From Pirellulales bacterium (lineage in GTDB: Bacteria; Planctomycetota; Planctomycetia; Pirellulales; UBA1268): a DNA stretch of 64,000 bases. Position numbers and translations under genes: made by a program. Positions 1 to 64,000 of the stretch are shown here, piece by piece. The DNA lies in assembly GCA_049695995.1 (NCBI GenBank), contig JBAVTF010000137.1, forward strand, positions 107 to 64,106, in the 5' to 3' direction. Under the pieces are notes generated by a model that had not been told where the DNA came from, searched no databases, and saw only the letters and a list, made by a program, of their open reading frames with translations. The first letter of the stretch is position 1; the number at the start of each line of letters is the position of its first letter.

Positions 1-88
1 TGTCCAATGAAGGGCTTCCAAAAGCAGAGGCCGCACGAGGGACTCGCCGCATCCGGATATGCGCCTGGCCTGACGTACAATCAGCTTC

Positions 89-913
89 GTGTTGATGAGC
101 CAAGACTTTCCTCGAATCCTCTCCCCGATGTATCGCCTTTTCGCAGCCCTTCTGCTGTTCGCTCTGACTGCCGGCTGTGGCGCTGACGCAGGCCGGTCGG
201 CGGCGCGGGTCGTGACCGTGGCGGCGGCCTCCGATCTGCGGCATGCGTTGGCCGCAGTCATTCGCGGGTTTCACGAGATTCATCCCGATATCGAGGTGCA
301 GCCGACGTTCGCCGCGTCGGGCACGCTGCATGCGCAGATCGCGACGGGTGCGCCGTTCGACCTCTTTCTGGCGGCCGACATCGGCTACGCCGAGAGCCTT
401 GCCGAGCAGGGGCTCGCCGCCCGCGATGATGTGTTTCGCTACGGCACCGGGCGGCTCGTCGTCTGGGTGCCGCAGGCGTCGGCGGTCGATCTCGATGCGG
501 CTGGAATACAAGCCTTGCTCGATCCGGCGATCCGGCGGATCGCGATCGCCAACCCGCGGCACGCGCCCTACGGCCGGGCGGCCGAGGCGGCGATCGATCA
601 CTACCGACTGCGTGATCTCGTGCAGGTCAAGCTCGTGCTCGGGGAGAACGTCGCCGAGGCGGCGCAGTTCGTGGCCTCCGGTGCGGCCGATGCGGCGGTC
701 GTCGCACGGGCGCTCGCCGAGTCGCCGGTGATGAAGCCGCACGGCCGTGCCTGGCTCGTGCCGGCCGACGCGCATCCGCCGCTCGTGCATGGCGGCGCGG
801 TGCTCGCTGCGGCCCGTGATGCTGTGGCGGCTCGCCTCGTCGTGGACTTCGTGCGCGGCTCCGAGGGACGTGCGATCCTGCGCGACCACGGCTTCGACGT
901 GGAGCCGAACTGA
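89..913 (+). CDS. modA: molybdate ABC transporter substrate-binding lipoprotein (ModA-like)
   Basis: 274-aa ORF. Signal peptide with lipobox-like LTAGC. ModA-type motifs AAASDL, FAASGTLHAQI and GAPFDLFLAAD. Followed by a permease and an ATPase with a 3-nt gap and a 4-nt overlap. Start is GTG 89 or ATG 95. Confidence 0.85.
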   Translation: MLMSQDFPRILSPMYRLFAALLLFALTAGCGADAGRSAARVVTVAAASDLRHALAAVIRGFHEIHPDIEVQPTFAASGTLHAQIATGAPFDLFLAADIGYAESLAEQGLAARDDVFRYGTGRLVVWVPQASAVDLDAAGIQALLDPAIRRIAIANPRHAPYGRAAEAAIDHYRLRDLVQVKLVLGENVAEAAQFVASGAADAAVVARALAESPVMKPHGRAWLVPADAHPPLVHGGAVLAAARDAVAARLVVDFVRGSEGRAILRDHGFDVEPN

Positions 914-916
914 CCC

Positions 917-1579
917 ATGGATGCCGCCGCCGTCCGCCTCACGTGCACGCTCGCCGCGGCCACGACGGCCGTGCTCGCCATCGTCGGCCTCCCGCTCGCC
1001 CACTGGCTCGCGACATCGCGGTGGCGGGGACGGTTTCTCGTCGAGTCGCTCGTCACGCTGCCGCTTGTGCTCCCCCCCACGGTGCTCGGCTTCTTCATCC
1101 TCGTGGGCCTCGGGCCGCAGAGCCCGCTCGGTCGGCTCTACGAGCAGGCGACCGGCGCGACACTGCCGTTCTCGTTCGCCGGCATCCTCGCGGCGTCGGT
1201 CGTCTCCAACCTGCCGTTCGCGGTGCGGCCCTTCACGGCTGCCTTCACCGGCATGGACCGGCGGCTGGTCGAGGCCTCGTGGTGCCTGGGTGAATCGCGG
1301 TGGCGAACCTGGTTGCGGGTGACGCTGCCCGCCTGCTGGCCGGGGATTCTCGCGGGCCTCGTGCTCACGTTTGCCCACGCGGTGGGCGAGTTCGGCGTCG
1401 TGCTCATGGTCGGAGGCTCGATCCCCGGCGTCACCCGGACGCTCGCCCTCACCATCTACGACGACGTGCAGGCGCTCGACTACGCAGCCGCGGCCCGCAC
1501 GTCGGGCTGGCTCGTCGCCTTCGCCTTGGTCGCGATGGCCGTAGTGCACCTGCTCGAACAGCGGCGGAGGGCGCAGTGA
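917..1579 (+). CDS. modB: molybdate ABC transporter permease (ModB-like)
   Basis: 220-aa multi-TM ORF of the ABC type-I permease kind, with an EAA-like loop (VEASWCLGESRWRTWLRVTLP). Lies between modA and modC. Confidence 0.85.
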   Translation: MDAAAVRLTCTLAAATTAVLAIVGLPLAHWLATSRWRGRFLVESLVTLPLVLPPTVLGFFILVGLGPQSPLGRLYEQATGATLPFSFAGILAASVVSNLPFAVRPFTAAFTGMDRRLVEASWCLGESRWRTWLRVTLPACWPGILAGLVLTFAHAVGEFGVVLMVGGSIPGVTRTLALTIYDDVQALDYAAAARTSGWLVAFALVAMAVVHLLEQRRRAQ

Positions 1580-2241
1580 GCGGCGGACTGGAGGCCGACT
1601 TCACGAAGCGGTTTCCGCGGGGTCCGCTCATTCGCGGCAGCCTGCGGTGCGCGACGGACCGGTTTCACGTGACCGCGGTAATCGGCCCGTCCGGCGCAGG
1701 CAAGACGACGGTGCTGCGGTGCCTCGCGGGACTCGAGCGGCCCGACTCCGGCCGGATCACATGTGCCGGCGAGATCTGGTGCGACGTCGCCACTCGCCGG
1801 TTCCTTCCGCCACAGGCGCGGGGCGTGGGGTTCATGGGTCAACAGCCCGCGCTCTTCCCCTGGTTGTCGGTCGTCGACAACATCGGCTACGGCTTGCGGC
1901 GACTCACGGCAGCGGAGCGGCGGACGATCGTCGCCGACCTGCTCGCGCGATTCGGCATCGCAGGCCTCGCGAACCGTCTTCCACACGAACTTTCCGGAGG
2001 CGAGCAGCAGCGAGTGGCGCTCGCCCGGACGCTGGCTCCACGGCCCCGGCTCCTGCTCCTCGACGAGCCGCTGACGGCGCTTGACGTCGAGCTTCGTGCC
2101 GAGATGCGGCGCCAGCTCCGCGACTGGCTGGCAATCTGCGGCATCCCCGTCGTGCTCGTCACGCACGACCGTGCCGACGCCGAAGCGTTGGCCGACGCGG
2201 TCGTGACGCTGCCCGCCCCTGACAATTGTCCAATTTGTTGA
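1576..2241 (+). CDS. modC: molybdate ABC transporter ATP-binding protein, short form without a TOBE/Mop domain
   Basis: GTG at 1576 overlaps the modB stop (GTGA). Walker A GPSGAGKTT, ABC signature LSGGEQQRVALAR, Walker B LLLLDEP. The upstream part of track ORF 1300..2241 overlaps modB and is not coding. At about 221 aa there is no C-terminal regulatory domain. Confidence 0.85.
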   Translation: MSGGLEADFTKRFPRGPLIRGSLRCATDRFHVTAVIGPSGAGKTTVLRCLAGLERPDSGRITCAGEIWCDVATRRFLPPQARGVGFMGQQPALFPWLSVVDNIGYGLRRLTAAERRTIVADLLARFGIAGLANRLPHELSGGEQQRVALARTLAPRPRLLLLDEPLTALDVELRAEMRRQLRDWLAICGIPVVLVTHDRADAEALADAVVTLPAPDNCPIC

Positions 2242-2316
2242 CCCGACCGGAATTGCGGGCTAGGGTCTCTTTGCGGCCCCGGTGCGCCCGCACGGCCGAC
2301 CTCCTGGAGAGAATGG

Positions 2317-5300
2317 ATGCGTTCCCGGTCTGCCCGCCGCCCTGCCCACCACCTCGGCATCGACGCCCTGGAAAACCGCCGGCTGCTCGCGATCACGCCC
2401 GGCACCGTATACGGCTCGACGGCCGCCACCTGGACCGATGCCGACGGTGACACCGTCACGGTGAGCCTCACGGGCACCGTTGCGGCCGGAGCGGGCTTCA
2501 CGGTGGAACTCGCTGGCCTTGCGACCGACAACGCCGACGCCACGCGGCTCTCGCTCGTGGGCCTCTCAGCCGAAAACGGGATCCAGGTCGTGGTGACCCC
2601 AAACGAGCTGACCACGCAGCCAGGCACCGGCTTCGCCACGATGTATTCGCCCGGCTACACCAATGTGGCATTCCTCGATCTGGATGCCGCGGCCGAGACG
2701 ACAGCCCTGGGCGGCATCCAGCTTTCCGCCGCGATCGTGAACTCCATTTCGCTGGCCGGCGTTGACGTCGGCTCGATCACGCTCGACGCTGGACAGGCGC
2801 CGTTCATCGACCGGATCAACACCCAAAACAACCAGCAGGCTGCCGACACCACGATGTACAACCCCGTCACGGGGCTCATCGATCTGGGCGGCATCCAGGC
2901 CAAGAGCATCGACTCACTCGTCATCAACGGGGCGATCAGCGCCGACACGAAGAATCCCTACGACACGTCTGTCACCAACGATTTCCGGAGCGTGATCAAC
3001 GTTACCGGCCGGATCGGCTCGGTGCTGGGTCTGCGAAGCTCGCTCAGCGGCGCAATTCGTGCCGCCAGCATCGGCTCCGTGCGGGTGGCGAATATCGCCG
3101 GCGAGATCACGACCCGCGATGCTGCCAAAGACTTCGCCATCAACCTGCCCGCCGCCTTCAAGGGCTTCATCAATTCGGCCGGCCACCTGCACCTCGGGTT
3201 CCCGCTGAGCGACGGCAGCCTGATCACCGGCCAGATCACGGCCGGCGGCGGCATCTCCGGCTCCGACAAGGATTCGCTGCTCGACACGATCTTCCTGCCC
3301 GATACCTTCGTGGGCTCGCTCACCAACACGAGCACCAGCGCCGACGTCGCGAGCATCGCGATCGACGGCGTGGGTGACATCGGCATCGTGTCGGCGGCGG
3401 GGATCGGCGACATGTCGGCCGACGGCTTTGGCATCACATTCGTGGCCCATGCGGCCAAATCGATCGGCGCGATCAACGCCGGCAGTGGCGATTTCGCGGG
3501 CCGCTTCCAGGCCGGCACCGACATCGGGCTGATCACGGTGCCGACCGGCGACGTCGTCACGGCCTATGTCGCGGCGGGCCGCGACCTCGCGGGCCTGAAC
3601 GTGCCCAACGGCGGCGTGCAGGGGGCGTCGTTCGTCGCCGGCCGCGACGTGGGGCCGATCTCCGCCTTCGGCAGCCTCGCCGGGTTCGGCATCTCCGACA
3701 CGAGCGTCGTCGCCGGTCGCAACGTGGCTGCCATCACGGCCCGCTCCCACACGGGCCCGGCCATCGAGGCCCTCAAGCTCGAGGCGGGCGAGGCGATCGC
3801 CAGCATCACGGGCACGTCGTACGGCGAATTCGGGGCTTTGGCCGGGGCCGGCATCAGCGAGTCGAACGTCGTCGCCAACTCGATCGGCTTCGTCACGGGA
3901 GTGTCAGCCGGCGGCGTCGGCATCGAGACCACGAAGCTCGCCAGCCGCACCGGCGGGATCGCCGCGGTGAGCGGCACCGGCTGGCTGGACGGCCTGTCCG
4001 ATCTCACGGTCGTGGCCCACACCGACATCGGCCCGATCACCGGCATCTCGAAGCTCGACGGCAGCGGCATCAACGGCGGCTCGTTCGACGCCAACTATGG
4101 CTCGATCGGCCAGATCACGGCCGAAGGGGGCGCCGCGGGTGGTCACGGCATCGTGAGCACCCGCTTCCAGGCGACCGACCTCGATGAAGAGGAGGTCGGG
4201 AATGGCCGGATCGCCGGCATCTCTGCCTCGGCCAACGCCAACGGCCGTAACGCCCTCACCGACGTGCTTGTCTACGCCGGGTCGATCGGCGCGGTCTCCG
4301 CGACAGTGCATGGCGGCCTCGACGGTAACGGCATCCTGGCGGGCGAGATCCGTTCCTTTTCGGGCGCCATCGATTCGCTCGCGGTCAATGTCCGCTCGAT
4401 CAACGGCATCGGCATCATCGACGGTAAGGTGCAGGCCTCCGGCGATATCGGTGGCATGACGGTGAAGGCCTTCAACGCCACGGCGATCCAGGGGGGCACG
4501 TTCCAGTCGCGGGGCAACTTTGGCAGTATCTACGCCGAGGCCACGAAGGGGGGCAATGCGATCGACGGCGCAGTCTTCACCGCGCCGGGCCGGATCGTGC
4601 TGCTCGATCCGGCGAATCCGCCCCCCGATGCCGACTCCTTCGACCCAAAGGGCAACTTCGGCACGATCACGGCCGTCGCCGGCGGGACCGACGCGCTGGC
4701 CACCGCCATCGTGGACTCCACGTTCACGGCGATCGGAAACATCGGCCTCGTCACGGCCACGAGCAAGGGGGCCGGCGCGATCGTGGGATCCACGTTCACG
4801 GCCGACTCCGACGGCGACTACACGCCGCAGCCGCCGGACTCCCCGCGGCCATGGCTCGCCTCCGGCAACCTTGCCGGCGTCACGGCAGTCGCTGCCGGCC
4901 GGCACCTCCTCGCCTCGTCGGCAATCGTGGAATCGGTGTTCACGGCCGCGAACATCGGCACGATCTACGCCGACGTGCAGACGGTCGAAGGGGGCAATGC
5001 GATCTTCGGCTCCACGTTTGCGGCTCGCACGGCCGTGTACGACGGCCGCGGCAACTTCGACAACACGGGCACGATTGGCAATGTGCTCGTCCGCAATCGC
5101 TCCTCGGCCCAGCCGGGCCTGGGCACCGGCATCGAAAATTCCTCGTTCCTGGCCGGCGCTGCCGGTGGCATCGGCGACATCACCGTGACCACGAGCGGGG
5201 CCTCGGGCATCTTCGCGAGCACGTTCCTCGCCGACGTGGTGGATCTCGACCAGAATGCCTACACATCCACGATCGGTGATATCACGGTCAACACGGGCCG

Positions 5301-6474
5301 GGCGCTCGTCTGGACGATCGTGCCGGTGGCCATCACGGGCTCGTCGTTCATCGCGGCCGCCGGAATCGGCAACGTGACGGTCGATTCGATCGGCTCGGGC
5401 ATCACGGCCTCGTTCTTCGTGGCCGACTGGGACTATCTCTCGCTCACGAGCACTCCGGGCGTGCTCGGCGACATCACCGTCCGCGTGCCGGGCCGTAATG
5501 CCAGCGGCATCACCGGGAGTGTCTTTTCGGGATCGAGCATCGGCGACATCTCCGTCCGGCTTGCCGACGATGCCGAGCAGGGCATCAACGCGATCGCCCT
5601 CTCCGCCTTCACGGCCTGGACGGGCACGATCGGCAACGTGACCGTGATCCACTCGCAGACCGGGTTCGTTTACAACGTCGGCCTCGGCTACGCGGTGCTC
5701 ACGAGCGTGTTCAACGCCTTCGCGGGCATCGGTGCGATCACGATCCAGGGCCGCACGCTCGGGGCGGTGTTCATCGTCGCCGGCCAGCCCTTCGTGGCGG
5801 CCGCGGCGACCCCTGGCCCGGCCAGTGCCCTGCCCACGGCGATCGGCCCCGTCACGGTGTCGATGGCCAACTCGATGGATCTCACGCTCGATGCGGCCGC
5901 TGGCGACATCGGCGCCATCGCGTTCACGAATCTCGCCTCGGGCGCAGTGATCACGCTCACGCTCGCCGCATCGTCGGTGGGCAACCTCACGGTCGGTGCG
6001 CCAGGCAGCCTCGCGACCGCCGACCTCGTGCTCGGCGGCACCGTGGGCAGTTTTGGCAACGTGAACGTGGACGGCAACGCCACGCTCGACGTGCCGTCCG
6101 TCACGAAGATGGGAGCCCTGACCGTCGGCGGCACGCTCACACTGCCCAAGGGTCTACCGAGCCTGGCGCAGATGGGGGCCTTCTCCGCCGGCTCCCTGCC
6201 GGGGCTGTCCCGCGATGTGTCGATCGGGTCCCGGTCACTCCGCGGCACGTCGATCGGGGCGATTCAGATCGGGGCGATCAATCGCACCAAGCAGCAGAAG
6301 GGGCTCTACACCTTCGCCTTCTCCACCTACGCCGGCTCGCCCAACGCCATCGTCGGTAGCAGCGGCCGCAACGCGACCTCGAAGGGAGTCACGGTCGATG
6401 CCGTGCGGCTGTTCAAGACCGCAGCCGCCCAGCCGGCCCCGACGACGACGCCCGCCAAGAAAAAGAAGCGGTAA
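2317..6474 (+). CDS. giant secreted/surface repetitive protein (beta-solenoid-like), function unknown
   Basis: 1385-aa ORF with GGAGAG at 2305-2310 before the ATG. The N-terminus is Arg-rich and followed by LENRRLLA. The body is G/A/S/T/I/V-rich with a recurring motif of roughly IG.I(T/S)(A/V)....G...I.GS.F.A. I see no Cys in the translation. The C-terminus is PAKKKKR. Confidence 0.8.
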   Translation: MRSRSARRPAHHLGIDALENRRLLAITPGTVYGSTAATWTDADGDTVTVSLTGTVAAGAGFTVELAGLATDNADATRLSLVGLSAENGIQVVVTPNELTTQPGTGFATMYSPGYTNVAFLDLDAAAETTALGGIQLSAAIVNSISLAGVDVGSITLDAGQAPFIDRINTQNNQQAADTTMYNPVTGLIDLGGIQAKSIDSLVINGAISADTKNPYDTSVTNDFRSVINVTGRIGSVLGLRSSLSGAIRAASIGSVRVANIAGEITTRDAAKDFAINLPAAFKGFINSAGHLHLGFPLSDGSLITGQITAGGGISGSDKDSLLDTIFLPDTFVGSLTNTSTSADVASIAIDGVGDIGIVSAAGIGDMSADGFGITFVAHAAKSIGAINAGSGDFAGRFQAGTDIGLITVPTGDVVTAYVAAGRDLAGLNVPNGGVQGASFVAGRDVGPISAFGSLAGFGISDTSVVAGRNVAAITARSHTGPAIEALKLEAGEAIASITGTSYGEFGALAGAGISESNVVANSIGFVTGVSAGGVGIETTKLASRTGGIAAVSGTGWLDGLSDLTVVAHTDIGPITGISKLDGSGINGGSFDANYGSIGQITAEGGAAGGHGIVSTRFQATDLDEEEVGNGRIAGISASANANGRNALTDVLVYAGSIGAVSATVHGGLDGNGILAGEIRSFSGAIDSLAVNVRSINGIGIIDGKVQASGDIGGMTVKAFNATAIQGGTFQSRGNFGSIYAEATKGGNAIDGAVFTAPGRIVLLDPANPPPDADSFDPKGNFGTITAVAGGTDALATAIVDSTFTAIGNIGLVTATSKGAGAIVGSTFTADSDGDYTPQPPDSPRPWLASGNLAGVTAVAAGRHLLASSAIVESVFTAANIGTIYADVQTVEGGNAIFGSTFAARTAVYDGRGNFDNTGTIGNVLVRNRSSAQPGLGTGIENSSFLAGAAGGIGDITVTTSGASGIFASTFLADVVDLDQNAYTSTIGDITVNTGRALVWTIVPVAITGSSFIAAAGIGNVTVDSIGSGITASFFVADWDYLSLTSTPGVLGDITVRVPGRNASGITGSVFSGSSIGDISVRLADDAEQGINAIALSAFTAWTGTIGNVTVIHSQTGFVYNVGLGYAVLTSVFNAFAGIGAITIQGRTLGAVFIVAGQPFVAAAATPGPASALPTAIGPVTVSMANSMDLTLDAAAGDIGAIAFTNLASGAVITLTLAASSVGNLTVGAPGSLATADLVLGGTVGSFGNVNVDGNATLDVPSVTKMGALTVGGTLTLPKGLPSLAQMGAFSAGSLPGLSRDVSIGSRSLRGTSIGAIQIGAINRTKQQKGLYTFAFSTYAGSPNAIVGSSGRNATSKGVTVDAVRLFKTAAAQPAPTTTPAKKKKR

Positions 6475-6482
6475 GCGGCACG

Positions 6483-6503
6483 GCCGGGCCGCATAAGCCC
6501 GGC
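6483..6503. terminator. short GC hairpin between convergent genes (possible bidirectional terminator)
   Basis: GCCGGGC (6483-6489) pairs with GCCCGGC (6497-6503) around a 7-nt loop. It lies in the 40-nt gap between the stops at 6474 (+) and 6515 (-). There is no clear U-tract. Confidence 0.3.
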
Positions 6504-6514
6504 GTTGCGAGCCG

Positions 6515-7906
6515 TCAGCCGCGAGCGACGAGATCAAGCAGCGCGTCGCGGACGTCGGTCAGCGCGAGCGAGTCGCGGCGGGCTGTGCCGTCGGTGCAGA
6601 GAAACACCGGCCCGTCGGCCACGCGGTCGGGCAGCCGGCCATGGGAGCCGCGGACGATCGACGCATCCGTGCCGATCACGTTCATGAGATAGCGAAAGCC
6701 GAGCATCTTCCTTGCAAGCGTGAGGGCAATGCGGAGCTTCGGGAACGCGAGCGTCGGATCGACGAACAGCTCGACGGGGTCGTAGCCGGGCTTGCGGTGG
6801 ATGTCCACCGTGCGGGCGAAGTCGGGCATCTTGGCGTCGTCGAGCCAGTAGTAGTAGGTGAACCAGCGGTCCGGGGCCGCGACGGCGACGAGGTCACCCG
6901 ACCGCGGATGGTCGAGGCCGTGGGCTGCCTGTGCCTCGCGGTCGAGCACCTCGGCGATGCCGGGGGTCGCCTCGAGCAACGCCCGCACCTCCGCGATCCG
7001 CTCGGGCAGCTTTACATAGACGTGCGCCAGCTGGTGATCGGCCACGGCGAAGGCCGCGCTCGCGCCGGCATCGAGCAGTTCCCAGCCGAGATCGACCTCT
7101 TGCACCCGCAGGAGCCCCGCCCGCCGCAGCACGCGATTGATGTCGATGCCGGCGGTCACGGGCGTGATCCCGTATTCACTTACGACGGCCACCGTGCGGC
7201 CCGAGCCAGCCGCCCATTCGGCCAGTTCACCCGCCACGGCGTCGATCTCGCCGCAGGCCCGCACGGCCTCCGGGGAGTCGGGCCCGAATCGCTGCAGGTC
7301 GTAGTCGAGGTGTGGGAGATAGCAGAGCGTGACAGTCGGCCGGTGCGTTTCCATCACGCGGCGAGTGGCCGCGGCGATCCACCGTGACGAGCGAATGTCG
7401 GCGGTGGGCCCCCAGAAGTTGAAGAGCGGAAACCTCCCCAGCTGCCCCTGCAGCTCACCCTTGAGCGCCGGCGGATCGGTATAGAGGCTCGGGATCTTGC
7501 GGCCGTCGGCGGGATAGATCGGCCGCGGCGTGACCGCCTGATCGACGGCCGCGTGCATGTTGTACCACCAGAACATCTTGGCCACGGTGAAGCCGGAGCC
7601 GAACCGCCGCCGGCCGACGTTCCACAGCTTCTCCTGCTCGCAGCCGACGAGCGCGTTGGACTGCCGCCACAGCATCACCTCCGCGAGATCGCGAAAGTAC
7701 CAGCCGTTGCCGACGATGCCGTGGTCACGGGGCAGGCGACCGGTGAGCATCGTCGCCTGGGCCGAGCAGGTGACCGCGGGCAGCACGGTGCCGAGCGTCG
7801 CCTGAAACCCCGCCCGCCCCAGGGCCGCCAGCCGAGGCGTGTGAGGCAGCAGGCCGGGCGTCAGGCCGACGACGTTCACGACAAGCAGGGGCTTCATGCC
7901 CTGCAT
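6515..7906 (-). CDS. alkaline phosphatase superfamily / nucleotide pyrophosphatase-phosphodiesterase family protein
   Basis: From MQGMKPLLVVNVVGLTPGLL onward it resembles type-I phosphodiesterase/NPP (TGRLPRDHGIVGNGWY, YLPHLDY). The 67 codons upstream in track ORF 6515..8107 run through tRNA-Ser and are rejected. Start is ATG 7906 (alternative 7897). Confidence 0.8.
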   Translation of the reverse strand: MQGMKPLLVVNVVGLTPGLLPHTPRLAALGRAGFQATLGTVLPAVTCSAQATMLTGRLPRDHGIVGNGWYFRDLAEVMLWRQSNALVGCEQEKLWNVGRRRFGSGFTVAKMFWWYNMHAAVDQAVTPRPIYPADGRKIPSLYTDPPALKGELQGQLGRFPLFNFWGPTADIRSSRWIAAATRRVMETHRPTVTLCYLPHLDYDLQRFGPDSPEAVRACGEIDAVAGELAEWAAGSGRTVAVVSEYGITPVTAGIDINRVLRRAGLLRVQEVDLGWELLDAGASAAFAVADHQLAHVYVKLPERIAEVRALLEATPGIAEVLDREAQAAHGLDHPRSGDLVAVAAPDRWFTYYYWLDDAKMPDFARTVDIHRKPGYDPVELFVDPTLAFPKLRIALTLARKMLGFRYLMNVIGTDASIVRGSHGRLPDRVADGPVFLCTDGTARRDSLALTDVRDALLDLVARG

Positions 7907-7995
7907 CGTACCCTGCCGACCATCCGCCGAGTGCGGGTGTCGGCCGCGCCTCGTGAGCCCCCAAGCGCCTCGGTTCACCCTCGATACACGCCACA

Positions 7996-8085
7996 CGGAG
8001 AGGGCGGGATTCGAACCCGCGGTCCAGCTTTTGACCGGACACGTCTTTAGCAAAGACGCGCATTCGACCGCTCTGCCACCTCTCC
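7996..8085 (-). tRNA. tRNA-Ser (anticodon GCU)
   Basis: The reverse complement reads GGAGAGGTGGCAGAGCGGTCGAATGCG..CGTCT-TTGCTAA-AGACG..long variable arm..GCGGGTTCGAATCCCGCCCTCTCCG. The cloverleaf folds with a 7-bp acceptor stem. CCA is not encoded. Confidence 0.9.
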
Positions 8086-8168
8086 TCGTTTTCCCAGGAA
8101 TCAACATGGACTCCGGGAAACCGCAGTCGCTCTATTCTGGACGCGCCTCCCCCGTCCCGCAAGGAGCC

Positions 8169-9497
8169 ATGCCCGTGATCCCACCATCGGCACGAATCCT
8201 GCCCGCGGCCTGTAGTGCCGCCTGTTTCGCCGCCTGCTTGACCGCCCTGTCGACGCTGCCTGCGGCAGCGGCCGAACTGATGTCGGCCGCCCATGCGAGC
8301 ATTCGCGCCGCGGAGGCCGGGCAGCATGTCACGACGCTCGCCGATGACGCCTTCGAAGGCCGCGAGGGGGGCACCCGCGGAGGGCGTGCCGCCGGTACCT
8401 ACATCGTCGAGCAGTTGCAGAAACTGGGCCTCGAGCCGGCCGGCGACGACGGCAGCTTCTTCCAGTCATTCGGCGGCATGCGGAACATCCTGGGCCTGCT
8501 CAGAGGCAGTGATCCGGCGGTCGCCCGGGAACTCATCGTCGTCGGCGCCCACTACGACCACGTGGGCTACGGCAATGCCGCCACAAGCTACGGGCCGTTC
8601 GGCTACGTGCACAACGGCGCCGATGACAATGCCTCGGGCGTGGCGGGACTCCTCGAGGTGGCCGGCGCGCTGGAGCACCTTCCACAGCGGCCACGCCGGT
8701 CGATCCTCATCGCATTCTGGGACGGCGAAGAAAAGGGGTTGCTCGGCTCCTACCACTTTCTCCGCGTGAAACCGGCGGCGCTCGCCGGCATGCAGACCGT
8801 GTTTTCGATCAACCTCGACATGATCGGGCGGCTCCGCGGCCGCCGGCTCGAGGTCTACGGAGCCCGCACGTCGCCGGGCCTGCGGGCTGCGATCGTGCAG
8901 GCCAACACCGACCCCGCCATCCACGCAGCGCTGGAACTCGCCTTCGACTGGGACATCACGGACGACTCCGACCACTACCCGTTCATCGCCGCCGGCATTC
9001 CCACGGTGATGTTCCACACGGGGCTGCACGACCAATACCATCGCCCGAGCGACGACGTACACCTCGTGAACATGGACGGCATCGAACCCGTGGCCCGGCT
9101 CACGCTCGGCTTCGTGGTGATGCTCGCCGACGAGCCTGGGCCACCGCGGTCATTTCGTCAGCAATGCCGGGCCGAGTCGAATGTGACGAAACGCGCCCTC
9201 GAGGCGATCGCTTCGGAACCAGTGGCAGCCCAGCGGGGCCGCTGGGGCATCGGCAGCCGACCCGATCCGGGTGAACCGACAGCACCCGTGATCGTGCGGG
9301 TGTCACCCGGATCGCCCGCTGCGGCCGGTGGCCTCCAGCCGGGCGATCGGCTGATCGCCATCGACGGCGGGGCGATCACCTCTCAAGACGACATGCTCGC
9401 CCGACTGCGGGCGGCGAGAACGAGCGTCACGCTCGAAGTGGATCGCCGGGGAACGCTCGTGCAACTGACGCTGACCGGCGGGCCATCGGTCCCCTAA
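8169..9497 (+). CDS. M28-family aminopeptidase with C-terminal PDZ domain
   Basis: Signal-like N-terminus. M28 metal-ligand region VVGAHYDHVGYG...NGADDNASGVAGLLE...FWDGEEKGLLGS. C-terminal PDZ-like segment VSPGSPAAAGGLQPGDRLIAIDG. Start is ATG 8169 (AAGGAG at 8161-8166) or ATG 8106. Confidence 0.8.
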   Translation: MPVIPPSARILPAACSAACFAACLTALSTLPAAAAELMSAAHASIRAAEAGQHVTTLADDAFEGREGGTRGGRAAGTYIVEQLQKLGLEPAGDDGSFFQSFGGMRNILGLLRGSDPAVARELIVVGAHYDHVGYGNAATSYGPFGYVHNGADDNASGVAGLLEVAGALEHLPQRPRRSILIAFWDGEEKGLLGSYHFLRVKPAALAGMQTVFSINLDMIGRLRGRRLEVYGARTSPGLRAAIVQANTDPAIHAALELAFDWDITDDSDHYPFIAAGIPTVMFHTGLHDQYHRPSDDVHLVNMDGIEPVARLTLGFVVMLADEPGPPRSFRQQCRAESNVTKRALEAIASEPVAAQRGRWGIGSRPDPGEPTAPVIVRVSPGSPAAAGGLQPGDRLIAIDGGAITSQDDMLARLRAARTSVTLEVDRRGTLVQLTLTGGPSVP

Positions 9498-9533
9498 TCA
9501 CGAGAACGTGATCACGAGAACGTGATCACGACG
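9497..9533. repeat. tandem 14-nt direct repeat (about 2.6 copies) built from palindromes
   Basis: ATCACGAGAACGTG occurs at 9497-9510 and 9511-9524, then ATCACGACG at 9525-9533. The junctions form the perfect palindrome CGTGATCACG. Located between convergent stops at 9497 (+) and 9563 (-). Confidence 0.7.
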
Positions 9534-9562
9534 CTCGGCAGGACGCGGGACGCACAGACGAC

Positions 9563-10066
9563 TCAGTCATCGTCGTCATCTTCCTCGTCTTCGTCCTCGT
9601 CTTCCCAGTCCTCGTCCTCGTCTTCCCACTCCTCGTCGTCTTCCTCTTCGTCCTCTTCCTCTTCGTCTTCTTCGTCCTCATCCTCGTCGTCGTCGACTTC
9701 TTCCCACTCGTCGTCGTCGTCGAGTTCCTCTTCGTCCTCGTCCTCTTCGTCCTCGTCCTCTTCGGACTCCTCGTCTTCCTCGTCGTCGTCGAATTCGTCT
9801 TCGTCGTCCTCGAATTCTTCATCCTCGTCGTCGTCTTCGTCGCCGCGGGCGACGATGTCGAGAGGCGAACGTTCTGCCACGGCCGGGCCGGCGAAAAGAT
9901 CCTCCGCGGCGAGCAGTTCGGGCAGCTCGCTCCAGGAGAACACGTCGGCGCTGAGACCATCCCGATGCGCTCGGCCACTGGCAACGATCGTCACGGCAAA
10001 AACCTCCAGGAGTCTGACTTGGCGGGCAGGCACAACCGCCAATTCTGTACCCGATCGGGGGAACAT
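9563..10066 (-). CDS. hypothetical protein with an approximately 100-aa poly-Asp/Glu C-terminal tail
   Basis: 167-aa ORF on the same strand as scpB and downstream of it. The tail is almost pure D/E with interspersed W/F (DDDDEWEEVDDD..EEWEDEDEDWEDEDEDEEDDDDD). GC3 looks weak over the first roughly 40 codons, so a GTG start near 9943 (VFSWSELPELL) is possible. Confidence 0.55.
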   Translation of the reverse strand: MFPRSGTELAVVPARQVRLLEVFAVTIVASGRAHRDGLSADVFSWSELPELLAAEDLFAGPAVAERSPLDIVARGDEDDDEDEEFEDDEDEFDDDEEDEESEEDEDEEDEDEEELDDDDEWEEVDDDEDEDEEDEEEEDEEEDDEEWEDEDEDWEDEDEDEEDDDDD

Positions 10067-10210
10067 CGTCCAATTCGCCGCCGGGCAAACAACTTTTCAG
10101 AGCGGTTCGTCCGTCAGTTTTTCGCCGCGGCGGCTGACAGTGTGGCGCGGGACCGGCCAGTGTGCAAGCCTCCGGTCCCGCAAAAAAAATGGGGCGGAGT
10201 CAGGTCGCTC

Positions 10211-10936
10211 TCAGGCGGGGGGAGTGGCTTCACTCGGCGGCGGCAGCAGCGACTCGATCGGCGGCAGATCCTCGATGCGTGCCAGGCCGAACACCGCCAG
10301 AAAACGCCGCGTGGTGACGTAGACATTCGGCCTGCCCAGCTCTTCGGCCCGACCGCCAATCGACACCAGGTCGCGCTCGAGCAACTGCCGAAGGAGCTCT
10401 TCGCTGCCCGCTCCGCGGATCGCCTCGATTTCGGCGCGGGTCACCGGCTGTCGGTAGGCAACGATGGCCAGCGTTTCGAGGGCCGCTGCCGACAAACGCC
10501 CCCCAGCCGGCTGCTCGAGCAGCCGCTTCACCCACGGGCCGAACGCGGCACGCGTCAGCAGCTGGAAGCCTCCCGCGATCGACTCCACACGGACTGCGGC
10601 CCCCGATGCCTCCTGGAGCTCACGCAGTTCCCGAACCAACGCGCGGGCGCGCGTGCCGTCGTCGAGCCGGGCCATCTTCGCCAGCCGCCGCGTGGTGAGC
10701 GGTTCGCGGGCCAGGAACAGGGCCGCTTCGAGCCGGGCCACTTCATCCGACCGCACATGCTGCCCGGGCTCAGGCTCCGATCGCGTCTGCATCCCGCTTG
10801 CATGGTGCGCGAGCATGAACCGCCGCCGCCGCGTCGCCGCTGCACCCTGCGCCGGCAGCGGACCGTCGAACGCGGCCCCGAACCGACCGCCAGCCGGCCA
10901 GCCGGCCGCCATTCCATGTCTGCCGCGCCGTGGCAT
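10211..10936 (-). CDS. scpB: segregation and condensation protein B
   Basis: The core EAALFLAREPLTTRRLAKM...LETLAIVAYRQPVTRAEIEAIRG...LLERDLV...GRPNVYVTTRRFL matches the tandem winged-helix pattern of ScpB. Confidence 0.85.
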   Translation of the reverse strand: MPRRGRHGMAAGWPAGGRFGAAFDGPLPAQGAAATRRRRFMLAHHASGMQTRSEPEPGQHVRSDEVARLEAALFLAREPLTTRRLAKMARLDDGTRARALVRELRELQEASGAAVRVESIAGGFQLLTRAAFGPWVKRLLEQPAGGRLSAAALETLAIVAYRQPVTRAEIEAIRGAGSEELLRQLLERDLVSIGGRAEELGRPNVYVTTRRFLAVFGLARIEDLPPIESLLPPPSEATPPA

Positions 10937-10997
10937 GCGTCGCCAGTCCCTTCAATCGAGCCGAGTTCGATTACTCACCGCTCAAGCGATGGCACGG

Positions 10998-11474
10998 TCA
11001 TTGAGCCGCAGACCGCCGCTCCTGCCACGCCGTGATCTCCTCCAGCAGATGCCGCTCGGCGGCGAGCGGGTCGTGGCCGGTGGCCTGGAACACCCGTTGC
11101 AACTGGCCGTCGGCGTCGAGTGCGACTCGGCAGCTGGCCAGGTGCGCCGTCGCGGCACCCGGCAACTGCCGACACTCGACGGCCACCGCGCCTGCATCGC
11201 GCAGCCGATCGCGGACCGCTGCCCGATCGGCTGCGGTGATCGCCTGCGGCGCCGTGGGCTGGGTATCGGCCGCCACCAGCGGCTCCACCCGCGCGACGCG
11301 GGCCGATGCTCCAGGACCGGCAGCCTCCCGCCATGACGTCACCCACTCGACCACCGGATCCACGACCAGCCTGCTGGCCGCGGCCGGCAGCCCAGCCGGC
11401 ACGTGGTGCGAAAACATCGCCAGCGCCGGCACGATCACCATCAGCACGACGAGGAGGCTGGAGCGAAACTTCAT
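10998..11474 (-). CDS. hypothetical membrane-anchored/secreted protein
   Basis: Start chosen at MKFRSSLLVVLMVIVPALA (signal/anchor). The upstream 31 codons of the track ORF are Arg/Pro-rich and non-coding-like. No recognisable domain. Confidence 0.5.
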   Translation of the reverse strand: MKFRSSLLVVLMVIVPALAMFSHHVPAGLPAAASRLVVDPVVEWVTSWREAAGPGASARVARVEPLVAADTQPTAPQAITAADRAAVRDRLRDAGAVAVECRQLPGAATAHLASCRVALDADGQLQRVFQATGHDPLAAERHLLEEITAWQERRSAAQ

Positions 11475-11582
11475 GGGGCGACGGCCGCGTGCCGTGGAAC
11501 ACGGCGCGGAGCTCGATGGAAGAACCAGGGGGGCGGGGAGGGTAGCGGCCCCGCACGCCTGTCGCAACGTGAATGCCAGGCG

Positions 11583-12620
11583 TCAGCCGGCCGGTTCCAC
11601 GACCACGCGGCGGGGCTGGCCCGGCCCGGCGGGGGCCGCCGGGTCGAAATGGGGCACACCCGGGGCGTATTCGATCGTCGTGGCCGACCGGGCGCGGGCG
11701 ATGCGCTCGCGCAGGATATCCGCCGCCAGCATCGATTCGATCTGCGGCCTCACGGCGTCGAGTCCGAGCCGGCCCGGCTCGGCATCCGTCACCGTCACCA
11801 GATGCACGCCGTATGGCGTCGTGAACGGCTGCGAAATGTCTCCCTTGGCGAGGGCGAACGCGGCCCGGTTGAACTCCTCGATGCAGGGTGCGCGGCGGGT
11901 GATCCAGCCCAGGTCGCCCGCCTGGAGTCGGCTCGGCCCGACCGAATGCCGACGCGCCGCAGCGGCAAACGACACCTCCCCTCGCACGATCGAGCCACGA
12001 ATCTGCTCGGCCTGCCGCAGGCAGTCCTGCACGGCTTCGTCGCCGCGGCCGACGTCGGGCCGGAGCACCACGTGGCTCACCCGCAGCCGTGTGCCGTCGA
12101 CCTCACGGCGATGCTTGGCGAAGGCGGCCTCGACGGCATCGGCTCTCAGCAGCGGCTTGATCAGCTTGTCGAGCCCGAGTTCGAGCGCGATCTGCTCCCG
12201 CAGAAACTCCTCATCACGGCCGGTCTTGGCGAGGAAGGCCATCCATTCGACGCCCCGGGCCGTCATCTGCGCCCGCAGCCTGCCGAGCGCCGCATCGATC
12301 TCCGCAGCCCCGACCACGATACCCTCGCGGTCGATCTCCGCACGGAGCAGTCGCTGGTCGATCAACTGCTCGATCGCGGCGGCCTGCACCTGCACCGGCC
12401 GGTTCACGGCCGACGCATCCGGTCCGACGCTGCCGACCCGCTGAAGCACGGCGTCGAGTTCGGCCCTCAGGATCGGCACGGAGCCCACCGTCGCGACAAC
12501 CGCCGACGGGCCCGTGTCTGCCGGCGGCTCGACCGCCCGGCCGACGCCCCCGCCGGCCACGCTCACTGACAGGCCGGCGAACACCATCAGACACAGCCGT
12601 TGCAGAGAGTTCGTCGTCAC
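11583..12620 (-). CDS. SurA/PrsA-like peptidyl-prolyl cis-trans isomerase (parvulin type)
   Basis: Signal peptide, chaperone-like helical region, and a PpiC/parvulin motif (HVVLRP...GDLGWITRRAPCIEEFNRAAFALAKGDISQPFTTPYGVHLVTV). Confidence 0.8.
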   Translation of the reverse strand: MTTNSLQRLCLMVFAGLSVSVAGGGVGRAVEPPADTGPSAVVATVGSVPILRAELDAVLQRVGSVGPDASAVNRPVQVQAAAIEQLIDQRLLRAEIDREGIVVGAAEIDAALGRLRAQMTARGVEWMAFLAKTGRDEEFLREQIALELGLDKLIKPLLRADAVEAAFAKHRREVDGTRLRVSHVVLRPDVGRGDEAVQDCLRQAEQIRGSIVRGEVSFAAAARRHSVGPSRLQAGDLGWITRRAPCIEEFNRAAFALAKGDISQPFTTPYGVHLVTVTDAEPGRLGLDAVRPQIESMLAADILRERIARARSATTIEYAPGVPHFDPAAPAGPGQPRRVVVEPAG

Positions 12621-12688
12621 CGCAGCCCTCCATGTGATTCGAGTAGACTACGCGACACACGCCGTCTTCCCAAGGCCGGGCAGCCTTC

Positions 12689-13768
12689 ATGTCGAACATC
12701 GCGATCAGCCTCTGCGGCGAGGGGCGGGGCCATGCCACCCGCATCTGCACGCTCGTCGAGCGGCTCGGATCCGGCCATGAGATCCTGATTTACACCTCTG
12801 CCGATGGCCTCGCGTTTCTCCAAGGGCGGCTCGCCGACCGGCCCGGCATCCGCCTCGAGTCGATTCCGGGCATCATGTTCGAGTACGTGGGCGGCCGGCT
12901 CGACCTCATGCGATCGATTACCGCAGGGCTCGACTATCAGGCCCGCCAGATCGGCCCGCTCGTCGATCGGATGCTCCGCGACTTCGACGGGTTTCGGCCC
13001 GACCTGGCAATCACCGACTTCGAGCCGGCGCTGCCGCGGGCCGCGGGCCGCGCAGGCGTGCCGCTGGTGAGCGTGGACCATCAGCACTTCCTGCTCGCCT
13101 ACGACCTCGACGCGCTGCCGTGGACGCTCCAGTGGAACGCCTGGTTCATGAGCCACGCCGTCTGGCTCTACGTGATGGAGGCGGCTGACACGGTCGTCTC
13201 GGCGTTTTTCCGGCCTCCCCTCCGCCGCGGCTGGGAGCATGTGGTGCAGGTCGGGCCGCTCCTGCGCCGCGAGGTCGTCGAGGCCGTGCCTCGCGATGAC
13301 GGCTTCGTGCTCAGCTACCTTCGGCGGCACACGCCATTCGCCGCGATCGACTCGCTGGCAGCGTGCGGTCTGCCGGTCAAGGTGTACGGCCTCGGGACGC
13401 GGGAGCCGGTGGGCAGCGTGTCGTTTCACGAGGTCAATGATTCGGCCTTCGTGGCCGATCTCGCCTCCTGCCGCTGCGTGGTGGCCGCGGCCGGCAATCA
13501 GCTCATCGGCGAGGCTCTGCATCTCGGCAAGCCGCTGCTCGTGCTGCCCGAGCGGGCCCATGCCGAGCAGCTCATGAATGCCCACTTTCTCGACTCGATG
13601 GGCTGTGGTGACTTCACGCTGCTGGAGGAGGTCGACCGCGGCCGCGTGCGGGAGTTCGTGGACGGTCTCGACCGCTTTGCATCGGCCCTGGCTGCGGTCA
13701 CCGGCCGCATGGACGGCACGCCCGATGTGCTCCGTGTGATCGAGCGGCGGCTCGCGGCTCGTGGGTGA
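12689..13768 (+). CDS. GT-B glycosyltransferase (MurG/UDP-glycosyltransferase-like)
   Basis: 359 aa. The N-terminus ISLCGEGRGHATRICTLVERL is typical of the GT28/GT1 Gly-rich loop. The C-terminal half contains AAAGNQLIGEALHLGKPLLVLP. Confidence 0.75.
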   Translation: MSNIAISLCGEGRGHATRICTLVERLGSGHEILIYTSADGLAFLQGRLADRPGIRLESIPGIMFEYVGGRLDLMRSITAGLDYQARQIGPLVDRMLRDFDGFRPDLAITDFEPALPRAAGRAGVPLVSVDHQHFLLAYDLDALPWTLQWNAWFMSHAVWLYVMEAADTVVSAFFRPPLRRGWEHVVQVGPLLRREVVEAVPRDDGFVLSYLRRHTPFAAIDSLAACGLPVKVYGLGTREPVGSVSFHEVNDSAFVADLASCRCVVAAAGNQLIGEALHLGKPLLVLPERAHAEQLMNAHFLDSMGCGDFTLLEEVDRGRVREFVDGLDRFASALAAVTGRMDGTPDVLRVIERRLAARG

Positions 13769-13773
13769 AGGCC

Positions 13774-13922
13774 CGTGGGGTCGGGGTTGCCCAATGCCCC
13801 GTCGCCGGACGCTCGCTACGAACATCCTGTTCTTCGCTCGCTCGGATGCCACCTTCGCTCCGGCATCCTGCCTGCGCTCGGCGGCATACGCCGGCTCTCA
13901 GGGCCTTGGGCAACCCCTCACG
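13774..13922 (-). repeat. MITE-like intergenic element, family 1, copy 1 (inverted orientation)
   Basis: 149 nt that exactly fill the gap between the convergent GT and rdgB genes. The ends CGTGGGGTCGGGGTTGCCCAATGCCCC ... GGGCCTTGGGCAACCCCTCACG are terminal inverted repeats. The internal CGTCGCCGGACGCTCGCTACG block is shared with copies at 33994 and 53001, and in degenerate form with the copy at 16559. Confidence 0.8.
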
Positions 13923-13928
13923 TTTTCT

Positions 13929-14564
13929 CTAGCTGGCTGCGAGGTGCCGCACGATCTGCGGGATCATCGCCCGCAGGGCGCGGGCGCGGTGGCTGACGAC
14001 GGCCTTCACCGCGCCGGAGAGTTCACCGAACGTGCGGTGGTATTCCGGCACGATGAACAGCGGGTCGTAGCCGAAGCCACCCCCGCCGCGGCGGCTGCTC
14101 GCGATCTCGCCCCAGCAGACGCCGTGCGCAACCGCCACGATCCGGCCCGTCGGATCGGCGAGCGCCGCGTGACAGGCATAGTGGGCGGCGCGGTCGCGGC
14201 CCATGGCGTTCGCCAGCCGCTCGAGCAAGAGGCTGTTATTTCGCTCGTCGGTCGTCTCGCGGGCTCCTGCCGGCGCCGGGCCAGAAAAACGGGCGGAGTG
14301 CACGCCGGGCGCTCCGCCGAGTGCCGGCACGACGAGCCCGCTGTCTTCAGCGAGCACCCACGAGCCCAGAGCCTGCGCCTGCTGCGTCGCCTTGAGCGCC
14401 GCGTTCTCCGCGAACGTGGTCCCCGTCTCGTCGACGTCGACCGCCCCCGGCATCTCGCGGAGCGACCGGCACGGGATGCCGAAGGGAGCGAGCAGCTCAC
14501 CAAGCTCGCGCAGCTTGCCCGCGTTCGTGGTACCCAGCACGAGCAGGAGCGCAGAGTCTGACAT
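13929..14564 (-). CDS. rdgB: non-canonical purine NTP pyrophosphatase (RdgB/HAM1 family)
   Basis: Start at MSDSALLLVLGTTNAGKLRE. Motifs include ETGTTFAENAALKA, EDSGLVVPALGGAPGVHSARF, GFGYDPLF and SHRARAL. The upstream 37 codons of the track ORF lie in a repeat element. Confidence 0.85.
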   Translation of the reverse strand: MSDSALLLVLGTTNAGKLRELGELLAPFGIPCRSLREMPGAVDVDETGTTFAENAALKATQQAQALGSWVLAEDSGLVVPALGGAPGVHSARFSGPAPAGARETTDERNNSLLLERLANAMGRDRAAHYACHAALADPTGRIVAVAHGVCWGEIASSRRGGGGFGYDPLFIVPEYHRTFGELSGAVKAVVSHRARALRAMIPQIVRHLAAS

Positions 14565-14580
14565 ATCGCGCGGGTTGTAA

Positions 14581-14670
14581 CGCCGGCTCGGGGGCGGCAC
14601 AAGTCTCGTCGCAGGACCTCGAAGACTCGGTCCAAATGCTCCTCGAGCTTGCACCGACACCCTCGCCTCC
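14581..14670 (-). repeat. about 90-nt intergenic element, family 2, copy A
   Basis: CGCCGGCTCGGGGGCGGCACAAGTCTCGTCGCAGGACCTCGAAGACTCGGTCCAAATGCTCCTCGAGCTTGCACCGACACCCTCGCCTCC. Its reverse complement differs from copy B (16613-16702) at only about 2 positions. Confidence 0.8.
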
Positions 14671-14687
14671 ACCACTTCGGAGGCTCT

Positions 14688-15842
14688 TTAACGACTGCGG
14701 CCGGCGGCGGGGCGGGGCACGTCGATCGGCTTGGGCTGGACGTCGAGCATGATGCCGTCGAACGATCGCGGCACCACCTGGCCGCTGGCCAGCGCGGCCG
14801 GATCGGGCCCCAGGCCAGCCACGATGCGGGCGATCTCCGGGTGCACTGCAGCGCGGCCGCCGCCCTGCGGCACGCTCAGTTGGTCGATGCTGCCGACGCA
14901 GACGATGCTCGAATCGCGATCGTGGAACTCCCAGGCCTGCCAGCCCTGGCGACGCAGCGCCTCGGTGAGCCGGTGGGCCTTGTCGGCCGCCTCCACGAGC
15001 CGGCTCTCTCCTTCAATGCCCCGAACCTGGGGATCGTTCCAGCCGCTGCCCTTGAGAAGTGCCACGAACGCGTCGACACCACCGCGGGGCTGCGCGGGTG
15101 CCGCAGCGGTGCCAGGCTGATCGAACGTGCCGGCGCCGGTGAACGTTGCCACCCGCACGGTGTAGCGGCCCGGGCAGTCGAGCAGGCTATGCGTCACGTC
15201 GGCATTCATCTCTTGCACGAACTGATCGACCTGCTGCCGCGAGAAGAAGTCGTCGGGCAGGAGCGGGTTCGGGATCAGCATCGCCGCATGCAGTGGTGGC
15301 TTCGTCGCCGGCGCCGCGTGCTCCTTGTTGAGCTGCACGAAGTCCGCCACGAGCCCGCTCTTCGGCGGCTTGCCACCAAGCGACTCGGGATGGAGCGTCT
15401 TGATTTTTTGGAGCGTCTTTTGGCCACGGGGGTCCTCGCACGAGGCGAAGTCGCCCACGAGCACCGCCACCTCGACCACCTGCTTCGCGTTGGCATACCG
15501 CATCGTCTTCGGCGTGCCGTCGGGATTGAGGCCCACGCCCCGCTGGCGGCCGGTGTAGTCGAAGGCTTTCTCGTGCGTGTAGGCGGCGAGCTTGTGGCGG
15601 CCGCGCAGTTCGTGTGCGAGCTTCTTCGCGTCGTCGCGGGCCGTCTCGCCACGAAACGTGGTGGCCAGCACGAGCCACGGGCCGTCCTTTTCCGCGAGGG
15701 GGTACATCGCGTCGGCATCCACAGCCTCGGTCGAGAACCACGACGCCGGCAGCCAGCCGTTCTGCGCAGCCGCCTCCGGCAGCGGCAAGCAGATCAGGGC
15801 CAACGCGGCGGCGGGCCGCAAAGCGACACGCGACATGATCAT
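14688..15842 (-). CDS. hypothetical secreted protein
   Basis: Start chosen at MIMSRVALRPAAALALICLPLPEAAAQ (signal peptide). Good GC3 throughout. No recognisable domain. Confidence 0.6.
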   Translation of the reverse strand: MIMSRVALRPAAALALICLPLPEAAAQNGWLPASWFSTEAVDADAMYPLAEKDGPWLVLATTFRGETARDDAKKLAHELRGRHKLAAYTHEKAFDYTGRQRGVGLNPDGTPKTMRYANAKQVVEVAVLVGDFASCEDPRGQKTLQKIKTLHPESLGGKPPKSGLVADFVQLNKEHAAPATKPPLHAAMLIPNPLLPDDFFSRQQVDQFVQEMNADVTHSLLDCPGRYTVRVATFTGAGTFDQPGTAAAPAQPRGGVDAFVALLKGSGWNDPQVRGIEGESRLVEAADKAHRLTEALRRQGWQAWEFHDRDSSIVCVGSIDQLSVPQGGGRAAVHPEIARIVAGLGPDPAALASGQVVPRSFDGIMLDVQPKPIDVPRPAAGRSR

Positions 15843-16004
15843 GAACCGGGAGACGAGACGCACGGGCCGGGCTCCTCTGGCTACGCATGAAGTGGACGGC
15901 CGCCGCACCACGGGCGGACCGGGGCGGGACGGTAGCAGGCGAGCCTGCGGCATGCCAGACTGAATGCCGCCTTGAGGTAGGCTGGGGGAAACTGGCGAAA
16001 AACG

Positions 16005-16469
16005 ATGCGGATTGAGACTCAAAAGTCAGGAGGGTCGCGGACTCTGGGCCCTGCCGCCGCGGTGATCGCCGCGGTATGGTTGGGACTGCTGATCGGGCCA
16101 CCGGTGACCTTTCTCAGGTGGCGCGAGGATCGGCTGGCCGAACTCACGGCTCCCCAGATCCAAGCCGACTGGGACGGCTTCCGCGCCGCCATGCAGCGCG
16201 AGTCGGGCCGTACGGGCCCCGTGCAACGAAAGGTGCCCAAGAGCGCCGAGCCTCCGGAGCTCGTCTGGCTCCGCGACTACCCCGCGCTCGCCGTCACCGC
16301 CTGGGTGACCTTCGTGGGCATCCTGGGCGGCTTCGTCGCACTGCTCGCGCTGGGCATGCTCCGCGAAGCAGCCGCCCGCTCAGCGGCCGAGAATCAGACG
16401 CGCCGTGAGGGCGACGACGAAAAACAGCACCAGCGTGATGCCGAGCACACCGAGCAACGACGACACTGA
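16005..16469 (+). CDS. hypothetical small membrane protein (2 predicted TM helices)
   Basis: 154 aa. Hydrophobic segments AAAVIAAVWLGLLIG and LAVTAWVTFVGILGGFVALLALGML. The codon third position is strongly G/C. Charged C-terminal tail. Confidence 0.55.
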   Translation: MRIETQKSGGSRTLGPAAAVIAAVWLGLLIGPPVTFLRWREDRLAELTAPQIQADWDGFRAAMQRESGRTGPVQRKVPKSAEPPELVWLRDYPALAVTAWVTFVGILGGFVALLALGMLREAAARSAAENQTRREGDDEKQHQRDAEHTEQRRH

Positions 16470-16558
16470 ATCACCTCAGACACAGGACGGCCGAACCCGG
16501 CAACGATCGTAGCCAGCGGCAACGCCCCATAAAAGGCCGATCCTAGAGTCCGAAACGA

Positions 16559-16770
16559 CGTGAGGGGTTGCCCACGCCCCGAAGGCCGGCGTATGCCGAC
16601 GAGCGCACGCAGGGAGGCGAGGGTGTCGGTGCAAGCTCGAGGAGCATTTGGACCGAGTCTTCGAGGTCCCGCGACGAGACTTGTACCGCCCCCGAGCCGG
16701 CGACACACCTTTTACGTGTGCGACCCCAGCGAGCGTCCGGCTCTCGGGGCGTGGGCAACCCCGACCCACG
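16559..16770 (+). repeat. composite element: family-1 MITE-like element carrying a nested family-2 insertion
   Basis: Family-1 ends are CGTGAGGGGTTGCCCACGCCCC (16559-) and GGGGCGTGGGCAACCCCGACCCACG (-16770). The family-1 left arm CCGGCGTATGCCGACGAGCGCACGCAGG is followed by the complete family-2 unit at 16613-16702. The element abuts the stop codon of the XRE gene at 16771. Confidence 0.8.
16613..16702 (+). repeat. about 90-nt element, family 2, copy B (nested)
   Basis: GGAGGCGAGGGTGTCGGTGCAAGCTCGAGGAGCATTTGGACCGAGTCTTCGAGGTCCCGCGACGAGACTTGTACCGCCCCCGAGCCGGCG. Internal complementarity: GGTGCAAG/CTTGTACC and CTCGA/TCGAG. Confidence 0.8.
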
Positions 16771-17382
16771 CTAACCAGCGCCGCGGCGAAACATGTCCTC
16801 GGAGACAGTCGCGCTGCCCGTGCGGCCGACATCGTCGAGCGTCCGCCGCTGCCCGACCGAGTGCCACGGTGTCACGTCGGCCAGCTCCGGCATGATCTCG
16901 AGAATCTGGTCGACGAGCATCTCCACCATGCGGGCCGCCGGCGAACCGTCCATCCGCTCACGGAGCGCGGCGGCCGTCTTCATCAGCTTCACCATGCGCG
17001 ACCGCTGCAGCACTGGGCCCGACAACTGGCCATCGCCTTCGACGAGCAACTCGGCGACGGGCACCTCCAGAACCTCCTGCCATCGATGGAGGTCGGAGAT
17101 GCGGAGGTCGCAATCGGGCTGCTCCTGGCGGCGCACGACGGGCAGCGACATGCCGAGTCGCCGCGCGACGTTCCGCAAGGTCACACCCTGCAGCCGCCGG
17201 ACTTCGGCGATGCGATGGAGCATTGCCTGCTCACGCCGCGGGCTGTCACGGCTGACCAGATCCTCCTCCGCCCGTGTGACATCGGAGTGTTCGAGGTCGG
17301 CGACCGCCTGAGGATCGCCGAAGAGGTCGTCCTGTTCGTCGAACTCGTCGAAACGATTCCGGTTGCAATCCACGGTCGCCAT
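16771..17382 (-). CDS. XRE-family helix-turn-helix transcriptional regulator
   Basis: Start at MATVDCNRNRF. HTH region IAEVRRLQGVTLRNVARRLGMSLPVVRRQEQ..DLRISDLHRWQEVLEVPVAELL. The upstream 72 codons of the track ORF are rejected. Confidence 0.7.
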   Translation of the reverse strand: MATVDCNRNRFDEFDEQDDLFGDPQAVADLEHSDVTRAEEDLVSRDSPRREQAMLHRIAEVRRLQGVTLRNVARRLGMSLPVVRRQEQPDCDLRISDLHRWQEVLEVPVAELLVEGDGQLSGPVLQRSRMVKLMKTAAALRERMDGSPAARMVEMLVDQILEIMPELADVTPWHSVGQRRTLDDVGRTGSATVSEDMFRRGAG

Positions 17383-17549
17383 GGTCGTGTCTCCCGAAGC
17401 GGCCTCTGCATCGCCCACCCGTGCGGTGGTGCAAGCAATACGGAGGCTGACCACGAAGCGTTCACGGCTATCGGGAAAATTTTTCCGTGTGCGGCAGCAG
17501 GCGGCAGGCCGCGTGGTAGCTTGGGGCCGACCTGCTGCAGGAACACGAC

Positions 17550-18557
17550 ATGACCGGATCAGCCTTCCCTCCCGGATCAGCCGGATCAGCCAGATCAACC
17601 GCGCCCGCGGCCTCGTGGGCCGCGCTGCCAGCCCGCTCGGCCCTCCTTATCGAGGGGGCCGATGCCGTGCGGTTCGTCAACAATTTCACGACGGCCAGCT
17701 TGGCCACGCTCGCCCTCGGCGGCGGCACCGAGGGTTTTTTCGCCGATGGCCGCGGCCAGGTCATCGCCGTCGCCACGCTCCTGCGGACGCCTGGCGGCAT
17801 CTGGATCGACGCGGCGCCGGGGCTCGCCGGCCGACTGCACGAGCACCTTGAGCACTACCACATCCGCGAGGCCGTGTCGTTCCACGACGCGTCGGCCGAA
17901 CGAGCCGCGTTCCTGGTGCACGGCCGCGATGCGGCGGCGTGGCTCAGTAATCAGGCCGGTGTCGCGCTGCCACTCGATGCCATGACGCACTGCTCCGCGG
18001 ATCTCGGTGGCATGCCCGTGACGATCGTCGCGACCGAATGGCATGGGCCGGGCGGGCGTCTCGTGATCACGTCGGCGGCCGACGCCGGCCGCATGGCCGC
18101 TTGGCTGACGGCGACGGGTCTGCCGCAACTTTCGTCGGCGGATGTCGACGCGGCCCGCATCGACGCCGGCAGCCCCGAGCCGCACGATGTTCCCGCAAAG
18201 ACGTTGCCGCAGGAACTAGGCCGCGATGCCCGCGCGATCTGCTTCACCAAGGGCTGCTACCTGGGCCAGGAGACCGTGGCGCGGCTCGATGCGCTCGGCC
18301 ACGTGAATCGCCGGCTCGTTGGCATCGCCACAGGCAGTTCCGTGCCCCCAGCAGTGAACGCCGAAGTCATGCTCGACGGCACCGTCGTCGGCACGATCAC
18401 GTCGGCCTGCCTGTCGCCGACGCTCGGAGAAGGACTCGGACTCGCGATCGTGCACGTGCGGGCGCTGGCGGCCGGTGCCGCGCCGACCGTGGCCGGCGCA
18501 CCGGTGCGGATCGTGCCGCTGCCCGTGTGCCGCGGCACCATGGAGCCACAGTCATGA
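17550..18557 (+). CDS. ygfZ: YgfZ/GcvT-family folate-binding protein
   Basis: The signature CFTKGCYLGQETVARL (KGCYxGQE) plus an aminomethyltransferase-like N-domain (GADAVRFVNNFTT). The 5' end contains GGATCAGCC repeats coding GSA. Confidence 0.8.
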   Translation: MTGSAFPPGSAGSARSTAPAASWAALPARSALLIEGADAVRFVNNFTTASLATLALGGGTEGFFADGRGQVIAVATLLRTPGGIWIDAAPGLAGRLHEHLEHYHIREAVSFHDASAERAAFLVHGRDAAAWLSNQAGVALPLDAMTHCSADLGGMPVTIVATEWHGPGGRLVITSAADAGRMAAWLTATGLPQLSSADVDAARIDAGSPEPHDVPAKTLPQELGRDARAICFTKGCYLGQETVARLDALGHVNRRLVGIATGSSVPPAVNAEVMLDGTVVGTITSACLSPTLGEGLGLAIVHVRALAAGAAPTVAGAPVRIVPLPVCRGTMEPQS

Positions 18558-19126
18558 CCGCGAGCGCCCCCGGCCCGCTTCCCCACGATCTCGCCCACGG
18601 CGAACTGCTCCTGACGGCGCGGCGGTTCCGCGTGGTGCGGGTGCAGGAGCCGTGCGCCGACGGCTCGCTCCGCGACCGCGACGTCGTGGTACACCCGGGC
18701 AGCGTGGTCATCGTGCCGCTCGTCTCGCCTGACGCCGTGTGTCTCATCGAGGTGGAGCGGGTGGCCGTGGGCCGCACGCTGATCGAGTTGCCCGCCGGCA
18801 CGCTGGATCGTGACGAGCCGCTGGCGGCAGCCGCAGCCCGCGAACTGGCCGAGGAGACGGGCTATCGCGCCGGCCGCATCGAGGCGGCGGGTGAGTTCTG
18901 GATGTCGCCGGGCATCCTTCGAGAGCGAATGCATCTGTTCGTGGCCCACGACCTCGTCGCGGGGCCGCAGGCGCTCGAGCCGGGCGAGCGGATCCGTCCG
19001 CGGGTGGTGGCCTGGGACGAGGCGTTGGCCATGTGCCGCGACGGCCGCATCGAGGATGCCAAGACGATCGCGGGGCTTCTCGTCACCGACGCTCGGCGTC
19101 GGGCGGCGCCGCCTGGCGGTCGATGA
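18554..19126 (+). CDS. NUDIX hydrolase (ADP-ribose pyrophosphatase-like)
   Basis: ATG 18554 overlaps the ygfZ stop (ATGA). Nudix box LPAGTLDRDEPLAAAAARELAEETGY. Starts MTASAPGPL. Confidence 0.8.
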   Translation: MTASAPGPLPHDLAHGELLLTARRFRVVRVQEPCADGSLRDRDVVVHPGSVVIVPLVSPDAVCLIEVERVAVGRTLIELPAGTLDRDEPLAAAAARELAEETGYRAGRIEAAGEFWMSPGILRERMHLFVAHDLVAGPQALEPGERIRPRVVAWDEALAMCRDGRIEDAKTIAGLLVTDARRRAAPPGGR

Positions 19127-20078
19127 GAAACAGAACGCCCCCGATCAGACCGGTGACGACCTGGCTGGCGAGCCACAACAGTCCGACTGCCACGGCCGAC
19201 TCCGCAGCCACGCCGTGGGGCGCCAGCAGCACGACGAGCGCGTTCTCCCGCACACCTACTCCATTGATGCTGATCGGCAGGACGACGGCGAGCGCGACGA
19301 GCGGCGCCACCGCGAACCAGATCGCGAGCGGCTGCACTACGCCGAGCGAGCGGGCGATCAGGCCGACGGCCACCGCGCCCCCCATTTGCACGATGAAGCT
19401 CCAGCCTACCGCTTGGGCCATCAGGCTCGGCCGCTGCTGGTAGGGCAGCAGGCGAGCGATGAACTCGCGGGCCGGGTGCGGTGAGGGAATGAGCGCGAGC
19501 AGGCGGTCGATCGAAGCGACGCCGAGCATGAACACGGCAAGCGTCACGGCGAGGAGGCCGGCCCCGACGGCGAGCGTGGTAGGCAGCGAGAGCGCGTACT
19601 CAGTGCCCGCCAGTGCGGCGCCGGCAAGCACCCCGAGCGCGGCCAGGCCAGTGAGCCGGTCGGCGAGCACGGAGCAGCCGGCGAGGAGTCGCCGCTGCGT
19701 CGTGTCGCCCACGCGGTAGGCCTTGATCACGTCGCCACCGATCGAGCTGGGCAGGCAGAGGCTGAAGAAGGAGCCCTCGAGAAACCGCCATACGAAGAAC
19801 CGGCGGGAGAAGGGAAAGCCGAGCGGCCGGGCGAGCGCGGCCCAGCGAACGCCGGCGGCGATCTGCACCGCCAGGCCCGTGGCGAGGCCTGCGATCCACC
19901 ACCGCCAGTCGGCGTTGGCGACGAGCGTTGCGAACTTCCCCCACTTGATTCCCCGGAGCACGTAGGCCATCAAGAGGACGGTCGCCACCAGCCGCAGCAC
20001 CAGGCCCGGCCAGCCGGAGAGCAGTCGCCGCCGGGCTGGCGGGGTGTCGGTCGGCTCGAGTGGGGACGATGTTTCCAT
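19083..20078 (-). CDS. UPF0104 / LPG-synthase-TM-like flippase-like membrane protein
   Basis: 331 aa, about 8 TM. Motif SFFSLCLPSSIGGDVIKAYRVG, typical of the TIGR00374-like family. The 3' end overlaps the convergent NUDIX gene by 44 nt. Confidence 0.75.
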   Translation of the reverse strand: METSSPLEPTDTPPARRRLLSGWPGLVLRLVATVLLMAYVLRGIKWGKFATLVANADWRWWIAGLATGLAVQIAAGVRWAALARPLGFPFSRRFFVWRFLEGSFFSLCLPSSIGGDVIKAYRVGDTTQRRLLAGCSVLADRLTGLAALGVLAGAALAGTEYALSLPTTLAVGAGLLAVTLAVFMLGVASIDRLLALIPSPHPAREFIARLLPYQQRPSLMAQAVGWSFIVQMGGAVAVGLIARSLGVVQPLAIWFAVAPLVALAVVLPISINGVGVRENALVVLLAPHGVAAESAVAVGLLWLASQVVTGLIGGVLFLIDRQAAPPDAERR

Positions 20079-20192
20079 GCCGGCCGTGCATGCGGATGCG
20101 GGACTGCGTCGGTCGAGTACCCTACCCGATAGGCACCCTCCAGACCCAGGCGCGTTTCAGTCGCGTCTTTTCTCCTTTCGGGGATTCCGCAG

Positions 20193-20768
20193 ATGTGGCT
20201 CGCAGCCGTGTGGCTCTCAGGCAGCGGCTGCTCGATGCGCTGGGAGGACGGCGGCCTGGTCGTCGCGGCCTTTGTCGCGGGCGCCATCGTGGGCAGCTTC
20301 CTGAACGTCGTGGCCTACCGGGTGCCGGCGGGCCGGTCGGTCGTGTCCGGACGGTCGGCATGCCCTGCCTGCGGCCGACCCGTGCGGGCTCGGGACAATG
20401 TTCCAGTGCTCGGCTGGCTCCTGCTCCGCGGCCGCTGCCGCGATTGCGGCACGGCTATCTCCGCCACCTACGCGGTCGTGGAGGCCGGATGTGGCCTCGC
20501 GCTGGCGGCGCTTGCCACGGCCGAGGTGATCGCCTGGCAGGCCGCCGGTTCGTCGATCCCGCTGATCGACCGGGCCATCGTGCTCGGCGACTACCGCTGG
20601 CTGCTCGGCTGGGCCGCCGCTGCGACCGCGACCCTCACGATCGTCGCCTGGGGGCTCTTGGCTCGGGCCGGGCATGTCGTGCCCCGGCTGACTGCACTGG
20701 TGGCAACGGCCCTGGTCGCCGCACTGCTGGCGGTCGCGGGGTGGTTTTGGCCGCTGTGGGGTGGGTGA
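20193..20768 (+). CDS. prepilin-peptidase N-terminal-domain protein (A24 N-terminal domain only)
   Basis: GAIVGSFLNVVAYRVP followed by CPACG...(18 aa)...CRDCG, the four-Cys motif of PilD-type N-domains. Only 191 aa, and I cannot find the paired GxGD-type catalytic Asp motifs in the remaining roughly 90 aa. Confidence 0.6.
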   Translation: MWLAAVWLSGSGCSMRWEDGGLVVAAFVAGAIVGSFLNVVAYRVPAGRSVVSGRSACPACGRPVRARDNVPVLGWLLLRGRCRDCGTAISATYAVVEAGCGLALAALATAEVIAWQAAGSSIPLIDRAIVLGDYRWLLGWAAAATATLTIVAWGLLARAGHVVPRLTALVATALVAALLAVAGWFWPLWGG

Positions 20769-20885
20769 CTCGGCCGCGGAAACCGGGGGCGGGAAAACGC
20801 CCCTCGGCGTGGTGTAGAATCAGTCTGCGGCAGAGAAGGCGATCTGCGCGGTCGCCTCTTTGCGATTCCAGGGCACCGACCCGTC

Positions 20886-21995
20886 GTGAGCACACCAGCC
20901 TCCATTCTCCCGTCCGGCCACCGTCCAGAGCCACGGTCTGCGACCCCGCAGCCCGCCGCCCGGGTCGCGCCGCTCGATGAGTCACTCGTTGAAGGCGTTC
21001 GTCGCCGGCTCGGCGAGTGGGCCATGGACATGCGGGATGCCGACCAGCGCACGCCCTGGGTCGTGATCGCCCTGCTCACGGGATTGCTCGTCTACAGCTA
21101 TTGGCCCGGCCTCCTGAACGCCCGCTCGAGCTGGGACAATCCGCAGTATTCCCACGGGTGGATCGTGCCGCTCTGCACGGCAGCACTGCTCTTCTGGTGG
21201 CGGCAGCCGATCGGCACCGTCACGTCGTCGGCGCGGGCGGCCGGCCTCGGCCTGCTCGTGGCGAGCTTCGTTCTACGGCTGGTCTGCGCCCGCTACAGCA
21301 TTGTCACGATCGATATGTACACGCTCGTCCCGGCACTGGCGGGCGTGTTCTTGATGGCCGGCGGCTGGGGCGTGTTCAAGTGGGCCTGGGCCCCGATCGC
21401 CACCCTGATCTTCATGTACCCGTTACCGGACGAGGCCACCCGCTACCTGCTGGGCCCACTGCAGACGCTGGCCACGATGATGAGCACCTATGCCCTGCAG
21501 ACGATTGGGCTCGACGCATACCGCGAAGGCAACAAGATCGTGCTCGGCGATTCCCAGGTGCTCGGCGTTGTCGACGCCTGCAGTGGCCTGCGTATGCTCA
21601 CGATCTTCGTCTGGCTCGCGCTCATGATCGTGCTCATCGGTGGGGGCGAGTGGTGGGAAAACCTCGTCATCGCCGCGAGTGCCATCCCGATCGCGCTGAT
21701 CGTCAACGCCACCCGGATCACCGTGACGGGCGTGATGTACACCGTGAATCCCGAATGGGCAGAGAAGATTTTCCACGACTGGGCTGGCTATTTCATGATG
21801 CCGATGGCCCTCGGCCTGCTGTTCCTCCTGCAGTCCATCCTCAAATTCATGGTGGTCACGGAAGAGTTCGCGCCGGCGACTGTCGTCGGCGGTGGTCGAC
21901 CCACGGCCGCCGCAACCGGCACTGCACGCCCGGCTCGAGCCGGAGGCATAGTGCCCATCGCGGTACGACCCGACTCGTCGGGAAAGTCTGGGTAA
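20886..21995 (+). CDS. exosortase (EpsH/Xrt family)
   Basis: NPQYSHGWIVP near the first TM, the catalytic-region motif VVDACSGLRMLT, and the later IVNATRITVTG (conserved Asn/Arg). Multi-TM. GTG start 20886; internal ATG alternatives exist about 45 codons downstream. Confidence 0.8.
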   Translation: MSTPASILPSGHRPEPRSATPQPAARVAPLDESLVEGVRRRLGEWAMDMRDADQRTPWVVIALLTGLLVYSYWPGLLNARSSWDNPQYSHGWIVPLCTAALLFWWRQPIGTVTSSARAAGLGLLVASFVLRLVCARYSIVTIDMYTLVPALAGVFLMAGGWGVFKWAWAPIATLIFMYPLPDEATRYLLGPLQTLATMMSTYALQTIGLDAYREGNKIVLGDSQVLGVVDACSGLRMLTIFVWLALMIVLIGGGEWWENLVIAASAIPIALIVNATRITVTGVMYTVNPEWAEKIFHDWAGYFMMPMALGLLFLLQSILKFMVVTEEFAPATVVGGGRPTAAATGTARPARAGGIVPIAVRPDSSGKSG

Positions 21996-22055
21996 CGGGC
22001 AACGCAAGGACATCGACGCGTCGCTCCGGCCCCACGCCGGATCGCCACGGCTGAC

Positions 22056-24290
22056 ATGAGCGAGACACACGACACCGCAGCAGGCACCACGACCCAGACG
22101 GCCGCGCCGTCGGCGGGCATGCTGTCGACGATCACCGACAGCTCGCTCTCGCTGCCGACGCAATACGCGCCCCCCGCACCCTACGGCCCCGGCGGTGATC
22201 AGCTCGGCGGCGGCCTCGACTTCGTGCGGGTGTGGCACGCCATCCGGCGGCGCTGGCTGTCCGCCACCGCACTGGGGCTGGCGCTGGGGCTGACCGCCGC
22301 GGCGGCGGCCTGGCTCTTTCTGCCACGCGGGTATGAAGCCGTGGCCTGGCTGCGCGTGAGGGCCAATCCGGGCACGTTCACCGGGGCTGGTATGGGCGAC
22401 TATGACCAATATCGCCAGACGCAGCTGCAGCTGATCAAAAGTCCTTTCGTGCTCACCTCGGCCCTGCGGCGGCCCGGCATCTCCGAGCTATCCACGTTCG
22501 CCGAAGAAACAGATCCGGTCGATTGGCTTTCCCGCAACCTGCAGGCCGTCGCCCCGAGCGCGGCGGAAGTGGTGCAGATCAAGCTCCGCGGCTCGAACCC
22601 GCGCGACGTCACGCAGATCGTCAATGCCGTGACGCAGGCCTACCTCACCGACGTAGTCACGAAGGAGCGGTCGGAGCGGCTCACGCGCCGCGACATGCTC
22701 GAGAAGAAATACAAGGAGAACATGGCCGAGGTGCGGACGCGGATGGAGCAGTTCAACAACCTCGCCAAGCAGCTCGGCAGCCGCGACAGCTCGGAGGCCT
22801 CGACGCAGCGCAGCCTGCTCCTCGACCATCTCGGTACGCTTCGCGCCGAGCTCAATCAGCTGCAACGGGATGTCCAGGCGATCGACACCGAGCTGGCCCT
22901 GATCGACGCCCAAGCCCGGGGCGAGGTGCCCGGCGAGGCGGCTCTTCCAGACGACTCGATCGACGGGCTGCTCATGCGGCACCCCCAGATCGCTGAACTG
23001 ACGACCCGGCTGACTGGTATCGAGGAGATGATCACGGCTCAGGCGGGACGAAGCGCCCGCGGACCGAACGATCCTGCCGTGCGGCGGCTGCAGGCCCAGC
23101 GGGAAGACCTGTTGCGGCGAATCGAGAGCCGGGCCGAGACACTGCGGCCGCAGCTGGCCGCCGAGGCCGCCGCTGAGGCGTCGGGCCGCCGAGGTGGGCC
23201 GGCCGCCGGCTCCCCCGTGATGCTGCGACTCCGGCGCGACATGCTCGCCAAGCGGCTCGAAGACAAGTCGAAGGAATTCGACGAAGTGGCCAAAGAGGTG
23301 ATGGCGATGGGCAACGCCAACGCCGACCTCGAGGCGCGGCGCAACGAGATCGCCCAGCTCCAGCAGGTGACCAACCAGATGGGTCTGCAGCTCAACGCCT
23401 CCGAAGTCGACATCGCGATGCCGAACCGAGTGGAACTGCTCGAAGAGGCCCGCGTGCCGGGCGACGGCGACGAGATCTTCCGCGTGATGCTCACCGGGCT
23501 CGCTGCGCTCGCCGGCTTCGGCGCCGGTGCCGGCCTCGTGATCCTGCTGGAGTATCTCCGTGACCGGATCTCGGCGGCGGATCAGGTATCGGAACGCGTG
23601 GGCCTGCGGGTCATTGGCACGGTGCCCCGCGTGTCGCGGTCGCGGAAGAAGCCCAATACCGCCCACGTCGCCGAGTGCGTCGACGGCGTACGGGCGGTGA
23701 TCGCCCAGACGGGCCGCGAGGCGCCGAAGGTGATCGTGGTGACCAGCGCCATGGAGCACGAAGGCAAGACGACCTTTGCCGCCCAACTCGCCGCGAGCCT
23801 CGCCCGGGCCGGCAGCCGCACGCTGCTCCTCGACGGCGATCTGCGGCATCCCAACGTGCACATGGCGCTCGAGCTGGATCTGCGGAGCGGCATGCCCGAG
23901 CTGCTACGGGGCGAGATCACGAACGACGAGGCCGTGCAGCCGACCGGCATCGAGGGGCTGTTTGCCGTCACGGGCGGAGCCTGCGACTATGCCTCCATCA
24001 CGGCCCTGTCGCGGCCCGAGACGGCCAAGGTCATCAAACGGTTCCGGGAGTCGTTCGACCACGTCGTGATCGATGCCGGGCCGGTGCTCGCCTTCGCCGA
24101 CGTGCTGCTGCTCGGCCAGCTCAGCGATGCGGCCATCGTGGTGACGATGCGGGACGTCAGCCGCGTGCCGCTGGTCACGAAGGCCGTGCAACGGCTGCGA
24201 TCGGTGGGCATCAAGGTGCTTGGCACCGTCGTCAACGGCGTGAGCGACGACAGCCCGCGGCATCTCTATGCATCGCCGGTGCCCAGTTGA
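22056..24290 (+). CDS. polysaccharide chain-length determinant fused to BY-type tyrosine autokinase (GumC/EpsG-like)
   Basis: 744 aa. N-terminal Wzz-like region with a TM helix, a long coiled-coil, a second TM, and a C-terminal P-loop domain (VVTSAMEHEGKTTFAAQLA, LLLDGDLRHPN, VVIDAGPV). Confidence 0.85.
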   Translation: MSETHDTAAGTTTQTAAPSAGMLSTITDSSLSLPTQYAPPAPYGPGGDQLGGGLDFVRVWHAIRRRWLSATALGLALGLTAAAAAWLFLPRGYEAVAWLRVRANPGTFTGAGMGDYDQYRQTQLQLIKSPFVLTSALRRPGISELSTFAEETDPVDWLSRNLQAVAPSAAEVVQIKLRGSNPRDVTQIVNAVTQAYLTDVVTKERSERLTRRDMLEKKYKENMAEVRTRMEQFNNLAKQLGSRDSSEASTQRSLLLDHLGTLRAELNQLQRDVQAIDTELALIDAQARGEVPGEAALPDDSIDGLLMRHPQIAELTTRLTGIEEMITAQAGRSARGPNDPAVRRLQAQREDLLRRIESRAETLRPQLAAEAAAEASGRRGGPAAGSPVMLRLRRDMLAKRLEDKSKEFDEVAKEVMAMGNANADLEARRNEIAQLQQVTNQMGLQLNASEVDIAMPNRVELLEEARVPGDGDEIFRVMLTGLAALAGFGAGAGLVILLEYLRDRISAADQVSERVGLRVIGTVPRVSRSRKKPNTAHVAECVDGVRAVIAQTGREAPKVIVVTSAMEHEGKTTFAAQLAASLARAGSRTLLLDGDLRHPNVHMALELDLRSGMPELLRGEITNDEAVQPTGIEGLFAVTGGACDYASITALSRPETAKVIKRFRESFDHVVIDAGPVLAFADVLLLGQLSDAAIVVTMRDVSRVPLVTKAVQRLRSVGIKVLGTVVNGVSDDSPRHLYASPVPS

Positions 24291-24336
24291 GCTGCCTCCG
24301 GGCGGTGTGGCGTGATACTGCGGAGAGGATCAATCC

Positions 24337-26165
<1,829 letters not shown>

Positions 26166-26174
26166 GCCCGCCGC

Positions 26175-27128
26175 ATGCTCGACCTCACCCAGCAGCGGAT
26201 CGTGGTGACGGGCGGCGCCGGCTTCCTCGGCCAGGCGGTCTGCCGCACGCTCCGTGAGCGGGGCGTGTCACCCGATCGGATCATCGTGCCGCGGCGCCGC
26301 GACTTCGACCTCACGGTCGAGGCCGACGTGGCCCGCCTCTACGAGGAGGCCCGTCCCGACGTCGTGATCCATCTTGCCGCCGAGGTGGGAGGCATCGGGG
26401 CCAACATGGCCCATCCAGGCCGGTTTTTCTTCGCCAACATGGCGATGGGGCTGCACCTCGTCGAGCATGCCCGCCGCAGTGGCCTCAGAAAGTTCGTGCA
26501 CACCGGCACAGTGTGCGCCTACCCGAAGCACTGCCCCGTGCCCTTTCGCGAAGACGATCTCTGGAACGGCTACCCGGAGGAGACCAACGCCCCCTACGGT
26601 GTCGCCAAGAAGGCGATCTTCGTGATGCTCGACGGCTACCGCCGTCAGTATGGCCTGGCGAGCGCCGTCGCCCTGCCGGTGAACCTCTACGGCCCCGGCG
26701 ACAACTTCGACCCCGCGTCGAGCCATGTCATCCCGGCGCTCATCCGCAAGTGCGAGGAGGCCCGGCTGGCGGGGGCCAACGAGGTGGTCTGCTGGGGCAC
26801 GGGCTCGGCCACCCGTGAGTTCCTCTACGTCGACGACGCCGCTGAGGGGATCGTGCGGGCGGCGGAGGTGATGGAGGAGCCGGTGCCGATCAACCTCGGC
26901 GGCGGTGCCGAGATCGCGATCCGTAACCTCGTCGTGAAGATCGCCGCCGCCTGCGGCTTCACAGGCCGCATCGTGTGGGATGCGTCGAAACCCGACGGCC
27001 AGCCCCGCCGCGGCCTCGACATCTCGCGGGCCCGTTCGCTGCTCGGCTGGGAGCCACGGCAGACCTTCGACGCAGGCCTCGCCGCGACCGTCGCCTGGTG
27101 GCGGGCCCACGCCTCATCGGCGCGTTGA
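26175..27128 (+). CDS. fcl: GDP-L-fucose synthase
   Basis: VVTGGAGFLGQA, YPEETNAPYGVAKKA and NLYGPGDNFD. SDR epimerase/reductase immediately after gmd. Confidence 0.9.
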   Translation: MLDLTQQRIVVTGGAGFLGQAVCRTLRERGVSPDRIIVPRRRDFDLTVEADVARLYEEARPDVVIHLAAEVGGIGANMAHPGRFFFANMAMGLHLVEHARRSGLRKFVHTGTVCAYPKHCPVPFREDDLWNGYPEETNAPYGVAKKAIFVMLDGYRRQYGLASAVALPVNLYGPGDNFDPASSHVIPALIRKCEEARLAGANEVVCWGTGSATREFLYVDDAAEGIVRAAEVMEEPVPINLGGGAEIAIRNLVVKIAAACGFTGRIVWDASKPDGQPRRGLDISRARSLLGWEPRQTFDAGLAATVAWWRAHASSAR

Positions 27129-27130
27129 TG

Positions 27131-27175
27131 CAAGCCCATACAAGCCCTGAGCGCCAGCGAGGGGATCCTGCGGCA
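27131..27175 (+). repeat. short intergenic repeat, family 3, copy 1
   Basis: The core ACAAGCCCTGAGCGCCAGCGAGGGGATCCTGCGGC matches the reverse complement of 32497-32533 (ACATAAGCCCAGAGCGCCAGCGAGGGGATCTCGCGGC). Located between the convergent fcl and uvrD genes. Confidence 0.65.
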
Positions 27176-27212
27176 GGTTGGCCATGCCTCAGTGCTTTTT
27201 GGCTCGCACGGT

Positions 27213-29669
27213 TCACTCGATCGGTTCGAGGGCGCCGTGGCCGAGGATGAACTTTCGGGTGCCGGCGGGGCCGGAGAAAATCACCGTGCCGACGGCACGG
27301 GGGCCGGTGCCGCTGATGCCGGCGATCACGCCCTCGCCGTATTCCGCATGTCGCACCCGCTGGCCCGTGTCGAACGACAGGGTTCGCGGCCCCTGCCCCG
27401 CCATGCGGGCGGCGAGATCGGCGGCCGTTTCGAACGCTGTCGGCCGCGACCGGCGATTCTCCCGCGGCCGTGACTGGAGCCGCTCCACCTCGTCGGCATC
27501 TTCGACTTCGAGCACGAGGCCATCCTGACGGGCCACGCTCGTGCCGGCCGGGCGACGGTGGCCCGCGACCTGCGCGTCGTCGGCGAACTCGTCGCCACGG
27601 GCCGCATCGCCGAAGGGATCGAAGACGACGCTTCCGCGCGGTGGCGCCTCGGCGCCCGTCACTTCCGTTTCGCTGCCGGTCATCTCCGTGAGAAAGAGGC
27701 TCGGTGCCGCGATCCGGCGGGTGCCGCGGTAGTCGCGGATCCGCCCGCAGCTCACGCAGACCTCTTCCTTGCCGCGGGTGATGCCCACGAACACGAGCCG
27801 CCGCTCCTCCTCCAATTGATCGGGATGGTCGAGGCTGCGTTCGTGCGGGAGGATGCCGTCTTCGAGCGCCACGAGATAGACGACGGGAAACTCGAGCCCC
27901 TTCGCGGCATGGAAGGTCATCAGGGCCACTCGGTCGCCCGAGGGATCCCAGGCGTCCGTGTCGGCGACGAGCGCGGTCATCTCGAGGAAGCCGCCCAGTG
28001 CATCGCCGTCATCAAACGGCGCCGTCGCCCGCGTGGCTGCGTCATCGTCGAACTGACGGGCAGCCGTGAGGAGTTCCTCGACGTTCGCCAGGCGATCCTG
28101 CCCCTCCTCGTCCTCCTCCCCCTCCTCCTCGAGCATCCGCCGATAGCCGCTCTTGTCGAGTACGGCCGCGAGGAGCGGTGCCACTCCCGGCTCACGCCCG
28201 TGCAGGGCGGTGAGCTCGGCATGAAGGCGGGCGAAATCGACGAGGGCCTTCGAGGCCCGCTTCGAGATGCCCTCGATCTGCGCCGCCTCGGCCGCGGCCT
28301 CCACCACCGGCAGCCGCCGCTGTTCGGCCCAGGCCGCGAGCCGGTCGAGCGACTGCCGGCCGATGCCCCGGGTCGGCACGTTGATCACCCGGTAGAGTGC
28401 CTCGTCGTCACGTGGGTTACGGATCAGCCGCAGCCAGGCCACGACGTCGCGCACCTCCCGCCGCTTGAAGAACTCGAGTCCGCGGACAAGCTGATAGGGA
28501 ATGCCACGGCCGCGGAGTGCCACTTCGAGCGACCGCGACAGGGCGTTGGTTCGGAACAGGATCGCGAAGTCGCGGGGCCACCGCCGCCCGGTCGCGATGG
28601 CCGCAGCGATCTCCGTAGCGACGCGGTCGGCCTCGTCGTGCCCGGAGGCATCGAGCACGATCCGCACCGGCGCGCCCGGCGGCGCGTCGGTGACGAGCCG
28701 CTTCGGCTTCCGCCGTGAGTTGTGGGCGATGAGGCGGTCGGCCGTGCCGAGGATGTTGGCGGTGCTGCGATAGTTGTGCTCGAGCTTCACCACGGTCGCG
28801 GCCGGATAGTCTCGCTCGAACTCGAGGATGTTGCGGATGCTCGCCCCGCGCCAGCCGTAGATCGCCTGGTCGGGATCACCGGTCACGGCGAGATGCGGGT
28901 GGTCGATCGACAGGCCGCGCAGGATGCAATACTGCACGGCATTGGTGTCTTGATACTCGTCGACGAGGATGAACCGGTGCCGGGCATCGAGCTGCGCCCG
29001 CAGGTCCGGGGCATCGGCCAGCAGCCGAGCCACGTGCACCAAGAGATCGTCGAAGTCGACCGCGTTCGACTGGAGAAGAAGTTCCTGGTAGACCGGCCAG
29101 ACGCGGCGGGCCACCTCCTCGACCGGACGGCCCCAGCGGGGCTCGAACGTCTCGGGCGTCAGCAGGTCGTTCTTGGCGCGGCTGATCACTCCCGCCAGCC
29201 GGTCGACCGGCACGTGTGACAGGGCAAGGCCGAGTTTTTTTGCCGCCCGCTTGAGCACCGCGCCGGCGTCGTCGGGATCGAGAATCGAGTAGTCGCTGGT
29301 GAGGCCGACGAGCCGCGCATGGCGGCGCAAGAGGCGGGCGGCGAAGCGGTGGAACGTGCCCATCTCGACTGGCTGCGGCCCGACCATTTCCGTCAGCCTG
29401 CGACGCATCTCGTCGGCCGCCTTGTTGGTGAACGAGAGGGCCACGATCTGGTCGGGGCGGATGCCTGCGGAGATAAGATGGGCCACGCGATGCGTGACCA
29501 CCCGCGTCTTGCCGCTGCCAGGGCCTGCTAGCACGAGCAGCGGTCCCTCGACGTGCGTGGCCGCTCGCCGCTGGCTGTCATTGAGGCTGTCGAACGAGGA
29601 AAGCTGCACGATTTGCGGGCCCGAAACAGGCGGTACGGGCCGCGCGGACCACGCCGCGTCGAGAATCAT
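27213..29669 (-). CDS. uvrD: ATP-dependent DNA helicase UvrD/PcrA family
   Basis: 818 aa. SF1 motifs LVLAGPGSGKTRV, VDEYQDTN, GDPDQAIYGWRGA, YRST, TFHAAKGLEFPVV and VGITRG. C-terminal Tudor-like segment RVRHAEYGEGVI. Confidence 0.9.
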   Translation of the reverse strand: MILDAAWSARPVPPVSGPQIVQLSSFDSLNDSQRRAATHVEGPLLVLAGPGSGKTRVVTHRVAHLISAGIRPDQIVALSFTNKAADEMRRRLTEMVGPQPVEMGTFHRFAARLLRRHARLVGLTSDYSILDPDDAGAVLKRAAKKLGLALSHVPVDRLAGVISRAKNDLLTPETFEPRWGRPVEEVARRVWPVYQELLLQSNAVDFDDLLVHVARLLADAPDLRAQLDARHRFILVDEYQDTNAVQYCILRGLSIDHPHLAVTGDPDQAIYGWRGASIRNILEFERDYPAATVVKLEHNYRSTANILGTADRLIAHNSRRKPKRLVTDAPPGAPVRIVLDASGHDEADRVATEIAAAIATGRRWPRDFAILFRTNALSRSLEVALRGRGIPYQLVRGLEFFKRREVRDVVAWLRLIRNPRDDEALYRVINVPTRGIGRQSLDRLAAWAEQRRLPVVEAAAEAAQIEGISKRASKALVDFARLHAELTALHGREPGVAPLLAAVLDKSGYRRMLEEEGEEDEEGQDRLANVEELLTAARQFDDDAATRATAPFDDGDALGGFLEMTALVADTDAWDPSGDRVALMTFHAAKGLEFPVVYLVALEDGILPHERSLDHPDQLEEERRLVFVGITRGKEEVCVSCGRIRDYRGTRRIAAPSLFLTEMTGSETEVTGAEAPPRGSVVFDPFGDAARGDEFADDAQVAGHRRPAGTSVARQDGLVLEVEDADEVERLQSRPRENRRSRPTAFETAADLAARMAGQGPRTLSFDTGQRVRHAEYGEGVIAGISGTGPRAVGTVIFSGPAGTRKFILGHGALEPIE

Positions 29670-29703
29670 GCCACCGCACGAGTGGCCCGTTTTCCGTCGA
29701 CTT

Positions 29704-29712
29704 GATTATATT
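29704..29712 (+). promoter_or_regulatory. AT-rich GATTATATT box (candidate -10 region)
   Basis: In the 112-nt divergent gap between uvrD and the alpha-CTD-like gene. The identical 9-mer recurs at 55978-55986 in another divergent gap. AT-rich 9-mers look rare in this GC-rich window. Confidence 0.25.
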
Positions 29713-29781
29713 CCCATTGAGCTGATCTCGGCCGAACACGGCCGACGGCCCACCACACACACGACGCGAGGGAGGGACCCC

Positions 29782-30087
29782 ATGCCGCGGATACCGTACA
29801 AGAACCTGATGCAGTCGGATGAAATGGCGGAGAAACTCGAGATGAGCACGGCCGAGATCGGCCTGTCGGTCCGCACGACCAACTGCCTGGAGGAGCGGGG
29901 CATCTTCACCGTGCACGACCTGCTCAACTGCACCCGGGCCGACCTGCTCTCGATCTCGAATTTCGGAGAGAAGACGCTGGAAGAGGTCTACAAGTCCCTG
30001 GAGAAGATCGGGTTCTTTCGGTCCCAGCAGTCGGCGTCGTCTCTCGCGATGAACACCACGGCGACGGAACCCGTCGGCCAGGCATGA
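29782..30087 (+). CDS. standalone RNA polymerase alpha-subunit C-terminal-domain-like protein
   Basis: 101 aa. GGAGGGA at 29771-29777. The segment EIGLSVRTTNCLEERGIFTVHDLLNCTRADLLSISNFGEKTLEEVYKSLEKIG matches the alpha-CTD helix-hairpin-helix pattern (LSVRxxNCL...L...NFGxKSL.E). No alpha-NTD is present. Confidence 0.7.
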   Translation: MPRIPYKNLMQSDEMAEKLEMSTAEIGLSVRTTNCLEERGIFTVHDLLNCTRADLLSISNFGEKTLEEVYKSLEKIGFFRSQQSASSLAMNTTATEPVGQA

Positions 30088-30105
30088 CCTGAAGCGGGAG
30101 CGATC

Positions 30106-31452
30106 GTGAGGCTGCCCCGCATCTTCGGCAAAAAACGTGGCCACCGGCGCACGGGCTCCAAGGCATGGGGTTCCTTTGGCGACGGCGTGTTCCATGGAGC
30201 GCTCGTCTGCGCCGGGGTCGTGTTCGGGGCGCTCTTGATCTCCGGCGTCGCCGTTCCGGAGTGGCGGATCAATCACGACTTCGTCGAGTCGCGCGGCCGC
30301 GTGCTTGGCAAGGGCCTCGTGAAGCGGACCATCGACGACCCGCTCGCCGCGGCCAGCACGACGTGGCGGTCCACGCTGCATGTGCGGTACGACGTCGCCG
30401 GGACGACCCGCGAGGCCTGGACGCGCTCCCAGCCATCGACAGGCGTGCCCGACCGTGCCGCCGCAGCGGCACGGCTTACCAACTGGAAACTCGGCAGCGA
30501 GGTGCCGCTCTGGTACGACCCGGCGGATCCCACGGCCGTCGTGCTCGAGCGCGGCTACAACTGGTGGATGTGGCTGCTCGCGCTCCTCTTGCCGGGAGCG
30601 CTGATCGCGTTCGGTGGCGCGGGGCTCACGCGGGCGGTGCGGCGGTGGGGCCGATCCGAAGAGGCGCTGGCGGCGGCAACCGGCATCCCGGGCCTGCTCG
30701 GTCCGCGGGCACCGGTTTCCACCTCAGCGGCTGATCTCGCCGGACTGCCCTCCTGCGACGACCTCGTCAACTCGCCGGGTACTCAATTGCGGTATCGACT
30801 GCCCTTGGAAAGTCCGGAGAACTGGACGCTTCTCGGGCTCGGGCTGTTTGCGACTTTCTGGAATGCCGTGCTGCTCGTGCTCGCCGTAGGGGCCGGCCTC
30901 GAATTCACGAGCGGCCGAGTTGACTGGCTGCTCATCGCGTTGCTCGTGCCCTTCATCGCTGTGGGTGGCGCGGCGATCGCGCTGGTTGTCCGGGGGTTGG
31001 TGCTCTCCGCCGCGGTGGGCACGACCCAACTGGAGATTTCCGATCACCCGCTCGTGCCGGGTGGCACGTACGACGTGCTCCTCGCGCAGGGGGGATCAGG
31101 CAGGATCCATCGGCTGACACTCGCGCTCGAACTCGTCGAGCAGGCGACGTTTCGCCAGGGCACCGACGCCCGCACCGAGAGCCTCGTCGTCTGGAGGCGG
31201 CAGTTCGACACCTGGTCCGATGTGGCGCTCCTGCCCGGCGCTCGGTTCGAGGTGCGGTCGACGATCACGATCCCGAGTGATGCCATGCATTCGTTCGCCT
31301 CCGAACACAACGCTGTTCGCTGGCGGCTCGTCGTGCACGGAGTGCCTGCCCGCTGGCCGGCGTTTCTGCGGGTGTTTCCCCTGGCGGTCTATCCCGGCCT
31401 CACCTCGAGCCCTCGCGAAATGCCGCGGCCAGTGCGGAAGGTGATGGCATGA
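30106..31452 (+). CDS. multi-TM protein: N-terminal DUF3592-like domain plus C-terminal arrestin/Spo0M-like beta-sandwich
   Basis: GTG 30106 preceded by GGGAG. A TM helix, then a roughly 100-aa segment ending LWYDPADP (DUF3592-like), then 3 more TM helices. The C-terminal region is LEISDHPLVPGGTYDVLL...IPSDAMHSFASEHNAVRWRLVVHG. Confidence 0.65.
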   Translation: MRLPRIFGKKRGHRRTGSKAWGSFGDGVFHGALVCAGVVFGALLISGVAVPEWRINHDFVESRGRVLGKGLVKRTIDDPLAAASTTWRSTLHVRYDVAGTTREAWTRSQPSTGVPDRAAAAARLTNWKLGSEVPLWYDPADPTAVVLERGYNWWMWLLALLLPGALIAFGGAGLTRAVRRWGRSEEALAAATGIPGLLGPRAPVSTSAADLAGLPSCDDLVNSPGTQLRYRLPLESPENWTLLGLGLFATFWNAVLLVLAVGAGLEFTSGRVDWLLIALLVPFIAVGGAAIALVVRGLVLSAAVGTTQLEISDHPLVPGGTYDVLLAQGGSGRIHRLTLALELVEQATFRQGTDARTESLVVWRRQFDTWSDVALLPGARFEVRSTITIPSDAMHSFASEHNAVRWRLVVHGVPARWPAFLRVFPLAVYPGLTSSPREMPRPVRKVMA

Positions 31453-31862
31453 GTACCGGGGGAGAGTTGCCACGGCATGGGCCGCACATCGACGTGCAGT
31501 TCGATCACCCTGACCGGGGCTATGCACCGGGTGACTCGCTGCGGGTGCGATATGACGTGTATGGCCTTGGGAGCGAAAGACTGCGGGCCGTGGAGCACTC
31601 GGTGCTCTGGTACACGGAAGGCAAGGGCGAAGAGGATCTCTGGGTTCATTTCTTCGAGCGGACAGCCAAGCCCGACGCGACGGGCGCTTTCACGGTCATG
31701 CTGCCGCAGAGCCCGCTGTCGTACGAGGGGGTAATCGTGAAGATCCGCTGGTGCGCCCGCGTGCGGATCTTCTTCCAGGGCGGCAGGGACTTCGTGTCGG
31801 AGCATGTGTTCGACGTCGGCCGGGTGCCGCCCGCCCGCATGCCCCAGGCAGCCACGTCGTGA
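31449..31862 (+). CDS. small arrestin/Spo0M-like beta-sandwich protein
   Basis: ATG overlaps the upstream stop (ATGA). IDVQFDHPDRGYAPGDSLRVRYDV...LPQSPLSYEGVIVKIRWCARVRIF repeats the logic of the upstream C-terminal domain. Confidence 0.6.
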   Translation: MSTGGELPRHGPHIDVQFDHPDRGYAPGDSLRVRYDVYGLGSERLRAVEHSVLWYTEGKGEEDLWVHFFERTAKPDATGAFTVMLPQSPLSYEGVIVKIRWCARVRIFFQGGRDFVSEHVFDVGRVPPARMPQAATS

Positions 31863-32464
31863 GCAGCCGCCTGCCACGGCCGGTTCCCAATCCATTCGCC
31901 ACGCGGCATACACAGCCTGGGTGCGTGCCACCGCTCGACGCCGCCGGCCAGCCTGTCGATCTGGCCGGCTTGCTCTCCCGACTGCGGCAGCACGGCCGGT
32001 GCGGCGCCATCGTCGGCCCGCATGGGAGCGGCAAGACGAACCTGCTCGCCCACCTCGCGGCGGCACTGGCTGCTCACGAAGGCAGCCTCGGACCGCTCCG
32101 CGCCCGATCCCTTCGGGACAGACTCGGCATCCTGCGATCCATCCTTACGGCGGCCGCCGGCACGGTCGTCTGCATCGACAGCTGGGAGCAGCTGGGGCCG
32201 GCAGGCCGGCTCGCCGTGCGGGCGCTGGCAGCGTGGCGGAGGTGTGGGCTCCTGGTCACCAGCCATGTACCCACGGCGCTGCCGACGCTCGTGGAGTGTT
32301 GCACCAGCCCGGAAATTCTCGCCGCGGTCATCGCCGTGCTCCCCGATGCGGGCGGCAGTATCGCCCAGGCCGATCTCGAAGACGCGTTTACCCGCCACGG
32401 CGGCAACCTCCGCGACGCCCTCGCGGATCTCTACGACCGCTTCGAATCCCGCCGCTTCCACTAA
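31859..32464 (+). CDS. minimal P-loop NTPase (AAA-like)
   Basis: GTG 31859 overlaps the upstream stop (GTGA). Walker A GPHGSGKTN, Walker-B-like VVCIDSWEQL, and then LLVTSH. About 201 aa. Confidence 0.6.
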   Translation: MSSRLPRPVPNPFATRHTQPGCVPPLDAAGQPVDLAGLLSRLRQHGRCGAIVGPHGSGKTNLLAHLAAALAAHEGSLGPLRARSLRDRLGILRSILTAAAGTVVCIDSWEQLGPAGRLAVRALAAWRRCGLLVTSHVPTALPTLVECCTSPEILAAVIAVLPDAGGSIAQADLEDAFTRHGGNLRDALADLYDRFESRRFH

Positions 32465-32494
32465 AAGCCCCTGGGCGCAAGCCGGGGAATCTTT

Positions 32495-32535
32495 CCGCCG
32501 CGAGATCCCCTCGCTGGCGCTCTGGGCTTATGTGT
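32495..32535 (-). repeat. short intergenic repeat, family 3, copy 2 (inverted)
   Basis: GCCGCGAGATCCCCTCGCTGGCGCTCTGGGCTTATGT. Flanked by imperfect direct repeats AAAGCCCCTGGGCGCAAGCCGGGG (32463-) and AAAGCCCCCAGGCACGAGTCGGGGG (32546-). Confidence 0.6.
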
Positions 32536-32774
32536 ATCCCCCATGAAAGCCCCCAGGCACGAGTCGGGGGATCCAGCCGCGCAAGCGTCGGCAACTCCGA
32601 ATCGAATTCCGCTGGTACCAGCCGTAACGGTCGTAGGGGCCGGCTGCGTCGAATTCATGATTTGCAGCTGATTTTTTCCGGCGAGCCGCGCCGTCGCGCA
32701 ACCTAGGCTAGGAATGTCCGCAATCCGCCCGGAGGCCGCCGCCGGATCGCTGGATCGAATCGGAGGAGAGAGCG

Positions 32775-33872
32775 ATGAAGACGCTTCGACTGATCACCGC
32801 GATGCTGCTGGCGACCGCCTGTTCGGTGGCAATGCCCGGCGCGTGCGTCGCCCAGGCACAGTGCTGCCTCAGCGAGCTATTCGCCGGCTGCGGCACATGC
32901 TTCAAAAAGGCGCCGGTGTACGCCGTGGCCCCCGTCATGGCTCCGGTGGCAGCCCCGGTCGTGGCGCCAGTGCCGGCCCCGCCGCCTCCGGTGATGGTGC
33001 CGATGCAACAGACGAGCTACGTGCCGGAAACCACCTACCGCACGCAGTATCAGTGCGTGCCCGTCACCACCTACAAGCCGTCGTGCGAGATCGACCCCTG
33101 CACGGGCTGCCCCCAGGAGTGCATGCAGCCGGTCACGCAGTACGTGCAGCAGGCCGTAAATGTGCCGGTGACGCAGTACCGTGCCGTCACGACCACGAAG
33201 TACGTACAGATGCAGCCCGGCTACGCTGCGCCGACAGGCTATGCCGCCCCCGCCATGACCACCGCACCTGCCCCGGCCGCCAGCCCCTTCGCGGCGCCGA
33301 TCCAGACGACGCCCCAGGCATGGGGTGCGGCCGGCGCCGACGTGCCCCAGCAGCTGATCCCTGGTCAGCCCGCAGCAGCACCCCCGGCCCTCCCGCCGGC
33401 CGGCTACGCCACACCCACGTTTCAGCAGCCCCAGCCGATCGTCCCGCAGAGTGGCACGACGCTCATGCCCGCAGCTCCCTCCCAGCAGCAGCTGCAGGCC
33501 ACGCAGCCGCCGGCTCTGGCCCCAACCCCGTCGCTGAAGCCAATCCCCGATCTGCAGAAGACCTACGGCAACGGAAATGGCAATGACGTGCCTGCGACGC
33601 AGGCCCCGGCTGCGCCGCAGTTGCCGGCTGCCCCGTACGCCCCCATCAATCCTCCGGCCCTTACGCCGGCGCCAAGCGGCACCGCGCCGGCCCAGCCCTC
33701 GGCCACCGGTACCAACGGCATGCCGGTACTCCCCGGCTCCGGCCCCGGCGCCGCCACCCGCGCCTTCCCCCGTCTGCTCGAGCCGACGAGCCACACCACC
33801 TCGTGGCAGCCCGCCACGGTGGGCCCGCGCTACCCGACCGCCGCCCTGCCGACCACGCTCGGCACCCGATAA
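32775..33872 (+). CDS. secreted Pro/Ala/Gln-rich protein with Cys-rich N-terminal module
   Basis: GGAGGAGAG RBS. Signal peptide MKTLRLITAMLLATACSVA. Cys cluster (QCCLSELFAGCGTCF, CEIDPCTGCPQEC). Repeated VP(V)T(T/Q)Y(K/R) motifs. Then about 230 aa of P/A/Q low-complexity sequence. Confidence 0.65.
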   Translation: MKTLRLITAMLLATACSVAMPGACVAQAQCCLSELFAGCGTCFKKAPVYAVAPVMAPVAAPVVAPVPAPPPPVMVPMQQTSYVPETTYRTQYQCVPVTTYKPSCEIDPCTGCPQECMQPVTQYVQQAVNVPVTQYRAVTTTKYVQMQPGYAAPTGYAAPAMTTAPAPAASPFAAPIQTTPQAWGAAGADVPQQLIPGQPAAAPPALPPAGYATPTFQQPQPIVPQSGTTLMPAAPSQQQLQATQPPALAPTPSLKPIPDLQKTYGNGNGNDVPATQAPAAPQLPAAPYAPINPPALTPAPSGTAPAQPSATGTNGMPVLPGSGPGAATRAFPRLLEPTSHTTSWQPATVGPRYPTAALPTTLGTR

Positions 33873-33993
33873 AAACCCACCGAGCTGGCAGCGGGTTGCC
33901 CACTGCGGAATCGACGGGTCTGCGGTATGCAGACCTGGCGCCGCATGCGGACGACGGCGCAAGAGTTTGGACGACGGCTGCCGCCCAAAACGT

Positions 33994-34141
33994 CGTGAGG
34001 GGCTGCCCGTGCCCCCGGAGCCGGCGTATGCCGCCGAGCGCAGGCAGGATGCCGAAGCGAAGGCGGCATCCGAGCGAGCGCAGGGCATGGATGCCCGTAG
34101 CGAGCGTCCGGCGACGGGGCATGGGCAGCCCCGAACCCACG
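33994..34141 (+). repeat. MITE-like intergenic element, family 1, copy 3
   Basis: CGTGAGGGGCTGCCCGTGCCCC...CGTAGCGAGCGTCCGGCGACGGGGCATGGGCAGCCCCGAACCCACG. Terminal inverted repeats GGGGCTGCCC(G/A)TGCCCC. Lies in the gap before polX. Confidence 0.8.
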
Positions 34142-34210
34142 CCACAGGAGACCGCCCCGCGGAGGAATAGACCTGCTGCGTTAGGATGAGAGGCTCGCGA
34201 GCCGCTCCTT

Positions 34211-35980
34211 ATGACGAATGCCGACATCGCCGCCGTCTTCGACCACGTCGCCGACCTCCTGGAGTTTCAGGGGGGCAACGTGTTTCGCGTGCGTGCCTAT
34301 CGTAACGCCGCCCGAATGATCGGCGGCATGGTGGAATCGCTGGCATCGGTACGGGCCGACCCGGCCAGAGCCCTGACCGACCTCGAGGGCATCGGCGCTG
34401 ATCTGGCGGGCAAGGTCGAGGTCCTACTCGACACGGGCAAACTGCCGCTGCTCGCGGAGCTCGAGCGGCAGGTGCCGGCCGTCGTGTTCGAGCTGATGCG
34501 TGTGCCCGGGCTCGGCCCCAAGAAGGTGAAGCTGCTCGTCGATGAGTTGGGGATCGATTCGCTCGACGCGTTGGAGCAGGCCTGCCGCAACGGCCGGGTG
34601 CAGCAAGTGAAGGGATTCGGCGCCAAGACGCAGGCCGCGATCCTCGACAACATCGCCTTCGCCAAAAACCCAGAGCATGCCCGCCTGCTCTGGAACGAGG
34701 CCGACTCGATCATGCAGTCGCTGCTTGCCTGGATGCGCGAGTGCCCGGCCGTGCGGCAGATGGAGGGGGCGGGCAGCTGGCGGCGCGGACGCGAGACGGT
34801 GGGCGACCTCGACCTCGTCGTCGACAGCGACGCCGCCGCGGCCGTCATGGACCACCTGCACCGCTGGAAGGAGACATCGACCGTGCTACTGCGCGGCGAG
34901 ACGAAGACGAGTATCCGCGGGCCGCGGGACGTGCAGATCGACCTACGAGTCGTCGACCACGGCTCGTTCGGCGCGGCGTTGCAGTACTTCACGGGCTCGA
35001 AGGACCACAACGTGAAGCTCCGAGGCCGCGCCCGTGACCAGCGGCTCACCATCAACGAATACGGCGTGTTCGAACTGCGGCCCGATGGGCAAGAGACCGA
35101 CGTCCGGAAAACCGCCAGCCGGGCCGGGCGCACGGAGGCCGACGTCTACGCCGCGGTCGGCCTGCCGTGGATTCCGCCGGAGTTGCGGGAGGGAGGCGAC
35201 GAGATCCTCCGAGCCGGGCGGGGCGAGTTGCCCGAGCTCGTGACCCTCGCCGACATCCGTGGCGATCTCCACATGCATACGACGGCCACCGACGGAGAAG
35301 ACACGCTTCCCGAAATGGTCCGCGCCGCGATCGCCCGCGGGCTCTCCTACGTCGCGATCACCGATCACGGCCAGCGGGTGACGATGGCCCATGGCCTCGA
35401 CCGCACGCGGCTGCTCAGGCAGTGGGGTGAGATCGACCGCCTCAACGACGCGCTCGCGGAGGAAGGCCCGCCGCCCATCGTGGTGCTCAAGGGCATCGAG
35501 GTCGACATGCTCGAGAAGGGGGGCCTCGACCTCCCCGACGACGTGCTGGAGCAGGCCGACTGGGTCGTGGCCAGCCTCCACTACGGCCAGAACCAGCCCC
35601 GCGACCGGATCACGGCCCGCATCATCGAAGCGATCGAGAACCCGTTCGTGAGCGTGATCGGGCACCCCACGGGCCGGCTCATCAACCGGCGTCCGGCCTA
35701 TGACGTCGACATCGAAGCGGTGATCGAGGCTGCGGGCCGCACCGGCACCTTTCTCGAGATCAACGCCAACCCCTGGCGACTCGACCTCGACGACCGGCAC
35801 GCCGCCGCCGCGAAGCGTGCCGGCGTGAAGCTCGTCATCTCGACCGACGCTCATTCGACCCGCGGCCTCGACGTCATGCGGTGCGGCATCCTCCAGGCCC
35901 GCCGCGCTGGCCTCGAAGCCAGCGACATCGCCAATACCCGCACGCTCCCGCTGCTCAAGAAGCTGATGCGCCGCGTCTGA
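34211..35980 (+). CDS. polX: family X DNA polymerase with C-terminal PHP phosphoesterase domain
   Basis: The N-terminus NADIAAVFDHVADLLEFQGGNVFRVRAYRNAA (8-kDa/HhH), GSWRRGRETVGDLDLVV (the palm Asp pair), and PHP motifs DLHMHT and AITDHG. Confidence 0.9.
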   Translation: MTNADIAAVFDHVADLLEFQGGNVFRVRAYRNAARMIGGMVESLASVRADPARALTDLEGIGADLAGKVEVLLDTGKLPLLAELERQVPAVVFELMRVPGLGPKKVKLLVDELGIDSLDALEQACRNGRVQQVKGFGAKTQAAILDNIAFAKNPEHARLLWNEADSIMQSLLAWMRECPAVRQMEGAGSWRRGRETVGDLDLVVDSDAAAAVMDHLHRWKETSTVLLRGETKTSIRGPRDVQIDLRVVDHGSFGAALQYFTGSKDHNVKLRGRARDQRLTINEYGVFELRPDGQETDVRKTASRAGRTEADVYAAVGLPWIPPELREGGDEILRAGRGELPELVTLADIRGDLHMHTTATDGEDTLPEMVRAAIARGLSYVAITDHGQRVTMAHGLDRTRLLRQWGEIDRLNDALAEEGPPPIVVLKGIEVDMLEKGGLDLPDDVLEQADWVVASLHYGQNQPRDRITARIIEAIENPFVSVIGHPTGRLINRRPAYDVDIEAVIEAAGRTGTFLEINANPWRLDLDDRHAAAAKRAGVKLVISTDAHSTRGLDVMRCGILQARRAGLEASDIANTRTLPLLKKLMRRV

Positions 35981-36188
35981 TCCTCGATTGACGTTCGCAA
36001 AACTGGCACGCGATCGTGAGGAGGACGGTCGGTGAGACCGGAGGAGGAGCGCAGGGATATCCGTAGCTCTGTGCGTGCCACTGGGTATCAGGATTGCGGG
36101 AGGAATCCCGGAGCGACGACGGAGCGTCTTGCCGCCGGCCGAACCAATGTGGTCACACCGTATCCACCCTCACGCACCCGCCGACGCG

Positions 36189-37388
36189 TCACGGCCCCGC
36201 GTCGGGTTCCTTCACGCACCGGAAGCCTATGTGGTTGGTGCCACTCGAGACCTCGCCCTTGCCGCGGGTGCCCACGATGTAGCGTGAGCAGTATTGGTCA
36301 CTGCAGAGGAACGAGCCCCCGCGCTGCACCCGCTTCGGCTGCCCAGGCTCCTGGGGATCGAAACTGTCGGCGGGGCCGCGCGGGTTCGTGACGACCGCGC
36401 GGAGGTCGGAGCCGGCGTCGCGGGTATAGGTGTCGGGGCGATACCAGTCGCTGCACCACTCCCAGACATTGCCCGACATGTCGTGCAGGCCGTAGGCGTT
36501 GGCCGGATAGCGTGCCACCGGGGCGATGCCGGGAAAGCCGTCTGTGGCCGTGTTTTCCCGCGGAAAGCGGCCCTGCCAGGTATTGGCCATCCAGCGGCCA
36601 CCGGGCGTGAATTCCGTACCCCAGGGATGGGCCGCGCCGGTGAGGCCACCGCGGGCCGCAAATTCCCATTCAGCCTCCGTGGGGAGCCGCTTGCCGGCCC
36701 AGGTGGCGTAGGCCTCTGCATCCTCGAAGGCAACGTGCACGACGGGGTCATCGGCATGGCCGGTGATGTCGCTCTTCGGGCCGAATGGGTGCCGCCACGA
36801 GGCGCCCGGCACGTAGGCCCACCAGCGGAGATGGGCGGCGCCGGTGGCGTCACGCAGCGGCACGTCGCCGGCGGGCGGCGTGAAGACGATCGACCCTGCG
36901 ACGAGGTTCTCGACCGGTGCACCGGGGAAATCCTCCGCTCGCGGTGTTCGCTCCGCGACGGTGACGTAGTTCGTCGCCTTCACGAAGGCGGCGAACTGGG
37001 CGTTCGTTACCTCGGTGACATCCATCCAGAAGCCGGTGACGCGCACGCGATGGATTGGACGGGCATCGACCATCGGATCATCGCCGCCGAACGGCATGCC
37101 CCGTGGATCGTTACAGCCCATCGAGAACTCGCCACTGGGTATCCACACCATGCCAGTTGGCGTTTGCCCCGATGCAAACTCTTCCGACACGGTCGGCTCG
37201 AAGCCGGTGACCGTGCGATCGACCGCAATGTTCGCGGGCCGTGCCCAGCTGCCCGTGAACGTGGCCCAGCGGCCGAGACACCAAATGGCTGCAGACAGCC
37301 CGAGTCCGACTGTCGCGATGACGGCCGCCGACGGGCCGCACGACGGCGGTTGCTGCCCGGCCCGGGCGGAAGCGTGTCGCGACGTCAT
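36189..37388 (-). CDS. formylglycine-generating-enzyme (SUMF1/FGE) family protein, membrane anchored
   Basis: ATG 37388 overlaps the CHAD stop (ATGA). TM anchor, then [49 protein letters not shown] and GFRC. Confidence 0.85.
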
Positions 37389-38314
37389 GCCGAATCCCGG
37401 CGGAGCGAGCGGTCGAACGTGCGCTTCAGTGCCCGCCGCCGCGACCGACTCCACCACGTGGCGAATACCTTGCGGGCCTCGTCGGCCAGGGCATCCTCGC
37501 GGCGGCGAAACGCCGCGAGCGCATCACGGTCTGCCCGCATGCTCTCGTCACGGGACCAGCGGCGAAACCGATCGGCAGCCGCAGCGTGGTCGGTGAAATC
37601 GCCGAGCGTCTGCTGCAGCCGCTCGAGGGCGTCCTGGCAACGGGCCAGCGTGGCTGCGGGAAAGACACCGGCGAAAATCTCGACGGCATACCGGAGCTTC
37701 TTCGCCTCGATCCGCAGCTGGTGGATCTCGTCGGCGTCCCGCAGCCGGTGATCGGCGACGTCGAAGAAGCGTTCCACCAGCGCGCCGAACCGCTGGCGGG
37801 CGTAGACACCGAACGTGACGTCACGACCGCGGCCAGCGACCCGCTCCATGAGGTCATCGACCCGGGCCGGCCAATCGGCATCGAGCAGCCGCTCGTAGAC
37901 TTCACGGATCGGTACTCTGGAGACGGTACGTTGCTTTGCGAGCATCGCGACGAGTCGGGCCCGGGCAGTGCGGGCAGGTGCGGGGCGTTCATCGTCCTGC
38001 CGCAGTCGCCCCGTGAGCACGTCGAGGTCACGGGCCTCGCCGGCGACACGCCGCAGAAGTCGCAGCCGCTTGCGAAACCAGGCGGCCCGCTTCGCCGGTA
38101 GAACGTCTCGAAATACGTCAAATGCCGCCAGCGTACGGCGAGTCGCCACGCGGAGGCGATGCACGTGCTCCGGTGCAGTGCCGCCGGCCGCTGCCTGGGC
38201 CTCGGCCCAGACGGCACGGAGCCGCCCGCGGAGCGTTCGCATGGCGACTTGGCCGACCGGAACTGTTGAACCCTCTGTCACCAGCCAACTGGTCGTGCGC
38301 CGCGACATACGCAC
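37385..38314 (-). CDS. CHAD domain-containing protein
   Basis: [22 protein letters not shown]...[18 protein letters not shown]...[18 protein letters not shown] is the repeated helical CHAD pattern. It starts 33 nt after the rpoC stop. Confidence 0.8.
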
Positions 38315-38347
38315 CTCTGGGCGTCAGCGTCGGAGCCAGCCAGCGGC

Positions 38348-42688
<4,341 letters not shown>

Positions 42689-42691
42689 GGG

Positions 42692-45600
42692 TCAGATCCT
42701 CCTCTTTTCCAGTTGCATATTCAGAGCCAGACCACGGATTTCGTTGGTGAGCACGTCGAAGCTGGCCGGAGTGCCGGCCTCGAGCGTGTTCTCCCCCTTC
42801 ACCATGCTCTCGTAGATCTTCGTCCGCCCTTCCACGTCGTCGCTCTTCACGGTGAGCAACTCCTGGAGGATGTAGGCGGCACCGTAGGCCTCAAGCGCCC
42901 ACACTTCCATCTCGCCGAACCGCTGGCCGCCGAAGCGGGCCTTGCCGCCCAGCGGCTGCTGCGTGATGAGCGAGTAGGGGCCGGTCGAGCGGGCGTGCAC
43001 CTTGTCATCGACAAGGTGGTGGAGCTTCAGCATGTAGATGTAGCCCACGGTCGTTTCCTGCTCGAGACGCTCGCCCGTGCGGCCGTCATGGAGCTGAGCC
43101 TTGCCGTGCTTTGGCAGACCGGCATCGGCCAGCACCTTGTTGATGTCTTCCTCGCTCGCCCCGTCGAACACCGGCGTGATTGCCTGGAAGCCGAGCAGTT
43201 TGCCGGCCCAGCCGAGGTGCGTTTCCAAAATCTGGCCCACGTTCATGCGGCTCGGCACGCCCAGCGGGTTGAGCAGGATCTGCACCGGCGTGCCGTCAGC
43301 GAGGAACGGCATGTCTTCCTTGGGCAGGATCTTGGCGATCACGCCCTTGTTGCCGTGGCGGCCAGCCATCTTGTCACCCACGGAGATCACCCGCTTGGCG
43401 GCGACGTAGACCTTCACCATCTGAAGCACGCCGGGCCGCAGCTCGTCGCCACGCTTCATGCTGTTGAGACGACGGTCGCGAGCGTCGATCGCATCCTCGA
43501 CCGCGGGCCACATGGTCTTCACCAGTTTTTCGACGTCGGCCTTGCGCTGTGGGGAGCGGAGATCGAGCTCGTCGGGCTTGAACTGCGCGGCCCGCTCGGC
43601 CACGGCCTTGTGATCCTGATTACGCACCAGCGGACTGCCGTCGGCTGCGGTGAGCGGCTTCTGAATCACCTTCTCGATCTCGGAGACGAGGGCTCCGAAC
43701 GCCTCGGCGATCCGCAGGTTGCCCTCGCTCTCGGCCTCCTTAAGCTGCTTCTGAAACTCCCGCCGCTCCTCCTCTGAGAGGCTCATCTGCCGAGAGAACT
43801 TCTCGGTCGCGGTGACGATGCCTTCAACGCCCGACGGTACCTCCAGCGAGTCGTTCTTCACGTCCTCGCCGGCGCGACCGAAGATCGCGTGCAGCAGTTT
43901 CTCTTCCGGAGTCAACTCCGTCTTGCTCTTCGGCGAGACCTTGCCGACGAGGATGTCGCCCGGCCGCACGTACGTGCCGATGCGAACGATGCCACTCTCG
44001 TCGAGGTTGTGCAGGGCCCGCTCGCCCACGTTTGGGATGTCGCGGGTGAACTCCTCGCGGCCGAGCTTGGTGTCGCGGATCTCGATGTCGTACTCCTCGA
44101 TGTGGATCGAAGTGTAGACGTCGTCTTCCACCAGCTCCTCGCTGATGATGATCGCGTCCTCGAAGTTGAATCCGTCCCAGGCCATGAAGCCCACGAGCAC
44201 GTTGCGGCCGAGCGCCAGTTCCCCCTTGTAGGTGGCGGCGCCGTCGGCGAGCACCTCGCCCTTTTCGACCTTCTGGCCAATCTGCACGATCGGTTTCTGG
44301 TTTTGACAGGTCCGCTCGTTGAGACCGACGTACTTCCGCAGCTTATAGGTCTCGACCGGGCCCGAACCCGAGGCCGGGCCGACCTCAATCGTTTCGGCAT
44401 CGACGTAGGTCACCACGCCCTTGCGGGCCGCCCGGACGATGAGACCTGAATTGGCAGCGACGTCCCGCTCCATGCCCGTTCCCACGATCGGCGGCTCCGT
44501 CACGAGCAGCGGCACGGCCTGCCGCTGCATGTTGGAACCCATGAGCGCGCGATTGGCGTCGTCGTGCTCGAGAAAGGGAATGAGGCCGGCAGACACGCCC
44601 ACCATCTGGCTGGGAGCCACGTCGATGTATTCGATGTTCTCGGCGGGCACGAGCACGAAATCGCCGCGGTAGCGGGCGATGATGGTCTCGCCCACGAGTT
44701 TGCCGTCCACGACCGTCGCATCGGCCGGGGCCAGATGCGCCTCGTGCTCTTCGTCGGCCCGCAGCCAGACGACGTCGTCGGTGAGCTTGCTCTTGGACAC
44801 CTTTCGATACGGCGTCACGAGGAAGCCATACGAGTCGACGCCCGAGTAGATCGCCATGCTCGAGATCAGACCGATGTTCGTGCCTTCAGGCGTCTCGATC
44901 GGGCAGATCCGGCCGTAGTGCGAGATGTGCACGTCGCGCACCTCGAAGCCGGCCCGCTTGCGATTGAGGCCGCCAGGACCGAGAGCCGAGAGCCGCCGCT
45001 CGTGGGTGAGCATCGAGAGCGGATTCGTCTGGTCGACCACCTGTGAGAGCTCGCCGCGGCCGAAGAAATACTCGATGGCCGCCGAGATGCTCTTGGGGTT
45101 GATCAGCGTCCGCGGCGACATCTCAGCCACGTCCTTGAGACTCATCCGCTCCTGCACCGTGCGCCGGAGCTTGAGGAAACCCTTCCGCAGTTCGTCGCTT
45201 GCCAATTCGTCGATCGTCCGCAGCCGCCGGTTGCCGAGGTGGTCGATGTCGTCGACCTCGCCCTCGCCCTCGCCGTCGCTGAGCTGCAGCATGTACCTGA
45301 TCGCGGCGATCAGATCCTCGGCCCGCAGCGTCATTTCCGTCTCGGGCACGTTGAGGCCGAGCTTCCGATTGATGCGGAAGCGACCCACGCGGCCGAGTCG
45401 GTAGCGGTTGGCGTCGTTGAACTTCTCGTCGAACAGCGCCCGAGCCTTGTCGAGAGCCGGGGGATTGCCCGGCCGCAGCCGCTGATAGATCCGCACGAGC
45501 GCGTCTTCATGGCTCGGCGAGACGCCCGTGCGCCGTCGTGACTCTTCGGCGTCCTCTCGGAGGCTGTTCATAATGAGGGGCAGTTTCTGCTCCTGCATCA

Positions 45601-46450
45601 CTTCGACGGCCTTGAGGCCCGATGTTGAAATCAGCTCGGCCTGATCGTGCGTGATCTTGCAGCCGGCATCGACGATGATCTCACCGACACGCTCGCTGCC
45701 CTTCGGGTAGACGATGTCGTCGACAGCGATCTTGCCCTCGAGCTTCGGCACGCTCCGTGCGCCGACGACCTTCTCGACCGTGGTCTTGTAGAACAGCTTG
45801 AGGATTTCGGAATCCCGGGCGTACCTCGGGTCCATGGCCCGGAGGAGCGTCAGCGCCGAGAACTTGCCGCTCTGGTCGATACGGACCTGGAGCGTGTCCT
45901 TCTTCGAAACGTTGAGCTCGATCCAGCTGCCACGCTCCGGAATGATTCGGCAATTGTGTGTCTTGCGGTCCGCCGACTCCGTGTCGGCCACGAAGTCGAT
46001 GCCGGGGGAGCGATGCAACTGGCTCACGACCACCCGCTCGGCACCGTTGATGATGAACTCACCCCCGCCGAGCATGATCGGGATGTCGCCGAGATAGACC
46101 TCCTCCTCGATCGGCTGCTCACGGGTGAGCCGCAGCCACACGCGGAGCGGCCGCCCGTAGGTCAGCCGCAACTGACGGCACTCGTCGGGATCGTAGCGCG
46201 GCTTGCCAAGCTCGTAGCGCAGGTATTCGAGCTTGACCGTGCGATCGTAGCTCTCGACCGGAAAGATCTCTCGCAGCACGCCCTCGATGCCGTGATCCTT
46301 CCGCTTCTGAGGCGGCACGTCGTACTGGAGAAAGGCGTCGTAGAACCGGGTTTGAATCTCGGTCAGGTCGGGAATGTGATGACTGGCGCGGCGACTGCCG
46401 AAATGACGAACCTCGGTGGGCTGAAGGCGGCGGACGGCGCGGGTTGCCAT
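42692..46450 (-). CDS. rpoB: DNA-directed RNA polymerase subunit beta
   Basis: 1252 aa. The Rif-region-like [30 protein letters not shown], plus GRHGNKGVI and PSRMNVGQ. Confidence 0.98.
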
Positions 46451-46707
46451 GTAGAAAAGGCTCCTAAAGCGTTGCGATGGCAGGGGCGACTGCTGGCGCG
46501 AGACTGGCGGCGAGGTTCACTCTTCGAGCCGACGACTGACGACCACTCAGTCGACACGACAGGAAACGAACCCGAACAAACGACAAGCACGTTCGACCGC
46601 AGGCGGCACGGCCTGGGAAGAACAGAGAGGGCTGGGAAACCGGGAACAGACAGACAGGGCAGGCAAGCGAACCGCAAATACTATACCATTTCCGGACAAA
46701 CCCGCCA

Positions 46708-46734
46708 GCCTCCCGCCCAAACGGGCGGGGAGGC
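46708..46734 (-). terminator. hairpin in the rplL-rpoB spacer (attenuator/terminator)
   Basis: GCCTCCCGCCC-AAAC-GGGCGGGGAGGC, about 32 nt after the rplL stop on the minus strand, followed by CTGGCGGGTTTGTCC. The position matches the known rplL-rpoB attenuator of other bacteria. Confidence 0.55.
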
Positions 46735-46765
46735 AGGGGCGCAACGGACTCGGCAGAGAGGCGGG

Positions 46766-47188
46766 CTACTTGATCGACACCTTCGCCTTGGCTTCCTCGA
46801 GCTCCTTCTTGAGCTTCTCGGCGTCGGCCTTCGAGATGCCTTCCTTCACCTTGGCGGGGCAAGCCTCGACCATGTCCTTGGCCTCCTTCAGGCCAAGGCC
46901 GGTCGCAGCGCGGACCACCTTGATGACGCCGATCTTGTTGTCGCCGAAGTTCTCGAGGATCACGTCGAACTCCGTCTTCTCGGCGGCAGCCTCGGCACCA
47001 CCGGCAGCGGCACCACCGGCAGCAGGTGCGGCCATCATCACCGCGCCGCCAGCGGCGGGCTTGATGCCGTGGACTTCGTCGAGGTAGTCGGACAGCTCCT
47101 TCGCAGCCTTGAGCGTCAGGCCGACGATCTTGTCGCCGAGTTGCTTGGTCTCGTTGGAGAATTCACGGGTTGCTTCAGCCGTTGCCAT
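46766..47188 (-). CDS. rplL: 50S ribosomal protein L7/L12
   Basis: 140 aa. Ala/Gly hinge and the C-terminal domain [24 protein letters not shown]. Confidence 0.95.
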
Positions 47189-47373
47189 CGCTCGAGGTCC
47201 TTTCCCTTCGAAAAAATGCTGCCGCCGGGTGACGGCGACCGCGGTAAAGTGGTGTGGTTTGTGGAGATGGAGTGCCTGGGGACCGTATTGGCCCGCCCTG
47301 CGGCGAGCCTTCCTTCATACCATCTGATTCGCCGGAGTGAAGCCCGTCCCAGAAAATTCCGGGCGCCAGCCAC

Positions 47374-47925
47374 TCAGGCGGCCGACTCCGCCTCGCCGCC
47401 GGCCTTTTCCAGGTCGTCTGCCCGCTGGGAAATCTGGCCGGCGAGGGTGCCCCCGGCCGACACGATCTGCCCGGCAAGCATGCCTCCCAGCGAGGAAATC
47501 TGACCGGAAAGAATCGAGAGTTGCTCGAGCCGCGTCGGCCACTTGGCGACCTTTTTCACATCACCGGCGTCGAGACGTGCACCGTCGAGGGCACCACCGC
47601 GGCACTCGAAGCCCTCGAAGTCCTTGACGCCAGCGAGACGGTCAAGCTCCTTCGCCAGATCGACGACGTCGTCGCCGCCCCAGGCGATCGCCAGCATGCC
47701 CTCGGCCTGCTGGAACGCGGGCTCCAGCGGGGTGCCGAGCATGGCCCGCCGGGCCAGGCTGTTCTTGACGAGCTGCAGACTGATCCGCTTCTTCCGCAAC
47801 GCCTGGCGGAGCTGCGTGGTCTTTTGGGCATCGAGCCTGCCGAGACTCACAACGATCACCTCGCCGACGCCCTGGAGGCGGCCCTTGAGGTCATCGACCA
47901 GCATATTTTTGATGAGCTTGCTCAT
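47374..47925 (-). CDS. rplJ: 50S ribosomal protein L10
   Basis: 183 aa. The N-terminus KLIKNMLVDDLKGRL is L10-like. The C-terminal tail has three GQI repeats. Confidence 0.9.
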   Translation of the reverse strand: MSKLIKNMLVDDLKGRLQGVGEVIVVSLGRLDAQKTTQLRQALRKKRISLQLVKNSLARRAMLGTPLEPAFQQAEGMLAIAWGGDDVVDLAKELDRLAGVKDFEGFECRGGALDGARLDAGDVKKVAKWPTRLEQLSILSGQISSLGGMLAGQIVSAGGTLAGQISQRADDLEKAGGEAESAA

Positions 47926-47962
47926 GAGTGGGAACTTTCAGCGAGAGAGGCGTTGGATAGTG

Positions 47963-48649
47963 TCAGGCGGCAACCATGATGCCGGGGGTCATCGTGCCGC
48001 AGATCGAGATGCTCTTCACGTACTGGCCACGCACGCTCGACGGCTGCAGCGACAGGATGTGATCAATGAATGCCCGGACGTTGTCGACGAGCTTTCCCGA
48101 ATCGAAGCTGAACTTGCCGACCACTGCGTGCACGATGCCCGTGGGATCGTTACGAAACTCGACCTTGCCGGCCTTGTACTCGCTCACGGTCTTCTTGATG
48201 TCGGCCGTGACCGTTCCCGCACGCGGACTGGGCATCAGGCCGCGGGGACCGAGCACTTTGCCGAGCGGTCCGACGAGACCCATCATGTCGGGTGCCGCGA
48301 TGCAGACGTCAAAGTCGGTCCAGCCTTCCTTGATCTTCTTGGCAAGATCGTCCGCTCCGACCTCTTCGGCGCCTGCCGCCTTCGCGTCGTCGGCCAGGTT
48401 GCCCTTCGCGAACACGACCACCCGCTTCGACTTGCCGATGCCGTGAGGCAGCACGAGCGAGCCACGGATGATCTGATCCGCCTGCTTCGGGTCGATGCCC
48501 AGCCGCATGTGGATCTCGACCGTCTGGTCGAACTTGGTCGGAGGAAACTTCTTCAGGGCCGCGACGGCCTCGGCAAGAGACAAAGGGGCCTCGATCTGCG
48601 GCTTCACGGCGAGCATGGCCCGCATGCGCTTGGTGCTGGCGACGGTCAT
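47963..48649 (-). CDS. rplA: 50S ribosomal protein L1
   Basis: 228 aa. [34 protein letters not shown]. Confidence 0.95.
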
Positions 48650-48700
48650 GAGTCAGGGTCTTTCGCGGAATGAATGGAACGTGAACGGTGATCGGAGGGC

Positions 48701-49126
48701 TCAGCCCTCCACGGTGATGCCCATGCTGCGGGCGGTGCCTTCGACCATGCGGCGGGCATGCTCGCCGTCACGGGCATTGAGGTCGGCCCCCTTGAGCCGC
48801 ACGATCTCGTCAACCTGCGCCTTGGTGACCTTGCCGACCTTGTCGCGGTTCGGCACGCCGGACCCCTTGGCCAGGCCGGCAGCCTTCTTCAAGAGGGCCG
48901 CCGCCGGCGGGCTCTTCGTGATGAAGTCGAAGGAACGGTCGTTGTAGACGGTGACCACCACCGGGATCGGCATGCCAGCCGCCTCGCGGGTGCGGTCGTT
49001 GAACTGCTGGACAAACTGGCCGAGGTTGATACCGAACCGGCCAAGCGAGGTGCCCACCGGCGGCGCCGGGGTGGCCTGACCACCTGGCACCTGGAATTTC
49101 GCCTGTCCAACCATCTGTTTCGCCAT
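48701..49126 (-). CDS. rplK: 50S ribosomal protein L11
   Basis: 141 aa. [27 protein letters not shown] and [20 protein letters not shown]. Confidence 0.95.
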
Positions 49127-49166
49127 TGCAACAATCCTCTCGTCAGCAAGTCGCTAGGTGTCGGGT

Positions 49167-49937
49167 TCAGACCGATTCGATCTGCCAGTATTCAATATCC
49201 ACGGGGGTCGAGCGGCCAAAGATGCTGAGCATCACCGTCACGCGGCCGTTGGCCTCGTCGATCTGCTCGACCTCGCCCTCGAAGTTCTCGAAGGTGCCCT
49301 CGTTGATCTTCACGCGGTCGCCCTTCTTGAAGTTGATCTTCAGCCGCGGAGCCTCGGCAGTCTTCTCCTCGGCCTTGTTGAGCAGCTTGGCCACGTCCTG
49401 AGGGAGCATGGGGCTCGGCCGGCCGGCGGATCCGGTGAAGTCACCAATGCCGCCGGTCTCCCGCACGAGGTACCACGTCTCGTCGTTCAAGATCATGTTC
49501 ACCAGGATGTATCCCGGATAGAGCTTGCGAGAAACGACGCGTTTTTTGCCCCCTTTGAACTCAGTAACCTGCTCCTTCGGCACGACGACGTCGCCGAAGA
49601 ACCGGTCGAGGCCCTGGAGGGAAATCCGGCGGAGAAGAGTCTCGCGGATCGAATCCTCCCGGTTGCTCTGCACCTTGAGGATGTACCACTGCTTGTCGCC
49701 CACCGCGGGCGCGCCCGCGGCTTCGGCGGCGACCTCGACAGGCGTGGCGTTCTCGTCACCGGCGAACGGATCTTCGAGTTCAGCAGGGGTGCCGTCGTCC
49801 TCGTCCTCGGCGGCGTCGGCCACCACCGGCGGCGATGCATCTGCGGCGGCCCCATCAGCCGAGGCCGGGTGCGGCAGGCCAGCAGCCTCGGGAGCCGCCC
49901 GTTCACCGTCCATCGGATCGTCGAATGTTGCAGTCAT
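49167..49937 (-). CDS. nusG: transcription termination/antitermination factor NusG with acidic N-terminal extension
   Basis: The NGN domain starts at KQWYILKVQSNRE. KOW segment GDRVKINEGTFENFEGEVEQI. About 80 aa of Asp/Glu/Ala/Pro-rich N-extension. Confidence 0.9.
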   Translation of the reverse strand: MTATFDDPMDGERAAPEAAGLPHPASADGAAADASPPVVADAAEDEDDGTPAELEDPFAGDENATPVEVAAEAAGAPAVGDKQWYILKVQSNREDSIRETLLRRISLQGLDRFFGDVVVPKEQVTEFKGGKKRVVSRKLYPGYILVNMILNDETWYLVRETGGIGDFTGSAGRPSPMLPQDVAKLLNKAEEKTAEAPRLKINFKKGDRVKINEGTFENFEGEVEQIDEANGRVTVMLSIFGRSTPVDIEYWQIESV

Positions 49938-49953
49938 GTCGCTATTCCGGTCG

Positions 49954-50466
49954 TCAGGTGATCTGCAGCACGTACCGCAGGATGAACCACCAGAAGAGAT
50001 CGTACCCAGCCAAAATCGCCGCCAACGCGAAGATCAAAAAGATAATCACGGCGGAACTGCGGGCCACCTCGCCCCCGCTTGGCCACGACACCTTCGCCAT
50101 TTCCGCCTCGACCGCGATCAGGAAGTCGGCGAAGCGCGGCACGTTGACCAGCCGGTAGCAGAACCAGAGCCCCGCCGCGAGCAGCAGGCCCGGCACCAGA
50201 AACCGCACCACACCGATGTCGCCGAACGCCGAAAGTCCCGGTGCCGCGTCGGCAGGGAGGTCGCCGGTCGGCAGCGCACCGGTGCCCGCGAACCAGAGCG
50301 GCAGTAGCTGGGCGAGTCGCCATACACCGATCCCGACGATCAAGGCCAGGGCGGCGAACGTCAACTGACGCGCGAGCCGCCCCTGCGTGGGCTTGTAGAC
50401 CGAGGCGCTGAGGAACTCTCCCCAGATACTGCCGCCGCGGACGTGATTCTCTTGTGTGCTTGCCAT
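49954..50466 (-). CDS. secE: preprotein translocase subunit SecE (3-TM form)
   Basis: Start at MASTQENH. The C-terminal part FLIAVEAEMAKVSWPSGGEVARSSAVIIFLIFALAAIL is the conserved SecE core. Position between tRNA-Trp and nusG. Confidence 0.8.
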   Translation of the reverse strand: MASTQENHVRGGSIWGEFLSASVYKPTQGRLARQLTFAALALIVGIGVWRLAQLLPLWFAGTGALPTGDLPADAAPGLSAFGDIGVVRFLVPGLLLAAGLWFCYRLVNVPRFADFLIAVEAEMAKVSWPSGGEVARSSAVIIFLIFALAAILAGYDLFWWFILRYVLQIT

Positions 50467-50539
50467 CTTGCGCTCCGTCGCCGGACTGCCCGCCCGCGGG
50501 GCCACGGCGCGCCTGGTGACGCGCCGCGGCAACTGCGTG

Positions 50540-50612
50540 CAGGGGCGGCGGGGATCGAACTCGCAACCTCTGGTTTTGGAGACCAGCGCTCTGCCAGTTG
50601 AGCTACGCCCCT
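50540..50612 (-). tRNA. tRNA-Trp (anticodon CCA)
   Basis: The reverse complement reads AGGGGCGTAGCTCAACTGGCAGAGCG-CTGGT-CTCCAAA-ACCAG-AGGTT-GCGAGTTCGATCCCCGC-CGCCCCT-G. One A-C mismatch in the T stem. Confidence 0.9.
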
Positions 50613-50618
50613 GTGTTC

Positions 50619-50657
50619 GCCGGGCTTCGAGTCAACCTCGAAGCCCGGCTTGTTTTA
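50619..50657 (+). terminator. 13-bp perfect hairpin plus T-tract, oriented as a plus-strand intrinsic terminator
   Basis: GCCGGGCTTCGAG (50619-50631), loop TCAAC, CTCGAAGCCCGGC (50637-50649), then TTGTTTTA. It sits in the tuf/tRNA-Trp spacer, whose genes are on the minus strand. Confidence 0.5.
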
Positions 50658-50687
50658 ACCGCTCCGGGGCCGGGACCCCGGACTCAT

Positions 50688-51887
<1,200 letters not shown>

Positions 51888-52005
51888 GCTATCTCCTGCT
51901 TTCTCCTCGGAAAGAAAAACCGAACGTGTGGTTGCGAACTGCTCGTTTGAAACTGACCGTCGTCGGGAGCCCAGGGCCGTCAGGCCGCCATGCCACCCGC
52001 GGAAG

Positions 52006-52078
52006 AGCTGCTGAAGGGACTTGAACCCTTGACCTCGTCCTTACCAAGGACGTGCTCTACCAACTGAGCTACAGCAGC
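52006..52078 (-). tRNA. tRNA-Thr (anticodon GGU)
   Basis: The reverse complement reads GCTGCTGTAGCTCAGTTGGTAGAGCA-CGTCC-TTGGTAA-GGACG-AGGTC-AAGGGTTCAAGTCCCTT-CAGCAGC-T. Confidence 0.9.
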
Positions 52079-52165
52079 AATGTTGACTCGATGGGCACCG
52101 AAATGACGTGACTGAAAAACTGGGGAGTGAACGATATGGTCGAATGTGTGCGGAACGGCTGGAAA

Positions 52166-52236
52166 AGCGGGTAGAGGGAATCGAACCCTCGTCTTTAGCT
52201 TGGAAGGCTATTGCTCTACCATTGAGCTACACCCGC
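52166..52236 (-). tRNA. tRNA-Gly (anticodon UCC)
   Basis: The reverse complement reads GCGGGTGTAGCTCAATGGTAGAGCA-ATAGC-CTTCCAA-GCTAA-AGAC-GAGGGTTCGATTCCCTC-TACCCGC-T. 71 nt. Confidence 0.9.
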
Positions 52237-52273
52237 ACGGGGCGACACACAGACACGCGGAAGGGGACCTGAC

Positions 52274-52355
52274 TGGGGAGTGCAGGATTCGAACCTGCGA
52301 AGGCATAGCCATCAGATTTACAGTCTGACCCCTTTGACCGCTCGGGAAACTCCCC
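52274..52355 (-). tRNA. tRNA-Tyr (anticodon GUA)
   Basis: The reverse complement reads GGGGAGTTTCCCGAGCGGTCAAAGGGG-TCAGA-CTGTAAA-TCTGA-long variable arm-GCAGGTTCGAATCCTGC-ACTCCCC-A. 82 nt. Confidence 0.9.
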
Positions 52356-52568
52356 GCTGTGTTGTGGTGCCACTGGGCTCGTGTTCGGGTCGGCGATGGG
52401 TTCTCTGCGAGGATGGTGGATGGTGTGAGGTGAATGATCGGTTTGCGAACGTATTCGAGCCGTCTCGAGGTCACCGCGTCGCGCCAGCAGGCCGCGCCGC
52501 CGCATCCCAGCCCCGCCCATGCACAGGCTTCCGCGAGGAAGCCCGAAACCACGGGCGGCGTCGTGCTG

Positions 52569-52641
52569 AGCTAGCGGCGGGAGTTGAACCCGCAACCTGC
52601 TGATTACAAATCAGCTGCTCTGCCAATTGAGCTACGCTAGC
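52569..52641 (-). tRNA. tRNA-Thr (anticodon UGU)
   Basis: The reverse complement reads GCTAGCGTAGCTCAATTGGCAGAGCA-GCTGA-TTTGTAA-TCAGC-AGGTT-GCGGGTTCAACTCCCGC-CGCTAGC-T. Confidence 0.9.
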
Positions 52642-52831
52642 GGCTGGTCAGAACCGCGAATCGACCAAGTGTACGGATTCGAAAAGGCCATGCAAGACGG
52701 CCTGTTGCCCCCCGCATGATCGGCGATTTCCGGGCCCAACCCCACCCGGACACCCGCCGCCCACCCCCCGGCCGCACCATCCGCGAAATCGGTAGCTGGA
52801 TGTGGTGGCTGGAAAAACGCTCTGCGTGGCT

Positions 52832-52919
52832 CGCCGGCTCGGGGGCGGTACAAGTTTCGTCGCGGGACCTCGAAGACTCGGTCCAAATGCTCCTCAAGCT
52901 TGCACCGACCCCCTCGCCT
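52832..52919 (-). repeat. about 90-nt element, family 2, copy C
   Basis: CGCCGGCTCGGGGGCGGTACAAGTTTCGTCGCGGGACCTCGAAGACTCGGTCCAAATGCTCCTCAAGCTTGCACCGACCCCCTCGCC. Slightly more diverged than copies A and B. Lies about 80 nt from family-1 copy 4. Confidence 0.75.
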
Positions 52920-53000
52920 ACCCGCTGCGGTGCTCGTGGCTGTGTCACGCCGCGTGGGCCGGTCACGGCGTGACCGGGCTACTTCAGCGCAACAGACGGC

Positions 53001-53145
53001 CGGGAGGGGTTGCCTGTGCCCCGGAGCCGGCGTTTGCTGACCAGCGCAGGCTGGATGCCGAAGCGCAGTCATCATCGAGCGAGCGAAGGACAGGATGTCC
53101 GTAGCGAGCGTCCGGCGACGGGGCATGGGCAACCCCGACCCTACC
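53001..53145 (+). repeat. MITE-like intergenic element, family 1, copy 4
   Basis: CGGGAGGGGTTGCCTGTGCCCCGGAGCCGGCGTTTGCTGACCAGCGCAGG...CGTAGCGAGCGTCCGGCGACGGGGCATGGGCAACCCCGACCCTAC. Confidence 0.8.
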
Positions 53146-53204
53146 AACACCGGTCGAATGCCTTTCGGCCCTCCGAAACAGAGCCTTGAAGCACGTGACG
53201 GGCG

Positions 53205-54386
53205 TTACCGGAACGTCAGTTCGAGCATCGAGAAGTCATCTTGGAAGTCGTCGCGGCCGGAGATCGACCGGACGTGGGAGACGAGGGCGTCCATTGGGTT
53301 GGCCGTGGCCGGCCGAGACGACAGCGCGGCGAGGAAGTCCTTGAACGGCCACATTGAGCCGTCAGTCAGGCCGATCTCGAAGGCGCCGTCGCTATACACG
53401 AAGAGGCGGGAACCAGGAGCCACCTGGGTTTCGCTGGAGTCGAATTCGAGGCCGTCCACGGCGCCGATCAGGGGGCCGTCGGAGTCGAGTAACCGCGGCT
53501 CCGCGCCGTCGGGCCCTAGGAGCAGGGCCGGAGGATGCCCGCCGCCAGCCCACCGGAGCCGTCCGGACGGGGCATGGTGCACGCCGTACCAGATGGTGAA
53601 GAACATGTCGTTCTGCCGCTCCATCGGGAAGGCTTTGTTGAGGGCCGCCAGGACGGCGCCGGGATCGTGGAAATCGGTCTGCGGCAGAGCCTCGCTGCGG
53701 ATCGCGTTGAGCGCCGACACGGAGAGCAGCGCAGCCCCCACGCCGTGGCCGCAGACGTCGAGCAGATAGATCGCGAAATGCTCGACGTCGAGCTGGTGGT
53801 AGCCGAAGGCGTCGCCACCGAGCGCTTCCGACGGAATGAACCGCCAGTCGGCAGACACGGAGCCACTCTGCTGCGGCGGCGGCAGGAGCGATCGCACATA
53901 CTGGGCCGCCGTGGCCAGGTCGTTGGCCAGCGTCTGCTGGCTGGCCTGAAGCGCCGTGAAGGCTTCGTTGCGCTCGAGCAGGGCAACGTAGCCCCGCGAG
54001 TGGTACCGCACCCGGGCGATCAGCTCGAGCCGGTCGGGCAGCTTCACGATGTAGTCGTTGGCCCCCACCGCGAAGGCCTCAGCCTTCACCGCCGGCTCCT
54101 CCTTCGTGGAGAGGACGATGATCGGCACGTCGCGAAACCGCTCGTCGGCCCGGAACTGCCGCACGAGCGAGAGCCCGTCGATCTCCGGCATCACGAGATC
54201 CTGGAGGATCACCGTCGGCTGCACTTCCGCGGCCTTCTGCAGGGCCGCCGGAGCGTCTTTGCAGTAGTGGAAGGCGATTCCCGGCTCATCGACGAGCATC
54301 CGACGAACGGCCTCGCCGATGATGGGCTGGTCATCGACGAGCAGCACAGTGGCGACGCGGGCAGCAGGCGTAGCGGGAATAGCCAT
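53205..54386 (-). CDS. response-regulator receiver domain fused to PP2C/SpoIIE-type Ser/Thr phosphatase (RsbU-like)
   Basis: Start at MAIPATPAARVATVLLVDDQP. Receiver motifs (DD, ILQDLVMPEIDG, STKEE, K in DYIVKLP). The PP2C region is GGDAFGY...YLLDVCGHGVGAAL...LFVYSDGAFE. Confidence 0.85.
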   Translation of the reverse strand: MAIPATPAARVATVLLVDDQPIIGEAVRRMLVDEPGIAFHYCKDAPAALQKAAEVQPTVILQDLVMPEIDGLSLVRQFRADERFRDVPIIVLSTKEEPAVKAEAFAVGANDYIVKLPDRLELIARVRYHSRGYVALLERNEAFTALQASQQTLANDLATAAQYVRSLLPPPQQSGSVSADWRFIPSEALGGDAFGYHQLDVEHFAIYLLDVCGHGVGAALLSVSALNAIRSEALPQTDFHDPGAVLAALNKAFPMERQNDMFFTIWYGVHHAPSGRLRWAGGGHPPALLLGPDGAEPRLLDSDGPLIGAVDGLEFDSSETQVAPGSRLFVYSDGAFEIGLTDGSMWPFKDFLAALSSRPATANPMDALVSHVRSISGRDDFQDDFSMLELTFR

Positions 54387-54444
54387 GTGATCACGTCCGA
54401 GGGCCGATGCCCTGGATGCTACCACGCCTGCCCCCGGACCGGCT

Positions 54445-54912
54445 TCACTGTTGGGCTGACCGCGCCGTTTGCCGCTTGGGGCGGCATGTGGGAGACGACT
54501 CGAGGGAGAAGGCAAGAAGTTCTTCGCCGGTCACCGTTGAGATGTCATGGTGCACGCTCACGAGCTTGACGCCCGTGGCGGCTTCCACGACCTCCTCCAG
54601 CCGCGGCCGGCCGGTGGCCACCATGTGGGCCCGCACCTGCTTGAGCAAGGCGCGGCCGTTGCCGTTTCCCGACTCGTGGCCGTTACCCGCGGCGTGGGCT
54701 GCAGAGGTGGCCGGGTGGCCGTCGGGCTCGCCGCCGGCGCGCGGCGCGATGAGCTGCCGCTCCGCCGGCGTGAGCACGCCCTGCAGCCGCACGACGAGGA
54801 GCGACCCGACCAGGTGCGCATGGATGTCGCGCGGCCCCCGGCCGATGAACTCCTGCTGGAACCGCGACACGCCGTCGCAGACGGCGGCCTCGATCTCGCC
54901 CTGCGACTTCAT
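54445..54912 (-). CDS. DUF2294 (MpsC-like) domain protein, paralog 1
   Basis: MKSQGEIEAAVCDGVSRFQQEFIGRGPRDIHAHL...VSVHHDISTVTGEELLAFSL. The first 13 aa are identical to the ORF at 56173. It carries a low-complexity insert with GNGHESGNGNG. Its start lies 2 nt after the csrA stop. Confidence 0.75.
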   Translation of the reverse strand: MKSQGEIEAAVCDGVSRFQQEFIGRGPRDIHAHLVGSLLVVRLQGVLTPAERQLIAPRAGGEPDGHPATSAAHAAGNGHESGNGNGRALLKQVRAHMVATGRPRLEEVVEAATGVKLVSVHHDISTVTGEELLAFSLESSPTCRPKRQTARSAQQ

Positions 54913-54914
54913 GG

Positions 54915-55178
54915 TCAGGCCTCGCGGCGCTGGCCATCCCCCGTCCGTGCGGTCATTCCGGCGGCCGCCGTGGCTGCCTGACCATCGCCGTTGCCGTTGC
55001 CGTTGCAGATCCTGTCCCAGACCTCGCGGCGGTGGATCGGCATCCTGGTATCGGCCTCGAACCCGAGCCGCACGCGGCCCCCTTCGATCTCCAGCACCGT
55101 GATCTCCAGAGCCACCGACATGTCCTCAGGCCGGCCGATCACCACGCTTTCCCGATTCTTTCGTGTCAGCACCAACAT
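54915..55178 (-). CDS. csrA: carbon storage regulator CsrA homolog
   Basis: MLVLTRKNRESVVIG....ITVLEIEGGRVRLGFEADTRMPIHRREVWDRI matches the CsrA pattern MLxLTRKxxExxxIG..I.VxVL.I.G..VRLGI.AP..V.IHR.EV. It has a roughly 10-aa insert and a C-terminal tail with NGNGNGDG. Confidence 0.8.
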   Translation of the reverse strand: MLVLTRKNRESVVIGRPEDMSVALEITVLEIEGGRVRLGFEADTRMPIHRREVWDRICNGNGNGDGQAATAAAGMTARTGDGQRREA

Positions 55179-55216
55179 GGGTCACCTTCTTCATGGTTGC
55201 GGGTCCCTCCAGGGGG

Positions 55217-55732
55217 TCAGGCGCGGACGGCTCCTCTGCCGCCCGTCACGTACGGTCCGTTGTGCGAAGAGGCCACGGCACCGGCGAACTGATCGCGGGC
55301 CATCTGGCTGTGCGACGCGTGCAGATGAGCGTCGATGGGGACGCCGAGCGTCGGTAGTCCCTGGCCAAACAGGAACAGGTCGACGTCGGGATGGGTCGTG
55401 AACGTTTTGAGCACGCTGCCCGTCTCGACATCGACATGGGCGATCGCGCCGTGGAGCTGCACGCCCGTCGCCTCGCGAATGTGCTCGATGAACGACTCGA
55501 CGGCGTGCTGGAAGAGTTCGTGGTGCACGTTCCGCACGCGGTCAGCACCGGCCGGACTGCGGGCCAGCCTCCGCTCCACGCAGGAAAACGGCTCGTGCAG
55601 ATTCACCACCATCCAGTCGCGGGTCGCCACCACCGACACGCTCGTCGGGGACCGGCCCAGCAGCAGATGCTCGAACGTGCCGGCGGCGTGCGCCACCTGG
55701 CGGGCGAGTCGATCGACGAAGAGTCGCGTCAT
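55217..55732 (-). CDS. divergent DUF2294-like protein, paralog 3
   Basis: Start at MTRLFVDRLARQV. The layout mirrors DUF2294 (..GRSPTSVSVVATRDWMVVNLHEPFSCVERRLA...FIEHIREATGVQLHGAIAHVDVETGSVLKTFT). Similarity is weaker, so the call is tentative. Confidence 0.5.
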   Translation of the reverse strand: MTRLFVDRLARQVAHAAGTFEHLLLGRSPTSVSVVATRDWMVVNLHEPFSCVERRLARSPAGADRVRNVHHELFQHAVESFIEHIREATGVQLHGAIAHVDVETGSVLKTFTTHPDVDLFLFGQGLPTLGVPIDAHLHASHSQMARDQFAGAVASSHNGPYVTGGRGAVRA

Positions 55733-55977
55733 GAAAGCGGAACGCCATCGGGTGAGGGAAGTGTGTTGTGTTGTCCGGCACAAACGAAAAAAGCCGGCGG
55801 GAAAGAACGCCCGAAGGCACTCTCTCACGCCGGCTTACGCTGCGACGGACCTCCCGGCATCTGGCCGGGCTGCCCCTCGACTCGTCTTCCGTCTTGTTGT
55901 GGTGGGCGATCACGAAGACCGCCCTTTTCCTCGACCTCGACGCATGCTTGGGCGTCGTCGTTGTCGGGGAACGCCGG

Positions 55978-55986
55978 GATTATATT
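55978..55986 (+). promoter_or_regulatory. AT-rich GATTATATT box (candidate -10 region), second occurrence
   Basis: Identical 9-mer to 29704-29712, again in a divergent intergenic region (55733-56172). Confidence 0.25.
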
Positions 55987-56006
55987 GGGGGGTCTGGGGA
56001 ACGCAA

Positions 56007-56018
56007 GGAAAATTTTCC
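56007..56018. promoter_or_regulatory. perfect 12-bp AT-rich palindrome GGAAAATTTTCC (candidate operator)
   Basis: Perfect dyad 21 nt downstream of the GATTATATT box, in the divergent gap between two DUF2294 genes. Confidence 0.3.
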
Positions 56019-56172
56019 GGCTCGCGTGGTCGCCTGGTCGCGCATCCCGTTTAGATCGCCCAGACGGACCGCGTCGGAGGACGTGTGATGCCCGTCGGTC
56101 ACTTGCGCCGAAACACCTCCTGCACAAAGCACCCCCCCCTCAGTGGGGTTCGCGTCACCAAGTGAGCAGGCC

Positions 56173-56559
56173 ATGAAATCCCAGGGCGAGATCGAGGCCG
56201 CCGTGTGCGATGCCGTTTCGCGATTTCAGCAGGAATACATGGGCCGTGGCCCGCGAAACGTGCACGCGCACCTGATCGAGAACCGCCTGTTCGTGCACTT
56301 GGAGGGCGTACTGACGGCAGCGGAGCAACGGCTGCTCGACGGCGATGGCGTTGCCAACGGCCGTGGCGCTGAACTGCTCAAACAGTTGCGAAACCAGCTC
56401 GTGCTGGCCGGGCGGCCGATGCTCGAGTCACTCGTCCGCGACGCGGCAGGATCCCCTCCGATCAGCGTGCATCACGACATCAGTCCGGCGACCGGCGAAG
56501 AGGTACTCGTGCTCACCCTCGCAGCCGCCCCTACCTGCCGCGACAAGCGGCGGAAATAA
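56173..56559 (+). CDS. DUF2294 (MpsC-like) domain protein, paralog 2
   Basis: MKSQGEIEAAVCDAVSRFQQEYMGRGPRNVHAHLIENRLFVHLEGVLTAAEQRL...ISVHHDISPATGEEVLVLTL. 128 aa. Start chosen by alignment with the paralog at 54912. Confidence 0.75.
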   Translation: MKSQGEIEAAVCDAVSRFQQEYMGRGPRNVHAHLIENRLFVHLEGVLTAAEQRLLDGDGVANGRGAELLKQLRNQLVLAGRPMLESLVRDAAGSPPISVHHDISPATGEEVLVLTLAAAPTCRDKRRK

Positions 56560-56605
56560 CCGTCTCCCAGTCGGTGGCCGAAGGCGTTCGGCCCATCGGA
56601 TCGCC

Positions 56606-56657
56606 GGCGGAGCGGGGGCCTGAGCCGCCCCCGCCCGCCGGCGGTTTTGCTTGTTTT
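56606..56657 (+). terminator. intrinsic terminator/attenuator after the DUF2294 gene
   Basis: GGCGGAGCGGGGG (56606-56618) pairs with CCCCCGCCCGCC (56628-56639) with one bulged A, followed by GGCGGTTTTGCTTGTTTT. Confidence 0.55.
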
Positions 56658-56770
56658 CCCGCAAGGCAGGCCCTGCCGCGGCACCGGCGGCATTGTGATG
56701 CAAGGGGGAAGGAGAGTAGGGTTTCCCGGAGAGGTGGTGTGACCCCCGCCTGTTCGCCGAGTGCTTTCCG

Positions 56771-57088
56771 ATGGTGGCCCTGCTCACCGCCCTGGCGATT
56801 CTCTTCGCCTCCTTCGCGCACTCCCCGGTGCAGACGCCGGGGACTTCGATCACCAAGGCAACTGACTGCGATTCCGATTCTGGTGTCGCTGAGCATGCGA
56901 GCCGGGATGCGGAAGAGGACGCCCCCGAGGAGTACGACCTGAAGGCCGCCGGCGCATGGGGCTGGGCGGCGACCACGCCCCTGCTGCCCCCGGCGTCGTG
57001 CCGCCTCGGAAGTCTACAGGCCCACACGGCCTGGCCGGCCGCTGGACGCCAGCATGGGCCCGGTGTGGTTCGCGGTCCTCCCGCCTGA
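56771..57088 (+). CDS. candidate small secreted protein in the dabA leader (uncertain)
   Basis: 105-aa ORF with a signal-like N-terminus MVALLTALAILFASFAHSPVQ and an acidic middle. GC3 is high in parts. No homology recognised. It could be a non-coding leader. Confidence 0.3.
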   Translation: MVALLTALAILFASFAHSPVQTPGTSITKATDCDSDSGVAEHASRDAEEDAPEEYDLKAAGAWGWAATTPLLPPASCRLGSLQAHTAWPAAGRQHGPGVVRGPPA

Positions 57089-57213
57089 CGGGCGGATGGT
57101 CGGTCGGCATCGCCCCCCGCGTTGCCTCGCCGGCTGCCACCGCTTCCGCCCGCCGTCCTCCGTCTGTTTCCTCCGCGGCGCTGTCACGCGCTCTCTCCCC
57201 ATTCAGCCTGCGC

Positions 57214-60186
57214 ATGCCTGTCTGCGATTCCACTGCCGAAGACCTCGAGCGAATCATCGCCGCAGCAGCACACTTCCTGCCTGCCCAGGGGCCGATCGGT
57301 GTCTTCGTTCACCACAACACGCTGCATGCCTTCGAGAACCTGCCCTTCGAAGACGCGGTCATCAAGGCCGCGCGGACCTACGGCACGGAACCCTTCCTGA
57401 GCGAAAGCCGGTTTCGCGAGGAACTGGCCCGAGGCCGGATCCTGGCCTCCGATATCGATGCCGTGCTGGCCGAGCATGACGCATCGACCACGACCACACT
57501 GGTGGCAGGCGGTCGCGTGCGGCTCCGCGACCTCCACCGGGCCCTCCTCCTCAATCCCGTCCGCCATGAGAGCGACGTCGCCGTTCGCTGGACGCTCACT
57601 GAAAGCGACGCGATCGCGAGGCTGCGGCCCGACCTGGTTGCCGCCGCTGACGATGATGCCGCTCGGGCAGCAGCGAACGACCTGTGGCATGCCTGCATCG
57701 AGGCAGTCGCTCTCGCCCGGCCCTCCATCCAGTCAGTCCCTCCTCCAGTTCGATTCCGCGACCTGCTGCTCGCCGTCGATCCCGCAGTCGATACCGATGC
57801 CCTGGTGCATCCGCTCCTCATTCGGCTCTGCGCTGCCTTTCTCGATCAGGGCGTGGCAGCCTGGCGAATGCCCGGCCGCAGCAAGGGACTCCTCGCGGCC
57901 GTCACGCGGCTCTATTCGGCGGGCTGGGGACCCTCGGAACCATGGAGCCACCGCCTGCCGCCGGCGTTTCGCGAGGCCGCCGGCCGGCCAGCCCTGGAGT
58001 GCATCACCATCGAGCTCGATCGGCTGGGCATCCCGCCGGAACGACGGCAGGAGTTCATCGTGCAGTCGTTGCTCGCGCTGCGCGGCTGGGCGGGCATGAT
58101 CCATCATCTCGAGGAACGTCCCGATCGGGCACCGGTGGAGCAGTTGCCGGCCCGATTGACCGACTTCGTGGCGGTCCGACTGATCTGCGACCGCGTCGCC
58201 ACCGAATGGGCGGCGAGCCGGCTGCGCGGCACCCGCCGCGACCCGGCCGAACCGCCGGCGCTCACCGCACTATGGTGGGAGCTTCAGGATCACCATCCCT
58301 CGCGGCGCGGGCCCGGCAGCGTGGCCCGCGCGTACCTCCTCCACCAGGCCGGCCAGCTCGTCGGCCTCACGGCCGCCGACATCCGCAGCCTCGACGACAA
58401 CGAGTTGCTGCGGTTCGAGCAGGCCATCACGTCGTTCGACGCCATGACACGGCGCCGGCTCTTTCACCTCGCCTACGAGCGCCGCTATCGCGTCACGCTG
58501 CTCGACGCGCTGTCGGCACATGATCGCATCGCGGCCCCTCCCGCAGGCCCGCGTCCTGCAGTGCAGTGGGTGCTCTGCATCGACGAGCGGTGCGAATCCT
58601 TTCGCCGCAACGTCGAGGAACTCGGCGACCAGCACGAGACGTTCGGCACGGCCGGGTTCTTCGCCGTGCCGATGTACTTTCGCGGACTCGACGACTGGCA
58701 CGCGACACCGCTCTGCCCGATCGTCATGCGACCCCGGCACGCGGTGCTCGAAGTGCCCGAGGGGAGCGCCGCCGATCGCCATGCGATGCATCGCTCGTTC
58801 CGCCGTCGCTACGGCCAGCTCACTGGCAGCCTTGCCGCCACCAGCCATTCCGTGCTGCGCGGCGGCCTGTTCGCACCGCTGATCGGCGGCCTGTCCGCCG
58901 TGCCCCTGGTGGCCCGCGTCGCCTTTCCAAGGCTCTCGGCCCGACTGGGCCGCGTGGCGACGGAGTTCACCCGCCGCCGGATCACGACGCGGCTTGACCT
59001 CGAAAGCGGAGGGCCGACGAGCGGCAGTGACCCGGCCGCGGGTTTCGACGTGGCGGAGATGGCCGAAATCGTTCGCCGCGTCCTCGAGGACATCGGACTC
59101 ACGACGCGGCTCGCGCCGCTCGTCGCTGTTCTGGGGCACGGCTCGTCGAGCCGCAACAATCCGCACGAAAGCGCCTACGAGTGCGGCGCCTGCGGCGGCG
59201 GCCGCGGGGGCCCCAACGCGCGGGCCTTCGCGATGATGGCCAACGATCCGCGGGTGCGGGAACGTCTGGCGGCAGATGGCCTGGCAATTCCTCCCAACAC
59301 GTGGTTCGTCGGGGGCATGCTCGACACCTGCGCGAGTACGATCACCTGGTACGACACAGATCTCGTGCCCCCCGGACAGACTGCGGCCGTCGCAGCCTTG
59401 CGGGCCACGGCGGAACGGGTAGCCGCCGCGGATGCCCGGGAGCGGTGCCGTCGCTTCGACTCAGCGCCGCTCGATATCACCGCTGCAGAGGCCCGTGTTC
59501 ACGTCGAGTCGCGGAGTGTCGATCTGGCCCAGGTGCGGCCGGAACTGGGGCACGCGACCAATGCCGCCTGCATCATTGGTCGCCGCTGGCGAACCAGGGG
59601 TCTCTACCTCGACCGGCGGGCGTTCCTGGTTTCCTATGACCCGTCGACGGATGGCGACGCCTCGATCCTCGCTCGAACACTCGCTGCCGTCGGGCCCGTC
59701 GGCGCCGGAATCAACCTCGAATACTACTTTTCCGTCGTCGATCGCCTCGGCTATGGGGCAGGCACGAAGCTGCCACACAACATCACGGGACTGATCGGTG
59801 TGATGGATGGGCATGCCAGCGACCTCCGAACCGGCCTGCCGTGGCAGATGGTCGAGATCCACGAACCGGTCCGCTTGCTCGTCGTCGTCGATGCCACGCC
59901 GGAGGCCATCCTCGCGGCAGCGGCACACGTCCCCGCCGTGGCCCGGCTCGCTGCGAACCGGTGGATCCAGCTCGTCTCGTGGCATCCCGTGTCAGGTGAA
60001 TTGGCGATCTTTCGTGACGGCAGCTTCGAGCCCTACGCCCCAGAGCGACAGCTGCTGCCCGAGGTACGCCGCTCCCGCGACTGGTATGGCGGACACCGCG
60101 GCCATCTCGAGCCGGCGGTCATCCAGAGCTGCCTCACGTCGAATGTTCAAACGGGGCGTCCCGCGGCAACGGAGAACCTCTCGTGA
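57214..60186 (+). CDS. dabA: DabA (DUF2309) inorganic-carbon transporter subunit, beta-CA-like
   Basis: Start at MPVCDSTAEDLERII. PIGVFVHHNTLHAFE, WVLCIDERCESFRRNVEE and GHGSSSRNNPHESAYECGACGG give the Cys/Asp...His/Cys pattern of the DabA zinc site. About 990 aa. The upstream 86 codons of the track ORF are rejected. Confidence 0.9.
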   Translation: MPVCDSTAEDLERIIAAAAHFLPAQGPIGVFVHHNTLHAFENLPFEDAVIKAARTYGTEPFLSESRFREELARGRILASDIDAVLAEHDASTTTTLVAGGRVRLRDLHRALLLNPVRHESDVAVRWTLTESDAIARLRPDLVAAADDDAARAAANDLWHACIEAVALARPSIQSVPPPVRFRDLLLAVDPAVDTDALVHPLLIRLCAAFLDQGVAAWRMPGRSKGLLAAVTRLYSAGWGPSEPWSHRLPPAFREAAGRPALECITIELDRLGIPPERRQEFIVQSLLALRGWAGMIHHLEERPDRAPVEQLPARLTDFVAVRLICDRVATEWAASRLRGTRRDPAEPPALTALWWELQDHHPSRRGPGSVARAYLLHQAGQLVGLTAADIRSLDDNELLRFEQAITSFDAMTRRRLFHLAYERRYRVTLLDALSAHDRIAAPPAGPRPAVQWVLCIDERCESFRRNVEELGDQHETFGTAGFFAVPMYFRGLDDWHATPLCPIVMRPRHAVLEVPEGSAADRHAMHRSFRRRYGQLTGSLAATSHSVLRGGLFAPLIGGLSAVPLVARVAFPRLSARLGRVATEFTRRRITTRLDLESGGPTSGSDPAAGFDVAEMAEIVRRVLEDIGLTTRLAPLVAVLGHGSSSRNNPHESAYECGACGGGRGGPNARAFAMMANDPRVRERLAADGLAIPPNTWFVGGMLDTCASTITWYDTDLVPPGQTAAVAALRATAERVAAADARERCRRFDSAPLDITAAEARVHVESRSVDLAQVRPELGHATNAACIIGRRWRTRGLYLDRRAFLVSYDPSTDGDASILARTLAAVGPVGAGINLEYYFSVVDRLGYGAGTKLPHNITGLIGVMDGHASDLRTGLPWQMVEIHEPVRLLVVVDATPEAILAAAAHVPAVARLAANRWIQLVSWHPVSGELAIFRDGSFEPYAPERQLLPEVRRSRDWYGGHRGHLEPAVIQSCLTSNVQTGRPAATENLS

Positions 60187-61523
60187 CTCACCACGATTTG
60201 GTTTCGGCACTCGTCGTCGCCCAACTCGCCGCCCCTGCGGCCGCGCTCGTCGCCATCGGCCTGCCGGCGCTGCTCGGCCACCCCCTGTCGGAAAGGCTCA
60301 CGCGGCGGAGCGTCGCCACCGGCTTTGCCGTGGGCTTCCTTGCCGCAGCCGCCACGCTCGCGCTCGTGGCCGCCCGTGGCTGGCGGGCCGAGATCGTCAA
60401 CGTGGGCACCTGGTTCGTCATCGGCCACCACGAGCACACGATCAACCTCGTGGCCGACCCGCTCTCCACGCCCTACGTCTGTTTCTCCACCGGCCTGTGC
60501 TGGCTCGTGAACGCATTTGCCGGAAAGTACCTGCACCGGGAGCCGGGGTTCACGCGGTTCTTCGTTCTCCTGGCGCTGTTCGGCACGGGCATGAACCTGA
60601 TGGTGCTCGCCGACAGCATCGACGTCTTGTTCGTGGGCTGGGAATGCCTCGGTATCTCCTCGGCCCTGCTCATCGGCTTCTTCCACGAGCGGCGCAACGC
60701 CATCGATGCGGCGCTGCGTGCCTACACGACGTACCGCGTGTGCGACGTGGGCCTGCTCGTGGCGAGCGTCGTCGTGCATCGGGCCGTGGGCTCAGGGGCG
60801 TTCGAGCGGCTGTTCACGACCGACTGGCCTGATGGAAATTGCCTGCTGCCTCAGGCGACGGCGTCGGTCGTGGCCCTCCTGCTCGTCTTCGCGGCGCTCG
60901 GCAAGACCGCCCAGGTGCCGTTTTCGGCCTGGCTCCCCAGGGCGATGGAAGGCCCGACACCGTCGAGCGCGATCTTCTACGGCGCGTTGTCGATCCATGC
61001 CGGCGCCTACGTGCTCCTCAGGTGCGGGCCGCTCCTCGACGAGGCACCGCTGGCCCGCGGGGCATTGCTGGTGATCGGTGCCGGCTCCGCCCTGCACGCG
61101 GCGGTGGTGGGCCGGGTGCAGACCGACCTCAAGAGCATGCTCGCCTATGCCTCGATGGCCCAGGCCTCGCTGATCCTTGTCGAGATCGGTCTTGGGTGGC
61201 GGCTCATTCCGCTCGTGCACGTGGTGAGCCATGCGATCCTGCGCAGTCTCCAGATCCTGCGGTCCCCATCGGCGCTGCACGACCGCCATGAGCTCGAGGC
61301 AGCGATCGGCGGTCCCGTATTGAGTGGAGGCTCGGGGCTCGTCGGCCTCCTGCCGGAAGGCTGGCAGGTCCGGCTCTATCGAATCGCCCTCGACCGCGGA
61401 TTCGAGGAGATGGCTGTCGGGCGGTTCGTGGTCGCACCGGTGATGGCGGCACTCCGTCGAGCGGCGGCCATCGAGAACGCCTGGATCGCCTGGCTGGCCG
61501 GCGAACATGGAGGACGACCGTGA
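60183..61523 (+). CDS. dabB: NuoL/ND5-like proton-conducting membrane subunit (DabB-like)
   Basis: GTG overlaps the dabA stop (GTGA). GKTAQVPFSAWLPRAMEGPTPSSAIFYGALSIHAGAYVLLR and LKSMLAYASMAQASL are the PF00361-type core motifs. 446 aa. Confidence 0.85.
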   Translation: MTHHDLVSALVVAQLAAPAAALVAIGLPALLGHPLSERLTRRSVATGFAVGFLAAAATLALVAARGWRAEIVNVGTWFVIGHHEHTINLVADPLSTPYVCFSTGLCWLVNAFAGKYLHREPGFTRFFVLLALFGTGMNLMVLADSIDVLFVGWECLGISSALLIGFFHERRNAIDAALRAYTTYRVCDVGLLVASVVVHRAVGSGAFERLFTTDWPDGNCLLPQATASVVALLLVFAALGKTAQVPFSAWLPRAMEGPTPSSAIFYGALSIHAGAYVLLRCGPLLDEAPLARGALLVIGAGSALHAAVVGRVQTDLKSMLAYASMAQASLILVEIGLGWRLIPLVHVVSHAILRSLQILRSPSALHDRHELEAAIGGPVLSGGSGLVGLLPEGWQVRLYRIALDRGFEEMAVGRFVVAPVMAALRRAAAIENAWIAWLAGEHGGRP

Positions 61524-63001
61524 TGCCCGCCGAATCGAACGTCGTCCTGGCGCTCGCGGCGGTGACCGTCGGGCTGCCAGTGTGTGCCGCGGCCGTCGTC
61601 GTCACCGGCGCATGCGATCGCAGGCTGCGGGACGTCGCCGTCGCAGCGCTGCTCGCCGCACTGCTCGCCGCCGGCGGCGTGACCATGACGTGGAACCTCG
61701 CCGGCGGCCGCCCGATCACGATTGGCAGCCAACTCGCCGGTGGATCACTCGTCGCCATCGACGGCCTCTCGACGCTGCTGATGCCCTACGCGGCGTTTGT
61801 CTCGCTGGCCATCCTGCTCGCGGCTCCCCGTCGGGCTCTCGATGCCGCGGGGGTCGCCCGCACGCTCGCGGGCACCGGTGCGACGCTGGCGATGTTCGCC
61901 ACCTCGCACCCGTTCGCGATCCTCGCTCTCTGGCTGGTAACCGCCGCCCTCACGTGGGTCTCCACCCGCGCAACGCCGGGAGGCCGCGGCGCGGCCCGGG
62001 TTTTCGCCATCGCCATGACGACGGCCACGGCGGCCATGACGGTCGGCACCGGCCTGCTCATCAGCGATCCGCCGTGGGAGCGGGCAAGCGGACCGCTCGG
62101 CATCGCGGGGGGCTGGCTCGTCGCCGTCGCCGTGATGATCCGCAAGGGCATCGTTCCATTTCACTCCTGGTATCCGGCGCTGTTCAGCGGGGCCCCGATG
62201 TCGGCGGCGCTCGCGGCCACCATGCCCCAGGTGGCGGCCTACTCCGCCGTGCGGCTGCTCATCGGCCACGTCGATCATGCCGCGGGTCTCGCGCCGGAAC
62301 TGGAGTTCCTTTCCAACGTCGCCCTCGTGACCGCCGTCTACGGCGCGGCCCTGGCACTCGTACAACGCGAGCTGCGCGGGTTCATCGGCTTTCTCGCCAT
62401 GAGCCAGTCGGCGATGGTGCTGGCCGGCCTTTCGGGCACGCTCCCGCTGGAGCTGTCCGGCGCCCTCTGCGTCTGGATCTCGAGCGGCCTGTCGCTCACG
62501 GGCATCGGACTTGTGACCTGGGCACTCGAAAGCCGGGCCGGGCCGATCCGCCTCGACACGCCCCAGGGCCGGTTCTGGGACGCACCGGCGCTGGCTGCCT
62601 TCTTCCTGCTCTTCGGCCTCGCCGGGAGCGGCCTCCCTGGCACGCTCTCATTCGTGGCCGACGACCTGATCGTGTCGGGCAGCCTCGATGAGAAGCTGTA
62701 CGGCGGCCTGCTCGTCACCGCCTCGACGGTGCTGTCTGGAATCGCGGTGATGCGCTGCTGGTTCTTCGTGTTCGGCGGCCCGACCGCTCTTGATGGGCCG
62801 CGTCACGCGATCCTCCGCCGCGAGCAGCTGGCGCTCTCGGCCCTGCTCCTCACGCTGTTCGCGCTCGGCCTCGTTCCCGATCCCTTGGTTCGGGCCATTG
62901 ACAGAGCTGCTGAACAGCTCCTCCATCCCGTGTCTGCCACCTCCATTTTCCCTGCCTCCGTTTCCTCCTCTAACGTTCCCCAGGAGATTGCCACGCCATG
63001 A
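61520..63001 (+). CDS. second antiporter-like (NuoM/NuoN/MrpD-like) membrane subunit
   Basis: GTGATG start overlaps the upstream stop. About 14 TM. KGIVPFHSWYPALFSGAPMSAALAATMPQVAAYSAVRLL and LRGFIGFLAMSQSAMVLAGL resemble diverged PF00361 motifs. Confidence 0.7.
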   Translation: MMPAESNVVLALAAVTVGLPVCAAAVVVTGACDRRLRDVAVAALLAALLAAGGVTMTWNLAGGRPITIGSQLAGGSLVAIDGLSTLLMPYAAFVSLAILLAAPRRALDAAGVARTLAGTGATLAMFATSHPFAILALWLVTAALTWVSTRATPGGRGAARVFAIAMTTATAAMTVGTGLLISDPPWERASGPLGIAGGWLVAVAVMIRKGIVPFHSWYPALFSGAPMSAALAATMPQVAAYSAVRLLIGHVDHAAGLAPELEFLSNVALVTAVYGAALALVQRELRGFIGFLAMSQSAMVLAGLSGTLPLELSGALCVWISSGLSLTGIGLVTWALESRAGPIRLDTPQGRFWDAPALAAFFLLFGLAGSGLPGTLSFVADDLIVSGSLDEKLYGGLLVTASTVLSGIAVMRCWFFVFGGPTALDGPRHAILRREQLALSALLLTLFALGLVPDPLVRAIDRAAEQLLHPVSATSIFPASVSSSNVPQEIATP

Positions 63002-64000
63002 CGCCGTTCCTTGCATGCCCATCCCTGCTTGGCTCACTCCCGCCTGCGGTTCTGGCGATCGCCTCGGCCGATCAGCTTGCCCGAATCCTCGAGTCGCTCG
63101 AGCGCAATCTCCTCACGCCGATCCCGCTCTGCTTCGTGCTGGGCATCATCTGCACGCGGATCCACGGCGGCATCAAGATCCCGAAGGAGCTCTATCTCTC
63201 GATCGCCATCTTTTTGCTGATGTCGATCGGCTTCGTCGGTGGCCACGAGCTGGCCCACGAGTATCAGGCCCACGGCGTCTCCACGATCTGGAAGCCGGCG
63301 CTGGCAACGCTCTTTCTCGGCTGCCTGACCCCGATCACGTCGTTTCTCGTGCTCCGGTATCTCGGCCGCCTGTCGATCGCGGATTCGGCGGGTATCGCGG
63401 CCCACTACGGCAGCACGTCGGCCGTTACCTACGCCGTCGCCAATTCGTTCGTGGAACAGACCCAGCATCCGGCCAACAGCTTTCTGCCGACGCTTGTCAC
63501 GATCCTCGAATGCCCCGGCATCGCGATCGCGCTCGTACTGGGGGCGGCGCTCATGGCCCAGGAACGGGCCGCCAAGGCGGGAGCCCGGGGAGGGAAAGCG
63601 CGGGAAGGCAAGCTCGGAGAGGCGCTGTACGAGGTGATGACCGGGCAATCGATCATGCTCATGGCCGGACTGCTCGTGATCGGCTTCATCTCGACCATGT
63701 TCATGTCTGAGCAGGCGTTCCAGCCCTTCTACGACTTCTTCCAGAGCAAGGGCATGCTGTTCCGCGGCGCGCTCTGCATCTTTCTCCTCGAGATGGGGCT
63801 CGTGGCAGGCGAACGCCTCGGCGACCTCTTGAAGGTCGGACCGTTCCTCGTGGCGTTCGGCATCGGTATCGCCCTCGTGCACGGGTTCCTCGGCGCCTAT
63901 TTCGGCCATCTTGCCGGCCTCAACCTCGGCGGCTGCACGGTGCTCGCCGCGATCGTGGCCAGCGCCTCCTACATCGCCGCACCCCCCGCCGTGCGGCTCA
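62998..64000 (+). CDS. sbtA: SbtA-type sodium-dependent bicarbonate transporter family permease (3' partial, runs off the window)
   Basis: Not in the ORF track because there is no stop in the window. I translated it by hand from ATG 62998, which overlaps the upstream stop (ATGA). IAAHYGSTSAVTYA, FYDFFQSKGMLFRGALCIFLLEMGL and LVHGFLGAYFGHLAGLNLGGCTVLAAIVASASYIAAPPAVR align closely with my recollection of cyanobacterial SbtA. Confidence 0.85.
   Translation, partial: MTPFLACPSLLGSLPPAVLAIASADQLARILESLERNLLTPIPLCFVLGIICTRIHGGIKIPKELYLSIAIFLLMSIGFVGGHELAHEYQAHGVSTIWKPALATLFLGCLTPITSFLVLRYLGRLSIADSAGIAAHYGSTSAVTYAVANSFVEQTQHPANSFLPTLVTILECPGIAIALVLGAALMAQERAAKAGARGGKAREGKLGEALYEVMTGQSIMLMAGLLVIGFISTMFMSEQAFQPFYDFFQSKGMLFRGALCIFLLEMGLVAGERLGDLLKVGPFLVAFGIGIALVHGFLGAYFGHLAGLNLGGCTVLAAIVASASYIAAPPAVRL

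Follow-up and report, generated by a model that had tools for sequence, protein, structure and literature searches.

Organization of the locus

Open reading frame analysis of the window (the whole 64,000-nucleotide stretch of DNA analyzed here) placed four plus-strand genes, designated g1 to g4, between positions 29782 and 32464. The g1 gene (29782..30087, +; 101 amino acids) is separated from g2 (30106..31452, +; 448 amino acids, GTG start) by 18 nt (30088-30105) containing a GGGAG ribosome-binding site, and there was no promoter or terminator sign between these two genes in the window. The ATG of g3 (31449..31862, +; 137 amino acids) at 31449 overlaps the g2 TGA at 31450-31452 (ATGA), and the GTG of g4 (31859..32464, +; 201 amino acids) at 31859 overlaps the g3 TGA at 31860-31862 (GTGA), just as the initial annotation had described. 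All four are real genes; hundreds of homologs with 40 to 99% identity were found in planctomycete genomes and metagenomes.

Divergent from g1 lies the gene for an 818-amino-acid UvrD/PcrA-type helicase (27213..29669, minus strand; Pfam UvrD-helicase, 5e-78; UvrD_C, 4e-61). It was found upstream and on the opposite strand in 64 of the 67 loci with enough sequence and in 17 of 20 loci of a diverse metagenome set; the initial annotation had made no mention of this conserved divergent gene. In an alignment of five orthologous uvrD/g1 intergenic regions, taken from loci 79 to 92% identical in g2, the 112-nt region (29670..29781) contained two invariant blocks, GAGTGGCCC.TTT (29680-29695) and GATTATATT (29704-29712). 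On the minus strand the second block is TATAAT and on the plus strand TATATT; it is therefore probably a bidirectional promoter core with a putative -10 box; a consensus promoter scan called nothing in this region. At the other end of the locus, a GC-rich stem-loop (32465..32529, +) directly follows the g4 stop codon (RNA fold, -36.8 kcal/mol; z = -3.4 versus shuffles). This is likely the 3' end of the transcription unit, although a terminator function is one that we only infer, because the stem-loop has no U-tract and was not called by a terminator scan.

A free-standing alpha-CTD encoded by g1

The g1 product had been described as an alpha-CTD-like module standing alone, and it matched Pfam RNA_pol_A_CTD (HhH) over the full-length domain and above the cutoff (2e-19; 69.4 bits, cutoff 23.8). 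The match to the B. subtilis alpha-CTD (E = 6e-14) had about half of the aligned residues identical, as read from the alignment. Transferred to E. coli alpha numbering (offset, +234), g1 retains R265, N268, C269, N294, G296, and K298, that is, six of the eight alpha-CTD residues checked, the DNA-contact positions among them; K297 is changed to E and S299 to T, and in the sigma-contact patch E261 is changed to G. The core (residues 17 to 80) was nearly invariant across 101 distinct orthologs, and the C-terminal tail was variable. Judged by its sequence, g1 is a bona fide alpha-CTD domain. Unlike RpoA, however, it is free-standing, with neither the N-terminal dimerization domain nor the linker, and therefore it is not RpoA. 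Nor is the gene one of several local paralogs, since one copy was present in the window and none in the flanking sequence examined.

The closeness of g1 to genuine alpha-CTDs and the extreme conservation of its core would be in keeping with a split rpoA, in which the alpha subunit has lost its CTD and g1 supplies one in trans. We consider this extremely improbable, since g1 lacks both the alpha N-terminal domain and the linker with which to join polymerase and since a full-length RpoA is, to our knowledge, the rule in nearly all bacteria. No rpoA was found within the 64-kb window.

Membrane topology and domains of g2

The description of g2 as a four-transmembrane (4-TM) protein with a DUF3592-like part was borne out by an AlphaFold2 model with helices at residues 16-46, 153-180, 237-262, and 274-304. 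From the N terminus, the protein consists of a basic segment (RLPRFFGKKRGHRRTGS), TM1, a DUF3592 beta-domain, TM2, a low-confidence linker, TM3, TM4, and an arrestin-like domain. Overall confidence in the model was moderate (pLDDT, 69.5), with the two beta-domains at about 80 to 90. By the positive-inside rule, the N terminus, the linker, and the C-domain are predicted to be cytoplasmic and the DUF3592 domain to lie outside, presumably in the periplasm.

The DUF3592 beta-domain occupies residues 60 to 151 between TM1 and TM2 (30283..30558, +; pLDDT, ~76 to 92). Residues 84 to 151 matched the family (PF12158) at 42.6 bits (cutoff, 25.3), and the domain was found in 52 of 52 g2 homologs. DUF3592 proteins, for which no function is known, are typically short and have two TM segments, whereas in g2 such a unit makes up just the N-terminal portion of a larger protein with four TM segments and an arrestin-like domain. 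The TM-beta domain-TM unit also resembles the BK-channel beta subunit hSlo1 beta4 (Foldseek, ~2e-6), and weak CaKB matches occurred in 15 of the 52 homologs. The domain is an optional insert in g2: remote homologs (loci L161 and L074) do not have it, and the profile match skips it. In the putatively cytoplasmic linker, just before TM3, is the motif NSPGTxLRYRLP (residues 222 to 233; 30769..30804, +), of which S223, P224, G225, T226, R231, L232, and P233 were invariant in the 52 homologs; the remote L161 homolog has a similar TPGEKLRFQL.

A probable split arrestin-like unit formed by g2 and g3

Both C-terminal g2 and g3 had been proposed to be arrestin-like, and structural comparison agreed. 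The beta-sandwich at g2 residues 305 to 428 (31018..31389, +), placed in the cytoplasm by the positive-inside rule, matched the ARRDC3 N-lobe (3e-9) and Spo0M of Bacillus subtilis (PDB 5CL2; 1.7e-8) in a Foldseek search of the PDB, as well as VPS26, beta-arrestin, and the TXNIP N-domain (target-normalized TM-score of up to 0.74). For g3 (AlphaFold2 pLDDT, 83.5; pTM, 0.74), Spo0M was the top match (9e-7), with further matches to ARRDC3, beta-arrestin, and TXNIP, and the arrestin-clan matches of the two domains had a Foldseek probability of 1.0 each. By sequence, there was no arrestin Pfam match for g2 or its homologs and no Pfam match for g3 itself; sub-threshold matches among g3 homologs were to Arrestin_C (12 of 50; best, 1.8e-4) and Arrestin_N (10 of 50; best, 1.2e-5).

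The g3 protein carries the signatures WYTEGKGEED (31608-31637, +) and SPLSYEG...IRWC.RVR. The claim that g2 and g3 have a signature in common held for structure, in that P..S[FY]...[IV].W occupies the same strand-loop-strand position in both models and in Spo0M, but a profile-profile comparison of g3 with g2 gave no significant similarity. The g2 C-domain was followed by g3 in one chain in five representative proteins (P0368, P0461, P0458, P0365, and P0449), one fusion protein was found on three independent contigs, and in locus L074 the g2 and g3 profile matches are just 10 nt apart. Given these fusions in other lineages, we read the g2 C-domain and g3 as two lobes of one split arrestin-like unit, which we regard as highly probable, and the simple duplication proposed initially is not upheld. 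From its position in the fused homologs, the g2 C-domain would be the first lobe and g3 the second. This two-lobe reading is new here.

Spo0M, likewise a prokaryotic arrestin-type beta-sandwich, is soluble and consists of one chain bearing one arrestin-like domain. The g2/g3 lobes, in contrast, are on two chains (or are fused in some lineages), a 4-TM protein anchors the g2 lobe, and the genes for both lobes are coupled to that of an NTPase; there was also no Pfam Spo0M match for g3 homologs (E values of up to 0.1) or for g2. Eukaryotic arrestins and VPS26 act at membranes as adaptors, and the two-lobe arrangement implied by the fusions is that of alpha-arrestins (ARRDC3 and TXNIP), VPS26, and beta-arrestins. 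They differ from g2/g3, however, in that the lobes here are on separate polypeptides, the module has its own membrane anchor instead of being recruited to the membrane, there is no evident sign of PPxY motifs, clathrin boxes, or ubiquitin machinery, and sequence similarity is below Pfam thresholds. An arrestin-clan family has been reported in bacteria and archaea, with Spo0M listed for Cyanobacteria, Actinobacteria, Proteobacteria, and Firmicutes and not for Planctomycetes (PMC2515105).

A minimal P-loop protein encoded by g4

Alignment of g4 homologs revealed invariant elements: an N-terminal NPFATRHTQPG motif (31889-31921, +), Walker A GPHGSGKT (residues 53 to 60; 32015-32038, +), Walker B VVCIDSWE (residues 103 to 110; 32165-32188, +), and a C-terminal GGNLRDAL with the invariant R185 (32399-32422, +). 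An LLVTSH strand is also present. The motifs were kept in remote homologs (loci L074, L160, L161, and L162), in agreement with the P-loop protein first described. On these motifs, g4 is a minimal P-loop NTPase; the N-terminal NPFxTRxxxPG peptide is specific to the family, and the C-terminal arginine is conserved. In a profile search of the PDB, matches were confined to the Walker A region, and the Pfam matches of g4 were P-loop families below threshold (AAA_16, 25 bits; cutoff, 32.6). The family is unclassified, and its sub-threshold matches, to AAA_16 in 40 of 46 members, nSTAND_NTPase5 in 32 of 46, and NACHT in 23 of 46, offer a lead toward these groups; the L162 homolog has a precomputed AAA_16 match. 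In common with STAND/NACHT/AAA_16 NTPases, g4 has a GxxGxGKT Walker A and a Walker B of the type hhhhD[GS][FW]E.L followed by LLVT[ST]H(R)P, which we take, as a lead, to resemble the NACHT DGhDE and TSRP. It differs from these NTPases (NLR- and Avs-type switches) in its length of about 200 amino acids, its unique conserved N-terminal peptide, its position below the Pfam threshold, the absence of sensor repeats and an effector domain, and its encoding in the core genome rather than in defense islands.

The families that g4 approaches are common in conflict systems, which often use membrane proteins as effectors, and g1 shows a weak match to the HhH segment of BREX PglW. These similarities would suit an anti-phage or abortive-infection system, in which a STAND-like g4 senses infection and triggers the membrane effector g2, and a defense module had indeed been suggested initially. 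It is nevertheless very unlikely. PADLOC gave no real match for any of the four proteins, g4 lacks both sensor repeats and an effector domain, and the near invariance of g1 is the opposite of arms-race diversification. The locus is single copy, shows no GC anomaly, and occupies a fixed core-genome site between gmd/fcl/uvrD and polX, about 6 kb from rpoC/rpoB. It is present in virtually all of the related genomes and contigs examined, and g3 had no homolog among 72,556 plasmids or among 50,697 phage records. There is no indication that the locus is mobile or serves in defense.

Linkage of the four genes

The initial annotation proposed a tightly coupled four-gene operon. The genes were found together far beyond the local lineage, and g2, g3, and g4 were adjacent in about 150 planctomycete loci, mostly with 4-nt overlaps (possible at 122 of 146 g2/g3 junctions and 94 of 139 g3/g4 junctions). 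The g4 gene followed g3 in 116 of 118 loci overall and in 47 of 49 loci of the diverse metagenome set, in which g1 was upstream in 26 of 31. Among the downstream neighbors in that set, polX was kept in only 4 of 20 loci and a Pro-rich gene in 7 of 34; therefore, the linkage of the four genes and uvrD exceeds background synteny. These results show that g2, g3, and g4 are conserved among Planctomycetota as a chromosomal gene trio with translational coupling. Tight coupling did not extend to g1, which is loosely attached: its spacing from g2 ranges from <30 nt to >300 nt, and, of the 92 loci whose upstream sequence was long enough to tell, 5 lacked it. The trio occurred without g1 in loci L091, L099, L126, L149, and L150 and in the remote loci L161 and L162, and in one remote lineage g2-g3 lies beside a DEAD/DUF3516 helicase, with neither g4 nor g1 present. 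Thus g1 is dispensable for the g2-g3-g4 core.

The loci without g1 are consistent with two separate units side by side, in which g1 is a small DNA-binding regulator of the divergent uvrD, its own transcript, or both, and g2-g3-g4 specifies a machine with a different client, acting as a membrane adaptor or in housekeeping. An envelope or cell-division role would be among the candidates for such a machine, as would the recognition of membrane proteins that are to be turned over or sorted, a task of eukaryotic alpha-arrestins and VPS26; the structural neighbors ARRDC3, TXNIP, and VPS26 are membrane-cargo adaptors, but no ubiquitin-like or protease partner is encoded nearby. An opposite-strand PQQ-propeller gene lies between g1 and g2 in L067, L074, and L159, and the two genes are >1 kb apart in L140, L146, and L151. 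With such insertions, g1 keeps to uvrD at a gap of about 250 to 500 nt while g2 is 1 to 2.5 kb off (L140, L151, L159, and L074), and the invariant intergenic blocks, including the TATAAT box, point the same way; conserved divergent gene pairs are reportedly often a regulator and its target (Korbel et al. 2004). Against this stand the presence of g1 within 400 nt of g2 in 79 of the 87 loci carrying it, its staying with g2 where there is no uvrD upstream (L130 and L135), and the 18-nt gap in the window, free of promoter or terminator signs. We judge two separate units to be possible but rather unlikely.

Proposed mechanism

The initial annotation did not recognize the combination as a described system, and no description of it was found in the literature or databases searched. 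Taken loosely as a whole, the locus may encode a membrane-anchored split-arrestin/NTPase machine that works in signaling or as an adaptor and whose output is probably g1, a tentative reading that falls somewhat short of likely. That g4 belongs to the same machine as g2 and g3 is fairly probable; that g1 is its client or output is doubtful. Our best guess at the function, held with low confidence, is a transmembrane arrestin/NTPase switch controlling the alpha-CTD-like DNA-binding protein. The transcription-factor decoy and the sequestration module suggested initially are speculative.

In such a module, g2 and g3 would come together on the inner side of the cytoplasmic membrane as a two-lobed arrestin-like clamp, and g4 would dock on this clamp as a nucleotide-dependent STAND/NACHT-type switch, with NTP governing its binding or oligomerization. 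In proteins that have it, the periplasmic DUF3592 domain could provide envelope input, and the clamp would bind and then release a cytoplasmic client. In lineages with g1, the alpha-CTD-like protein would be the most likely client or output. The arrangement recalls the membrane sequestration of transcription factors (anti-sigma/ECF sigma and Mlc-PtsG) in that a membrane protein is encoded beside a small cytoplasmic protein directed at DNA or RNA polymerase; those systems have no protein family in common with g1 to g4, so that the analogy would be functional only. Membrane sequestration might thus set the access of g1 to A/T-rich DNA or RNA polymerase partners, with the promoter common to uvrD and g1 as a possible target.

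Organization of the g1-g4 locus

The four same-strand open reading frames lay exactly where the initial annotation had placed them. The alpha-CTD protein is encoded by g1 (29782-30087, plus strand; 101 aa), which is followed, after an 18-nt gap containing a GGGAG ribosome-binding site, by g2 (30106-31452, plus strand; 448 aa, GTG start), the gene for the 4-TM protein. The gene for the small arrestin-like protein, g3 (31449-31862, plus strand; 137 aa), overlaps g2 by ATGA, and the gene for the P-loop NTPase, g4 (31859-32464, plus strand; 201 aa, GTG start), overlaps g3 by GTGA. The GC content of the window is about 68%, and the locus showed no compositional anomaly. A strong GC-rich stem-loop (-36.8 kcal/mol, z = -3.4) is situated directly 3' of the g4 stop codon. 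The genes around the locus are housekeeping genes: gmd and fcl lie upstream, then comes the gene for a UvrD/PcrA-type helicase (uvrD; 27213-29669, minus strand), divergent from g1, and downstream follow, in order, the genes for a Pro/Cys-rich secreted protein (32775-33872; signal-peptide-like N-terminus and no Pfam family), PolX and an FGE-sulfatase-type protein, followed by rpoC (38348-42688, minus strand), rpoB (42692-46450, minus strand) and tuf (50688-51887, minus strand); a cluster of tRNA genes occupies the interval between rpoB and tuf and continues beyond it.

A scan of positions 29500-32900 for consensus promoters and terminators yielded nothing useful. Alignment of five orthologous loci revealed two invariant blocks between uvrD and g1 (window 29680-29712), GAGTGGCCC.TTT and GATTATATT. 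Since GATTATATT (29704-29712) contains a perfect TATAAT on the uvrD (minus) strand and TATATT on the g1 strand, a block that the consensus scan did not call, these blocks suggest a shared bidirectional promoter core.

Conservation of linkage across planctomycete loci

A genome-collection scan with g2 retrieved 71 loci from planctomycete MAGs labeled by their submitters as Pirellulales, Planctomycetaceae or Planctomycetia, and all 71 had the same order, fcl-uvrD-g1-g2-g3-g4-Pro-rich-polX. Taken alone, such an identical order might reflect nothing more than collinearity. Scanning metagenomes with an alignment of diverse g3 sequences brought in 80 further, more distant loci, and linkage was then counted at the loci with enough flanking sequence. 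The g2 C-terminal domain was found upstream of g3 at 130 of 132 loci. In the diverse metagenome set, g4 was downstream of g3 at 47/49 loci (116/118 over all loci), g1 was upstream at 26/31 (87/92) and uvrD was upstream on the opposite strand at 17/20 (64/67), whereas polX was downstream at only 4/20 and the Pro-rich gene at 7/34. Because the polX and Pro-rich neighbors are mostly lost from the diverse set and g1-g4 and uvrD are largely retained there, the linkage is well above background level, and collinearity of a lineage was rejected as its explanation; the expectation that the four genes travel together was thus borne out in distant relatives as well. The Pro/Cys-rich gene followed g4 in 57/58 close genomes compared to the 7/34 diverse loci (single-sequence search), and a similar Cys/Pro-rich gene lies downstream of g4 at locus L067; this could mean a fifth gene with loose linkage, or could reflect low-complexity similarity only.

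Translational coupling had been proposed for all four genes, and it held for three of them. A 4-nt start/stop overlap was available at 122/146 g2/g3 junctions and at 94/139 g3/g4 junctions, so that by strand, overlap and conservation g2-g3-g4 qualifies as a predicted translationally coupled operon. The proposal did not extend to g1 and g2, which are separated by the 18-nt gap in the window and by a variable distance elsewhere. The attachment of g1 is looser, with g1-g2 distances ranging from <30 nt to >300 nt; the two genes are >1 kb apart in L140, L146 and L151, and g1 is missing at five loci. At two loci without uvrD (L130 and L135), g1 still adjoins g2. In the main rival to a machine that includes g1, this small protein would act separately, regulating uvrD and its own transcript, and g2-g4 would form a membrane adaptor with other clients. 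We consider this reading less likely than not. An opposite-strand gene for a PQQ-type beta-propeller protein was observed between g1 and g2 at three loci (L067, 1744-3249; L074, 7355-7954; L159, 6754-7449).

The initial annotation had also listed a defense module among its options. Searches of PADLOC-DB returned only Walker-A-level matches for g4 and an HhH-level PglW match for g1, no g3 homologues were found in plasmid and phage collections, and the place of the locus in the core genome is fixed. Together with the near invariance of g1, these results make an anti-phage defense system or island unlikely.

g1 encodes a free-standing alpha-CTD

The g1 product matched Pfam RNA_pol_A_CTD (PF03118) with 69.4 bits (cutoff, 23.8) over profile positions 4 to 66 of 67 and aligned with the Bacillus subtilis alpha-CTD in the PDB at 6e-14; these matches identify it as a genuine alpha-CTD of RNA polymerase. 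It is not RpoA itself, since at 101 aa it lacks the alpha N-terminal dimerization/assembly domain and the linker. The NCBIfam rpoA models matched it in their C-terminal 226-316 region only (61 bits against a cutoff of 228). In Escherichia coli numbering (offset of +234, from the PDB alignment), R265, N268, C269, N294, G296 and K298 are kept, K297 is replaced by E and S299 by T (T65). Thus, R31, N34, N60, G62 and K64 of g1 are identical to DNA-contact residues of the '265 determinant', which we take from the E. coli literature to comprise R265, N268, N294, G296, K298 and S299. The '265 determinant' positions were invariant among 101 distinct orthologues, in which the entire core (residues 17 to 80) was almost invariant and the C-terminal tail varied freely. 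The retained contact residues point to an alpha-CTD that is competent to bind DNA. The concern that g1 might be one of many dispersed alpha-CTD paralogues does not apply locally, because a single copy is present in the window and none is present in the flanking DNA.

g2 and g3 as probable lobes of one arrestin-like unit

The g2 product contains a DUF3592 domain (PF12158; 42.6 bits, cutoff of 25.3) that was found in 52/52 homologues, and no NCBIfam family covers it. Its AlphaFold2 model (mean pLDDT, 69.5, with both beta-domains at about 80 to 90) consists of a basic N-terminus, TM1, a beta-domain at residues 60 to 137 corresponding to the DUF3592 region, TM2, a linker of low confidence that carries the invariant motif NSPGT..R.LP, TM3, TM4 and a beta-sandwich at residues 307 to 426. 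By the positive-inside rule, the DUF3592 domain would be periplasmic and the C-terminal sandwich cytoplasmic. The TM1-DUF3592-TM2 unit (30106-30650; g2 residues 1 to 180) also resembles the beta4 subunit of the BK potassium channel (Foldseek, about 2e-6 over about 200 columns), with weak Pfam CaKB matches in 15/52 homologues; the two TM helices may account for most of this resemblance.

With the AlphaFold2 models as queries (local pLDDT of about 80 to 95), the g2 C-terminal domain matched the ARRDC3 N-lobe (3e-9), Spo0M (1.7e-8), the TXNIP N-domain (TM-score of at most 0.74), VPS26 and beta-arrestins in Foldseek. The g3 model (pLDDT, 83.5; pTM, 0.74) matched Spo0M (9e-7; TM-score of 0.61, normalized to the query) and also ARRDC3, beta-arrestin and TXNIP. 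The models therefore predict an arrestin fold for the g2 C-terminal sandwich and an arrestin-type beta-sandwich for g3, and the fold guess made from sequence held for both. Sequence profiles were less telling: the g2 C-terminal domain had no Pfam arrestin-clan (CL0135) match, g3 belongs to no Pfam or NCBIfam family, and a PDB profile search with g3 gave nothing meaningful. Among 50 diverse g3 homologues, weak matches were obtained to Arrestin_C (12/50; best, 1.8e-4), Arrestin_N (10/50; best, 1.2e-5) and Vps26 (1/50); the arrestin-clan scores shown were below the Pfam cutoff (e.g., 16.5 versus 27.7 bits), and no Spo0M match was listed. A direct hhalign profile-profile comparison of g3 with g2 gave no significant match (probability, 1.2%), so the signature thought to be repeated in the two proteins was upheld by structure and not by profile comparison.

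Gene fusions, which are classic evidence for the joint action of the separate proteins, connect the two domains. A full-library profile search with g3 recovered 811 representative clusters, mostly small proteins of 130 to 190 aa; several matches are longer, and in these the g3 domain comes immediately after a membrane region and an arrestin domain of the g2 type. Such fused proteins are the representatives P0368 (591 aa), P0461 (506 aa, on three independent contigs) and P0458 (721 aa) and the fragments P0365 and P0449, and at L074 the g2 C-terminal domain and g3 profile matches are 10 nt apart inside one open reading frame. For P0450 and P0510, the contigs were too short for flanking genes. 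The domain order in the fusions suggests that the g2 C-terminal domain and g3 are very probably two lobes of one arrestin-like unit, the first of which is tethered to the membrane. Conserved charged hairpin loops at equivalent positions in the g2 lobe (31138-31170; EQATFRQGTDxR) and in g3 (31608-31637; WYTEGKGEED) are candidate functional surfaces.

g4 encodes a minimal P-loop NTPase

By its motifs g4 codes for a P-loop NTPase, and no profile library classed it. Its Pfam scores were below threshold for AAA_16 (25 versus 32.6 bits), nSTAND_NTPase5 (17.8 versus 34) and NACHT (16.3 versus 26.7), and these sub-threshold matches recurred in 40, 32 and 23, respectively, of 46 homologues. Nothing in NCBIfam or PADLOC was above cutoff, and a PDB profile search returned nothing beyond matches to the Walker A motif of RecA and ABC proteins. 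The invariant motifs start with an N-terminal NPFxTRxxxPG peptide and continue with the Walker A sequence GPHGxGKT, the Walker B sequence hhhhD[GS][FW]E.L and LLVT[ST]H(R)P, and GN[LM]R[DE]..L..LYD is the C-terminal one; the invariant residues are G53, H55, G56, G58, K59, D107, E110, T134, H136 and R185. We take the Walker B sequence and the next strand to resemble NACHT motifs. The protein has neither C-terminal sensor repeats nor an N-terminal effector domain and ends at residue 201, after a helical segment (homologues, 194 to 268 aa); it can be likened to a STAND core stripped of its sensor and effector domains.

Composition of the module in remote lineages

All four genes are present at the remote locus L160. 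L161 and L162 lack both g1 and the DUF3592 domain: their g2 is shorter, and g3 and g4 follow it; a PQQ_2 gene was noted just upstream of the short g2 in L162. In another remote lineage (JGI sample 3300047160; P0458 and P0479 contigs), g2-g3 or their fusion lies on the same strand behind the gene for a 770-aa DEAD/Helicase_C/DUF3516 helicase, a second kind of helicase adjoining the module besides the divergent uvrD, and both g4 and g1 are absent. From this variation, the invariant core is the 4-TM arrestin protein with its second lobe, nearly always accompanied by the NTPase, and in the large clade that includes the window DUF3592 and g1 are typical additions to it.

Proposed function and relation to known systems

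The Spo0M family, a member of the arrestin clan, occurs in bacteria and archaea (PMC2515105). It is the closest described bacterial relative of the g2 C-terminal domain and g3, but these proteins have no Spo0M Pfam match and are predicted to be membrane-tethered, two-lobed and NTPase-linked, whereas Spo0M is soluble. A Spo0M protein has a single arrestin-like domain. With eukaryotic alpha-arrestins and VPS26, g2-g3 would have in common the two-lobe plan and the logic of a membrane adaptor; unlike the split g2/g3, those proteins are single chains that are recruited to membranes. In eukaryotes, proteins of the arrestin fold have a central role as membrane adaptors. In bacteria, to our knowledge, they are known essentially from Spo0M, a soluble protein that is poorly understood. 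A literature search of limited coverage found no description of the g1-g4 combination. We regard this combination as a system of a new kind in its architecture; all of its folds are known, and its function is putative.

We propose that the g2 lobe and g3 would assemble at the inner face of the membrane into an arrestin-like clamp, with g4 as its nucleotide switch and the periplasmic DUF3592 domain supplying an input; in the lineages that have g1, its alpha-CTD-like product would be the client or the output. That g4 is part of the same machine as the split arrestin is probable, and that g1 is a client of the g2-g4 machine is a tentative suggestion. The full reading, in which a two-lobed planctomycete arrestin (4-TM protein plus soluble partner), driven by a minimal NACHT-like NTPase, captures and releases a free alpha-CTD mimic, is improbable as a whole.

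If true, a split, membrane-anchored, two-lobed arrestin would provide a tractable entry to the role of the arrestin fold in prokaryotes and to the origin of the two-lobe plan, in a module that purifying selection has conserved throughout a bacterial class and that is hard-wired to an NTPase. The same machine would then represent the arrestin/VPS26 adaptor architecture in a prokaryotic form that resides in the membrane, and this in a phylum, the Planctomycetes, long debated for eukaryote-like membrane biology. The nearly invariant free alpha-CTD beside the module and uvrD raises the possibility that a detached RNA polymerase domain might serve as a regulator or decoy, and its capture and release, if true, would constitute a new route by which signals pass from the envelope to transcription or to transcription-coupled repair.

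Other features of the window

A permuted tmRNA (tag DDAHRSPAP) was called by ARAGORN at 7634-8089, overlapping a tRNA-Ser (7996-8085); since Rfam found a tRNA alone and no tmRNA there, the call is probably a false positive. The region containing rpoC, rpoB, tuf and five tRNA genes (38348-52641) forms a block of lower GC content (about 0.62 to 0.65, versus about 0.68 to 0.70 elsewhere), and g1, with its alpha-CTD-like product, is only about 8 kb away from the rpoBC genes.

Follow-up and report, generated by a model that had tools for sequence, protein, structure and literature searches.

The only csrA gene in the 64 kb window (the whole stretch of DNA analysed here) sits among three paralogs of MpsC (DUF2294) in a conserved cassette, and its operon is headed by a structured leader RNA of a previously undescribed family. 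Our reading of the locus is tentative, and we give it somewhat less than an even chance: a CsrA switch that proteins modulate, with an attenuator RNA as its gate and a link to a stress/envelope regulon.

The csrA–MpsC cassette and its conservation

The five ORFs of the locus lie where the initial annotation had placed them and their Pfam assignments hold (Table 1); the shorter start codons chosen there are backed by ortholog lengths. A six-frame HMM scan of the window returned exactly one CsrA gene and three MpsC genes, the A-type upstream of csrA, the C-type downstream and the divergent E-type. The junction TGACCATG, which puts the start of C-MpsC 2 nt beyond the csrA stop, is present as described, as are the identical first 13 residues of E-MpsC and C-MpsC (MKSQGEIEAAVCD) and the Asn-Gly repeats of the CsrA tail (NGNGNGDG) and the C-MpsC insert (GNGHESGNGNG). 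STAS domains had been reported absent from the window, and tblastn found nothing significant. One 440-nt control region serves both E-MpsC and the leader/A-MpsC operon. The REC-PP2C phosphatase gene, the last of the operon, is a frequent neighbor yet an optional member, found 3′ of C-MpsC in 35/47 relatives. Its product has the architecture of Pseudomonas RssB and scores far under the equivalog cut-off (105 vs 700).

Table 1. Features of the csrA–MpsC locus in window coordinates.
Feature	Position	Strand	Description
REC + PP2C (SpoIIE-family) response-regulator phosphatase	53205..54386	-	Pfam Response_reg 75 bits, SpoIIE 145 bits
C-type MpsC	54445..54912	-	Pfam MpsC 103 bits in two stretches, split by an Asn-Gly-rich insert
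csrA	54915..55178	-	PF02599 62.7 bits, cut-off 27 (Pfam)
Non-coding spacer before csrA, 38 nt	55179..55216	-	Conserved GGARGGAYCC and Shine-Dalgarno-like AAGGUGA
A-type MpsC	55217..55732	-	Pfam MpsC 52 bits; divergent DUF2294 domain with C-terminal extension
Structured leader RNA	55772..55902	-	P1-P2-P3 domain, single-stranded 5′ CGGAAGACGAG, long intrinsic terminator and U-run
Leader/operon promoter	55979..56018	-	-10 TATAAT (55984-55979), -35 TTGCGT (56006-56001)
Palindrome GGAAAATTTTCC	56018-56007	-	Directly 5′ of the -35
E-MpsC 5′ UTR	56108..56149	+	Conserved CCGAAAC; C-run/G-run hairpin ~25 nt 5′ of the start codon
E-type MpsC, canonical DUF2294	56173..56559	+	Pfam 94 bits; basic C-terminal tail P.CRDKRRK; divergent from the leader
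E-MpsC intrinsic terminator	56600..56655	+	Scanner match 56631-56644 and T-run
Inorganic-carbon cluster: dabA, dabB, second antiporter-like subunit, Sbt_1	57214..64000	+	Pfam: DabA 766 bits, Sbt_1 246 bits, Proton_antipo_M twice; the Sbt_1 transporter gene runs past the window end

The initial annotation had held that a lack of conserved synteny between csrA and DUF2294 genes would speak against linking them. The synteny is kept, with A-MpsC 5′ of csrA at 74/78 loci and C-MpsC 3′ of it at 64/65. About 95% of 80 species-level genomes retain A-MpsC–csrA–C-MpsC together with a divergent E-MpsC, and the recurrence of the cassette in ~80 such genomes is more than chance; the synteny may in part reflect shared ancestry. 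The hosts are ~80 freshwater species, and the relatives in the clade census are all uncultured MAGs. E-MpsC is found at 57/63 clade loci, relatives have 2-14 nt between csrA and C-MpsC as their genes are called, and the cassette occurs away from tuf and DAB too. A reduced form, with E-MpsC divergent from A-MpsC–csrA, is present in soil, peat and sediment metagenomes. Proteins of these distant loci are 48-65% (CsrA) and 33-45% (A-MpsC) identical to those of the window; the A-type subfamily as a whole is met again in distant loci at 31-35% identity. csrA is 3′ of A-MpsC in 9 of the 16 distant metagenome loci with room for it and absent there from 7, and no C-type MpsC was seen after csrA in distant metagenome loci. 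A-MpsC and csrA overlap by 7 nt in distant loci L175 and L176. At distant loci the partner to which E-type MpsC is most tightly linked is the leader, not csrA: 57/73 have a divergent leader copy no more than 900 nt from the E-type gene, at ~200 nt, and this pairing persists even where A-MpsC and csrA are missing.

The 87-aa ORF passes the PF02599 threshold for CsrA, and it falls under the NCBIfam equivalog cut-offs (54 vs 73), so we regard it as a divergent subfamily. Between strands 2 and 3 it carries 6 extra residues, its tail is NG-rich, and residues 1-64 are nearly invariant among 20 homologs. In the PDB, its nearest relative is the Geobacillus CsrA in complex with FliW (5DMB chain D), and comparison with it shows that the RNA-binding residues are kept and that LVLTRK and IHRxE are conserved. 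This subfamily is predicted to act as an RNA-binding repressor and to regulate itself through the conserved GGA before its own start codon. The spacer upstream of csrA is nearly invariant in 80 species, with GGA at -33..-31 in 64/80 and at -29..-27 in 68/80. In the distant family, 4-5 GGA fall within 60 nt 5′ of csrA, the Shine-Dalgarno ACGGAGGUUC among them. The GGA motif has no significance when judged from the window alone; the spacer is a candidate CsrA autoregulatory site. The start of C-MpsC so close to the csrA stop suggests that the two genes are translationally coupled.

A structured leader RNA upstream of the operon

The leader is ~130 nt long and nearly invariant, and its 3′ end falls ~50 nt short of the A-MpsC start (alignments A4 and A6). 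No other element of the locus is as conserved, and the initial annotation overlooked it. The leader CM R1 scores 137.6 bits at the window copy. The structure is supported by covariation in the aligned sequences: 96.3% of cells are paired, double-change cells number 115 vs 21 in shuffles, and in the broad leader set double changes occur at 19/28 pairs. The fold has an energy of -104 kcal/mol (z = -6.3). We found no match to the leader in Rfam, CsrB/Rsm families included. The leader was found in 89/92 sources, and the remaining three have <800 nt of upstream sequence. At the three clade loci that have upstream sequence and lack A-MpsC, it stands directly before csrA. The promoter is conserved in 25 species, and TTGC(N)T-N16/17-TA(N)AAT also precedes leader copies at distant loci. 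A simple sigma-70 scanner misses it because the -35 fits only 3 of 6 positions. This sigma-70-like promoter drives the leader with its terminator, and read-through (attenuation) would be needed for A-MpsC–csrA–C-MpsC to be transcribed.

Structured 5′ leaders with a terminator likewise precede several operons in the trp leader bound by TRAP, PyrR, ANTAR targets and terminator riboswitches. Unlike in those attenuators, an exclusive antiterminator has no covariation support here, and the regulon is broad (stress/envelope) rather than one pathway. In architecture the leader resembles a typical riboswitch: its compact three-helix domain has invariant nucleotides at the junction and a P3 that varies in length, and an intrinsic terminator adjoins it. 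The leader might therefore sense a stress signal, for instance an alarmone, an ion or temperature, with MpsC and CsrA as co-regulated members of a general-stress regulon that interact directly neither with one another nor with the RNA. Housekeeping-type promoters, many unrelated downstream genes and classic stress genes among these (dnaK, hsp20, CsbD, YflT, BON, Dps, DUF3309) would suit such a sensor. It leaves unexplained why, across deep divergence, csrA and three MpsC paralogs stay so tightly coupled (junctions of 2 nt and 7 nt) and why E-type genes are so often divergent from the leader; the missing covariation for an antiterminator also counts against it, and a candidate ligand is not evident. 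We consider it unlikely.

On the CsrA-based reading, the unpaired 5′ CGGA of the leaders is probably another CsrA target, through which the protein would set termination across the regulon. This CGGA is >97% invariant. CsrA dimers favor two sites, and the presence of only one invariant GGA per leader counts against binding. The 5′ segment could pair with the 5′ arm of the terminator in 93% of cells, and such pairing could be an alternative to CsrA binding of the CGGA. This pairing has no covariation support.

The Csr/Rsm systems of Gammaproteobacteria (CsrB/C, RsmY/Z) likewise combine CsrA with a multi-copy structured GGA RNA that has an intrinsic terminator, and GGA motifs in the csrA leader are what autoregulation predicts. 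The leader copies could accordingly be read as trans-acting sRNAs that titrate CsrA, with the terminated ~130-190-nt transcript as the product. They are multi-copy with their own promoter, a strong terminator, an invariant unpaired GGA and linkage to csrA. Known decoys carry many GGA vs the single conserved one here, and the copies appear to act in cis 5′ of many genes, 12/12 being oriented with the next gene at short distance. Together with the lack of an Rfam CsrB/Rsm match, this makes a decoy role very improbable.

Leader copies, a proposed stress/envelope regulon and carbon uptake

The leader is multi-copy per genome, and each copy is co-oriented with and immediately 5′ of the next gene, whose function is in stress, the envelope or signaling. 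The 12/12 co-oriented copies precede genes for a sigma factor, DnaK, Hsp20, STAS, REC, a histidine kinase, a desaturase, FloA, DUF3309, an S14 paralog, a transketolase and a glycosyltransferase. More copies stand before XDD4/PEP-CTERM surface-protein genes, and a stress-gene island of 14-20 kb has 5-6 of them. Since the leader also precedes heat-shock/stress genes, the locus has the look of a regulatory hub and not of an accessory to carbon uptake, and the leader redirects its functional context to a stress/envelope regulon. The module would be a stress/envelope response hub, not a dedicated controller of DAB carbon uptake. REC-PP2C regulators of general stress responses such as RssB and RsbU-RsbY share the architecture of the phosphatase, and the leader regulon elsewhere has STAS, sigma factor and general-stress genes. 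Unlike in those systems, the operon genes here include no STAS protein or anti-sigma kinase, and a quarter of relatives lack the REC-PP2C gene.

The initial annotation had proposed that CsrA and the DUF2294 proteins form a post-transcriptional switch for inorganic-carbon uptake. In the window E-MpsC does adjoin dabA, dabB, the antiporter-like gene and Sbt_1, and elsewhere MpsC adjoins DabAB in staphylococci and lies directly 5′ of the Sbt_1 bicarbonate transporter in Anoxybacillus. Just 22/43 clade relatives have DabA within 10 kb, and DabA and Sbt are both absent from 80 distant loci; the DAB cluster is a facultative neighbor outside the cassette core. E-MpsC is divergent and points toward dabA as described, but its own intrinsic terminator and the 650-nt gap indicate that it is not co-transcribed with dabA. 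A CM search found no leader copy before dabA. The dabA leader holds hardly more GGA than background (2.0 per 100 nt vs 1.4-1.5), with none at the dabA start. Because DAB is optional, E-MpsC is terminated and GGA is near background, carbon-uptake control is unsupported, and a switch dedicated to DabAB is improbable. The S. aureus MpsC (PF10057/DUF2294, YbcI-type) is of the same Pfam family, and one window paralog likewise neighbors DabAB. Unlike there, three specialized paralogs surround csrA and a leader RNA here, and DAB adjacency is optional. The name MpsC indeed comes from S. aureus mpsABC and its function is not known (PMC6689103). Deletion of mpsC in S. aureus gave no phenotype, and MpsAB works without it (PMC6689103).

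MpsC proteins as candidate partners of CsrA

In the CsrA switch proposed here, the MpsC paralogs would be small signaling proteins that bind and modulate CsrA, a FliW-like role with an unrelated fold, and the REC-PP2C phosphatase may supply a phosphorylation input. The initial annotation had named them as possible CsrA partners. The linkage part of that idea is borne out; direct contact we infer, and no MpsC-CsrA fusion occurs among 150 representatives. In the FliW–CsrA system (Bacillus subtilis, Campylobacter; 5DMB), csrA likewise adjoins and couples translationally with a small-protein gene, a multi-GGA decoy sRNA is not evident, and both CsrAs are extended C-terminally beyond the core. Unlike FliW, the candidate partners are DUF2294/MpsC proteins of an unrelated alpha/beta fold, with three paralogs vs one FliW. 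An attenuator leader precedes the operon, no flagellar genes are close by, and the MpsC–CsrA interaction is putative.

The C-terminal extension of A-MpsC carries a conserved VDLFLFGQGLP..GVP motif. In the AF2 model, the domain (residues 1-115) has pLDDT >90 and the tail is disordered; a conserved motif that is predicted to be disordered in the monomer is as expected of a partner-binding segment. The AF2 model of E-MpsC has a pLDDT of 89.8. No PDB match to the MpsC fold was found (best TM 0.43), and it is not FliW-like. REC-MpsC fusions occur and support MpsC as a signaling domain, which can serve as a response-regulator output domain. Several observations count against the CsrA–MpsC model: the 7/16 distant A-MpsC loci without a following csrA, the linkage of E-type MpsC with the leader that is tighter than with csrA, the near-neutral MpsC proteins (pI ~7-8), the absent fusion and the lack of a solved homologous fold.

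That tighter linkage, seen in 57/73 distant loci and nearly all clade loci, would also fit a different role, in which MpsC, chiefly the E-type, is a trans-acting RNA-binding (anti)terminator of the leaders, similar to ANTAR proteins, and csrA is just a regulon operon or a cofactor. The REC-MpsC fusions and the basic tail CR(D/E)xKKK, conserved at the C-termini of the E-type and C-type proteins, agree with this. The overall near-neutral charge and a fold unlike any known RNA-binding fold do not, the paired hexaloop hairpins that mark ANTAR targets are missing from the leader, and Firmicute MpsC genes adjoin transporter genes with no sign of a leader RNA there. We regard this role as rather unlikely. 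Returning to CsrA, its modulation cannot be the only role of the MpsC family, because MpsC is transporter-linked in Firmicutes and is found in S. aureus, which is not known to have a CsrA.

The leader CM matches the E-MpsC terminator partially, in its terminator part only. In the E-MpsC 5′ UTR, columns are conserved while the loop sequence varies (alignment A4).

The csrA/MpsC cassette and its conservation

The minus-strand operon around csrA consists of a leader RNA, A-MpsC, csrA, C-MpsC and a receiver-phosphatase gene (REC-PP2C), and a third MpsC paralog, E-MpsC, is transcribed divergently. All five ORFs were found where the initial annotation had placed them, and Pfam bears out its assignments of three DUF2294 (MpsC, PF10057) proteins, a CsrA and a receiver-PP2C protein. 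By a six-frame HMM scan, the window encodes a single CsrA and exactly three MpsC proteins. Smaller details of that annotation also hold in the sequence. The csrA stop is 2 nt from the C-MpsC start, E-MpsC and C-MpsC have their first 13 residues in common, and Asn-Gly stretches are present in both the CsrA tail and the C-MpsC insert. DVCGHG, YSDG and DD motifs can be seen in REC-PP2C.

Features of the csrA/MpsC locus and of the adjoining inorganic-carbon genes
Feature	Coordinates	Strand	Evidence or remark
REC-PP2C	53205-54386	-	Pfam Response_reg 75 bits, SpoIIE 145 bits
C-MpsC	54445-54912	-	Pfam MpsC 102.9 bits (cut-off 23)
csrA	54915-55178	-	PF02599 62.7 bits (cut-off 27)
A-MpsC	55217-55732	-	Pfam MpsC 52.3 bits (cut-off 23)
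Leader RNA	55772-55902	-	conserved structured element
Palindrome GGAAAATTTTCC	56007-56018		abuts the -35 of the leader promoter
CCGAAAC and hairpin in E-MpsC 5′ UTR	56108-56149	+	~25 nt before start codon
E-MpsC	56173-56559	+	Pfam MpsC 94.2 bits (cut-off 23)
Small ORF	56771-57088	+	no Pfam match
DabA and two NuoL/M-like subunits	3′ of E-MpsC	+	Pfam
Inorganic-carbon supercluster (dabA, dabB, second Proton_antipo_M subunit, Sbt_1)	57214-64000	+
Second Proton_antipo_M subunit	61520-63001	+
Sbt_1 Na-dependent bicarbonate transporter	from 62998, beyond window end	+

Contigs with a CsrA 74-90% identical to that of the window carry the same cassette. In one lineage the cassette lies away from tuf and from the DAB genes, and the phosphatase is absent. 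For a census we scanned one genome per GTDB species, using back-translated search patterns that confine the counts to the window's own CsrA clade, not all planctomycetal csrA genes. The scan returned 118 relatives, the best 80 of which were mapped; these 80 are all MAGs, most labelled Planctomycetota or Pirellulales. Where the contig left room, A-type MpsC was found directly upstream of csrA in 74/78 loci, C-type MpsC directly downstream in 64/65, and E-type MpsC upstream and divergent in 57/63. REC-PP2C follows downstream in 35 of 47 loci, and DabA lies within 10 kb upstream in 22 of 43. Thus, A-csrA-C with the divergent E-MpsC forms the core of the cassette, and REC-PP2C and the DAB genes are optional neighbors. 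Pirellulales-type cassettes also occur on MAG contigs labelled 'Candidatus Kuenenia' or 'Chitinophagaceae' (L014, L015, L016, L045 and others), and these labels are probably binning or labelling errors. In several relatives (L004-L009, L074, L045) E-MpsC adjoins a large DUF87/HerA-like ATPase gene (~820 aa) and a BBP7 porin-like gene, with leader-preceded XDD4/PEP-CTERM genes in the same neighborhood.

When metagenomes were scanned with a wider MpsC subfamily (~50% identical to E-MpsC), >600 places matched, and we retained 80 soil, peat and sediment loci. A-type MpsC is divergent from an E-type gene in ~35 of these distant loci. After A-MpsC, 9/16 loci with room have a csrA that, like the window's, belongs to the insertion-bearing subfamily; no C-type MpsC was found after csrA in the distant set. 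On two long contigs (L175 and L176), A-MpsC overlaps csrA by 7 nt. The synteny of csrA with DUF2294 genes, first noted in the window, is therefore kept in both the clade and the distant loci, and over such deep divergence it strongly supports a functional tie between them. Distant loci without csrA after A-MpsC have a radical-SAM-like ORF in its place. In a GC-rich subgroup (L131, L133, L147, L162) the ORF after A-MpsC starts MRLYLINPNNPLVSLANVEESRWN and looks radical-SAM/B12-binding-like by eye.

Inorganic-carbon genes and other MpsC neighborhoods

The initial annotation had proposed that csrA and the DUF2294 genes control DAB carbon uptake. The DabA count in the clade, at only about half of the loci, does not support this. 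E-MpsC lies upstream of dabA with a terminator and 650 nt between them, and it is not the third gene of an mpsAB/dabAB operon, from which MpsC takes its name. The suggested search of the dabA leader for CsrA sites found no clear GGA enrichment (2.0 GGA per 100 nt, vs. 1.4-1.5 in the background; the E-MpsC leader has 2.5). GGA enrichment in the dabA leader and in other intergenic regions is at most weak. A leader copy before dabA was considered and rejected, as the weak covariance-model match at 56554-56663 is the E-MpsC terminator only. The small ORF between this terminator and dabA has a hydrophobic N-terminus, and its product is 49% identical (E = 3e-23) to that of a correspondingly placed ORF in a close relative (L001:6019-6396, minus strand). 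It may be a real small gene. Where the window has Sbt_1, the same relative encodes a SulP transporter with a fused P-II domain.

MpsC genes adjoin transporter genes in Firmicutes. A Staphylococcus pettenkoferi plasmid (L093) has IS6 elements on both sides of a nuoL-like–dabA–hypothetical–DUF2294 cassette, which is thus a mobile mpsABC. A DUF2294 gene is directly upstream of an Sbt_1 bicarbonate transporter on an Anoxybacillus plasmid (L092), and in Acetoanaerobium MpsC adjoins an MFS transporter and a Na/H antiporter. With carbon/ion transporters beside MpsC in both Firmicutes and the window, a link between the family and transport recurs. This link is not the conserved feature of the csrA surroundings. 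Those surroundings point to a stress/envelope regulon instead, with a new attenuator-type leader RNA as its mark.

A structured leader RNA upstream of csrA and of stress and envelope genes

An alignment of the E/A intergenic region (400-650 nt) from 25 species contains a non-coding block conserved far above the flanking genes. The block includes a promoter (TTGCGT-N16-TATAAT) with the palindrome upstream, followed by a variable stretch. The leader core is ~130 nt, nearly invariant, and ends in a long hairpin and U-run ~50 nt before the A-MpsC start. Our promoter/terminator scanner misses the promoter and the long terminator, for which the evidence is conservation and folding. The gap from terminator to A-MpsC leaves too little room for an obvious second promoter, thus expression of A-csrA-C most likely needs terminator read-through. 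The palindrome is perfect; the freshwater clade keeps it and the distant loci do not. An UP element is one possible role, and a transcription-factor site common to the divergent promoters another.

A sequence HMM found the leader in 89 of 92 sources, and the remaining three have no upstream sequence. In the three clade loci that have upstream sequence and no A-MpsC, the leader directly precedes csrA. In the RNAalifold prediction the terminator is preceded by a stack of three helices (P1-P3). In the clade alignment (A6), 96.3% of cells are paired, 15/28 pairs have double changes, and there are 115 double-change cells vs. 21 in shuffles, with 0/500 shuffles as high. For the window copy, the folding energy is -104 kcal/mol (z = -6.3). 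The broad alignment (A9) has double changes in 19/28 pairs and 170 double-change cells vs. 32.8; in P1, for example, a UA pair of one lineage is GC in the other. In this broad set the 5′ CGGA, which is unpaired, is >97% invariant. Searches of Rfam 15 at E<=1 returned tRNAs only for the window region, with nothing on the leader. For one distant locus they returned only chance matches to miRNA models, far below gathering and off the leader copies. We found no description of the cassette or the leader in Rfam or the searched literature.

The leader is a multi-copy element. The covariance model (R1) finds one true copy in the window, and clade relatives have extra copies before genes for XDD4-family, exosortase-dependent PEP-CTERM surface proteins (copies elsewhere include L074:4977-5105 and L068:5182-5309). 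Almost every distant locus has the leader (54-104 bits), often in 2-3 copies, and in 57/73 of them it lies divergent from the E-type gene and <900 nt away (median ~210 nt). All 12 Pfam-confirmed genes behind leader copies are co-oriented with them at 15-150 nt. Leader-preceded genes encode a sigma-70-family factor, DnaK and Hsp20; a STAS protein, a receiver and a PAS histidine kinase; and a fatty-acid desaturase, FloA, DUF3309, an S14 paralog, a transketolase and a glycosyltransferase. On L175 and L176, A-csrA sits in an island of STAS, DksA-like, YflT, CsbD, DUF3309, BON and Dps genes, with five leader copies in 20 kb and six in 14 kb, respectively. All 11 are co-oriented. Each copy of the leader closes with a terminator hairpin and U-run.

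A covarying structure, a co-oriented 5′ UTR position and an expression platform place the leader among attenuator- or riboswitch-like elements. These properties would also suit a ligand-sensing riboswitch, a rival to control by a protein. The copies could otherwise act as decoy sRNAs, but their co-orientation with downstream genes disfavors this. Decoys such as CsrB and RsmY/Z expose several GGA motifs in loops, whereas the leader has one invariant GGA, and it matched none of the Rfam Csr/Rsm decoy models at E<=1. An antiterminator pairing, in which the leader 5′ GUCGG forms 5 bp with the 5′ arm of the terminator, is sequence-compatible in 92.7% of cells and shows no covariation. If this pairing is real, a protein bound to the 5′ GGA would favor termination.

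CsrA, MpsC and a possible mechanism

Few bacterial post-transcriptional regulators have been studied as well as CsrA. The antagonists known to us are decoy sRNAs, FliW and CesT, and we know of no planctomycetal CsrA paralog with an assigned function. Many CsrA paralogs are found in Planctomycetota (PMC13443453). The CsrA of the window scores below the NCBIfam equivalog cut-offs (NF002469, 54.3 vs. 73 bits; TIGR00202, 50.9 vs. 70.1 bits) and belongs to a divergent subfamily with a 6-residue insertion. Its MLVLTRK strand and IHRRE align with RNA-binding residues of 5DMB_D and 2JPP_A, and both are invariant in 20 homologs. The closest solved relative is 5DMB_D, the Geobacillus CsrA crystallized with FliW. 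A 38-nt spacer 5′ of csrA, YYGGARGGAYCC...AAGGUGA and then AUG, is nearly invariant in 80 species, and in distant loci the 60 nt before csrA contain 4-5 GGA, the Shine-Dalgarno sequence among them. Autoregulation by CsrA is established Csr biology, and these GGA motifs would fit as candidate autoregulation sites. Consensus-like CsrA motifs are not enriched within the window, and the significance of the pre-csrA motifs comes solely from conservation across species.

We know of no function for the MpsC/DUF2294 family. The AlphaFold (AF2) model of E-MpsC is confident (pLDDT 89.8), as is that of the A-MpsC domain; the conserved C-terminal motif of A-MpsC is predicted to be disordered. A FliW-like fold was rejected for MpsC: Foldseek found nothing in the PDB at E<=1e-3 for the E-MpsC model (best TM 0.43), FliW is absent among the 50 matches listed, and a PDB sequence search for MpsC was empty. 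Unlike the FliW–CsrA system, all three partner candidates are PF10057 proteins. FliW–CsrA also has a flagellar context (flagellin, fliS, flgKL), whereas five sets of relatives have tuf, secE, nusG, rpl genes, DAB, a DUF87 ATPase, a peptidase and PEP carboxylase as the neighboring genes. A Rosetta-stone fusion with CsrA was sought among 150 MpsC representatives and rejected, as the only fusions were two with an N-terminal receiver and C-terminal MpsC (P0392, P0499). Thus, the output domain of a response regulator can be an MpsC. Loss of mpsC from S. aureus gives no phenotype, and the gene is dispensable (PMC6689103). We found no paper connecting DUF2294/MpsC with CsrA in the literature searched.

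REC-PP2C shares its receiver and PPM/SpoIIE phosphatase domains with RsbU/RssB-like regulators. A cognate STAS substrate or anti-sigma kinase would be expected in the locus of such a regulator, whereas our search of the window gave no significant STAS match, in agreement with the initial annotation. STAS genes were found only downstream of other leader copies, in distant loci.

Gene coupling between csrA and MpsC is seen at the 2-nt junction in the window and the 7-nt junctions in distant loci. The GGA motifs kept before csrA and in the leader are indirect evidence that this CsrA binds GGA-containing RNA. CsrA may contact MpsC and the leader directly. It would set termination at the leader, and DUF2294 proteins, themselves under phosphorylation control through REC-PP2C and REC-MpsC, would switch CsrA. 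Alternatively, MpsC may itself be an RNA-binding regulator. Speculatively, and with the odds against it, the leader, the CsrA subfamily and the MpsC paralogs would together be the master control of the general stress/envelope response in Planctomycetota-like bacteria, through a new class of transcription attenuator with CsrA-set termination and, at the density of the L175 and L176 islands, perhaps dozens of copies per genome. If true, this would be the first function for DUF2294 and a new mode of action for CsrA, at intrinsic terminators. For both families, the CsrA/MpsC cassette, translationally coupled and conserved over deep divergence, provides a concrete hypothesis that can be tested. As a multi-copy, covariation-supported RNA that is not in Rfam 15 and precedes dnaK, hsp20, sigma factor, STAS and surface-protein genes, the leader is a candidate new regulatory RNA class. 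Through it, the stress-response circuitry of a lineage that is abundant in the environment and mostly uncultured may become accessible.

The 5′ UTR of E-MpsC has a conserved element of its own, CCGAAAC with a C-run/G-run hairpin. The stem is kept across species and the loop is variable.

Follow-up and report, generated by a model that had tools for sequence, protein, structure and literature searches.

A planctomycete locus, reaching the end of the 64,000-nt stretch of DNA analysed here (the window), is read, with a probability of about 0.7, as a five-gene operon for inorganic-carbon acquisition. The genes run in the order dabA, short dabB, the gene of a NuoM-like, full-length third subunit, sbtA and sbtB; on this reading, a distinct class of DAB complex is encoded by the first three (Table 1). 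Family membership, residue conservation, gene linkage and operon structure are all established in the present analysis. The class, in which a short DabB is accompanied by a full-size complex-I-like subunit, is widespread and apparently undescribed.

Table 1. Features of the operon and of the region upstream (window coordinates unless stated)
Feature	Position	Strand	Description
Response-regulator receiver + SpoIIE/PP2C phosphatase gene	53205..54515	-	PF00072 (7.5e-21), PF07228 (4.5e-42)
MpsC-domain gene 1	54445..54912	-	PF10057, E 1.3e-29; conserved synteny
csrA-like gene	54915..55178	-	Between two MpsC genes; PF02599, E 3.1e-17
MpsC-domain gene 2	55217..55828	-	PF10057, E 1e-13
MpsC-domain gene 3	56143..56559	+	Directly 5' of dabA; PF10057, E 8e-27
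Similarity breakpoint vs closest relatives	56760..56770	.	blastn
dabA	57214..60186	+	990 aa, long beta-CA-like cytoplasmic subunit; PF10070
Short dabB (gene 2)	60183..61523	+	NuoL-like, TM1-11 only, then conserved ~80-aa cytosolic tail; Pfam, NCBIfam
Third subunit (gene 3)	61520..63001	+	492 aa, 14-TM NuoM/MrpD-like, full-length; PF00361
sbtA	62998..64000, runs off window	+	Na+/HCO3- symporter family; PF05982
sbtB, PII-like	64188-64499 (window-equivalent), on contig L001		103 aa, 65 nt past sbtA; PF00543

Operon structure and upstream region

The original prediction described dabA, genes 2 and 3 and sbtA as a chain joined by overlapping stop and start codons, and Pfam searches of the window recover all four in place. 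Read directly from the sequence, the junctions are GTGA (60183-60186) between dabA and gene 2, GTGATG (61520-61525, with the gene 2 stop TGA at 61521-23) between genes 2 and 3, and ATGA (62998-63001) between gene 3 and sbtA. Translation of gene 3 probably begins at the ATG at 61523, which has GGAGGA 8 nt 5' of it. The overlaps are conserved across related loci and are therefore not due to chance: the 4-nt overlap recurs in 46 of 57 loci for dabA/gene 2 and in 54 of 70 for gene 2/gene 3, and the gene 3/sbtA spacing stays between -7 and +19 nt in 15/15 reference loci. Such tight or overlapping junctions suggest that the products are made together. Close relatives (L087-L089) carry the same five genes, and synonymous divergence is equal over all five in the sbtA-bearing clade. 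A planctomycete-like lineage had been proposed, and all close relatives of the locus are indeed Planctomycetota MAGs. The dabA gene placed at 57214 is present; its start is uncertain, since the longest open reading frame runs from 56956 and family conservation sets in only from ~18 residues past 57214.

Upstream lies a conserved block, absent from the original prediction, of three MpsC genes, a CsrA homolog and a response-regulator/PP2C gene. The start codon of the last is uncertain (392-444 aa in relatives), and it is found at this place in L002, in L004, in one more contig and in 21/80 reference loci; the csrA-like gene likewise keeps its position in relatives. An MpsC homolog directly precedes dabA in 14 of 39 planctomycete loci. 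MpsC gene 3 is followed by a terminator-like hairpin (56631-56644) and a T-rich tail, which suggests a transcript separate from dabA. Alignment of the window by blastn with L079, L074, L075 and L057 located the similarity breakpoint: identity to L079 is 90-93% (nt) upstream of it and 66-71% from there on. In the gene 3 tree, the operons of these four relatives fall in a distant clade.

DabA and a truncated DabB

DabA matches PF10070 along the entire domain (model 1-747/747, 766.7 bits, E 3.6e-230) and has a PF00361 membrane partner, gene 2, overlapping it in the same operon. The Cys/Asp and His/Cys pattern that had been noticed in it corresponds to C464/D466 (CIDERCE) and H642/C657 (GHGSS...ECGACGG). 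Both motifs align with the zinc site of Halothiobacillus neapolitanus DabA2 (9rd0_A, 2.6e-64), whose ligands are C351, D353, H524 and C539 (PMC13147460), and both are kept in 49 relatives. Its predicted function is energy-coupled inorganic-carbon accumulation. Hydropathy indicates a hydrophobic hairpin at residues ~551-571. An equivalent of DabA2 Glu444 was not found by alignment to 9rd0_A, and the planctomycete relatives share no corresponding acidic residue in this hairpin.

Gene 2 combines PF00662 (1.6e-9) and PF00361 (2e-41) and encodes a DabB of ~450 aa. Its PDB alignments end at NuoL residue ~357-370 and hydropathy reveals no hydrophobic segment beyond residue ~359, so that TM12-16 are absent; relatives of just 33-52% identity share the truncation. 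Within the part retained, E154, D188, K241, H346 and H350 are of NuoL type, while R354 replaces NuoL K342 and Y266 replaces H254. None of these seven positions varies among 66 relatives; TM5 Glu, TM7 Lys and TM11 His-His-Arg occur in 66/66. The same relatives share an invariant motif after TM11, LRSLQILRSPSALHDRHEL, located where H328/R331 of Thermocrinis albus DabB contact DabA (bioRxiv 10.64898/2026.05.01.722082). As the protein ends ~80 residues past TM11, it has no TM12 Lys. DabA2 Glu444 stands in for that residue in DAB2 (PMC13144422); with neither the Lys in DabB nor a Glu444 equivalent in DabA, ion entry or exit on the periplasmic side is unexplained, a point against the mechanism proposed below.

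A full-length third subunit

Gene 3 matches PF00361 (2e-18), with NuoM as its best PDB match by sequence. Its AF2 model (pTM 0.74) has the full-length fold, superposing on MrpD and NuoM with a Foldseek TM of 0.80 over ~490 columns. R207/K208 sit at the TM7 break and D380/D381 within the broken TM12. Across 105 third-subunit sequences spanning 30-88% identity, the TM7 Arg occurs in 102, and the TM12 acidic residue (the D381 column, counterpart of NuoM E407) is Asp or Glu in every one. None of the 105 has the canonical TM5 Glu, the position being A/I/V/T/L/G and hydrophobic in gene 3; in place of the TM8 Lys, gene 3 has Gln and the wide family Gln/Met/Leu/His. Gene 3 thus lacks the combination of TM5 Glu/TM7 Lys pair and TM8 Lys found in active antiporter-like subunits, and with neither TM5 Glu nor TM8 Lys it may conduct nothing. 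A second antiporter-like protein had been correctly recognized, but the suggestion of two proton/sodium channels was overstated, given these losses in gene 3 and the missing TM12-16 of gene 2. Gene 3 is no pseudogene: dN/dS is 0.10-0.18 in close pairs, indicating purifying selection, and strict linkage persists across deep divergence.

The third subunit has more than 400 close homologs, and 182 clusters at 50% identity match it with E<=1e-30. A short DabB lies directly upstream in 75/80 planctomycete reference loci, and the remaining five contigs begin at or inside gene 3. Where metagenome contigs with third-subunit genes provide enough flank, a short DabB precedes in 52/52 and a long DabA in 22/22; the order DabA-short DabB-third subunit also holds in 4/4 individually sampled distant relatives. 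The trio is therefore not a one-off. Its third gene is an obligate member of the dabA-dabB operon, as DabC is in DAB1, and the three-subunit DAB-type system that had been proposed is supported.

SbtA and SbtB

The window part of sbtA matches PF05982 (Sbt_1) at 5.7e-73. Contig L001, 100% identical over 3726 nt, reaches 540 bp past the window and completes the gene: SbtA has 374 aa and ends at window-equivalent 64122, 122 bp beyond the window, and the full protein covers model positions 1-307/308 of PF05982 (1.7e-91). Its sole PDB match is Synechocystis SbtA Slr1512 (7cye_A, 9.1e-25), and Na+-dependent HCO3- transport is its predicted function. All four predicted family assignments were thereby borne out. 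The sbtB suspected beyond position 64000 is present on the same contig; its product matches PF00543 (2e-14) and solved SbtB structures (8e-8). Two PF00361 genes recur with dabA; sbtA-sbtB is attached in only 15/80 reference loci, all in one monophyletic planctomycete subclade, and in 0/80 soil-type loci and 0/4 sampled distant loci. The proposed tie between SbtA and DAB accordingly stands as co-operonic organization in that subclade and not as a trait of the system.

Proposed function and alternatives

What follows is inferred, as regards how the three DAB proteins assemble and in what stoichiometry, which ion they use and what the third subunit does. The products of dabA, short dabB and the third-subunit gene would form a vectorial carbonic anhydrase complex. 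DabA would hydrate cytoplasmic CO2 at its buried zinc site, and the hydration would be made one-directional by ions flowing through the NuoL-like DabB, with coupling via the conserved cytosolic segment after TM11. The third subunit would be placed next to DabB, in the manner of NuoM next to NuoL and of the small DabC in DAB1; the only charges that it retains, TM7 Arg and TM12 Asp/Glu, would be those nearest the DabB interface. Bicarbonate would in addition enter with Na+ through SbtA, with the PII-like SbtB as its gate. Overall, the operon most likely hydrates CO2 at the expense of an ion gradient and imports Na+/HCO3-, supplying inorganic carbon to a freshwater, probably heterotrophic planctomycete; the purpose is most likely to provide bicarbonate for carboxylation reactions under inorganic-carbon scarcity.

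Could the third subunit be a purely structural, non-conducting scaffold in the manner of DAB1 DabC, stabilizing the truncated DabB? This is possible, if doubtful. The absence of the TM5 Glu throughout and the varied replacements of the TM8 Lys would fit, and T. albus DabC has hydrophobic residues at proton-path positions and no water chain, and is still essential (bioRxiv 10.64898/2026.05.01.722082). However, the two buried charges of the third subunit are essentially invariant and all 14 TMs are kept, whereas DAB1 makes do with half, which makes scaffolding alone hard to credit.

Genes 2 and 3 might instead work by themselves as a cation-transport pair of Mrp or NDH type that acts independently of DabA, with the adjacency of dabA reflecting co-regulation. 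MrpA/MrpD and NuoL/NuoM are known ion-translocating modules, and MrpD and NuoM are the top Foldseek matches of gene 3. In three related MAG loci (L059, L066 and L068), genes 2-3 are intact (4-nt overlap, dN/dS 0.07-0.13) and directly follow a response-regulator gene, with no adjacent dabA; in L064 an internal deletion leaves only a dabA remnant. These loci hint at a possible DabA-independent role, although the MAGs may have dabA elsewhere. Beyond these four, dabA lies immediately 5', usually overlapping, wherever flank suffices; DabB retains the motif that contacts DabA in the solved DAB1, and, in the systems tested, DabB has no activity by itself (bioRxiv 10.1101/476713; PMC6689103). An autonomous pair is thus unlikely. 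Least probable, and very unlikely, is the stronger form of the original proposal, a single physical supercomplex of DAB and SbtA with mechanical coupling of CO2 hydration to bicarbonate symport. The ATGA overlap, the close gene 3/sbtA spacing and the stable arrangement within the clade, with its equal synonymous divergence, would be expected of it, but tight spacing speaks for co-expression, not contact, and the pair is confined to one subclade. SbtA functions alone in other systems. A three-subunit DAB complex co-expressed with SbtA-SbtB remains the preferred reading.

Comparison with known systems

The premise that described DAB systems are two-component was wrong. DAB1 of H. neapolitanus is a three-gene cluster (bioRxiv 10.1101/476713), and that of T. 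albus is a DabA-DabB-DabC heterotrimer with an essential DabC in the NuoM position, aligning with the NuoM helices that adjoin NuoL (bioRxiv 10.64898/2026.05.01.722082); the T. albus gene order A-B-C is inferred from synthetic-gene inserts and a C-terminal tag on DabC. The present system resembles DAB1 in its three subunits, a third membrane protein related to NuoM, a long DabA (~1000 aa; 1046 aa in H. neapolitanus DabA1) and a NuoL-like DabB that conserves residues of TM5, TM7 and TM11 and carries a cytosolic segment after TM11. It differs in two respects. By its description, DabC is about half a NuoM, with no Pfam family and hydrophobic proton-path positions, whereas the third subunit here is a 492-aa, 14-TM PF00361 protein with a near-invariant TM7 Arg and an invariant TM12 Asp/Glu. 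DabB1 of H. neapolitanus has 559 aa and the T. albus DabB structure includes TM12-15, the helices that the DabA finger/elbow pushes aside in both DAB1 and DAB2, whereas DabB here ends after TM11.

DAB2 (DabA2-DabB2, PDB 9rd0) and Staphylococcus aureus MpsAB share the DabA zinc site, the NuoL-like partner and the expected function, CO2 hydration driven by an ion gradient, with rescue of CA-free cells. They have just two subunits, and DabB2 has 15 TMs plus a short HL helix. In DAB2, Glu444 of the DabA2 finger motif, a residue without a conserved equivalent in the planctomycete hairpin, replaces NuoL K399/D400. MpsC has been reported as non-essential, and as not located alongside mpsAB outside staphylococci, whereas here three PF10057 paralogs (54445-56559) flank dabA, as in an MpsABC-type locus.

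Cyanobacterial NDH-1MS (NdhF3/NdhD3/CupA) likewise places a CO2-hydrating cytoplasmic protein on a NuoL-like and NuoM-like pair, and NdhD3 (6tjv_D) aligns with gene 3 residues 77-478. Unlike NDH-1MS, the locus has no CupA homolog or redox module and no NDH-1 core genes adjoin the operon; NuoL/NuoM models also give genes 2 and 3 better scores than NdhF3/NdhD3 models do. The folds also match those of Mrp and complex I, which have adjacent NuoL-type and NuoM-type genes as well, but MrpB, C, E, F, G and other Nuo genes are missing from the locus, the NuoL-like protein is truncated and the NuoM-like one has lost its TM5 Glu and TM8 Lys. Finally, cyanobacterial SbtA-SbtB, the only or best solved homologs, offer the same succession of a full-length PF05982 permease and a PII-like protein; here, in contrast, the pair forms part of a planctomycete DAB operon.

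Operon structure

The original prediction described dabA at the head of a chain of overlapping genes that runs through two antiporter-like subunits into an SbtA-type bicarbonate permease. This chain was confirmed: the junctions read directly as GTGA at 60183, GTGATG at 61520 and ATGA at 62998, and profile searches with PF10070, PF00361, PF00662 and PF05982 placed all four proteins in the expected families. Against NCBIfam models gene 2 ranks with NuoL and gene 3 with NuoM, every score falling far below the equivalog cut-offs. ATG 61523, with GGAGGA 8 nt upstream, is the gene 3 start called in public data and its product is on record; the exact products of gene 2, and of gene 3 from the GTG start, are not. 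A public contig (L001) that is 100% identical to window positions 60275-64000 and runs 540 bp further completes SbtA at 374 aa. Beyond position 64000, where an sbtB partner might be expected, it carries a 103-aa PII-like gene (PF00543) after a gap of 65 nt. The sole solved-structure match of SbtA is Synechocystis SbtA (9.1e-25), and structure search matches the PII-like protein to solved SbtB proteins.

The dabA frame stays open for 86 codons 5' of ATG 57214, encoding a Pro/Ala/Arg/Ser-rich stretch, and gene callers choose longer starts in dabA relatives (1021-1039 aa). Family conservation is absent from this stretch, and ATG 57214 is the putative start.

Coordinates of features in the window and at loci of relatives
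Feature	Locus	Coordinates	Assignment or remark
Permuted tmRNA call	window	7634-8089	ARAGORN
tRNA-Ser	window	7996-8085	overlaps tmRNA call
Lower-G+C stretch	window	38000-54000	63-65% G+C, against 68-71% in most of the remainder
EF-Tu gene	window	50688-51887	minus strand
Regulatory-looking block	window	53205-56559	response-regulator/PP2C gene, three PF10057 paralogs, csrA between two of them; conserved
Open frame 5' of dabA	window	56956-57213	
dabA	window	57214-60186	PF10070, 3.6e-230
Gene 2	window	60183-61523	PF00662 and PF00361
Gene 3	window	61520-63001	PF00361
Gene 4 (sbtA)	window	62998 to window end	Sbt_1, PF05982
SulP-family transporter gene	L094	1751-3433	PF00916, BicA family
Second Sbt_1 paralog	L016	15680-16693	PF05982, 8.9e-102
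AbiEii toxin-family gene	L087	13097-13672	
Short dabB and NuoM-like pair	L059	8496-11374	
Short dabB and NuoM-like pair	L066	2064-4948	
Short dabB and NuoM-like pair	L068	8487-11359	
Short dabB and NuoM-like pair	L064	2405-6041	dabA remnant

Spread of the dabA-gene 2-gene 3 trio

A word-indexed search returned 437 close relatives of gene 3; among the matches listed, the best 120 of these, identities are 64-100%, and where a taxon is named, as for a few, the label is Pirellulales or Planctomycetia. Scanning 185,579 species genomes gave 93 relatives, 80 of which were kept. Nearly all are labelled Planctomycetota or its orders, and the several 'Kuenenia' labels and one Chitinophagaceae label are suspected mislabels. 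Directly upstream of gene 3 lies a short DabB in 75 of the 80 loci (in the remaining five the contig begins inside gene 3 or at its start), 62 have DabA upstream, and overlaps of 4 nt predominate at both junctions, dabA/gene 2 and gene 2/gene 3. phmmer, run exhaustively over 1.84 billion representatives, extended the family to 182 clusters at E<=1e-30, mostly full-length and at 30-45% identity. Four distant relatives that were looked up (43, 37, 33 and 30% identity, one labelled Myxococcota) all show the order DabA (995-1047 aa), short DabB (447-473 aa) and gene-3-like protein (473-491 aa). A metagenome scan, mostly of JGI contigs with gene 3 at 34-40% identity, found the short DabB in all 52 loci that extend 1.4 kb or more upstream, full DabA in all 22 that extend 4.6 kb or more, and neither sbtA nor MpsC at any locus. 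The trio is a conserved, widespread unit. It is common in soil and freshwater metagenomes, and we infer that this common family, currently annotated 'NuoM', is a DAB subunit; surveys restricted to PF10070 with a single PF00361 gene would miss it as part of the system.

In some planctomycete MAGs the pair persists alone. Three loci keep genes 2 and 3 under purifying selection with no adjacent dabA, and at L064 dabA is internally deleted, leaving a remnant; the 4-nt overlap of the pair is retained, with dN/dS of 0.07-0.18. Either dabA lies elsewhere in these genomes, or the pair has a different role. At L094, the locus of a class member at 33% identity, a SulP gene immediately precedes dabA, and the class is thereby paired a second time, independently, with a candidate bicarbonate transporter.

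A truncated DabB and a full-length third subunit

With residue landmarks checked on E. coli NuoL, NuoM and NuoN, gene 2 reads as a truncated DabB. Its alignment to NuoL ends at about residue 357-370, the end of TM11, its membrane segments stop at residue ~359 by hydropathy, and TM12 is found in none of 66 relatives. Across the same 66 the equivalents of NuoL E144, D178, K229, H334 and H338 are invariant, the K342 position is always Arg and the H254 position always Tyr. The stretch that follows TM11, LRSLQILRSPSALHDRHEL, is also invariant; in the T. albus DAB1 structure H328 and R331 of the post-TM11 region touch DabA beside the catalytic Cys (bioRxiv 10.64898/2026.05.01.722082, section 8). The short DabBs of distant class members share both truncation and tail. 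Known DabBs, in contrast, are longer than this protein that ends after TM11: those of H. neapolitanus have 551-559 aa (bioRxiv 10.1101/476713), DabB2 has 15 TMs (PMC13144422), and T. albus DabB retains TM12-15 (bioRxiv 10.64898/2026.05.01.722082).

Gene 3 was claimed to be a diverged NuoM/N/MrpD-like protein, and this stands: besides its PF00361 domain, its best sequence match is NuoM/ND4 over residues ~200-480, it is collinear with NdhD and Nqo13 from residue ~77, and its AlphaFold2 model (pLDDT 68.9, pTM 0.74) superposes on MrpD and NuoM over ~490 columns with a TM score of about 0.80. The model places R207 at the TM7 break and D380/D381 in a broken TM12. Sequence and model point to a full-length NuoM/MrpD-like protein whose charge pattern is partly degenerate.

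Conservation of gene 3 at NuoM landmarks (close family, 120 sequences; wide family, 105 sequences at 25-70% identity)
NuoM position	Close family	Wide family
TM5 E144	C/I/V/L	never acidic
TM7 K234	invariant Arg, Lys adjacent	Arg in 102/105
TM8 K265	invariant Gln	Gln/Met/Leu/His
TM12 E407 region	Asp	Asp or Glu, 105/105

Could gene 3 instead be a fusion of the C-terminal helices missing from DabB with a DabC-like half? Such an origin is ruled out by an N-terminus collinear with NuoM/NdhD TM1-6, in which the IDGLS motif is conserved, and by a model that has the complete MrpD/NuoM fold. Nor is the gene a decayed pseudogene, a reading rejected on its many relatives, purifying selection and residue conservation; neither this nor the lack of an antiporter-family match, either of which would have undone the claim, applies.

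The sbtA-sbtB attachment

DabA with two PF00361 genes recurs as a neighbourhood, as the original prediction proposed to check; the co-occurrence of sbtA does not extend as far, sbtA coming after gene 3 in 15 of the 80 reference loci (gap -7 to +19 nt). The window's closest relatives (L087-L089), in which gene 3 is 87-88% identical, also carry sbtA-sbtB. A neighbour-joining tree built on gene 3 gathers every sbtAB-linked operon into a single clade; sbtA-sbtB belongs to one subclade. Is the pair a recent horizontal insertion? SbtA is 84-94% identical to its relatives, whereas DabA is 62-66% identical, but this reflects fewer non-synonymous changes rather than lower synonymous divergence. Values of pS (0.45-0.6) and GC3 (0.80-0.87) are similar across the five operon genes, and therefore the linkage is old within its clade; with the monophyly of the linked operons, this led us to reject a recent insertion. 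At one sbtAB-type locus a second Sbt_1 paralog lies ~2.7 kb 3' of the operon's sbtB, and in L087 an AbiEii toxin-family gene follows sbtB immediately.

The upstream block and operon exchange

Upstream of dabA the minus strand carries a tRNA cluster, EF-Tu, a response-regulator/SpoIIE phosphatase gene and two MpsC genes with csrA between them; immediately ahead of dabA, on the plus strand, is a third MpsC gene. The same block precedes the trio in other planctomycete contigs, where a DUF87 gene, not sbtA, follows it. Among 39 loci with enough upstream sequence, MpsC is directly upstream in 14, sbtA downstream in 10 and both in none; the two together are seen only in the window and L088/L089, and elsewhere the sbtAB-type operon sits in unrelated contexts (e.g. 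UxaC, AcrB, PAPS reductase). Fan et al. reported that mpsC is dispensable and that, outside staphylococci, it is not found together with mpsAB (PMC6689103). The latter is contradicted by the planctomycete loci, and the recurrence of MpsC next to dabA in another phylum makes its function a question again.

Between window positions 53183 and 56755, DNA identity to the relative L079 is 90-93% (blastn), falling to 66-71% from about 56768 through gene 3. The drop lies at ~56760-56770, just upstream of dabA, in comparison with L079, L074 and L075, whose gene 3 falls in a distant clade of the neighbour-joining tree. Together these argue that one of the two lineages exchanged the operon, and the whole DAB operon seems to have been replaced at a conserved locus. 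Rfam and promoter scans of the dabA leader found no riboswitch and no sigma-70-like promoter, yielding only a terminator-like hairpin 3' of mpsC3. The lower-G+C stretch contains the tRNA-Thr/Gly/Tyr/Thr, EF-Tu, tRNA-Trp cluster. Farther upstream, Rfam gives only tRNA at the gathering threshold, and the tmRNA call is therefore probably false.

Ion path and relation to known DABs

DABs are the main known CO2-uptake pumps outside cyanobacteria. The way in which ion flow forces a carbonic anhydrase to run in one direction is being actively studied, with first structures in 2026. In complex I, NuoM passes an ion to NuoL. The third subunit retains exactly those charged positions which in NuoM face NuoL; it has lost the charges of its own proximal half, DabB has lost its distal half, and these losses fit a third subunit in the NuoM position. 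An ion path split between the two is possible, though we hold it to be rather unlikely. The truncated DabB would have lost the periplasm-facing half-channel (TM12-13), the NuoM-like subunit would provide it through its own TM9-13 half, and the ion would pass laterally from the invariant TM12 Asp/Glu of the third subunit to the TM5 Glu and TM7 Lys of DabB. The third subunit either conducts ions or merely supports DabB. Were the split path true, the class would be the ancestral, complex-I/Mrp-like form of DAB, from which DAB1, with its vestigial DabC, and DAB2, in which the third subunit is gone and a DabA finger Glu takes over, derived by reduction. In evolutionary terms the class plausibly connects Mrp/complex-I modules with both the vestigial DabC of DAB1 and the DABs of two subunits. 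The DabB segment on which one model builds the periplasmic half-channel (TM12-13, together with the finger Glu of DabA) is missing from it, and in its stead an entire second antiporter-like subunit is retained, with two buried charges that are invariant. The class thus serves as a natural experiment for telling coupling models apart, and bears directly on the coupling mechanism and evolutionary origin of DABs.

The locus is best read as a third architectural class of DAB, which in this lineage shares one operon with SbtA/SbtB; the original prediction is confirmed in what it observed and partly supported in how it interpreted it. Literature searches, with incomplete coverage, found neither a DAB that combines a truncated DabB with a third subunit of PF00361 type nor any planctomycete DABs; earlier mention of either is possible. 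The premise that described DABs are two-component fails on DAB1, a three-gene cluster in H. neapolitanus (bioRxiv 10.1101/476713) whose third gene, hneap_0908, encodes a small membrane protein (PMC13144422), and a DabA-DabB-DabC heterotrimer in T. albus (bioRxiv 10.64898/2026.05.01.722082, sections 5 and 9). In DAB2 the finger-motif Glu444 of DabA2 stands in for NuoL K399/D400, acting with DabB2 TM12-13 (PMC13144422), whereas no acidic residue is conserved at the corresponding place in the hairpin of planctomycete DabA. T. albus DabC is essential, amounts to about half a NuoM without a Pfam match, and aligns with the NuoM helices adjoining NuoL, its proton-path positions being hydrophobic (bioRxiv 10.64898/2026.05.01.722082). 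By this published description DabC differs from the third subunit of the present class, which is full-length and carries PF00361.
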